A stretch of DNA of 40,881 nucleotides from Phoronis australis (lineage: Eukaryota; Animalia; Phoronida), in assembly GCA_002633005.1 (NCBI GenBank), contig NMRA01000258.1, forward strand, positions 549,709-590,589, given 5' to 3'. Both the position numbers and the translations under genes were made by a program. Positions 1-40,881 of the stretch are shown here, piece after piece; within the stretch, counting starts at the first letter, position 1, and each line of letters starts with the position of its first letter. The notes below the pieces were generated by a model, which was not told the origin of the DNA, ran no database searches, and saw nothing but the letters and a program-made list of their open reading frames with translations.

Positions 1-459
1 TTTCTTCCAGGATGGTGCCCTAGCTGTGGTACATTACTTAAGTACCGTTCAATGGCAATCATTAATTATTGTTTCAGGTTTCTTCCAGGATGGTGCCCTA
101 GCTGTGGTACAATACTCAAGTGCCGTTCAATGGCAATCATTAATTATTGTTTCAGGTTTCTTCCAGGATGATGCCACTGCTGTGGTACATTACTTAAGTA
201 CCGTTCAATGGCAATCAGTAATTATTGTTTCAGGTTTCTTCCAGGATGGTGCCCTAGCTGTGGTACATTACTTAAGTGCCGTTCAATTGCAATCATTAAT
301 TATTGTTTCAGGTTTCTTCCAGGATGGTGCCACTGCTGTGGTACATTACTTAAGTGCCGTTCAATGGCAATCATTAATTATTATTTCAGGTTTCTTCCAG
401 GATGGTGCCCTAGCTGTGGTACAATACTCAAGTGCCGTTCAATGGCAATCATTAATTAC
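1..459. repeat. 78-bp tandem repeat, ~5.9 copies visible, probably continuing off the left edge
   Basis: Unit tttcttccaggatggtgccctagctgtggtacattacttaagtaccgttcaatggcaatcattaattattgtttcagg restarts at 1, 79, 157, 235, 313 and 391 with few substitutions. ORFs 26..499 and 208..579 are its repetitive translations. Confidence 0.97.
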
Positions 460-841
460 TGTGCCGTCGTGCATCCAAGATCACCTGCTGGTGATTTGAT
501 ATTGGTCATCTATTCATTGTGTCTTTTTAGGCTGCGAAAGAAAGTCATTACCTCGCAAATACTAACAATGATGCGTTAGCCGTTGTATTCACTTGGCGCT
601 AACCCATTTGTTCCAACAGGCAAAATTCAACATTCAGTCGATGGATGAAGTTCAGTTGTTTTCTTGAATTTCTATTTCAGTATACAGCTCCGTGGTAACT
701 AAGTGGGGGTGAAGGGTGATCCTGGTTAACACTTGTAAAATCGTCAATTTCATGATTCATGACGTGTCAGCTTTTGGAGCCCCACAGTTACATTTTTCAC
801 ACTCACTTTGACCTTGACAAATCATACCTCTTAAGAATTGA

Positions 842-2036
842 GAAATGCCATTTATGTTCGAAGTATGTCCCGAAAATGACAGGTGCATTGCAAGCTCCGT
901 TTCCAGAGATAACACAGAGACGGTATAGAGGCGAAATAACGATGACTGATAACGGTACAGAAATATGAGTGTAAAATAATAAGTAAACATGAAATAATAA
1001 TCTCTGGAAAGATGTGCAATAAAAAGTGCAGCAATCGGGTAAGAGGAACCACTAAAAAGATAGGGTGGGAGAGGGTGGGAGAGGGTGGGAAAAAGTGAAG
1101 AGAGATTAAACTCAAACGTAAGTGTTCCTGAAACAAAGGAATAACAGAAAGCATATAGTTACTGAGAACAAAGGTTAACCCTGAGACACGTGATAATCAT
1201 CAGCCTATAAGAGCCGGGAGCTGATCGAACTCATGGCACCGCATGCGAATTTACACAAACTATTAATGGACGAGACCAAAAGAAGGAAAAAGGGGTATAA
1301 GTGAGACGAGTACATATTCTGAAATAAATATATTTAATGAGTGAAATACCGTTTGTGTTCGAGTATGTCCTGAAAATGACAGGTGCATCGCAAGCTCCGT
1401 TTCCAGAGATAACTTGGAGACCGTATAGAGGCGAAATAACGATGACTGATAATGGTACAGAAATATGAGTGTAAAATAATAAGTAAACATGAAATAATAA
1501 TCTCTGGAAAGATGTGCAATAAAAAGTGCAGCAATCAGGTAAGAGGAACCACCATAAAGATAGGGTGGGAAAAAGTGAAGAGAGATTAAACTCAAACGTA
1601 AGTGCTGCTGAAGCAAAGGAATAACAGGAAACATAGTTACTGAGAACAAAGGTTAACCCTGAGACACGTGATAATCATCAGCCTATAAGAGCCGGGAGCT
1701 GACCAAACTCATGGCAAACGACAGAAACGAACCAATTAAGTGAGGCTGGAAATGAAATGTACTAGTGCGTCATATGTACAAAAGGACCACATGCGAATCT
1801 ACACAAACGATTAATGGACCAGACCGAAAGAAGGAAAAAAGGGGCATAAGTGAGACGAGTACATATTCTGAAATAAATAAATTTAACAAGTGAAATACCA
1901 TTTGTGTTCGAAGTAAATTGTCCCGAGAATGATAGGTGCGTCGCAAGCTCCGTTTCCAGAGATAAAAAGGAGACTATACAGGCGAATTAAAGGTCATTTA
2001 TTATGACTGATAATGTACAGAAATATGAGTGTAAAA
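842..2036 (+). repeat. ~500-550 bp tandem unit, two full copies plus a ~140 bp partial
   Basis: Marker tgttcgaagtatgtcccgaaaatgacaggtgc...gcaagctccgtttccagagataa recurs at ~855, ~1355 and ~1905. The downstream blocks ggtaagaggaaccac and ctgagaacaaaggttaaccctgagacacgtgataatcatca are shared. Confidence 0.93.
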
Positions 2037-3363
2037 TATGTCAAGAATCATGATTTTTAAATGTCCCGTTAAGTGCCACAAGCAGTAACCGGGACAGTTA
2101 CGATAATTGTAAACTTGTTTTTTTAATAATTTTTGTTTTTTTTTCTTTGTAGGTTCCTTTGGAGGCTACCGTGTGATAATAGTAGATGAAGAGGGGTCGT
2201 ATCAGCATTCTTGCTAATTTTGTAAAATTATCAATTTCATGATTTACAATAACTTTTAAGTTTCACAGATCATGGCACATTGTCATTCTTTCTCTTGTTG
2301 AACGTCAATTCTCTTTCACAAGTGCCACAATATTTTGGCCTATCCTTCACCCCCCTCTATGAACTGAATTCTGACGTTCGTTCCCATTCATGCATCTAAG
2401 ATCACTGTTTACTGACCATGCATCCTGCTTCACATTGCTGCCTGTCATTTACCATCACTCAATAGGATGCTCCCGGATTACCCACAACGCTGCAACATCT
2501 GCCAAGCAGTCTCTAATTTGTATTGATTACATTAATTGAGTTCAACCTTCCAATGACACTTAAAGTTTTACAGAACTCAGCTGTGCTGTGGCTGCAACCC
2601 CCAATGACAGAAAGTTGGAGCGACTTGAGAATTATTTGTGAATACGATATGGTTTCTGACATTTCTAAACCACGGCCAATGTAGGAACGCATTTTCGTAC
2701 CTCGGGGACAAAGGAGATCTCTATCCAGGCCCATCTTATTGACCGCATGCACGTCCTGAGGAGCATCGGTGTATCCTGCCTACAATCAGGTACTTAAGCT
2801 ACATAGTGACTTTGCATATGCACCAAGGAAGGGCACAGGCCTGTCAGTAACCTGCAGTTCAGATGGACATCGAGTATACTTTACACTAGCAATTTTACCT
2901 TCGCTTATAAATACCTAAATTCAGCTAAATGGCAGTGCCCACATTTTCTAAATCTTCACTGTTATAACTCATGTGAGGCTTACCACCCATGTGTCATTTA
3001 CATAAGTCAAGGTTACGTAAAGTTTTTGATGTCAGTGGAACAAGAATCCCGGCACATAAAAGTTTAGCTTCCAAAATGTATGTGTCTTAGCAGTTCATCA
3101 TTTGGCGGTAGCAAAGACCATCGTATCGGTATGCCTTTCCAATTATTTGTGCTGGAAAAGGCACATTAAAGAAGCTATGAAATGGTTATCTAATTTTGTA
3201 TGAAAATCATAGAGTAGTACTTGAGTGCAAGTGTGGTCCAGATATTCCCTTAACGCCCACTTGCTGAGTTTTGAATGTCGCAATTAAGTGCCCTAGCTGT
3301 GCACTAATGTTAATGTGGATGAGTAAAGCAGTTGTAGGTTTGGATCTTTCTGACTATGGCCGC

Positions 3364-3497
3364 CTGTCATTGACCATCAGCCAATCTACTGCATGCATTG
3401 AGGAACATCATTGGATCTATGCTTGCCGTCATCGACTAGTCGCATATCAAGTATATCAAGAAATGGCACCTGGCTGCCATCAACCGTGCATAGTACA
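3364..3497 (+). repeat. Outer diverged inverted-repeat arm (pairs with 22117-22250)
   Basis: 134 bp align without gaps to the reverse complement of 22117-22250 at ~80% identity by eye (ctgtcatYgaccatcagccaa...gtgcaYagtaca). Confidence 0.85.
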
Positions 3498-3715
3498 GAT
3501 GAAGTGAAGTTTAAGGAGATCTTTTACACGTGCAGTTCTTACTCAGAAAGGTTCACAGGCAAGTTCAGCCAAATGCTAACCATCCAAATTTACAAATCTT
3601 TGCATTTAAATGCTCTCACTTTGCCTATTGCCCTCATTTAATTGTTACAATTGCATGAGACTTTCCTAAAAATGTCAGTGTCTAAGTGAGTGCCAGTTTG
3701 CCAAAAAATTTAGCA

Positions 3716-6700
3716 TACATGTATACTGATGCGTTAGTGAGTTTCAAGATCGTGAGCTAAATTATTACGTGTCATTGTTGTATAAAAAGAACTCGAGATG
3801 TTCAGGGATACCAATCCCTAGTTTCAGCCATTCACTCTAATGGAGAATGGGATTGCAGATGGCTCTACCTACCAACAACCTGACGTCCAGCATCAGCGCC
3901 TATGATTGACATGTATTGATGGGCAAGGTAATATGAGTGTGCGTGGGCATGTTTAAGATGAGTGTGACAATGTGTTGAGGAGGGCAACGGCCAATGTAAG
4001 TGTGTGCATAATGATTTTCATGTTCGAAGCATGTCCCGAAAATGATAGGTGCGTCGCAAGCTCCGTTTCCAGAGATAAGAAGGAAATGTGTATTAGGAGA
4101 AACAATGGTCATTTATTATGAGTGATAACGGTACAGAAGTACGAGTGATGAATAATAAGTAAACATAAAATAATAATTTGGAAAGATAAGCAATAAAAAG
4201 CGTAGCACTCAGGTAAGAGGAACCACCATAAAAGGGGCGTGGTAGTGAGTGGGAAAAAATGAAGATAGATTTTTTTCAAGCATAAGAGCTGCTAAAGCAA
4301 GGAATGACAGGAAACATATGTTTACTGAGAACAAAGGTTAACCCTAAGACACGTGATAATCATCAATCAATAGGAGCCAGGAGCAGCTGACCAAGGCACG
4401 TGACAGAAACAAAACAATAGTGAGGCTGGTAATGAAATGTCCTACTACGTCGTGTGAAAAAAGGACCCAACGCAAATCTACTCAAATGATTAGTGGACGA
4501 GTTCGAATGAAAAAAGAGAGTGGTATAAGCAAGACTAGTCCATATTCTCACATAAATATAATTAACGAGTGAAATACCATTTATGTTTGAAGTATGTTCC
4601 AAAAATGATAGGTGCGTCCCAAGCTCCGTTTCCAGAGATAAAAAGGAGAGGCATATAAGATGAACAAAGGCCATTTATTATGAGTGATAAGGGTACAGAA
4701 ATATGAGTGTTATATTTTTTGCATGAGGCTGAGGGTAATTGGAATGTTGAGCAGTAAAGTGTGAATTATGAGGAGAGTCTCTCGCGTGTCCCTGTTTTAG
4801 TAAAAAACCAGATAAACTCCCGTGAAAAGGGTAAAACTTTCCTGTCAAGTTTTTCACAGAAGGATGTCAATCAAGTAAAACTAGTAAAGTCTTCCCCCAT
4901 GTCGAGTTTTCTTCACAGAGTATAAGTTTATTCTAGTAGAGATTATCGCCATTGCTTCTAACTTGAAGAATCAGTTGGGCATTAAATTCAGACGTGCTAA
5001 CTGGGTTTAATCTTGCCTGGTGGGCTGATGACAGTCATTGGTTAAAGAATTTGTAACATGTGACGAATTAATGGTGCAATGGTATGAAAGTGACGAATCT
5101 GTGAAATGCTATCACTTAGTGAAACTGTTGAGTGACAAAGCTAAATGCGAAACATAAATGAACCGAGACCACATGAAAATAAATGAACCAATGAATAAAA
5201 CACGAGTTAAGGACAAAAAACCTACCAAATGGTACAAATCAAATGAAACTATGAAATGTATAAAATTCATAGACTAATGTAATCGGAAACTTAAATGAAT
5301 GCGTAAAATATCACAAGGCCTATAGGGTGTGACGAAGCAAAATAAATTTGAAAAATGAGAAGGTAACACATAAAGACATGTGTATGCTGGTATAAACCAA
5401 TTGAAAAAAGCATGAACCTTCAAAATGTTACATCTAAAAAAACTGGTTGAATGTGACGAATAAAATGGGAGAAGTAATTGAATCCACAGAATGTGATAAT
5501 TTATGAGTGATTGAAATATCAATCAGTGAAATGCGACACAAAGAAACGTGTGGTGGCCCAGATTTAACACAACTGATGAATCCTTAAAATGGTATGGCTA
5601 AATGAAGCCATTAAGTGCAATGAAAGGAAATGTGATGGCAGTCTTCAATTGCCTTACATTGAAGATGATCCACACATCAAGGATCTGCCACCCACTTCCT
5701 AAATGTCTGCTCATGAACGGTGGCGGGTGGATATCAACCACTGCATGCTTTAAGGATTGCCATCTTGTCTCTAAACATTGGTTATCTGCATCTCATTGTG
5801 TTGCATTGGCAATTTGCATTGAGGGATGTCACTTGAAGGAGCAAGAATCAACAGCATCTCCCATCCACCCGATGCTGTACATTGATGCATGCTATCAATC
5901 ATATGTATGTTTACCACTCACACATGTAGGTCAATACTAAACAACATCGTGGATTGCCTTTTTGCAAACCACTTCCAAATTGTTGCCTAACCATCGATTG
6001 TTTGCGTATCGGCTGTCTAACTAACAAGCATCATCCACCGTGGAGATTCGCAACCATCTGCACTGTGCCCACTATTATACAGATGCCTAATATAAACCAC
6101 ATATGTAACAAACAAGACATGAACGCATCAGAGGAGTCCAGGATCAGTGTACGGAAGAGTTATGTATGTGCAACGAGTGAATGAAACTAAAATTTCATGA
6201 ATTCATGAATCTCCAAAATGAGTTGAATGAACAAATCTATGAGCAGTAATCAATAACCATCATTGAGTTGTGGTAATCTGGGGAAACGAGTAGAGTTTAC
6301 AGTTACTTTATGTGACATCAAATGGTGAATCCTTTCGTCAGATACTGTCAAATTACAGAATTCATTGTTATCACTGACAAATAATATTGTGTGTTGCATG
6401 TGTGAGATAAGCAGATTGTGCTTCTTTGTTGAATTGTGCCAGAAAAAATCGTATAACAAGCTGGTGCAACAAAATAGGGACTTTAGCATTACTTGTCAGA
6501 GTGATCTTAATACGTCCAAAGAATATACTGAATTTTGAGCGAAGTAATGCATTACGAACTGCACCAAGTTAATGGAGTCACGTCAAATGGAATAATTGAA
6601 TGAATCTGTAGAATGTCATCAAATGAGCAGAAGAATAAATGAACTATAAAATACTAAACATAAGTCAACTCAAAAAATGTTAATGAATATGCATCTGATC

Positions 6701-9700
6701 GATAAATAAGCATTGATTTCGAGTGGTAAAGTAACCATGAAATGCAGTGAATGAATGGAGTCTTGAAGTACGACAAGTGAATGAAACTGAAATTCCATGA
6801 AATACTGAGTTTTCAAGTGCAGTAAGAAATTGATCCCTGTGTTAAATGTGCCTATCAAAGGATTTATATAATGATGAAATTGGAAGATGAGAATGTTATA
6901 GCTGGAGCCATGAAATGCGATGAATTGAAACCATTAAAATGAGGAATAATTGCTTTAAGCAAACCAAGGAATTCAGGATTCGTTGAAGAGAACATTAATG
7001 CTACAACAATGTTTCCCGAAGTAAAAATCGCTTAAACATATCGCAATCAACAAGCTGGTGTAGCATAATGACAGAACGTATACATTGCGAGGAAGCAAAT
7101 TGGTAAATATCAGGTGAACATAAATATTGCAGTAAACAATGTACCCATGAAATACGAGTTAATAGAAAAGCAGTATGTGAGGTTAACAAAGTCCCAGTGT
7201 GGTACTCGTTCAAGAAACATCACGAATACCAAAAGTAAATGGAGATCATGTGTAAATTCTGAAAAGTGAATGAGTCCATTAAAAAGGCTAAATGTAGCCA
7301 AAGATATGCAGCTTGAGCATATCAAAGGGGTGATTTAACTTGTGTACACCATTGCATATCAGAATGTATGGAAATTTGAATGGTAAAATGTATCATATAT
7401 TGAAGAAATAGTGCATCAAATTAGTGGAGTCCCATGAAGTATCGCAATATCTGGAGAAATGGTGTTATCTCCAAAATATCAGAAATCAACAATAAAATGC
7501 TATAAATCAGTTAACCCTTAAAATGCAAAAACCAAAGACCCTATGAAGTATCATGAGTTAATGTCAGGGTAATCATAGTCCTACAGTGCTGCTAGTCAAT
7601 GGTGTCTCGTATATGCAAAAGGTTAATGGAAATAATATAAGGGAAAACTGACTGTACCCATCAAATGCAAGAAGATATTGAATTCTGGAGTGAACAAAAT
7701 CATGAAAAGTTATGTATTAATAGAGCTGGAATATGTTAACCAGAAAGGAAATGTACAAAGGGTTAGAAAATTGAAATGAAAAATGTATTAAATAAACAGA
7801 GGTGTAAAGATTTGCTAAACAAGTGAAAAAGGAAGGTAGGGGTGGTGAATGAGCAGGAGACAACAAATTCTATAGGTGGCTGACTTTGAATTGAGCCAAA
7901 GGGAACATGTTTATCAAACATGGCTATCAAAACTATAAGATTTCTTTACAACTATTGTATTCTTAAAAGTAACTTGTACCCAGCTTTTGCTAAATCTAAA
8001 GTTCATTCACCATCCTGAGGCAAAGGGCAATGCAGCATTTCTTCTTTTTTAATTCTTATCATTCACTACATGGAGAAGTGACCTACTAGAATTTTCTTGG
8101 GTTTACAATTAATTTATGCTGCACCAAGTGGTGGTTCCTTTTTCACAAATTTTAAAATTATGGAATTCATTGTTGTCACTGACAATTAACGTTGTGTCTC
8201 CAATATGTGAGGAAAACAACTTGTTTTTGTTGAATTGTGCCAAACACCATTGATTGAACAACAAAATGGGTGACTTGATTTGTGTACTGAACTGCTTATA
8301 AGAGTGATTTTAAAACCCCAAAGATTGCAGTGAAATTAGAATAGAGCAATTTATCACAAATTGAACAAATAAGTACATGGAATTAGTGGAGTCCTGAAAA
8401 ATGGGACAATAGAATGAGTCTGTAGAATGTCATTCAAGGAACATCAAAATAAAAGACCGGTAAAATACTAACAATAAGTGAATTCTCGATGTTTGATGGA
8501 TTGAGGATCTTTCATGCAATGAAGTGGTTAGAAAAGCCATGAAATGCATCACGTAAATTTGGTTTTGAAGTACGACAAATAATTGACATTGTGAAATTCA
8601 ATGAATTAATGAATCTTTAAACACAGCAATAAATTAATCCCCGTGTAAACAACAGCTATCAAAGGAATCTTTACATAATGTAATTGGAAACCGCAAATGT
8701 TAGGACTGGAGTATTGAAGTGTGATGAATTGACAAATTATTGAAAGGTGATGAGTAATTTCTCTTGGGAAAACCAATGCATTTTAATTTTAATACTTAAA
8801 AGGATTCACGGAACAGAATAAATTAATGGTTCAGTAATATCATGAATTAATAAGCCCCGAAAATATCACAATAAAAAACTGGTGTACCGTAACGACAGAA
8901 CTCATAAAGTAAATATTTCCATGGAGTCGGAGGGACCAAAAGGCAAAAAAATAAGTGAAGCTATCAAATGCAAAAATACCGTATCCATGAAATATGACTT
9001 ATTTATCAAACGTGATACTAGTTCAAGAGATCATGTTGTCTGGGCAGCACAAAGAAGTGATTTGATTTGTGTACACCATGGATTATCAGAATGCTCTTCA
9101 CACGCCCAAGGAATGTAGAAATACTTGAATGGTAGAAGGCATCAGGCATTGAAGAAAACAATTCATCAAATTTCTGGAGCACTGTGCAATTAAATGCGTT
9201 ATGAAATAAACAGAGAAATAAATAAGCTGTAAAATGTAAAAAAGAAATTAACTCCTGGAAGTTGGCGAATTAAAAAATCCGTAATTCGTATTCTGTCATT
9301 GATAAAGAAAATCAGTGGCTAGTGAATAAAATTGCAAAATTTGTTTGAATTAAGGAATCTTCAAAATATGTTAAAAGAATAAATCAATCAGCAGTAATCT
9401 AATAATCCATGTGTAGAATGCAACTTCAAGGGAATGTATTCATTTATTTATGTAATTGGAAGTTTAGAATGTTATAACTGGAGTCATGAAATGTGGTGAA
9501 TTAACAAACCATGTAAACGTGAAAAATTATTGGTTCTGTGAAAAGCAATGGATTCATGCAACAGAGCAAATTACAGGAAGGTAAAATAATATATGATGAA
9601 ATAATGAATAAAAAAACAAAAATCATAATAAAACGGGTGTAGAGTGATGACAGAACCTGCAAAATAAACAAAGGCATTGATTGCAAAGAAGAAAAATGCT

Positions 9701-10617
9701 AAAAATAAATGAGCCTATAAAACACGAAAACCAATGAGCCCCTGAAGTATTATGAGTTGATGATATGGTTATGAGTCCTACAGTGTTGTTTTTCAAACGT
9801 GTCACGCCAATGCAAATGGTCAATGGAAAAAAGAATAGGGACAACTGATGGAATCCATCAAATGCATTAAAATTATTGAATTCTGAAATTTTTTGGAATC
9901 GATAAGTTCACGAGAATATGTTACAGAGCAATGAAATTAAAATCGAAAGGGTAATAAATAGAGATATGGCAATTTGTTTAACAAGTGAAAAAGAAAGGTA
10001 GGGATGGTGAATTAAAAGGGGACAACAAATTGAATAGCTGGCTGAATTTAATTTCAGCCAAGTGAACATGTTGATCAAACATGGTTACTAAAACCTTAGC
10101 CTTCTTTACTATAGTATTCTTTAAAGTGACATTCGCAGCTCTGGCTAAAACTGAAATTCATTCACCATCCTGAGGCATAAGGGCAATGCAGCATTTTTTC
10201 TTTTTCAATGTTCATCATTGAGCAACAATGTTCTGCTAGCGTTTGGCTGGTTTTACGATTTTTGTGCTGCATCTAGTGGTATTTCCTTTTTCACAAATTG
10301 TAAAATTATGGAATTCCATGCTATCACTGAACAATTAGTGTTGTGTCTGCAAAATGTGAGGAAAGCGACTTATGCTTCTTCATTGAATTGGGCCAAACAC
10401 CATTGTATAACACGCTGAAACAACAAAATGGGCGACACCTTCGCTTATCAGAATGGAGTAGTGTATCATGGAATGAACTAAAGAGTGCCTTGATTGATGA
10501 GTCTTGAGTGCCATTAAATCAATATCAATATAAAAGACCTGTAAAAGACTAGGAATAAGTGAACTCCAGAAATTTGATGCATTGATGATATGTTATGAAT
10601 AGTTCAAGAAATCCCCC
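3716..10617 (+). repeat. Left arm of giant inverted repeat (~6.9 kb)
   Basis: Colinear reverse-complement match to 11848-19998. Mirrored ORF translations confirm it: 10218..10418(+) vs 12062..12262(-), 7110..7325(-) vs 16516..16794(+), 6670..6858(-) vs 16980..17168(+), 5274..5522(-) vs 18283..18567(+), 3900..4112(-) vs 19608..19814(+). Confidence 0.97.
4016..4710 (+). repeat. Further copy of the ~550 bp unit (one full plus one partial) inside the left arm
   Basis: Same marker as 842-2036, at ~4020 and ~4585. Confidence 0.9.
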
Positions 10618-11865
10618 CTTTTTGTTTCCCACCGTTTCTGTTTTCCCCGTCTTTTTTGTGTATCCGCCCTTTTTATTTTTCCCACGCTTTTTGTTTTCCC
10701 GCCCTTTTGTTTTTCCTGCCCTTTGTTTTTCTGCCTTTTTTGTTTTCCCACCTTTTTGTATTCCTCATATTTTGTTTTACTGCCCTTTTTGTTTCCCATC
10801 CTTTTTGCTTTCCCCGTCCTTTTTGTTTTCCCGCCCTTTTTGTTTTCCCGCCCTTTTTGTTTGGCCGCCATTTTTGTTTTCCCGCCTTTTTGTTTTCCTC
10901 CTTTTACTTTGTTTTCCTGCCGTTTTTGTTTGCTCCCCTCTTTATTTCCCGCCCTTTTTGCTTGCTCCCCACTTTGTTTCCTGCCCTTTTTGCTTGCTCC
11001 CCTTTGTTTCCCGCCCATTTTGTTTTCCCGCCTTTTTGTTTTCGCCGTCTTTTTTGTTTTCCCGCCTTTTTTCTTTTCCCGCCTTTTTTCTTTTCCCGCC
11101 CTTTTTGTTGTGCCGCCATTTTTGATTTCCCGCCCTTTTTGGACTCGTCTGATGCGTTCATGTCTCGTTTATTACATGTATGTTTTCCGGCTTTTTTGTT
11201 TTCCCGCCCTTTTTTGACTCCTCTGATGCGTTCATGTCTCGTTTATTACATGTATATTTTCCCGCCCTTTGTGTTTTGCCGCCCTTTTTGTTTCCCACAT
11301 CCTTTTTGTTTTCCCGCCCTTTTTGTTTTGCTGTCTTTTTTGTTTTCCCGCCCTTTTTGTTTTCCCGCCCTTTTTGTTTTCCCGCCCTTTTTGCTTTCTC
11401 CCTTATTTGTTTCCCGCCCTTTTTGTTTTCCCGCCTTTTGCTTTACTGCCCTTTTTGTTTGCCCTCTTTATTTTACCCGCTTTTGGTTTTCCTCATTTTT
11501 TTGTTTTACTGCCCTTTTTGTTTGCCCCCCTTTGTGTTTCCCCGTCTTTTTTGTGTTCCCGCTTTTTGTTTTCCCGTGTTTTTTGAAAAAAAATGGTAAA
11601 ACATTAAAAGGGGGTAAAACAAAAAGGCAGAATAAAAAAGGCGGGAAAACAAAAAGGGCGGGGAAAACAAAAAGCGAGAAAACAATAAAATGCGGGAAAA
11701 ACAAAACAGGCAACTCCAGTTATACATGACAAATATTGCATTTATTTCATGCAGTTTTCTGTACATGTCAAACAATCATTACTGTAACATCTCCATTTAT
11801 TTATCGCATTTCTGGTTTTTCGCATGATATCCATAAACCTTTTGTGAGGGGGATTTCTTGAACTA
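10600..11865. mobile_element. Putative non-autonomous TIR element (18-bp TIR TAGTTCAAGAAATCCCCC) forming the palindrome axis
   Basis: tagttcaagaaatccccc at 10600-10617 and gggggatttcttgaacta at 11848-11865. Similarity of the arm to its paralogous module (~8490-8520) fades by ~10599, so the 18 bp appear to belong to the insert. A TSD cannot be tested because the flanks are inverted copies of each other. Confidence 0.5.
10619..11710. repeat. 17-18 bp minisatellite (TTTTTGTTTTCCCGCCC)n, orientation flipping at ~11583
   Basis: T-rich units from 10619 to 11580, then reverse-complement units (aaaaggcgggaaaacaaaa) at ~11610-11710. This explains all the Phe/Pro- and Lys/Gly-rich ORFs at 10593-11775. 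Confidence 0.95.
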
Positions 11866-14800
11866 TTCATAACATATCATCAATGTAGTTCACTTATTCT
11901 TAGTGTTTTATAGGTCTTTTATATTGATATTGAGTTAATGACAGTACAGACTCATTTAGTTCTTTCATTTCATGCGAGTATATCAATCAAGGCACTCTTT
12001 AGTTCATTCCATGATACACTACTCCATTCTGATAAGCGAAGGTGTCACCCATTTTGTTGTTTCAGCGTGTTATACAATGGTGTTTGGCCCAATTCAATGA
12101 AGAAACACAAGTCGCTTTCCTCACATTTTGCAGACACAACACTAATTGTTCAGTGATAGCATGGAATTCCATAATTTTACAATTTGTGAAAAAGGAAATA
12201 CCACTAGATGCAGCACAAAAATCGTAAAACCAGCCAAACGCTAACAGAACATTGTTGCTCAATGATGAACATTGAAAAAGAAAAAATGCTGCATTGCCCT
12301 TATGCCTCAGGATGGTGAATGAATTTCAGTTTTAGCCAGAGTAAAGAAGGCTAAGGTTTTAGTAACCACGTTTGATCAACATGTTCACTCGGGCTGAATT
12401 TATATACAGCCAGCTATTCAATTTGTTGTCCCCTGTTCATTCACCATCCCTAACTTCCCTTTTCACTTGTTAAACAAATTGTCATATCTCTGTTTATTTT
12501 TGTTAAAAATTCTACCGGTGTTTATTCATTAGTTCTCATGAGCTCGTTGATTCCAGAAATTTTCAGAATTCAATAATTTTAATGCATTTGATGGATTACA
12601 TTACAGGTTTGAAAAACAACACTGTAGCACTCTGATAACTGTCACATCAATTCATAATACTTCAGGGGCCCATTGGTTTATAGGCTCATTTATTTTTAGT
12701 GTTTTGCTTCTTTGCAATCAGCGCCTTTGTTTATTTTGCAGGCTCTGTCATCACCGGTTTTGTTATTTATTTTTTATTTTTTTATTTGTTATTTCATCAT
12801 ATATTATTAGACCTTCCTTTAATTTGCTGTTGCATGAATCCATTGCTTTTCACAGAACCAATTATTTTTCACCTTTACATGGTTTGTTAATTCACCACAT
12901 TTCATGACTCCAGTTATAACAATTTCAACTTCCAATTACATCAATAAATTAATATATTCCCTTGAAGTTGCATTCTGCACATGGATTAATAGATTATTGC
13001 TGATAGATTTATTCTTTTAACATATTTTGAAGATTCATTAATTCAAACAAATTTTGAAATTTCATTGAATGGCCACTGATTTTCTTTATCAATGACGGAA
13101 TACAAATTACGAATTTTTTAATTGGCCAACTTCCAGGAGTTAATTTCTTTTTTACATTTTACAGCTTATGTATTTCTCTGTTTATTTCATAATACATTCA
13201 ATTGCACAGGACTCCATTCAAATATTTCAACATTATTTGGGGGTAGTAGTACCACGTTTGGTAATTAAGTCATATTTCATGGATACGGTGTTTTTGTATT
13301 TGATAGCTTCACATATTTTTCACCTTTTGGTCCCTTAGACTCCATGGAAATATTTACGAGTTTGGGGGCTTATTAATTCATAAGACATTACTGAACCATT
13401 AATTTATTCTGTTCATCACATTTCACGACTCCAAGTCATAACATTTGCGGTTTCCAATTACATTATATAAACATTCCTTTGATAGCTGTGTTTTACACAG
13501 GGATTAATTTATTGCTGTATTTGAAGAATCATTAATTCATTGAATTTCACAATTTCATCTATTTGTTGTTCTTCAAAACCAAATTTATGTGATGCATCTC
13601 ATGGGTTTTTTAACCACTTCATTGCATGAAAGATAATCAATCCATCAAACTTCGAGAATTCAATTAGTGCTAGTATTTTACCGGTTTTTTATTTTGAACT
13701 TCATTGAATGACATTCCAAAGACTCATTCCATTGTCCCATTTTTCAGGACTCCACTAATTCCATGCACTTATTTGTTCAATTTTTGATAAATTACTCGTC
13801 CATTCTATTTTCACTGCAATCTGTGCGGGTATTAAAATCACCATTATAAGCAGTGGGGTACACAAATCAAGTCACCCAATTTGTTGCTCGATCAATGCTG
13901 TTTGTCACAATTCAACAAAAAACAAGTTGCTTTCCTCACATATTGGAGACTTAATGTTAATTGTCAGTGATAACAGTGAATTTCATAATTTTAGAATTTG
14001 TGAAAAAGGAACCACCACTTGTTGCAGCACAAATTAATTGTAAAGCCAAGTAAATTCTAACAGGTCACTTCTCCCTGTAGTGAATGCTGCATTGCCCTTT
14101 GCCTCAGGATGGTGAATGAACTTTAGATTTAGCAAGAGCTGGGTACAAGTTACTTTTAAGAATACAATAGTTGTAAAGAAATCTCATAGTTTTGATAGCA
14201 CCCCTACCTTCCTTTTCTCTTGTTTAGCAAATCTTTACATCTCTGTTTATTTAATACATTTTTCATTTCAATTTTCAAACCCTTTGTACATTTCCTTTCT
14301 GGTTAACATACTCCAGCTCTATTAATGCATAACTGTTTATGAATTTGTTAATTCCAGAATTCAATATCTACTTGCAGCTGATGGGTACAGTCAGTTTTCC
14401 CTGATGTTATATTCATTAACCTTTGCGTATGTGGGACACGATTGACTAGCAGCACTGAAGGACTTTGATTACCCTGACAAAAACTCATGATACTTCATAA
14501 GGCCTATGGTTTTTGCATTTTACAGTTAACTTCTTTGTAGCATTTCATTGTTGATGTGTGATAACTTGGAGATACATCATTTCTCCAAATATTATTGCTA
14601 TATGGGACTCCATTAATTTGATGCACTATTTCTTCCAATATATGATGCATTTTATCATTCAAATTTCCAGTCATTCTGATAACCAATGGTGTACACAAGT
14701 CAAGTCACCCATTTGAGATGCTCAAGCTACATATCTTCGGCTACATTTAGCCTTTTTAATGGGCTTATTCAATTTTCAGAATTTACACATGATCTCCATT

Positions 14801-17800
14801 TACCTTTGGTATTTGTGATGTTTCTTGAAGAGTACCACACTGGGACTTTGTTAACCCCACATACTGCTTTTCTATTAACTCGTATTTCATGGGTCCATTG
14901 TTTACTGCAATATTTAGGTTCACTAATATTTACCAATTTCTTTCCTCGCAATGTATACGTTCTGTCATTATGCTACAGCAGCTTGTTGATTGCGACATGT
15001 TTAAGCGATTTTTAATTTTGGGAACATTGTTGTACCATTAATGTTCTCTTCCAGGAATCCTGAATTCCTTGGTTTGCTTAAAGCACTTATTCATCATTTT
15101 AATGGTTTCAATTCATCGCATTTCATGGCTCCAGGTATAACATTCTCAGCTTTCACTTTCATCATTATAAAAATCCTTTGATATGCACATTTTACACAGG
15201 GATCAATTTGTCCCTGCACTTGAAGATTCATTAATTCATTGAATTTCACAATTTCATCTATTTGTCGTACTTTAAAGTCAAATTGATGTGATGCATTTCA
15301 TGAGTTTTCTAACCACTTCATTGCATGAAAGATCCTCAATCCATCAAACATCGAGAATTCACTTATTGTTAGTATTTTACCGGTCTTTTATTTTGATGTT
15401 CCTTGAATGACATTCTACAGACTCATTATATTGTCCCATTTTTCAGGACTCCACTAATTCCATGTACTTATTTGTTCAATTTGTGATAAATTACTCTATT
15501 CTAATTTCACTGCAATCTTTGGGGGTATTAAAATCACTCTTATAAGCAGTTCGGTAAACAAATCAAGTCACCCATTTTGTTGTTCAATCAATGGTGTTAG
15601 GCACAATTCAACAAAAACAAGTTGTTTTCCTCACATATTGGAGACACAACGTTAATTGTCAGTGACAACAATGAATTCCATAATTTTAAAATTTGTGAAA
15701 AAGGAACCACCACTTGGTGCAGCATAAATTAATTGTAAACCCAAGAAAATTCTAGCAGGTCACTTCTCCATGTAGTGAATGATAAGAATTAAAAAAGAAA
15801 AAATGCTGCATTGCCCTTTGCCTCAGGATGGTGAATGAACTTTAGATTTAGCAAAAGCTGGGTACAAGTTACTTTTAAGAATACAATAGTTGTTAAGAAA
15901 TCTTATAGTTTTGATAGCCATGTTTGATAAACATGTTCCCTTTGGCTCAATTCAAAGTCAGCCACCTATAGAATTTGTTGTCTCCTGCTCATTCACCACC
16001 CCTACCTTCCTTTTTCACTTGTTTAGCAAATCTTTACATCTCTGTTTATTTAATACATTTTTCATTTCAATTTTCTAACCCTTTGTACATTTCCTTTCTG
16101 GTTAACATGTTCCAGCTCTATTAATACATAACTTTTCATGATTTTGTGCACTCCAGAATTCAACATCTTCTTGCATTTGATGGGTACAGTCAGTTTTCCC
16201 TGATATTATTTCCATTAACCTTTTGCATATACGGGACACGATTGACTAGCAGCACTGTAGGACTCTGATTACCCTGACATTAACTCATGATACTTCATAG
16301 GGTCTTTGGTTTTTGCATTTTAAGGGTCAACTGATTTATAGCATTTTATTGTTGATTTCTGATATTTTGGAGATAACACCATTTCTGCATATATTGCGAT
16401 ACTTCATGGGACTCCACTAATTTGATGCACTATTGCTTCAATATATGATGCATTTTACCATTCAAATTTCCATACATTCTGATAAGCAATGGTGTACACA
16501 AGTTAAGTCACCCCTTTGATATGCTCAAGTTGCATATCTTTGGCTACATTTAGCCTTTTTAATGGACTCATTCACATTTCAGAATTTACACATGATCTCC
16601 ATTTACTTTTGGTATTTGTGATGTTTCTTGAACGAGTACCACACTGGGACTTTGTTAACCTCACATACTGCTTTTCTATTAACTCGTATTTCATGGGTAC
16701 ATTGTTTACTGCAATATTTATGTTCACCTGTTATTTACCAATTTGCTTCCTCGCAATGTATACTTTCTGTCATTATGCTACACCAGCTTGTTGATTGCGA
16801 TATGTTTAGGCGATTTTTAATTCGGGAAACATTGTTGTACCATTGTTCTCTTCAACGAATCCTGAATTCCTTGGTTTGCTTAAAGCAATTATTCTTCATT
16901 TTAATGGTTTCAATTCATCGCATTTCATGGCTCCAGCTATAACATTCTCATCTTCCAATTCCATCATTATATAAATCCTTTGATAGGTACATTTAACACA
17001 GGGATCAATTTCTTACTGCACTTGAAAACTCACTATTTCATGGAATTTCAGTTTCATTCACTTGTCGTACTTCAAGACTCCATTCATTCACTGCATTTCA
17101 TGGTTACTTTACCACTTGAAATCAATGCTTCTTTATCGATCAGATGCATATTCATTAACATTTTTTGAGTTGACTTATGTTTAGTATTTTATAGGTCATT
17201 TATTCTTCTGCTCATTTGATGACATTCTACGGATTCATTCAATTATTCCATTTGACGTGACTCCATTAACTTGGTGCAGTTCGTAATGCATTATTTCGCT
17301 CAAAATTCTCTACATTCTTTGGACGTATTAAGATCACTCTGACAAGTAGTACTCAAGTCCCTATTTTGATGCACCAGCTTGTTATACAATTTTTCTGGCA
17401 CAATTCAACCAAGAAGCACAAGCTGCTTATCTCACATGCAACACACAATATTACTTGTCAGTGGCAACAATGAATTCTGTAATTTGACAGAATCTGAAGA
17501 AAAGAGCCTCCATTTGATGTAGCAAAAATAACTGTAAACTCTACTTGTCTCACCAAATTACCACAACTGAATGATGGTTATTGATTTAATACTGCATATA
17601 TATTTGTTAATTCGGCTCATTTTGGAGATTCATGAATCCATGAAATTTTAGTTTTATTTACTCGTTGCACATACATATCACTTCTGAACACCGATCCTGG
17701 ACTCCTCTGATGCGTTCATGTCTCGTTTATTACATGTGTGGTTGTTATTAGGCATCTATGTAATAGCGGGCACAGTGCAGAAGGTTGCAAATCTCCACGT

Positions 17801-19998
17801 TGGATGATCCTTGTTGGTTGGACAGCCGATGCGTAAACAATCGATGGTTAGGCAACAATTTGGAAGTGGATTTGTAGATACAAAAAGGCAATCCACCTTG
17901 TCGTTTAGTATGGACCTACATGTGTGAGTGGTAAACATACATACGATTGATAGCATGCATCAATGTACAGCATTGGGTGGATGGGAGATGCTGTTGATGC
18001 TTGCTCCTTCAAGTGACATTCCTCAATTCAAATTGCCAATGCAACACTATGAGATGGAGACAACCAATGTTCAGAGACAAGATAGCAATCCTTGAAGCAT
18101 GCAGTGGTTGATATCCACCAGCCAGCGTTTATTAGCAAACATTTAGGAAGTGGGAGGCAGATATTTATCCTTAAATTGCGTGGTTGATCTTCAATGTAAG
18201 GCAGTTGATGACTGGCATCAAATTTTCTTTCATTGCTCTAAACGGCTTCATTTAGTCACAACAGTTTAAGGATTCATCAGTTTTGTTTAAGCTAGGCCAC
18301 CACAGGTTTCTTTGTGTCGCCTTTCACCAATTGATATTTCGTTCATTCATAAAATCTCAAATTCTGTGGATTCAGTTAGTTCTTCCATTTTATTCGTCAC
18401 ACTCAACCAGTTTGTTTAGATGTAATATTTTAAGGGTTCATGCTTTTTTCAATTGGTTTATACCAGCATGCACATGTCTTTATGTGTTACCCTCTTATTT
18501 TTCAAATTTATTTTGCTTCATCACTCCCTATAGGCGATATAGACGTGATATTTCACGCATTCATTAAAGTTTCTGATTACATTAGTCCATGAATTTTATT
18601 CATTTCATAGTATCATTTGAATTATACCATTTGGCAGGGTTTTTTGTCCAAAACTCACGTTTAATTGGTTCATTTATTTTCATGTGTTTTCGGTTCATTT
18701 ATGTTTCGTATTTATCTTTGTCACTCAACGGTTTCACTTAGTTATAGCATTTCACAGCTTCCTCACTTTCATACCATTGCACCATTAATTTGTCACATGT
18801 TACAAATTCATTAACCAATGAAAGAATTGCCAGTTAGCATGTCTGAATTTAATGCCCCAGTAATTCTTCAGATTAGGAGCAATGACGACAATCTCTACTC
18901 GAATAATATCCTCTGTGAATAAAACTCAACATTGGGGAAGACTACTCGTTTCACTTAAAACTCATATTTCTGTACCCTTATCACTCATAATAAATTACCT
19001 TTGTTTCTCTTATATACCTGTCCTTTTTATCTGTGGAAATGGAGCTTGGGACGCACCTTTTTATCTCTGGAGACGGAGCTTGGGATGCACCTTTTTATCT
19101 CTGGAAACGGAGCTCTGGGACGCACCTATCATTTTTGGATTATACTTCGAATATAAATGGTATTTCACTCATTAAATATACTTATGTGAGAATACGGACT
19201 CGTCTTGCTTATACCACCATTTTTTCTTCATTCGGACACATCCACTAATCCTTTGAATAGAGTTGCACACGACGCACTAGGACACTTTATTACCAGTCTC
19301 ACTATTGGTTCGTTTCTGTCATTTGCGGTTGTCAGTTGCTCCTGGCTCCTATTGACTGATGATTATCACGTGTCTCAGGCTTAACCTTTGTTCTCAGTAA
19401 TCATGTTTCCTGTCATTCTGGCTTTAGCAGCTCTTACGTTTGAGTAAAATATTTCTTCATTTTTCCCCACTCACTACCACGCTCCTTTTCTGGTGGTTCC
19501 TCTTACCTGAGTGCTACGCTTTTCATTGCTTATCTTTCCAGAGATTATTATTTTATGTTTAATTACTACTTAACACTATATTTCTGTATCGTTATCACGC
19601 ATAATAAATGACCTTTGTTTCTCCTATACACCTTTCCTTCTTCGGAAACGGAGCTTGCGACACACCTATCAGTTTCGGGACATGCTTCGTACATGAAAAT
19701 CATTATGCACACACTTACATTTTCCGTCGCCGTCCTCAGCACATGGTCACACTCATCCTAAACACGCCCATGCACACTCATATTACCTTGCCCATCGATC
19801 CATGTCAATCATAGCCACTGATGCTGGACGTCAGGTTGTTGATGGTAGGTAGAGCCATCTGCAATCTCATTTTCCACTAGAGTGAATGGCTGAAACTAGG
19901 GATTGGTATCCCTGAACACCTTTTTATACAACAATGACATGTAATAAATAAATTTAGCTCACGGTCTTTAAACTCACTAACACATCAGTATACACGTA
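11848..19998 (-). repeat. Right arm of giant inverted repeat (~8.1 kb, with an extra ~1.7 kb tandem module)
   Basis: Reverse complement of 3716-10617. Segments ~13520-15220 and ~15225-17020 both match left-arm ~6830-8620. Confidence 0.97.
18960..19697 (-). repeat. Inverted copy of the ~550 bp unit with a local 34-bp triplication (19022-19126)
   Basis: Reverse complement of 4016-4710. cctttttatctctggaaacggagcttgggacgca recurs at 19022, 19056 and 19090. Confidence 0.9.
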
Positions 19999-20374
19999 GG
20001 TGCATGTCTGCATCTGGCAATCACCTATTAACTACAAGTTACATTACCTATGAGGCTGACTTGCAAGTTAAGTCATGCATTGACGCCTAAACAGAATTTT
20101 TGAGAAATCTGAGATGGATTAAATTTCCTTCTGCCAGTTCCCACATCATTTTTTTCACTCAACCATAGTGCACAACCATCAATGCACAAACAGTGATGCG
20201 GATATTTCTTGATACATGGACGTTAAACATGTGAGCAGATCACGACATATACAGCAGAAGTACTGAGACTGAATCAGCAGGAAGACCTGATCACTTAGAG
20301 CTAATTTGGCCATCTTATTGGTGAATTCTCGATCAATTCATCTGATCTCTTTGCTGTGCATTATGCAATCCCTA

Positions 20375-21905
20375 AATCAACTATGCAGGCACCAAAGAAT
20401 GTCCATACATCAAAGCCTTCCATCTAATCTCCAAATAAAGACTGTTCGCACATCGACACCTGATATCAACTGTTCAAATGTCAACCATTCACACATCGAG
20501 GAACATCCATGCATTGAGGTTCACCATCTAACACCTACATACCGATCGTTCACGTATCAAGGAGCATCCAGGTATCGAGGATTGTCATCTTTTGTCCACA
20601 AACCAACTGTTTGCGCATCAATGGCTGCCACCAACTGTTCGCATACCAATCTTCCAAACACCAAGAAGCATCCTAGCATCAAGGATTGTCACCTGCTGTA
20701 TGCATGTCACCCGTCCACACATAGTGGAACATCCCACATCCAAGATTACCATCAAATGTTCGCATATCGACAGCCCACACACCGTGGAACGTCCATTCAT
20801 TCAAGGATTGGCGACTACTATCCATATGTCAACCTTCCCCATATCGAGAAATGTCAATGCATCGAGGATCGACATCTTCCGTACACATATCAACCACCCT
20901 CACATCAAGAAACGTCCACTCATCAAGGTCCACCATCTACCGCTACAAACCAACTGTTCGCACAACAGTATCTACCATCGGCCATCCGCATAGCAATCTT
21001 CCACACACCATGGAACATTCACACAACTAGAATCGTCAACTACCATTCACCTACCGATCATGTGTCCACGGATGCCTGCCATCCACCGTATGCATATTGA
21101 GTGTCCCCCCACCGGGACAGTCATTATGCATACAGTCCATTGACCATATGCATATTGACTATCCCGGTGGGGGGATAGTCAAGATGCATACGATCAAGGG
21201 CAAGCATCAACGGAAACATGGTCAGCGGGAGGATGGGAGATGAAGATCCCAGATGTGTGAACATTCCATGATGTGAAGAAGATCGAAATGCTAATGGCTG
21301 ATGGCAGACATTGTTGCGTGAATAGATGGTTTGTGGACAGTCGAAGGTCATCCTCAATGAGTGGACGTTTCTCTATGTGTAGATGGTTGACATGTGTACA
21401 GAAGATGATGATCCTCGATACATGGACATTTCTCGATATGTGGATCGTCGACATATAGACAGTAGAGGGCAATCCTCAAATGTATGGAAGTTCCACAATG
21501 AGTGGGTAGCCGATACGCGAACAGTCGATGGTAATCCTGGATATGTGGACATTCCTCTATGTATGGATGGTTGACATGCAAACGGCAGATGACAATCCTT
21601 GATGTGGGAATGCAACTCAATGTGTGGACGATCGATATGTGAACAGCCGATGGAAGACATTGATGCGTGAACAGTCAGCTTGTGAACAGAAGATGCCAAT
21701 CTTCGATATCTGGATGCTCCTGTGATACGTGAATGTTCGATATGCAGACAGTAGATGGCGATCTTCAATGTTTGGACATTCCTCGGAAAGTGGATGGTTG
21801 ATATACGAACAGTTGACCCAAGGCACCAACACACGGACAGTCGATATTTAGAAATTAGACGGCCCTCTTCAATGTCTGGACATTCGCTGGTACGTGGATA
21901 GTTGA
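20375..21905. repeat. ~1.5 kb diverged palindrome made of ~60-bp tandem units, axis ~21140
   Basis: 20375-21132 matches the reverse complement of 21147-21905 at roughly 70-80%. Units such as tgttcgcatatcaaccatccacacatcgaggaacgtccatgcatcaaggattgccatct recur about every 60 bp. Confidence 0.9.
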
Positions 21906-22116
21906 TATGCGGACAGCACAGTACACACCACAGTGATCAACCAGAACGACCTGGAATTCCCCGACATGATGACAAAATTAGCGGTTATGACCTTGAATTC
22001 CTTGCCCATCTGCCAAACTACTTCGGGTGTGTTCATGAACTGCAAAATGGATTTAAATGAAATAGCAAGTTACCGAAAAGTGAACAAAATGTGTATGTTT
22101 TGAAAACTAATTTTTT

Positions 22117-22250
22117 TGTACTGTGCACAGTTGACGGCGGGCAGGTGGCATTCCTTGATGTACTTGAGATTCGAGTAGTTGATGACAGCAAGAGTAGATG
22201 CCACGACGTTCATTAATGCATGCAGTATGTTGGCTGATGGTCGATGACAG
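22117..22250 (-). repeat. Outer diverged inverted-repeat arm (pairs with 3364-3497)
   Basis: Ungapped reverse-complement match to 3364-3497, ~80% by eye. Confidence 0.85.
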
Positions 22251-22382
22251 TATTGCATCCCATCCTAAGAACTTCTCTCTATTCCTGAAATAGAAATGTA
22301 TACCTTAAAGTCATGCCTTAAGTCAGCAATTAAGCAATTTTGGTCAAAGTCTTAATTTTCAAAAAGCCAATGCTCTCAGCCA

Positions 22383-23072
22383 ACAACTGTTACATTTTAT
22401 GTCATTGTTGCATTTTACCTTGGTAGGCCTCTCCTAAAATAAGCATTTTATGTAATTGTTACAGTTTACATGAATGCACATGTGAGAAATGTACCATTGT
22501 TACATTTATATAAGCGCAGTCATGCATTTCATGAGTTTTCTTGGTATTTACCACACGGAGGAAAATGGTTCACACACTTAACGGGCTCTTTCATGGATTG
22601 TTTGAATGAAATTCTGTCAAATAGGCCAGCTCGAATTTATACATGAGCACCTATGTGCCGGGTTTCCATTGTTTTTTAACAGATTCTTAGTAGAGTCAAA
22701 ACTGTACCCCATTCAGTTTCAACTCCTGACGACAGGAGTTTTCAAGGTTAGGTAACAATTATTGTGTTCATGCAATCTTTTGTTGGCCTTCACATGTAAT
22801 AAATTTTGGCTAATGCTTATCGCATTTCTTTGTCAAAAATGACCGCAGCCCGTTCCACGTAAAATTGTTGCGAGTACCCCGGCCGTGTTAGACACCACTT
22901 ATTTTGATTTTGGTCATTTACTTTGATACGATTTTGGTTTCGTAAAGTGTAATAATTACATGTTTCTTTTATGTACATTGCACATAAACTGTAATAATTA
23001 CATAAAATGTAACAACTTTAGGAGAGACCTAGCAATGTAAAATGTTGCAGTTTCGTCAAATGCAACAGTTGT
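22383..23072. mobile_element. Degenerate foldback/MITE-like element with ~125-bp inverted arms
   Basis: 22383-22507 (acaactgttacatttt...taggcctctcctaaa...cattttatgtaattgttacagttta) matches the reverse complement of ~22946-23072 (taaactgtaataattacataaaatg...tttaggagagaccta...aacagttgt). No TSD found. Confidence 0.6.
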
Positions 23073-23159
23073 AACATTTTAAGAAATTGTTACATAATAC
23101 ATCAGAGCCCCATACATCAGTGGTAAAAAATTTCTAATTTGGGAAAGTGTCTTGGAATT

Positions 23160-23885
23160 TCAGGCAATGATATGTACAGCCACTTATTTGTTTAATTTCA
23201 TAAACATCCATCAAGAACTTGGTAGTGAAATAAATTTCTAATTCATTTTAAAGGTGTTATGAATAGAGGTTCTACTTCCAGTTTTCTACAGTATACATGC
23301 TTTTTGGCTGCAAAGAATGATAAGATTCAACAGTTCGTTCACTTGCTTTGACAGTTTTACCAAATATATAAGTTTGAAAATCTTAAGATATATGCACATT
23401 TTTGCATTAATGTAATATTCATTTATTGTTTCCCAAAAAGACTGAACAAAAGTGCAATCCCAAAATAAATGTTCCAAATTTCCAGTTTCATTCCTGTAAA
23501 AGGAACATCGGTCACTTGGAGAAGTACCAATTACCGTGAAAAAGTTATTAGTTACTAAAATTCTGTTTGCAACTCGTTTAACTTTGCGAAAGTCTGGCAG
23601 GCAATGCCATGTTGCATGACGCAAACTTGTGAGTTTTCGTCTAACATTTTTATCCTTTCACAAAAAATATCTCCGAACTCAAACATCTTAAGAACATTAA
23701 ACACAAAATTCCAGGACAATGTATCAAATGCTTTGCCAAAATCCACTATTGTTCCAAGACCCAAAAGTTCTCTTGAGTACGTAATATACAAAATGTCATA
23801 AAGAGTTCAGACAAATGTTTTCACCAATAAATTGACCAGATAAAAGTCCTGTCTGATCTGGGTGAATCAATTTTTCAAGAACTGT
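23160..23885 (-). pseudogene. Decayed, internally deleted 3' part of an L1/Tx1-type LINE ORF2
   Basis: Three frames give early RT motifs VLEKLIHPDQTGLLSGQFIGENI and DFGKAFDTLSWNFVFNVLKMFEFG. These are followed directly by the C-terminal zinc-finger region RILVTN...DRCSFYRNETGNLEHLFWDCTFVQSFW, so the YADD core is missing. Confidence 0.85.
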
Positions 23886-25551
23886 GTTCTGTACTAGATT
23901 ACAATAGGGACATTTATCTGAATTAACAATCTTCATCTTATATAACAAAGAGTTAGTATACACTCTGTTATGTAACAACATATACTTAAAAGATTTAATG
24001 CATGGTTCGAGGGGAAGTGTAAAAGGCAAGGAATAAATTTTTCGGATATCTTGTTTGGAGTAATGCTGCAACAATTTTTCATAATTGTCTGGTTTTTTGC
24101 AATACTTTTGTATCAAAATACTCTTGATTTTTTCTTTTGGAATTTTATTATAATCTAAGCAAATTTTATTGTTGCAGCCAACCAATTGCTGATGACCTTG
24201 ATCAATTTTTCTAGATAAAACAATACATATTGAATTAAAACTCAGAATTTGAGAATTTACCAATTTATATTTTGCCTTGAGCACCTCCCACGATAAAAGC
24301 TTATTTTCAGCATCAAGAAAGTCATTGATGAAACATAGCCCATTCTTAGCAAACTCTTTATAATATAGTGACTTATTATTAAGTGTTATCTCTCTGTTAT
24401 GCCATATAATCTGATCACAAACAGGTACATCTTTGAAAGCATTATGATTCAACTGTTCACTCACCGACAAAACCTCTCTATAAAAAACATCATTTACTGT
24501 TCTACATAGTTTGCTTACTTTAAAATTACATGACCACAACAGTTCACCACCATAATTCTTGAGGATATATTGTGGATAAAACTTCCAACTTCCACGTTCA
24601 GGAGACTGAAGTCTTTTAACCCAGTTGACTAAAAGGCCTTCCTTTATAAGGGTCATGTCAGGAAATTTTAAACCACCATCTTCATGAGAAGCCATTGCAA
24701 CGCTTTTCTTTATTTTAGGTGGTTTCCCTGCCCAAATAAAATCATTTAAAATTTTATCTATTCGTTTGCACAAATCCCTTGTCAATCCAAGGACAGATAT
24801 AACGTGAATCAATTTGGGTAGCGCAAAAGCTTTAGTTATGACAATTCTTCCCTTAATTGTTAATTTTCTTGTTTTCCAAATATTTAGAACTTTCCTAAGT
24901 TTCGAAATTTTTTCTTCAAAATTTTGCTCATTTTTTTCTTTTTCATATTTACCGAAGTAAACGCCCAGACATTTAATATTTCTTTTTGGCCAATTTATAT
25001 CATACATTTTCTTAAGTTCAGACTGGTGGCCTAAAAACATTCCTTCGCATTTTCGCTTATTTAGTTTAAGACCAGACACGTCACCAAATCTTGTAAGAAA
25101 TTTAAAGCATTCTGTTCCTGAAACTTCATCCTGAATAAATAAAATTGTATCATCAGCATACTGGGCTATTTTTACTTCATGCCCATCAATACACAATCCT
25201 TTGATTAAGGGGTTATTTCTAATGTAATGGCTCATGAGCTCCACACACAGTATAAACAATTGACTACTTAAGGGATCCCCTTGACGAAGACCTCTCTTAA
25301 CATTAAAATAACCACATGTAAATCCGTTGTTTTGAACACAAGACACAATATCGTTATATATTGTTTTTATACGGTGAATAAATTTGGGACCAAATTGAAA
25401 GGCCCGAAGGGTTTTCTGAAGAAAGGACCAATTTAAACTGTCATACGCTTTCTTAAAATCTAAGAATATAATTTGTCCATTGAGATTTTTATTTGTATAA
25501 TACGATATTATGTCCTGTATTAATCTAATATTTTGACCAATAAATCGTTTT
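23886..25551 (-). mobile_element. L1/Tx1-clade non-LTR retrotransposon ORF2 fragment (reverse transcriptase), frame uninterrupted
   Basis: Open from the gap edge: RFIGQNIRLIQD...LDFKKAYDSLNW...GLRQGDPLS...QYADDT...SGLKLN...KCLGV...LTIKGR...GGLKFPD...CPYC. These are canonical non-LTR RT motifs with an L1/Tx1-style C-terminal region. The frame extends ~205 bp upstream of the track start at 25346. Confidence 0.95.
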
Positions 25552-26223
25552 NNNNNNNNNNNNNNNNNNNNNNNNNNNNNNNNNNNNNNNNNNNNNNNNN
25601 NNNNNNNNNNNNNNNNNNNNNNNNNNNNNNNNNNNNNNNNNNNNNNNNNNNNNNNNNNNNNNNNNNNNNNNNNNNNNNNNNNNNNNNNNNNNNNNNNNNN
25701 NNNNNNNNNNNNNNNNNNNNNNNNNNNNNNNNNNNNNNNNNNNNNNNNNNNNNNNNNNNNNNNNNNNNNNNNNNNNNNNNNNNNNNNNNNNNNNNNNNNN
25801 NNNNNNNNNNNNNNNNNNNNNNNNNNNNNNNNNNNNNNNNNNNNNNNNNNNNNNNNNNNNNNNNNNNNNNNNNNNNNNNNNNNNNNNNNNNNNNNNNNNN
25901 NNNNNNNNNNNNNNNNNNNNNNNNNNNNNNNNNNNNNNNNNNNNNNNNNNNNNNNNNNNNNNNNNNNNNNNNNNNNNNNNNNNNNNNNNNNNNNNNNNNN
26001 NNNNNNNNNNNNNNNNNNNNNNNNNNNNNNNNNNNNNNNNNNNNNNNNNNNNNNNNNNNNNNNNNNNNNNNNNNNNNNNNNNNNNNNNNNNNNNNNNNNN
26101 NNNNNNNNNNNNNNNNNNNNNNNNNNNNNNNNNNNNNNNNNNNNNNNNNNNNNNNNNNNNNNNNNNNNNNNNNNNNNNNNNNNNNNNNNNNNNNNNNNNN
26201 NNNNNNNNNNNNNNNNNNNNNNN
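25552..26223. other. Assembly gap (672 N)
   Basis: Run of n. Confidence 1.
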
Positions 26224-26259
26224 TAAAATTATGGAAAAAAAAAAAAAAAAAAAAAGAAC

Positions 26260-28290
26260 TGTATTCTTAACACGATGATTTTATTTTTTTGAATTCTCAT
26301 GGCTTACTTGATTTTAGCAGAACTTAAATTACTCATTGCAGTTGTGAAGTGGGGAGAGCATTCATTTAACTACTATACTTGAAAGATGGGTGATAATTCC
26401 TACCAAAAGCAAAACAATCAACACCTGGACTTATGTTATTTTTCATGTTCTTTAATGAAATTTTATTTCTTGCTCAATCAATATCGCTAATTTTTTCGGA
26501 TATTTTGAGTTTCTGCAGTGTCACTGATATTCTCAATTCCACGTGCGCTGTCTCTAGAAGCATATAGTTCTTCGCAAAAAGATTTCAATTCACTTAAATT
26601 TTCTTTTGTTTTGCCAAAGTATCACCCGAGGGCTTTACCACCCTAGTTATTGTTATCTTAACTAAGTTTTGGTTTTCTAAGCCACAAAAGTACTGTGTTG
26701 CCTTATCACCTTCTTCAATCCTAAAGCCTTTTACATAATTTTCTCATTTTTTTATAAATGGACATTGCATTCTTGCATTAACTCTTCGTAAACAATATTT
26801 GAAAAAGGTCTCTTTTTATTAATTCAATCCTCTTGAAGCTTTTGTTTTTGCTTCTACATTGCAACAGAAAATGTTATAGTAACTGTCCTGATGTTGTTCA
26901 AACGAACACCAAAAAATAAAAAATGATCAACAATCAGGTTAATATCCTTCAAAAATTATTCATTAAAGTGTTCATAATTTTATGGCTGAGCAGAATACTC
27001 CTCAATAGTATCGATAGTCACATTTCTAACTTTGGTTAAATAATGATCATCTTCTAACAGAGAATTATTAAATCATCAGAAACTGCGCCGTTTCTGAAAA
27101 TTGCTACTTACAGTTAAATGTAAAACAAATACTTGAGTGTTGTTCTGTAACGTGGACTAAGAGTTTACGCTATCCACCATGTTCAAAAACTCATTGATAA
27201 CTAAAAAATCTTGACATTTTGCAAGGAGTCTTTTTAAACAATGAAAAGCATTTTTGGACTATTCTCAATGGGTTCACAAGATTAAAAGAGCTTTTTAACT
27301 CCCCTTTTCGGATTAGGATTGTTTTGTTGTAATTGAACAACATTCCAGTCACAAGATGATAACAAGAGCAACACAGAGTGAAGAAATGTGCCCACGAATG
27401 CACAGCAAACAGTGTGCTTTTAGGGGATGTTTATTTGTGTCATAAAAATTGCCACTAGATGGCACAAAGTACATCAAATCCTTCCAAAACAGGAACATAC
27501 CATTGTTTCTTTAATAAAAAGCCAGTTTCCCAAATTTCATAAAAGTCTGTCAAGGAACTTGAAAGAAATAAAAGACAAAAGAAAAATGATATTGCCTCTA
27601 GGAGCCACTGTGCGATTGAAAGTCGTCATCTGTTGTCAACTTCATATGATTACTCTTAGTGCTAAATTTAATGGAGATCCTGCTATGGGTTTAGGAGATA
27701 CTGCTATGGGCAAAAAATGCCAATAGGAGGCGCCACAGTCGTCATCGTCAACCGTTTTCATCACACTGAGAACATAATATGCCAATTTTCACAATCATCT
27801 TTAGAATGGTTTGGTTGATATGTGGAGATAAACGTAAAAAATGTGAAATTGCCACCAGAGGGCACACTGGTTGTCGGATTCGCCTGAAAGTTTAGTCTAG
27901 CTGTCCCATTCATGAATGGAACACGTGCAAAATTCCATGAACATAGATCAAAGGGGCCATAAAATATTTTGAAAAAATCAGTATCGTTGGCATTTGGCCA
28001 ATATAAATTCACAAGAAATATTTCATACTTTTCAGCTTGGAGTTCCACTGCCAAAAAATGCCAACGGAGTCCTCAGTTATAAATACATTTTACTTCATAT
28101 TCCATAGTGTTGTTTAATAAAATGCACACACCCCTAGAGTTTCCTGTTACATGACTGAAGTGACATTCTTATCACCACTGAGTTTTCATTACGTTTTCAA
28201 TATGACTTCAAACTGAATGTTTAATTCCTTAACATTTGTTTCATCTTTTTGTTTCAATGATTAACCCAAGCCTCTGCAATTCACCTGCTG
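26260..28290 (-). pseudogene. Heavily decayed 5' half of an L1/Tx1-type ORF2 (APE endonuclease, linker, start of RT), interrupted at 27361-27957
   Basis: Minus-strand fragments appear in the expected order: VNCRGLG (~28280), GNSRGVCILL (~28130), FLVNLYWPN (~28005), CDWNVV (GDFN-like, ~27345), FNNSLLED (~27060), EEGDKATQYFCGLE (~26700), KNMKNNISPGVD (~26430). Many stops and frameshifts. Confidence 0.85.
27361..27957 (+). mobile_element. ~600-bp insertion in the LINE endonuclease region with degenerate ~130-bp internal periodicity (possibly Helentron/HINE-like)
   Basis: It separates adjacent APE motifs and begins aacaagagc. GCCAnnAGnnGGC-type motifs occur at 27451, 27594, 27719 and 27851. The family assignment is inference from structure only. 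Confidence 0.55.
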
Positions 28291-28489
28291 ATTACTTTGT
28301 GTGACAAAACACTGACCCCTTACTACCACAGCATTGTGTACCGACACAGTAGGCTTGTTTGTCTGGTTGATTCTAGATCAGACAGTGATGTTGAAAATTT
28401 CTTAGCTTTAACAGTCCAGGGTAACGGTACATAACAAGGACACAGTTCTCTTTATATCTTTCCAAATGCCAGCGTTGGTAAAATGACAT

Positions 28490-29867
28490 CACGGGTAAGA
28501 AAAAACATGACCGCCGGTCCTCTAAATCGGACCGACTCACCCAAAACAGGACTGACCGCTCCTAAAAACATGACCGCCCCACCACAAAACAGGACTGACT
28601 CACATAAAAACATGACCGCCCCACCACAAAACAGGACCTCCGGAGACTGAGTAGTTAAGGCCTTTGTGTGATACTGCGGGTTATGACGTAACCCGACCGG
28701 TCACATAGCTGTGTAGACTATTGCCAAAATAAAGAGTGACAGCTTTGCGTTATTGAGCTACGTTACATCCCCGAAATTTCCCACAGCCCGGGTTCTGCTC
28801 GTCACCTCGTTGTGAAACTTACATCAACATGTAGTAGAGTGCGCGACCGACGCAGGCGCATGCAACCAACACTCACCTTGCAGTATGCAACCGCTTGAGT
28901 GAAAACAATCCAATGAACTGTTGTAACAATAAGTCTGTCGCGCTCGTGACATGTGCACGCGCCATTTCCTCAGAAAAAAAATTGCGACATCTTTCGGAAG
29001 ATGATGACAACTTAAAATACTAAAAACTTATAACGAAATGAAACAAGTTTCGATAATTTGTTGTGCCAGGTTCGCAACCTTGTAGAAGAACAGTTGACTG
29101 AAGAATCGGGGGAAAAGGAACCGGCCAATGTAAGCCGACTTAAGAGAACGCAGAATAACGACAGAACCACAATTTTTCTCGAGCGCCGATGAAACAATTT
29201 AGTTTACTCAAGGAAGAGTGTCGTTAATAACACAAATTCGCCGGGTGAAGATTTTACATGTTCAGTTTTTTACTCACATCGGAGCAAAGCTGTATATTTA
29301 GTTTTCAGCTTTGCCGCACAAAGGCAGCTAGTATGATGATGCTTCACCCGAGAACCAGAACGCCCGTTTTTTTACTTGACTAACTTTAAACGTCAAATTA
29401 GAGAAAATGATTTTCATTTTGTTCTAAAACTTACGCAGTGGATAAAATTATAATTATTTAGCTCAAAAGCGTACAACGTGGTTGTTTTGTGTTAGATTTA
29501 TTAAATTTTGACTTTTGAACTGTTTATAAGTCACATACCGCAGCCGGGAGCCTGGTGTTGAGTAAAACTCAAAAGCGCCGCGTATTACAAAGCGAAGTAT
29601 CTTCTGTTGTTCACGAAAGATAACGGTGGATTAATCGGCACAAGACCTGCATATGCATACGTATATAGCCCCATTGTATGATCTGTGTAGGCCTAACGGT
29701 AATGAATCTTAGCCTGTTAGTCATTGCGGTTTTAGTCCCGGCGGTCCTGTTTTGTGGNGGCGGTCATGTTTTTAGGTGCGTCAGTCCCATTTTCTGGTGC
29801 GGCGGTCCCATTTGATCCCCGGAGGTCCTGTTTAGAGGACCGGCGGTCATGTTGTTTCTTACCCGTG
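28490..29867. mobile_element. Non-autonomous DNA transposon with CACGG...CCGTG termini and subterminal repeats (Chapaev/CACTA- or Transib-like)
   Basis: TIR cacgggtaagaaaaaacatgaccgccggtcctctaaa matches the right end tttagaggaccggcggtcatgttgtttcttacccgtg at 36/37. Subterminal ~21-bp repeats (aaaacatgaccgcc / aaaacaggac) lie at both ends. Flanks are gacat and aacat. Confidence 0.9.
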
Positions 29868-32574
29868 AACATGCAGTAAAAATATAAGCAAATATATATT
29901 CCAGTATGTCCCGATTGGGAAAACTAATTGCGTAAAGACATAAAAAATTCTAGTGAAGTGCAGGTCGTAAATATTAGACTATTTACAATAAAGTTGAAGA
30001 GACAAGTTCAGCAAAAGAAAATAAAGCTACAACATTAGAGACTGGGCATATCATAACTTCAAAATCTGACCAGTCTCTTTAGAATTCAAACTAGGTTTTT
30101 CAAATAGGATGACGAGAGCCTCTAAGATCCTAAAATGTGACAGGTCACTATCAAAATACAAAATAGAAGTTCTTTCTACTATTTGAGTACAAGTTTGCAA
30201 ACCGTGACAAAATAGCCCTTGATGGAGTTACAAATAAAAACTTAACCTCTATAGGCACAAATAAAACGATAGCCTAGTTTCTGGAAAGAATTCTAGTACA
30301 ATGAGTAGCAAACAGTAATGACTTTAAGTGCGGTGATCTCTGCGCCCAGTATTTTTCAGTTGCGCTAGCGGCAGGTGCGGGGAAGTCGTTGGGGGCAATG
30401 CAAGATTCAGAGAGATTCGAAAAGGTTCAGTGATTACTAAACGTTTGAGTGCCACTACGGTTTTTTCTGCAATTTGTGTTTTTACTAGGCGATTTATATT
30501 GTGCGCTTTGCATGCAATCGGTGTAATGGAGCGAAAAAGTGAAACATTAGGTAGCGGAAACTAAGAGAGAAATAATTGGTTTCAATGATTTCCACGCCAT
30601 GATCATAGAGATTTTACCGCTGGACAACATCCCAAATTTATACACGAATGGTAGACGATTATTGATAGACTATTACTGAAAAGGATAAGTTATACTCGTG
30701 ACATCATGTATTTAAACATTTTTGTCCGTTCAAGGTTTTGTCCTGCGTGGCCTTTTTACATTTTTGCCTAATCTTTCATATATTTTGGACTTGAGAGTCC
30801 TAAATTCTTATTGTAGCACAAACGGGGTTCACCAATCGTCATGTCTCGTTTACAGTTCAGTCATAAAGGACTATTTAAACCTCTAGAATGCTGTATCTCT
30901 CATGAGCGATAATAATTGGTATTATAGAAATGGTTTTCAAGGAATTTCGACGATGGTTTCCAGTATGGCAGCAAAAAACAAACACTTGAAAGCCATTTTG
31001 TTGGTTCACGGTTTGCCTGTGATGAAACCCTATGTTGGGCGATATGGTCAAACCTAACTGCAGTGTCTTTATCTTTTTTACAAAAACCGATTAAAGGGAT
31101 TGAAACTACATTTCAGATAAGTAAAATTCGCCCTATTTCCCAAAAGCTCCTTATTCAAGATAACGTAACCTTTTAGTTATTCAACAGTGTAATTACACTA
31201 TGTTTAAGTAGGATAAAACTTCATGAGGATATTTTGCACGATTTTTGACAGCAGTTGGTTAATCCAAGATATTTACTGAAAAATTGAAATCATTCACAGT
31301 ATCAAAAATGTAACCTGAATTGCAGGAACTCAACAAATATTTTGAAATAGAACTACCGTTTCAACTACACAGCGATAACTAACAACGTTACAAACAATTA
31401 GCTGTCAATGTTGAATTGCGACTAAAGCGTTCCAGGTTTAAAAACATTAACAGACTAATCTGATCTTGAATTGTTGTCGAATGAGTTGACAACAAAACTT
31501 AATAATGGTAAGGAAAACCGCAGTTCAAGAGGAATTAACACGAACACATGAAGAGTCCACATGCGACCACACATTTCAAAACTCACTCGATTGAACTCTT
31601 TGCTCAGCTTTTTCCATCCTTGCCCAACTTTTTACTTTTTTGTCATCTAAATGGACGGTCACATCCCCTTTCCAAGAAGCTGCGATCTGACCAGCTAACG
31701 GCCAGCATCGTTATGCTTTTTAGTGTTTGCCTGATGACCATTTCCAAAACAACATAACACATGTTATAAAAGCAGAGTACTTACTGGGTGATCATGATGG
31801 ATCCACAGAAGATAATGTTCTGGCACTCCACACAATATATTTATAGATCTCGTTGTAGTAATGAGGTTTCGTATGTAGCAGTAGTAATCGCACGTATCTC
31901 ATGTCACAACAGCAGCGGTTTTCTGGTTCGAATAGCAGTATTCAGTTGAATCTCATTGGCGGGAAATACAAAAGTCACGTGACAAGAGACTCAAGGTACC
32001 CCCTCCCCGTTGTTCTATTGAATGCAACCAATAGGCAGTGCAGACCAACACAGTTAAGCCACTACCACCATAGGTACCTGGTGCGAAGTTCCCTGAGTGT
32101 AAATCCAGTATGGACTTAGGCTCCCAGCATGCGTACCACATCACAGATTCTTTTAGATGGAGTTCCCGATGTGGAGCTAAACGATCACAAAAGCCTTAGG
32201 CCGGTGAGCATTTAATTGAGCCCATTCATAGATAACGTAGAGTAGCAGCAAATGTTGGGCAAGGAAAGAAAATAGTGGGCAAAGAAGTTCCTTTAAATCG
32301 TGAAGTCTTTCAGATGTGAGACTTTTGAAAAAAGTATTTCATGAGGACTCACTGTCGGTGATAAATTTACCTACGCTTTAACTGTGGATTTTCTTAGAAT
32401 TATTAACTGCCATTCCACGACCGTTACAATTTATGATTTACGCACAAGACTCACGTGTAGTAGCGATAACTTGCTAGCACCATAGTCTATGCTAGCACGT
32501 ATTGATAAAACGACATTCAACTGTATTACGGTATGTATAGAAACTGTTGTTTCCGCCGGTGTCTGTAGTTGCCA

Positions 32575-33207
32575 TGTCGAAATAGATACTTAATTTGCGT
32601 ATGATTTCAGCTCAAGGAGTTCTAATCTTGCAACTGGTAACCAAACGAAAGGGCGTGAAACCACCAAAGCAACAGTATGAAACCAATAAACGAAAACGGG
32701 AATTCCTTCCGAAATGGAAGGAAGATTTTAACTGGATACCGTATCCAGCGGCGGTATCAAAGCGACCAGAAATAAAATGTACTGTGTCCCGTGTGAAAAA
32801 TACGCCGACGCAAACACTTCATCTCTTGCGTCTGGGTCAGATGTGTTCAGGATAGAATTTTTGAAAAGTCACAAACAGTCGACGGCTCACTGAGCAGCTT
32901 ATGAAAAGCATATAACAGAATTGAAAAGCCAGGGTAAACTGGTAGCATGTTCAATGGTGAAATCCAAATACAAATACCCACTTTAATAAACTTGTGCAAA
33001 ATTTAAATATGTAATATATGCTCTTACACATGTTTCAGTATTGAGGTTATGCTAACAGGTATAATGTGCGACATTCATATATGTTTGAAAAGTATATTTT
33101 CGAGCTAAATTACCTTTGAACAAGTGTGTTATAGGTCAGGACAGGTAAATTTCATTTCTACTTGTCCTGTCGGACAAGTTAAAAATAAAAGTCAATGTCG
33201 AGCCCTG
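32575..33207 (+). mobile_element. hAT-type transposon remnant: decayed TTF-type zinc finger (ZNF862-like) plus one terminus
   Basis: KRKREFLPKWKEDFNWI, then after a frameshift MYCVPCEKY...GSDVFRIEFLKSHKQSTAH* (stop 32891-32893), which fits the W...W...CxxC...H...H pattern. The segment ends aatgtcgagccctg (CAGGG-type hAT end) with acttgtcc/ggacaagt subterminal motifs. No left TIR found. Confidence 0.7.
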
Positions 33208-33617
33208 TTGATGTTATCTAATCACCTCATTGGCTGTTTCAATCAGATATCAGAAATTTCCAGAATCCTTTCATTGCACTGATCCCAGAACAAAAGAGGT
33301 AACCATCATCTAAAAGTAGATGTTTTAAGTACATCTTAGCAAGTTTGACTCCATACACCAAAATCTGGGCAACTTCAGTGGAAGTTACTGTATTTTAATT
33401 AAAATTACATAATCAACATTCTGACAGTTTGGCTAACCAATAAATAAAGCAATGCAGTTTGTTTCATTGTATCTCTATTGTTTCACAATCCTAATATCTC
33501 AGTTCTTGTGCTTTTTTCTTGTTCATTCTCAGTTTGAAATTAAAATACGGTTGACCATCAGTGTTCTCCTCCTTAGAGTGTTGTTGCTAATATAGTGTAC
33601 CCTAATTGTGCTTTCAG

Positions 33618-33744
33618 GACAAGTTGAATGCAGAGTTGGAGGAACTAGAACAAGAAGAACTAGACGAACAGTTGTTGAAAGTGCCGGCACATGCGGAGCT
33701 GCCTAGTGTACCCAGTGAGCCTGTGGTGCATGAGTCGAGGAGAG
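33618..33744 (+). CDS. CHMP4: CHMP4/Snf7 (ESCRT-III) penultimate coding exon
   Basis: Acceptor gtgctttcag|GAC, donor AGAG|gtgaga. It encodes DKLNAELEELEQEELDEQLLKVPAHAELPSVPSEP, matching the Snf7/CHMP4 pattern DELxAELEELEQEELD...LPxVP. Confidence 0.92.
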
Positions 33745-33853
33745 GTGAGATATTCTCTTATCAATATATTAATAACAAGGATCACCTCATCACTGCCGAC
33801 CACTGCTCTCCTTATAGACACTCAATACATTTACGCTGCATTCACTTAGCTAT

Positions 33854-34313
33854 GGCCGATCACGAGCAGGTAAAAAATCAGGGCTCGTAATTTTCCCCTT
33901 TGAGGATTTCCTCTTTTTTGGTTTCAATTTCCTCTTAGTTTGATTTCCAGTTTCCTGTTTTTCTTCGCTTTTCATGCCAAAAAGTTTCTTGCAGATTAAT
34001 TTTACTACTTACACAAAAACATTTCACTCAAGTTTTGACCAATCACAACCAGGTAAAATAACCAAGGCTCATAATTTTCATCTTTTAAGAAGATATCCTC
34101 TTTTTGGTTTCGATTCCCTCCTATTTGATTTCTAGTTTCTTCTTTTTGTCTCTTTGTATTAGTATTTTAACTTTATTCTTGCACAAAACGTTTCTTGTTA
34201 AATTTTACAACAAGAAATAATTCTATCACATCAGCCTATTTATTTGTATTTGTAAAATGATATGTCACCTGGAAAATTTTCCTCTTCTTTGTTATTGGTC
34301 ATTACAAGCCTTA
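33854..34313. repeat. Intronic ~184-bp tandem duplication, possibly overlapping a decayed hAT-type MITE
   Basis: ggccgatcacgagcaggtaaaaaatcagggctcgtaattttc (33854) resembles gaccaatcacaaccaggtaaaataaccaaggctcataattttc (34037). Weak inverted end attacaagcctta at 34301-34313. Confidence 0.6.
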
Positions 34314-35393
34314 AAGAATTTCAACCATATTACATGTACCTATTGGCGCATTCAATTCAAGTAGTCAAATTTTCTGACAATGAGCTCTGCAGAACCTGTC
34401 GAGGTTCGCTGTTAAGGTAACAACTTTAGAGAAAATAAAAACCATATAATACAAATAGACAATTTTGCTTTTGTTCACTTGCCAATTTTTGTATGTAGCG
34501 CTGTCCAAGTACATACATGACAGTGCGCACGTATGAAATTGAGGTACCGTTTCGGCCTGTGATCAATTCTTACACTCGCATGCGCGGGTTACCTGTAAAG
34601 GTGGTGAAGTTATCCACGTTATAAACCTGCGAATGTTGTATCTGTGTTTGATAAAAGTTTGGAAGGGATATTTTGCATTAGAGAAAATGGGAATTGCGTA
34701 ATAAAATGTTCTGAGCGAGTTATGAACGGGGTTCGACTGTCTAATTCTATGTCTTTTGCAGAGCTGCCAACTGTTAGGGAATTACCTAAGTACTGGTGTG
34801 TAATGCAAATAGCATGTTAAGCTTGCTCTTTCTCAATTGGTTAATTGAAGTTACTGTGTGATTTGCTCACCAGTGAGAAACAGTTGAAACTCTGTGATTA
34901 TTTAATCTCTAGTCTATAATATTACTATGGACTGAATCTTAAAGTTTCCCTGCCCCTCAGTTTTCAAAATAGATTAAACAATCTTTGACTGAGCTCTGAC
35001 AGTTAGGTTGAAATAACGTTTTTGTCGAACTTTTGTCGCGGTTTGACGCTTTGTTGATGAAAGGACTTTCGCAGTTAATTGTTGTGATTTCAACTTGTGT
35101 GGAGCAACTCGTAGTGTGGTGTTGTAACAATTTAGTCAAAATTGAAATGGATTCTAGCACTGGAAAAAAAACAGAGATGTGCTTGTGTCGCTGGAGTTGT
35201 TGGACAGATTTTCGTTAAATTTGGCACACATGCTTCTATTTGGTTGACAATGAGGACACAATATAATGGACAGATGGAATTCTATTTTCTCATATTTTCA
35301 GAAATGATCAACCATAAAAGTTGTCAGATTTTATGGAACTATTTTGTTCGCTTTATGGTTTTAATAAACAAATTTTTGCCTTTCATTTGCTAG

Positions 35394-35434
35394 AAGATAC
35401 AGATTTAAAAGAGCTTCAAGCATGGGCAATGTAA
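35394..35434 (+). CDS. CHMP4: CHMP4/Snf7 terminal coding exon
   Basis: Acceptor tttgcctttcatttgctag|AA. The phase-1 join with 33744 gives E-DTDLKELQAWAM*, the typical Snf7 C-terminal helix (human CHMP4B has DDMKELENWA). Stop TAA at 35432-35434. Absent from the ORF track. Confidence 0.9.
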
Positions 35435-35482
35435 TGAGCGGACTGTGAACACATCAGACAAGTTGTCGGTCATGACTCAAAT

Positions 35483-35747
35483 AATAAAGTACAAAATTCT
35501 ATTGGTCGTTGTATCAACTTAATTTAAATAAACATGAAGCCCTCTATAATTTGATTGGTGTATGATGATGCTGTTACCGAGCCGCTACCGTGTCATTAAC
35601 ATGAATACATGTTGGTGGATGACTTCAATTAAAACAAGATCTTTGATGTACTGCAAAGTGTGAGTTTCCAAAATCTGCACTGATTTCTGTAGACCACAAG
35701 ACATCAGCCTGGAATTACGGTGAAAAATCTTTCATTTATTGAATAAA
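35483..35747 (+). promoter_or_regulatory. Candidate CHMP4 polyadenylation signals
   Basis: AATAAA at 35483, 35527 and 35742. T/G-rich UTR-like sequence continues to ~37800 with ATTAAA at 37172. The site actually used is unknown. Confidence 0.35.
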
Positions 35748-38238
35748 AATTCAATACTTCAAATTCACAAGCCAATCACTTCAGTGGGTGTTATAATTAT
35801 TTTGCGAGGATAGGTGAGTAAAAACACTCTTAAACGCTTTCCTTTCATCCACATTTCGCGAGATCTTGCTTTTCTTGCAAGAAGCATACTCTATAGAATG
35901 CTTTTCTGGTGATTGTTGCAGACATGCACCAGTTCTACTTTGAAGTCATTTCAAATTGATGTTATCTTGGCTTGATTTATTTCATGTTAAAACAACTTCG
36001 ATATGATGTAAATTGACATGGAACTAGATTTTTGGATGTGAGTGTGAGTGTATGTGTAAACATAACTTGACAAGATGATGTCGTCCATTTGTGCAAGTTG
36101 TACCAGTTCATGTTATTTGATGTCTGCTCCTAAACACAAACAGTGACAGTGAAGCAAGAGTATTCGTCACAATTGTACTTGTGTAATTGTGAGCCACCTT
36201 TTGTTGGTATTACATACATTTGAAAAGCATTTCAGCTCATATACTTCTTTCTTGACACTCTTTTGGCCTCGTAATATTCCTCACTATGATAGTATCCTAT
36301 TTCATTACCAACTCAAGCCCTGGCAATGTGTACAAGCCCCATTTTTTGAATTTGAAATTTTAGGGTTTGCCAACCGTAAGAAACTCTTGCATTTTCTTGA
36401 GTCACTGTTGACAACACTTCAGAGTTCATATGAAAAAGAGCACATGTGCACATTTTTGCCTGTTGGGTGACAGAAATGGATTTCTGTTATGGTAAGGGGT
36501 GCTAGGAGATCCAATTCATTTTCCGTTCTTTAGCAGGGTGAAGTGTGGGTTTTGACGAAGTTATCATTTTAGCAGTGTTGATGCTTGCACATGGTCTCAT
36601 GTTTTTCACTTGTCCTATACTTAAGATTTGATGATATTGTTGACCATGGCAGTTACATTGATATTATGTTTACTTTGAAATATTGCACGTTTTGACAGGA
36701 GTGACGTATTTGTGTTACATAATCTATGTCCTAAAACCTCTGTGATTAGTTGACTTCATTTTCGAGCACTGTTGAGCTGTTAATGCTATTTCCAAAACTA
36801 GTTAAAGTGCTGCCATGTAACTTAAGATTTATTGGTAAGTGTAGTATGCCAGAATTGGAAAAATTTTACAAATGTGGACAATAATCTTAGTATTTAGTTG
36901 ATATAAACAACTGAAAACTTACTAGTGCTCAGCGTTTATTGTTTGATGCATGTCATCAATTTGTCTGTATAAGGAAATGGCAATGTTATATGGTTTGTTG
37001 CTATTTATTTATTAAGCTGTAGCACATTTCAAATGTTTGACAACAGTATCAAAATTTCCCTCATCGTAGGTGATTTCAACTAATTCTGGACTTGAAGAAG
37101 CTTTTTTTTTGCTGTTGGAGTTTCTCTGATATAGATTTTGTTATTACATTTTGGATTTCTGATTTTCTTTTATTAAAGTATTACTATTGCGTTATTTGAA
37201 AAGTCGGTGTGATATAGACTCAGTAAGCTTTTTTCTTAAAATATTGTTCCTGTCCAGCTTTCGGTGTACATCTGTCGGTATGCTGTTGCATGCATAGTTT
37301 ATTTTTTCACCACCAGCCGGATTTTACATTCTATGTATTACGTAATAGTTTAAGTCCTCAATCCTAGTCCCTGTTTCTGATAATGTGATACTATGTTGTA
37401 TTTTTTACAGAGGTCAAATTGTGGACAAATGTCTGACTTGGTGAAGTTTGAACGTTCATTGCAAGTATTTCTAAAACATAATCGTTGTGCTAACCCTTAC
37501 CTGTTGTAGCCGATCATAATAGTTCAAGATAGACTTGGTGATGAATGGCTGGTCATTTGTTGTTGGCTGTTACGTTTAATTTTGCCTATTGTTACGGTCT
37601 ATGATAGGGTGTGTATACGGAACTGTCGTTTTCGTTAAGTGACTGTAAAATCAGACAATACCATTGAGTGTTACTGTCTTGTCAACAGTGCCGACTCTAC
37701 TTTGTGACTGATCAGGGAGACATCTATTGGATGACAGCGTCTTTCCAGCAGACTGCGTACATGTATTTGATTTGTGCAGTGCATACATAAACATCTTATA
37801 AGCAATATCATTCTGTTTCTTAATTGTTTGCGTTGGACTACCATTAAGCGGTGGCTGGATAGAAATCGTCCTCGAACGGAGGAATCTAAAGGGAGTGCCT
37901 CATATGCACCGTGGGTGCACTAAAAATTGAGAAGACCAGTAAACTTAAATGTCCGTAACTCGAATCAATATGCAGCGAAGCTAACAAAGTCGGCTAAGTG
38001 GTGGAGAAACGTAGGGATTGCGGGGGAAGATTCTAGTTGGGTTTAAAAGTGGGCTGGGGTTGTGCGTACATAAGGTTCGTGGCCCCAACAGTGGCACGGT
38101 ATAGGGTAAAGTGCAAACGCGCATTTTAAAATGTGTCCGATGTCGAACTTCATTACTTAAAATGATAATCATTAAACAGCCGCTCTTCTTTTCTGAAACG
38201 CAAGTCTTGGGCACAACATTACTGTCGGTATAATTGTA

Positions 38239-38470
38239 AAGTTTTCAGAACTTAAGTTTCCATAAACTTAAGTTCTGAAAACTTAAGTTTTAAAAACTTA
38301 AGTTCGTTCCAAAAACTTGTTCCAAAATACTTAAGTTTGTGGAAACTTAAGTTTTTGAAAAACTTACGTTTTGGAACAAGTTTTTAGTAACAAACATAAG
38401 TCATCAAAACTTAATTTTTTTCAAGGAACTAACTTTTGAAAACTGAAGTTTTCCAAAAGCAATAAGTTTC
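38239..38470. repeat. Array of palindromic AACTTAAGTT units with nested hairpins
   Basis: Perfect 21-bp stem at 38239-38259/38264-38284 with loop ccat. A second pair aaaaacttgttccaaaa / ttttggaacaagttttt follows, then degenerate units. Confidence 0.9.
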
Positions 38471-40881
38471 AATAGGATTATTCAAAAATTTCGATTTTCA
38501 CTAAAACAAGAGTGGAGTAAAGTAACAAATTTAATGATTATCATATAAGATTTAACAAACTAGAGTTCTATTAATATTTCATTGACACTGATTAATTGCA
38601 GAAAATAAAATGCACTTCCTAAAATACACTAAGTGAACATAAGTGAAATATGAAAATTTTAAAAACCAGAAACGTTTCAAAAATCAGTTCATCAAGTGTC
38701 ATGCACACAGTGCAGTGAAAACTAAATGAGGCTAATAATATATTCATATTTACATCCTTCTCAATCTCTGACAATATGCGATAACTGAGAGGTCAAAATG
38801 GAATGTACAAACAGAGAAATCACTACCAAATCATGAAACACAACCAAAGAAAATGTGATTACCCAGCCAGGAAGGGCTACAACAAACGTGTGCGTTTCAT
38901 CAGCACAGACTTTTTAAACTAAAATTAACAATGACATCAAGAATAACAAATCACTTAAAATACAAAATCCAAGAATATCCGTAGAGACAAGAGCATAAAA
39001 TAAAACGTAACAGGTAACTAAAAGTTTATCGGCGGTGGTCACAGATCTGATTTTGGGAAGTACAATGCTTATCCTAGAAATAGTGGCTAGAATCGCCTAT
39101 CATGGTTTTCAACCTTAAAAATATCAATTTAAATGTCAAAGTTTCGTTTTTTTTTGTTGACAATCATAATAACAGTAAATCCAATACACTCCATGGTGCG
39201 AACAAGTTTCACTAAAAGTAACCCTAAGTACAACCTGGTTATACGAGATGGAAATTAGAAAACTTAGACCTTTGACCACAAAGTTATTCTTTTTCCTTTA
39301 ATTTAAAGCTACTGAACTTCATACACATATCTATAGTGCCTTTCATACTAACATCCACGCATCGATGTTTTTGGGAGTTACTGTCAATATGAACGCTTAA
39401 CTTCGGTCCTGAATCGAAGTAAACAGCGTGAGTTACGCCTATCTATCTTTAGAGTTCCTTTGTCGGTCAGTGTCCTTAGAGAGAAGACGACGCCTTGTTT
39501 TGGATAGGTCCAATGTATTCAGTGACGTTTAATGGCCATTTTTACGATATTAAAAACACGGGTCTCAAAACATCAAGTCAGGAAATAAGGCGTCGTTATG
39601 TTATTTACTTTGAAATTGGCCACTTTTACCTGCCCGTCTTCGTTTGTAATTATTTGATAAACAAACTAGCGAGTGCTCTTCATAGCTCAATTAATTAAAA
39701 TGTTTTATGACTTAATTTATTTATTTTGTGCTTTCATTTTATTCGTTTTGAGCATTTATTTATTCACTTGCAGTGTAACCAGTCCGTTTACATGTCACTT
39801 GGTACTTGAGATGTATGTTTATCTCTGTATATACATTATTTCTTTTATATGTATGTGTAAATATGTCCACAATATAATATATTATAGGCATTTACTTGCC
39901 TAAAAATGAATTCAATCAATCAATCAGTCAATCAAACGTTCATAGTTAACATTAATGGTTTTCATACCATTCCATGCACGATGTTGGTAATTTCCGAACA
40001 AGTTAAGCACTCCGTATGATTCATGTACATTACTCGCTCAGCATCAAAAATTCATAAACTATTGCTAAGCTGTGCTCAGTTTAGAAAACAAGGGCAACTG
40101 GTTTCTGCCGAGACGAACATATAAAAGGCCCTACGCACTCCGACGCAGCGTTTCAATACTTGTGATAGCGCTAAAAACGTCCAAAATAAAAAAATTCACT
40201 GTGAGCTATGGTTTTGCACGATTTTCCTTTACACATTAAAAAAACATGTTCAAAATGACCCACCGATTTCAAAGTTACACGCAAGAAAACATGCCCCTTC
40301 TTTAGTACATATTTGTTTTATGACAGGTCTGCTCAGCAGCGGAATACACAACTGACCTCAATATCTGAACTTATTAGAGAACGTGCATAGCCCTTGAGCG
40401 CATATTCTCGCACTTTCTCTTCGTCAAGTGGCGGCGCTTTGGGGTTTAGATTCACAAGACTGGATGCCGAATGGGTGACATTATACCATAAAACGACTGC
40501 AGACAAAAGGGTGAGACACTCATAGTCACTCCCAAGAAAAATCGTAACCAAGAACTTATTGGGTTCAGGCAGTTTGTTCCACTAGTTGAGACAACATGGG
40601 TTTAGTTTCGATATTTCATATTTTAATTTTTGCCCACTACAAATTTGCAAAACAATCAAACTACAAATTCCAGAAAACACATAAACCATTTATTGTTGAG
40701 GCAAGAGACGACAAAACAAAAACAAAGTTATAAAACAAAACAATTCCTCAAAAGAATGTAATGGGTGAATACATTAAAGTCCTACCTGCAAACTATTCAC
40801 TGTTCGCACAATGGCACTGATAAGTGAAACTATATCATAGATAACACACACATTAACCAGTAAGAATGAACACCTACACAC

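What the first reader, a model, noticed from the sequence alone, without database searches (positions are those of the whole stretch)
3364..22250. Giant (16-19 kb) non-coding palindrome / foldback-like structure built from nested repeat modules
Seen: arms of ~6.9 and ~8.1 kb flank a 1.2 kb spacer with no N-gap at the axis, and an older 134-bp outer pair extends the symmetry to ~19 kb. The arms have no credible coding capacity and consist of smaller repeat families. Established: foldback elements (Drosophila FB, sea-urchin TU) have modular inverted arms, usually much shorter, and long palindromes are recombinogenic. Inference: this is either an unusually large foldback-type element or a locally generated palindrome that has persisted long enough to diverge. 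It is the best candidate for an undescribed system in this window.
Basis: partly seen in the sequence, partly recalled or inferred. Interest (0 to 1): 0.85.

Follow-up and report, generated by a model that had tools for sequence, protein, structure and literature searches.

The report
Old mirror duplication with self-copying arms
Two 7-8 kb mirror-image stretches of apparently non-coding animal DNA meet head-on and are both transcribed toward the centre; they are likely an old local duplication whose arms patch each other by gene conversion rather than a jumping element, and a smaller palindrome at one edge likely makes a long hairpin RNA.

Summary
The palindrome is in the sequence. Arms 3681-10617 and 11714-20030 are 93% alike: 90.6% baseline, with two tracts at 97.6% and 98.6%. 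The 'spacer' is mostly a 17-bp array that itself flips at about 11586, with no N. In public DNA of the same species label, arm depth is 1.6-1.8 times that of both flanks, and blocks specific to each arm lie at flank depth. So these are two paralogous arms, not two alleles, and not a dispersed foldback family (true repeats here reach 10-50 times; no TSD). Letters missing from the other animals are shared by both arms at 9 of 12 sites inside the tracts and 0 of 35 outside. That is likely arm-to-arm conversion, which probably also added a 1.8-kb unit to the right arm. Stranded RNA runs toward the centre on both arms, with little read-through. A 2,010-bp block between the right arm and the outer 134-bp pair is absent in other haplotypes. 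It holds a 1.7-kb palindrome whose transcribed strand is G·U-rich and indel-poor, a likely hairpin RNA. No listed read spans the axis, so adjacency rests on the assembly. The scan noted near-perfect giant palindromes in two other genomes, none on this DNA.

The parts
3364..3497 (+). Outer (older) left segment of the symmetry, 82% to 22117-22250
3681..10617 (+). Left arm, transcribed on + toward the axis
4017..4712 (+). Dispersed repeat module inside the arm (mirror 18956-19697; further copies at 842-2038); bins up to about 15 times the flank median
4712..4872 (+). 161-bp block present only in the left arm; at flank-level depth at site 4795
6295..10617 (+). Diverged tandem units of about 1.75-2.1 kb (A from 6295, B/C from 8101, partial D from 10261), 66-75% alike
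6490..8540 (+). High-identity tract (97.6% to about 17350-15300), likely conversion donor
10060..10496 (+). Second high-identity tract (98.6% to about 12390-11983)
10612..11585 (+). Degenerate 17-bp tandem array, left side of the axis
11140..11253 (+). Two captured 38-46 bp pieces of arm sequence inside the array, in right-arm orientation (38 of 38 identical to the right arm near 17700)
11587..11713 (-). Same array inverted; the true axis is at about 11586
11714..11847 (-). 134 bp of arm-like sequence kept only on the right; likely deleted from the left arm at a run of C
11848..20030 (-). Right arm, transcribed on - toward the axis
15291..17088 (-). Extra ~1.8-kb unit in the right arm, closer to the left arm (95-99%) than to its tandem neighbour (81-86%)
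20031..22040 (.). 2,010-bp block absent from a joined form seen at flank-level depth in DNA and in RNA reads of two samples; no TSD
20300..21982 (-). 1.7-kb palindrome of 61/348-bp subrepeats; candidate hairpin RNA (G·U-rich on the transcribed strand, few indels)
22117..22250 (-). Outer (older) right segment

Best explanation
This is a pair of 7-8 kb mirror-image arms meeting at an inverted 17-bp array, transcribed toward the centre from both sides, and it is likely an old, locally formed inverted duplication whose arms are patched from each other by gene conversion rather than a mobile element. Inferred history: a replication fork or broken end folded back inside the 17-bp array and copied a transcribed non-coding stretch in reverse. 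Asymmetric deletions at the centre (134 bp plus array on the left, most of the array on the right) removed the perfect hairpin and stabilised it. The arms drifted to about 90%. Later repair events copied 0.4-2.1 kb tracts from one arm to the other, and one of them re-annealed one tandem unit out of register and added about 1.8 kb to the right arm. The outer 134-bp pair is likely the oldest stratum. Shown: the anatomy, the patchy identity, two arm types at flank depth, inward RNA on both sides. Inferred: the fold-back origin, conversion as the cause of the tracts, the direction of the unit change, and physical adjacency in other animals.
For: Two copies per flank copy. Median summed contig depth of 14 arm bins against 9 flank bins is 1159/721 in X1 and 189/103 in X2. 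Single contigs in flanks on both sides lie at 250-385 (X1) and 40-62 (X2, X4); single arm contigs reach 107-154 (X2, X4). A left-only block (site 4795: 317/80/65) and a right-only block (site 11973: 306/36) each lie at about flank depth. Listed flank contigs of these other animals differ from the window by about 0.5-6%, against about 9.4% between arms outside the tracts.

Conversion. The best 2000-column window has 41 mismatches against a minimum of 102 in 1000 permutations; the second tract has 5 in 400 against a minimum of 15. Letters absent or minor in the other animals are shared by both arms at 9 of 12 tract sites and 0 of 35 outside (Fisher p 2e-7). Left 6750-8550 matches right 13592-15275 at 91.2%, the baseline, so the extra unit reads as copied from the left arm. 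Arm sequence is captured inside the central array.

Transcription. In arm bins free of the dispersed module, inward-strand depth is 2-29 and opposite-strand depth 0-1.9, against about 0.4-1.6 on either strand in unique bins outside. Side-specific reads lie in the left flank and at 4795, and at 11973 and the 20030/22041 joint. A>G exceeds T>C on the inward strand (44/700 vs 15/447, p 0.03).
Against: No listed contig or read bridges the axis (most pieces are not shown), so orientation and adjacency rest on this one assembly, though the axis has no N. The DNA runs are one sample, and summed contig depth is not a copy number; I chose 23 of 60 bins for the ratio, which is 1.6-1.8 rather than 2. Flank depth is a multiple (about 6-8) of the lowest contig class. 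I read this as a pooled sample, but the whole ~30-kb region could instead be a 3-4 locus segmental duplication. Tract divergence (2.4%) equals allelic divergence, so the tract could be the other haplotype of the left arm placed in the right arm by the assembler. The 47 sites come from the 80 best-supported rows of about 4,400, a selected set, and one site (7538) is polymorphic. Loss of a unit from the left arm also fits. Most RNA reads are only 85-95% alike, and RNA-only splice joints may be among the rows not shown.
Confidence: 0.7

Rival explanations
1. An unusually large non-autonomous foldback (Mutator- or P-type) transposon with modular terminal inverted repeats.
For: The architecture resembles Tetris scaled up: outer domain, internal tandem units whose number differs between arms, non-coding middle (PMC4079207, passages). 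Tetris had only three complete copies, so low copy number alone does not exclude it.
Against: No direct repeat longer than 6 bp within 25 bp of any candidate end, which is chance level (158 of 300 random pairs reach 6 or more). Homology fades outward (91%, then unalignable, then 82%). Arm depth is only about twice the flanks', while true repeats in the window reach 10-50 times. The short-repeat array is central, not subterminal. Arms are about five times the longest TIRs in the two papers read (1,735 and about 1,260 bp). No transposase-like Pfam match in the scanned frames.
Confidence: 0.07
2. Assembly artefact: two haplotypes, or two separate paralogous loci, were joined head-to-head at the 17-bp array.
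For: No bridging piece was listed at the axis, and the axis lies in a repeat array. Palindromes in the first Adineta vaga assembly proved to be haplotype-scaffolding artefacts (PMC8494291, passages).
Against: Arm depth exceeds flank depth and arm-specific blocks each lie at flank depth, which argues against alleles. The assembly marks other gaps with N but has none here. The two sides of the axis are only about 71% alike, unlike a read-level fold-back chimera. The right arm's outer junction is confirmed in other animals.
Confidence: 0.11
3. The palindrome is kept by selection as a regulatory or small-RNA structure, like the non-coding palindrome of the mammalian IgH 3' regulatory region or a small-RNA precursor locus. 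This is compatible with the best explanation as to origin.
For: Strand-specific RNA well above background on both arms in two samples (the left arm was laid with one RNA run). Persistence to about 10% divergence with repeated homogenisation. A hairpin-RNA-like element at the edge, distantly related to arm segment 5654-6085 (E about 1e-5).
Against: The big arms show no wobble bias (107 G·T vs 104 A·C, p 0.89) and have ordinary indel rates. There is little read-through across the axis, so no giant RNA stem is evident. No second species was found or tested.
Confidence: 0.15
4. The arms are ~8-kb terminal inverted repeats of two copies of a giant element joined end to end, with the flanks as element interior.
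For: The 2:1 arm-to-flank depth and inward RNA fitted this after the first lay.
Against: Unique-looking contigs as far out as 23.0-23.5, 27.0-27.3 and 30.9 kb have the same depth as the left flank, and RNA falls to background beyond about 22.8 kb, so the flank is baseline.
Confidence: 0.04

Closest known systems
Large conversion-maintained palindromes of mammalian X and Y chromosomes (10.1101/800185, first of two parts of the text read)
   Same: Multi-kb inverted arms with arm-to-arm conversion.
   Different: Those have arms over 10 kb, over 99% identity and testis genes. Here the arms are 7-8 kb, about 91% with discrete 97-99% tracts, no gene was found, there is almost no unique spacer, and conversion seems to have changed tandem-unit number.
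Non-coding palindrome of the IgH 3' regulatory region around hs1.2 (review PMC9936319, passages)
   Same: Large inverted duplication of regulatory DNA whose symmetry outlasts sequence conservation.
   Different: It is centred on an enhancer and conserved across mammals. Here the centre is an inverted 17-bp array, and neither conservation nor function was tested.
Foldback transposons Tetris and Galileo (PMC4079207, PMC3573991, passages)
   Same: Modular inverted arms with internal tandem repeats of unequal number and a non-coding middle.
   Different: Those have TIRs up to 1.7 kb, TSDs of 7-10 bp and dispersed copies; none of these is found here.
Inverted duplications from fold-back replication (ODIRA model, PMC10766186, abstract only)
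   Same: A palindromic junction that is secondarily rearranged at its centre.
   Different: Described for recent human copy-number variants; here old, diverged and apparently shared by other animals.
Drosophila hairpin-RNA (hpRNA) loci (PMC10317233, passages), for the 20300-21982 element
   Same: A one-strand transcript with a long inverted repeat, young and variable in copy.
   Different: Defined by Dcr-2-dependent ~21-nt siRNAs, which were not testable here. The stem here is about 830 bp at 76% identity, and no target gene was found.
Gene-bearing palindromes in the springtail Folsomia candida (PMC5490193, passages)
   Same: Invertebrate palindromes formed by inverted duplication.
   Different: Those are collinear gene blocks for which the authors found no concerted evolution; here non-coding with conversion-like tracts.

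Membership tests
Foldback transposon (FB/Tetris/Galileo-like) | Long inverted arms with internal tandem repeats around a non-coding middle | tested here: met
Foldback transposon (FB/Tetris/Galileo-like) | Target-site duplication of 7-10 bp at sharp termini | tested here: not met
   no direct repeat over 6 bp at 4 candidate end pairs, including the joined form; chance level
Foldback transposon (FB/Tetris/Galileo-like) | Dispersed copies at other genomic sites | tested here: not met
   arm depth 1.6-1.8 times the flanks at 85% likeness; one DNA sample, no whole genome held, older copies under 85% not seen
Foldback transposon (FB/Tetris/Galileo-like) | A related transposase in the genome | not testable with these tools
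   no genome held; none in the scanned frames
Conversion-maintained genomic palindrome | Two paralogous arms in inverted orientation on one molecule | tested here: inconclusive
   two arm types at flank depth; gap-free in the assembly; no bridging read listed
Conversion-maintained genomic palindrome | Lineage-specific letters shared by both arms (arm-to-arm conversion) | tested here: met
   9 of 12 tract sites vs 0 of 35 outside; patchiness test; a phasing error is not excluded
Conversion-maintained genomic palindrome | Over 99% arm identity, over 10 kb, gene-bearing (mammalian sex-chromosome type) | tested here: not met
   92.9% overall, 7-8 kb, no gene found
Conversion-maintained genomic palindrome | Orthologous palindrome in related species | not testable with these tools
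   all DNA holders listed were one organism and one sample
Hairpin-RNA (hpRNA) locus, for 20300-21982 | One-strand transcript through both arms of a long inverted repeat | tested here: met
   minus-strand depth 12-23 vs 0.4-0.9 opposite in three bins, two RNA samples; the transcribed copy may lie at another locus
Hairpin-RNA (hpRNA) locus, for 20300-21982 | Stem kept by selection (wobble-biased changes, few indels) | tested here: met
   91 G·U vs 31 A·C on the minus strand (p 5e-8; p 2e-5 against strand-biased rates measured in the arms); 6 indels per 201 substitutions vs 45 per 410 (p 0.001). That this is an hpRNA hallmark is recalled; 'wobble' does not occur in PMC10317233
Hairpin-RNA (hpRNA) locus, for 20300-21982 | Dicer-dependent ~21-nt siRNAs and a complementary target | not testable with these tools
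   no small-RNA run was listed; the 269-aa frame has no protein homolog at E 0.001
Haplotype-join assembly artefact | Arms together at single-copy depth and at allelic divergence | tested here: not met

The most novel reading that the evidence does not exclude
The locus is an endogenous RNAi module in a non-insect invertebrate. A mobile or polymorphic, G·U-rich, A-to-I-edited ~830-bp hairpin-RNA element sits at the start of one of two convergently transcribed, conversion-patched palindrome arms that carry its older single-stranded relative, so the hairpin could make siRNAs against related transcripts while the palindrome acts as a self-renewing template.
Probability: 0.2. Interest if true: 0.75.

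Novelty: new variant of a known kind. Interest (0 to 1): 0.45.

Why it matters
Arm-to-arm conversion is documented mostly in near-identical, gene-bearing palindromes of sex chromosomes. A gene-free, 10%-diverged, nearly spacerless palindrome with dated conversion tracts, one of which seems to change tandem-unit number, would be a compact natural record of how such structures persist and of how far conversion still works at 90% identity. The nested 1.7-kb palindrome is a directly testable candidate for a long hairpin-RNA locus outside insects. The finding does not support a new mobile element.

Tried and rejected
No whole genome is held, so no genome-wide search could be run.

Coding reading. 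Pfam on 141 stop-free frames found only the LINE reverse transcriptase above its cut-off, plus sub-threshold zf-RVT, Snf7 and repeat-driven hits. Codon-periodicity tests gave p 0.006 and 0.011 in 2 of 12 testable comparisons, uncorrected, and nothing for arm against arm; I treat these as weak. The protein search with the 269-aa frame found nothing. Rfam found 0 matches at gathering score in the window.

Giant-TIR idea: rejected. A giant RNA stem from the big arms: rejected (no wobble bias, little opposite-strand RNA). The A>G excess on the left stretch is slight (219 vs 186 expected, p 0.01). The idea that the outer pair is just a fragment of the 61-bp family has only weak support (E 0.16). 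The sequence between the outer pair and the arms does not align above chance (p 0.22). The Helitron reading of the 2,010-bp block (it sits between A and T) was dropped because its ends do not fit the recalled TC...CTRR rule.

No RNA holder was listed by the index, which is no evidence either way; the raw RNA runs were laid instead. Earlier-finding look-ups by sequence found nothing. Eight paper searches listed no title or abstract describing a like structure in a marine invertebrate; the library lacks most subscription journals. No supplements were read.
Full report
Observation. The inverted repeat is present as described. Self-BLAST and global alignment give a left arm from about 3681 to 10617 and a right arm from 11848 (11714 with the right-only piece) to 20030, with 450 mismatches in 6352 columns, 92.9%. 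There is no N between 1 and 25551. The outer pair 3364-3497/22117-22250 is 82% alike without gaps. The interval between the arms is a degenerate 17-bp array (10612-11585) that turns round at about 11586 and continues inverted to 11713, followed by 134 bp of arm-like sequence that the left arm lacks. So the palindrome is almost spacerless and its centre is asymmetric. The host is an animal-type genome: a LINE reverse transcriptase lies at 23799-25550 (-) and a sub-threshold Snf7 match with exon-like borders at 33618-33743 (+).

What the arms contain. From 6295 inward each arm carries diverged tandem units of about 1.75-2.1 kb, 66-75% alike: two and a part on the left, three and a part on the right. 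One module (4017-4712) is a dispersed repeat that also lies at 842-2038. Segment 5654-6085 is a distant relative of the small palindrome at 20300-21982 (E about 1e-5). No coding signal holds up. The longest stop-free stretch is 118 codons. None of 102 frames from the left flank and arm reaches a Pfam cut-off (right-arm frames below 19938 were not scanned). Indels between arms are mostly not multiples of three. Codon periodicity is absent arm against arm and weak in 2 of 12 testable comparisons. Rfam gives nothing.

Is it an artefact, and is it mobile? Four DNA runs of one sample hold the stretch, and three raw RNA runs share its species label. I laid three of the DNA runs and two of the RNA runs in two calls at 85% likeness. 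Many window letters are absent from them, so they are likely other individuals. Single contigs in the left flank and in unique-looking DNA at 23.0-23.5 and 27.0-27.3 kb have depth 250-385 in X1 and 40-62 in X2 (X4: 61 in the left flank); a joint at 30.9 kb has 258 and 36. Median summed depth of 14 arm bins over 9 flank bins is 1.6 (X1) and 1.8 (X2). I left out 37 of 60 bins: dispersed repeats, multi-unit stretches, boundaries, the LINE, the gap and the three block bins counted apart. True repeats in the window reach 10-50 times the flanks. A left-only block (site 4795) and a right-only block (site 11973) each lie at about flank depth. Listed flank contigs differ from the window by about 0.5-6%, the arms by 9.4% outside the tracts. 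Together this indicates two paralogous arms per copy of the region. It argues against a head-to-head join of two alleles and against a dispersed family. No TSD exists at any candidate end beyond chance. Limits: summed contig depth is not a copy number. The lowest contig class is about a sixth of flank depth, which I read as a pooled sample but which would also fit a 3-4 locus duplication of the whole region. No listed piece bridges the axis, so adjacency rests on the assembly.

Arm-to-arm copying. Identity is patchy: 90.6% outside the main tract, 97.6% over 6451-8550 and 98.6% over 10050-10496, both far beyond permutation. The right arm's extra unit is 95-99% like the left arm but 81-86% like its tandem neighbour, and left 6750-8550 matches right 13592-15275 at 91.2%, the baseline. 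The simplest reading is that a repair event copied about 2.1 kb from the left arm and re-annealed one unit out of register, a net gain of about 1.8 kb (inference); loss of a unit on the left needs the unit divergence to equal the arm divergence by coincidence. At 47 arm sites with a partner column, taken from the 80 best-supported rows of about 4,400, letters missing from (or minor in) the other animals are shared by both arms at 9 of 12 sites inside the tracts and 0 of 35 outside (p 2e-7). Two 38-46 bp pieces of arm sequence sit inside the central array in right-arm orientation. Against this reading, tract divergence equals allelic divergence, so a phasing error could mimic the large tract. 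The switch between unit types at a few shared bases is unlike an assembler's jump (inference), and single contigs at 3-4 times flank depth show extra near-identical unit copies in the other animals too.

Transcription. RNA is strongly stranded: plus strand over the left flank and arm, minus strand over the right arm, both toward the axis and declining toward it, with opposite-strand depth 0-1.9 in bins free of the dispersed module. The strand convention agrees with the LINE's sense strand. Reads on one arm can come from the other, but side-specific reads exist for both: left flank and site 4795; site 11973 and the outer joint. No splice joint appears among the rows shown, but most rows are hidden. 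Polarised substitutions show A>G above T>C on the inward strand (p 0.03), as long-term germline transcription would give (recalled). The big arms have no wobble bias (107 vs 104), so there is no sign of a giant RNA stem.

The block at the right edge. A joint from 20030 to 22041, skipping 2,010 bp, stands at flank depth in DNA (259.5 and 39.5) and in 4 and 2 RNA reads. In that form the outer 134-bp pair lies 76 bp beyond the right arm and 183 bp beyond the left, so it is plausibly an older stratum, though the intervening bases do not align above chance. The block itself is at 2.1-2.6 times the flank median, so copies likely exist elsewhere; whether it is an insertion in this haplotype or a deletion in others is open. 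It holds a palindrome (20300-21982) of 61/348-bp subrepeats, 76% alike over 830 columns. Only its minus strand is transcribed (12-23 vs 0.4-0.9). On that strand the transition mismatches are 91 G·U against 31 A·C (p 5e-8; p 2e-5 against strand-biased rates measured in the arms), indels are 3-4 times rarer per substitution than in the big arms (p 0.001), and the predicted fold is -1067 vs -904 kcal/mol for the other strand. Over 11450-31449 the RNA shows 477 and 478 T>C places against about 301 expected from the other classes, an A-to-I-like excess on minus-strand RNA that I could not localise; the LINE and other repeats there could contribute. Its 269-aa frame has no protein homolog. This is a likely hairpin-RNA element; siRNA production is untested.

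Mechanism. Most likely (0.7): a fold-back inside the 17-bp array produced an inverted duplication of a transcribed non-coding stretch; central deletions stabilised it; the arms diverged and have been patched by occasional conversion. The fold-back origin follows the ODIRA idea of palindromic junctions that rearrange secondarily (PMC10766186, abstract only) and is inferred, not shown.

Comparison. It works like the conversion-maintained palindromes of mammalian sex chromosomes (10.1101/800185, first part read) but is smaller, far more diverged and gene-free. The IgH 3' regulatory palindrome is the nearest non-coding analogue (PMC9936319, passages). It resembles Tetris and Galileo in layout but fails on TSD, termini and dispersal (passages). 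Adineta vaga is the cautionary artefact case (passages). Eight literature searches listed nothing like it in a marine invertebrate, within the limits of that library; no supplements were read. The scan's own notes hold two near-perfect giant palindromes in other genomes and nothing on this DNA.

Verdict. A real, locus-bound, diverged palindrome with likely arm-to-arm conversion and convergent transcription: a new variant of a known kind, not a new mobile system. The nested hairpin-RNA candidate is the most testable lead. Interest 0.45.

Noticed in passing
window 20300-21982: Candidate hairpin-RNA element: one-strand transcription, G·U-biased stem, suppressed indels, inside a block missing from other haplotypes.
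   Followed up: partly
window 33618-33743 (+): Exon-like stretch with AG/GT borders matching the C-terminal part of Snf7/CHMP4 (Pfam E 0.0012, below cut-off); other exons were not located.
   Followed up: no
window 23289-25550 (-), with fragments to about 28070: LINE with reverse transcriptase and zf-RVT, broken by the N gap; a joint 23883 to 26303 in the other animals skips most of it.
   Followed up: partly
window 28489-29868: High-copy element with about 160-bp inverted ends made of 21-bp repeats, transcribed on both strands; structurally a better foldback/MITE candidate than the giant palindrome.
   Followed up: no
window 27350-28120: Very high-copy repeat with strongly one-sided RNA and an A-rich tail in loose ends, SINE-like.
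   Followed up: no
window 22381-23074: Old palindrome with about 130-bp arms, 75% alike, near where minus-strand RNA of the right side begins.
   Followed up: partly
window 1-462 and 842-2038: 78-bp tandem array (93% alike) running off the window, and two further copies of the ~560-bp module also found in the arms.
   Followed up: no
window 38236-38450: Self-inverted array of 15-16 bp palindromic units.
   Followed up: no
window 10612-11713: The 17-bp unit contains a TTTTCCCGC motif resembling an E2F site (recalled); 23 of 23 plus-strand motif hits in the window lie in the left array and 3 of 6 minus-strand hits in the inverted part.
   Followed up: no
window 2735-3005 vs 3381-3650: Very old direct repeat in the left flank (E 1e-7), overlapping the outer pair.
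   Followed up: no

What the first reader, a model, noticed from the sequence alone, without database searches (positions are those of the whole stretch)
11141..11253. Two 38-39 bp fragments of the right arm are embedded in the central minisatellite
Seen: 11216-11253 (gactcctctgatgcgttcatgtctcgtttattacatgt) is identical to 17700-17737, and 11141-11179 matches 17699-17737 with one mismatch. The left-arm counterpart (~6101-6139, reverse) differs at three positions, so the donor is the right-arm version ~6.5 kb away in the same orientation. Inference: a templated insertion (template switching or theta-mediated end joining) occurred after the arms diverged, then duplicated with its neighbouring units. 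It superficially resembles spacer capture into a repeat array.
Basis: partly seen in the sequence, partly recalled or inferred. Interest (0 to 1): 0.7.

Follow-up and report, generated by a model that had tools for sequence, protein, structure and literature searches.

The report
One-off DNA patch in a minisatellite
A 41-base piece of a large multi-copy repeat sits twice inside that repeat's central minisatellite and is seen in independent sequencing data; it is likely an ordinary DNA-repair patch that was later duplicated, not a sign of CRISPR-like capture.

Summary
11216-11253 equals 17700-17737, 11141-11179 has one mismatch and the left arm has three. Short-read contigs cross the outer junctions and the stretch between the two copies, and reads from a second sample cross the right junction. 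The insert is real; so, with thinner support, is the duplication.

The donor and timing claims fail. The arms belong to a family of non-coding inverted-repeat structures of 30-46 kb. The 38-mer is the majority allele among 10 close copies on 5 scaffolds, and the left arm's three differences are its own later changes. A copy on another scaffold (C3896) matches exactly and runs on three bases further (ATG), where both local arms read GTG.

The insert sits at a unit boundary with TG at both ends and no visible target loss. This fits microhomology-guided template switching (gap filling), then unequal exchange within the array.

No donor-matched insert was found in 3 sibling 17-bp arrays (partly gapped) or 4 related 26-bp arrays. 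A similar patch lies in a sibling's arm. Verdict: a real but ordinary repair patch, not systematic capture.

The parts
11140..11182 (+). Insert copy 1: TG (11140-11141), the 38-mer (11142-11179), then ATG (11180-11182). It begins exactly at a minisatellite unit boundary and a full unit resumes at 11183.
   Evidence: contig across the left junction has C at 11147
11183..11215 (+). Two minisatellite units (33 bp) between the copies; with the 41-nt insert they give the 74-bp duplication period
   Evidence: (period 74); X4 contig 11160-11222
11214..11256 (+). Insert copy 2: the 38-mer (11216-11253), then ATA. The assembly reads TT before it; contigs likely read TG (inferred).
   Evidence: (X1 contig 11226-11277 exact)
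17698..17740 (+). Right-arm copy of the donor segment: TG, identical 38-mer, then GTG. A possible donor, not proven.
6098..6140 (-). Left-arm copy of the donor segment, with three changes derived in this arm and GTG after the 38-mer
10612..11576 (+). Central 17-bp minisatellite (TRF consensus TCCCGCCCTTTTTGTTT, 57 copies, 69% matches)
11460..11720 (.). Point near 11585 where the array flips orientation; predicted DNA hairpin about 330 bp from the inserts
   Evidence: -61.6 kcal/mol, z -6.3, 0 of 200 shuffles fold as well; searches show the same flip in siblings
3716..10617 (+). Inner left arm of the giant inverted repeat, built from 1.7-1.8 kb subrepeats; the structure continues about 11 kb upstream of the window
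11848..19998 (+). Inner right arm (83-91% identical to the left arm); weaker inverted matches continue to 32420

Best explanation
A 41-base segment of the arm of a giant inverted-repeat family sits twice in the element's central minisatellite, likely copied there once by microhomology-guided template switching during repair of a break and then likely duplicated with two repeat units by unequal exchange. Shown: the identity to family arms, the position at a unit boundary, TG before the segment in donor and array, ATG after copy 1 and in most family copies, the 74-bp period, and junction support in two samples. Inferred steps: (1) a break or stalled fork in the hairpin-forming array; (2) a 3' end ending in TG anneals to a family arm copy and extends about 41 nt; (3) it is released and re-anneals through the closing TG to the other end of the array, with no visible loss; (4) misaligned exchange or slippage doubles insert plus two units. 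The template was some copy of this family: a local arm in an earlier state, the right arm as it is now, or a copy elsewhere such as C3896. The data slightly favour a template that read ATG. The patch likely has no function.
For: Exact 38/38 match, chance about 1e-18. TG shared at the left junction by copy 1 and 9 of 10 family copies; after the 38-mer, A in 6, T in 8 and G in 9 of 10 copies. TG closes most array units, which explains the position at a unit boundary. Two or more bases of microhomology occur at 17% of random array-donor junctions, about 3% for both ends (my product of the two). ATGTTTTCC occurs 0 times and ATATTTTCC once in 3,217 insert-free array bases, so the AT is unlikely to come from the array. 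Junction and middle support in runs X1, X2, X4, X5. Strong predicted hairpin nearby. A 91-bp patch of the 78-bp satellite with 3-nt overlap sits at a rearrangement junction in a sibling's arm, C2545:469135-469225. Precedent: single-copy captures inside animal DNA transposons arise by gap filling, with median 2-bp microhomology, 57% within 15 kb and breakpoints skewed inward (PMC8277862, passages).
Against: Two-base microhomology is weak evidence on its own, and copy 2 ends in ATA rather than ATG. The empty pre-insertion site cannot be identified because the sibling arrays do not align unit for unit in the middle, so 'no target loss' is not proven. The copies are near-identical over about 63 nt but the 11 nt between them differ from both flanks at 3 or more places, which simple slippage does not explain well. 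Support for the middle stretch is one contig at depth 5.7 in one run (X4); none was listed for X1, X2 or X3. The repair pathway and the donor are not determined.
Confidence: 0.8

Rival explanations
1. One reading: the present right arm, 6.5 kb away, was the template after the arms diverged. The A after the 38-mer is an untemplated base, a copying error or array-derived.
For: The right arm is one of only 2 of 10 copies with 38/38 identity. Nearby donors are favoured in gap filling (PMC8277862). An ATATTTTCC variant exists once, in the C2545 array.
Against: Both local arms have G at position 39; both inserts and 6 of 10 copies have A. C3896 matches through ATG. The left-arm differences are derived, so they do not single out the right arm.
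Confidence: 0.3
2. Polymerase-theta end joining made the insert.
For: 2-nt microhomologies and an AT-rich template are typical of its templated inserts (PMC7165422, passages).
Against: In that paper inserts are 3-30 bp, single synthesis tracts rarely exceed 10 bp, templates lie typically within 30 bp, and distal templates make up under 0.1% of repair. Here one 41-nt tract comes from at least 5 kb away.
Confidence: 0.12
3. The single insert is real but the tandem duplication is an assembly artefact (two haplotypes or overlapping contig ends placed in tandem).
For: Three bases in the duplicated stretch (11125, 11147, likely 11215) differ from the contigs. No X1, X2 or X3 piece was listed across the middle.
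Against: X4 has a contig from copy 1's end through the spacer into copy 2's start, and a separate 51-nt contig that begins where two upstream paths would meet.
Confidence: 0.1
4. The central array systematically captures short pieces of its own element, like spacers in a CRISPR array, for example to seed small-RNA silencing.
For: The insert sits exactly between units. The C414 array has a different non-unit stretch of about 70 bp.
Against: No non-unit run in the visible parts of C3712 and C2545, nor inside 4 parsed 26-bp arrays. The C414 stretch has no second match in the genome. The two inserts here are the same sequence. No integrase-like ORF was found. A similar patch occurs outside any central array.
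Confidence: 0.03

Closest known systems
Single-copy Pack-TIRs made by transposition-independent gap filling in animals (Tan et al. 2021, PMC8277862; passages read)
   Same: A captured segment inside a TIR-like element, internal break position, about 2-bp microhomology, donor possibly within 15 kb, single locus
   Different: Here the segment is only 41 nt, comes from the element's own family rather than host DNA, lies in a minisatellite and was then duplicated. The host structure is not shown to be a transposon.
Class 2 templated sequence insertion polymorphisms (Onozawa and Aplan 2016, PMC5110952; abstract and first quarter of the text read)
   Same: A DNA patch from a distant site with repair-type junctions, no poly(A), inherited
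   Different: The experimental inserts there were 73-414 bp from unrelated loci. Here it is 41 nt from a repeat family, and polymorphism is untested.
Polymerase-theta templated insertions, TINS (Carvajal-Garcia et al. 2020, PMC7165422; passages read)
   Same: Short microhomology, AT-rich template
   Different: TINS are 3-30 bp and locally templated; this is longer and templated from kilobases away
Foldback-type elements with long, internally repetitive inverted repeats, e.g. Galileo (PMC3573991; passages read) and Drosophila FB (recalled)
   Same: Long inverted arms with internal tandem subrepeats, dispersed non-coding copies, much rearrangement between copies
   Different: Arms here reach about 20 kb against at most about 1.3 kb in Galileo. 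No common terminus, target-site duplication or transposase was found.
CRISPR arrays (features recalled)
   Same: A unique sequence placed between repeat units
   Different: One sequence present twice, degenerate repeats without spacers elsewhere, self-derived, no cas genes, animal-type genome

Membership tests
Gap-filling / template-switch templated insertion | Insert matches a pre-existing template elsewhere in the genome | tested here: met
   38/38 to the right arm and to C3896; majority allele of 10 copies
Gap-filling / template-switch templated insertion | Microhomology at one or both junctions | tested here: met
   TG at the left junction of copy 1; TG at its right junction if the donor read ATG; chance 0.17 per junction
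Gap-filling / template-switch templated insertion | An empty (pre-insertion) site exists in homologous copies or alleles | tested here: inconclusive
   Visible parts of 3 sibling arrays lack the insert, but they have gaps and do not align unit for unit in the middle
Gap-filling / template-switch templated insertion | No retrotransposition marks (poly(A) tail, long target-site duplication) | tested here: met
   Read from the sequence: no poly(A); only a 2-nt TG is repeated
Polymerase-theta TINS | Template within about 30 bp of the break and tract of at most about 30 bp | tested here: not met
   Nearest template about 5 kb away, tract 38-41 nt; criteria from PMC7165422
Polymerase-theta TINS | Dependence on POLQ | not testable with these tools
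   Needs genetics
CRISPR-like spacer array | Many different spacers of like length, one between each pair of near-identical repeats | tested here: not met
   One sequence, twice, among about 65 degenerate units; 0 donor-matched inserts in 3 sibling 17-bp arrays and 4 parsed 26-bp arrays
CRISPR-like spacer array | Linked integrase (Cas1-like) genes | tested here: not met
   ORF lists of the window and fetched loci show mostly repeat-derived frames. Of 3 proteins scanned against Pfam only the LINE reverse transcriptase hit. A few host-like ORFs in flanks were not scanned.
Foldback transposon (FB / Galileo type), for the host structure | Long inverted arms with internal tandem subrepeats, in dispersed copies | tested here: met
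   31-46 kb inverted structures on C1756, C3763, C1136, C236, C158; 1.7-1.8 kb subrepeats here
Foldback transposon (FB / Galileo type), for the host structure | Defined common termini flanked by a target-site duplication | tested here: inconclusive
   22 outer ends compared: shared sequence stops at different points in different subgroups; no common terminus, so no target-site test was possible
Foldback transposon (FB / Galileo type), for the host structure | A cognate transposase | tested here: inconclusive
   None recognised among ORFs of fetched loci; several centres are gaps and the genome was not searched for transposases

The most novel reading that the evidence does not exclude
The hairpin-forming minisatellite at the centre of this family of giant inverted repeats is a recurrent break site that preferentially patches itself with short pieces of the family's own arms at the TG linker, building a heritable record of self-sequence that could feed small-RNA control. 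The unassembled gaps in sibling arrays and the unexplained stretch in C414 leave this open.
Probability: 0.05. Interest if true: 0.65.

Novelty: new member of a known kind. Interest (0 to 1): 0.15.

Why it matters
As it stands, little: it is one clean natural example of a germline template-switch patch in a repeat, and a caution that 'closest copy in the window' does not name a donor when the sequence belongs to a family. It would matter if many arrays of the family carried different arm-derived inserts at the same register, since that would be a self-sampling repeat array in an animal-type genome; the evidence here points against that. The unclassified family of 30-46 kb non-coding inverted repeats is probably more worth study than the insert.

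Tried and rejected
Genome pattern searches for the 17-bp array found exact 32-mers only here (3 matches) and exact 21-mers only here and on C414 (6 matches), so they brought no new arrays; siblings came from flank searches. The C414 non-unit stretch has no second genomic match and nothing above 15 bp in 605 kb of fetched loci; it may be gap-closing noise. A scan of 10 element regions for isolated short matches gave 48 hits; apart from ours, three places were checked: one is a clear patch (C2545), two look like rearrangement junctions or subrepeats; the rest were not followed singly. One range parsed as an array (C236:174030-179050) was mostly non-array loop and is left out of the count; 5 further 26-bp arrays listed by TRF were not parsed. 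Search for a common terminus and target-site duplication failed. Rfam: 0 matches in 3000-23000. Pfam: no family for the C646 ORF or the 20291-21097 frame. Earlier findings: 0 near, 0 by words, 8 shown of 10 in the genome, none relevant. Paper searches listed no report of spacer-like capture into a eukaryotic minisatellite and none of such a giant foldback family; the library is limited and most hits were seen only as listings. No supplements were read.

Full report
Observation. The coordinates and identities are as stated. 11216-11253 equals 17700-17737, 11141-11179 differs from 17699-17737 only at 11147, and the left-arm copy at 6101-6138 has three mismatches; no other place in the window comes within 12 mismatches. 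About 1e-18 exact matches are expected by chance. The inserts lie in a 17-bp minisatellite at 10612-11576 and form a 74-bp period. Copy 1 starts exactly after the G that closes a unit, and a full unit resumes after ATG; two units separate the copies.

Is it in real DNA? Five runs were listed: four contig sets of one sample holding 0.26-0.33 of the sampled words, and raw Hi-C reads of a second sample and study. On 11090-11310, an X2 contig spans 11091-11169 with T at 11125 and C at 11147, and an X1 contig spans 11226-11277 with no difference. On 11160-11240, an X4 contig runs 11160-11222 with one other letter, joining the end of copy 1, the spacer units and the start of copy 2; a second X4 contig covers 11193-11240. 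I infer that the unlisted other letter is G at 11215, because the same 79-nt X2 contig lies there with one difference. In X5, two reads, possibly mates, cover the insert's end and continue into a copy-2-type flank with a few changes, and depth 1 from 11217 to 11240 suggests one read across the left junction. None of the contigs has 31 letters on both sides of a junction, and no X1, X2 or X3 piece was listed across the middle. So the insert is well supported and occurs in two samples, the duplication is supported by one run, and the mismatch at 11147 is an error or allele.

The host structure. The window is the end of scaffold C1756 of a 498-Mb genome. The arms are 83-91% identical, built from 1.7-1.8 kb subrepeats, and weaker inverted matches extend to C1756:538342-582128, about 44 kb. 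Related inverted structures of 31-46 kb lie on C3763, C1136, C236 and C158. C3712, C2545 and C414 share the same 17-bp centre, each with an assembly gap; more distant members carry a 26-bp array. The only recognised protein is a LINE reverse transcriptase at 23799-25550. Across 22 outer ends no common terminus emerged. It looks like a foldback element but is not shown to be one.

The donor. The 38-mer occurs in 10 close arm copies on 5 scaffolds with 0-6 mismatches, and in 5 distant ones with 8-9. The 10 differ by 9.5% on average over about 840 bp. Copy 2 carries the majority base at all 38 positions. The left arm's three differences are found in 1, 2 and 1 of 10 copies, so they arose on the left-arm line, and the right arm simply keeps the common state. 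They cannot name the donor or date the event. At the next base both inserts have A, as do 6 of 10 copies, while both local arms have G. C3896 is 38/38 and continues ATG like copy 1. The array rarely supplies this: ATGTTTTCC 0 times and ATATTTTCC once in 3,217 bases. A template reading ATG is therefore slightly favoured, either a copy elsewhere or a local arm in an older state. The present right arm remains possible if one base was added or changed.

Mechanism (inferred). With an ATG donor, copy 1 reads TG, 39 nt, TG, and both TGs match the linker that ends most units. Two or more shared bases occur at 17% of random junctions between this array and donor region. The array reverses orientation near 11585 and folds into a predicted hairpin (z -6.3), a plausible site of stalling or breakage. 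A 3' end ending in TG would invade or fold back onto a family arm, copy about 41 nt and return by the second TG. Misaligned exchange then doubled 41 nt plus two units. This matches gap filling inside animal DNA transposons, with median 2-bp microhomology, nearby donors and internal breakpoints (PMC8277862, passages), and class 2 templated insertion polymorphisms (PMC5110952, first part). It fits polymerase-theta inserts less well, since those are mostly 3-30 bp and local (PMC7165422, passages). Against neatness: copy 2 ends in ATA, the empty site cannot be aligned, and the 11 nt between the shared blocks differ from both flanks.

Systematic capture. In four 17-bp arrays (3,628 known bases; 2,257 N inside the ranges, plus a 1,423-N gap beside C414's), non-unit runs occur only here and in C414. 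The C414 stretch of about 70 bp has no second match in the genome. Four parsed 26-bp arrays (C1136, C3466, C158, C236) hold no internal non-unit run of 16 bp or more. A scan of 10 element regions found no other arm-derived piece in a central array, but did find a 91-bp piece of the 78-bp satellite at a rearrangement junction in an arm of C2545. Patching is thus a general habit of this unstable family, not a property of the array. Gaps leave a small opening for the capture idea.

Verdict. This is a real, inherited, one-off templated insertion with a later duplication: a new example of a known kind, interest 0.15.

Noticed in passing
window 3716-32420 and upstream (G000:C1756:538342-582128); C3763:886581-932717; C1136:24517-66430; C236:157657-202666; C158:727016-757688: An unclassified family of 31-46 kb non-coding inverted-repeat structures with kilobase subrepeats and a central minisatellite. 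One outer module gave 157 candidates in the genome. No common terminus or transposase was found.
   Followed up: partly
window 10612-11706; C1136:42305-44948; C3466:54929-55496; C158:742412-742966: Subfamilies have different central arrays: a 17-bp unit containing TTTTCCCGCC, which resembles an E2F site, and a 26-bp unit containing CCAATCAG, which resembles a CCAAT box. Both motif names are recalled, not tested.
   Followed up: no
G000:C414:9787-9860 (L015): A non-unit stretch of about 70 bp in the sibling 17-bp array with no second match in the genome; a real insert or gap-closing noise
   Followed up: partly
G000:C2545:469135-469225 (L018): A 91-bp piece of the 78-bp satellite as filler at a junction between two distant arm modules, with a 3-nt overlap on the left
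   Followed up: yes
window 20300-21982: A nested 1.7-kb self-inverted element (75% identity) also present on C3763, C158, C3712, C414, C236 and C1136; its 269-codon frame has no Pfam hit
   Followed up: partly
window 23799-25550 (minus strand): A 584-codon LINE reverse transcriptase fragment (RVT_1, E 8.8e-25) next to a 673-N gap, inside the outer right arm
   Followed up: partly
window 1046-5991 against G000:C3712:159874-164821: The left arm is 94% identical to a copy on another scaffold, closer than to its own right arm (91%), suggesting exchange or duplication between elements
   Followed up: no
window 1-462: A 78-bp tandem repeat that belongs to the family; also on C2545 and C3896
   Followed up: partly
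G000:C646:505400-506563 (L044:400-1563): A 388-codon open frame beside a family copy, with no Pfam match
   Followed up: partly
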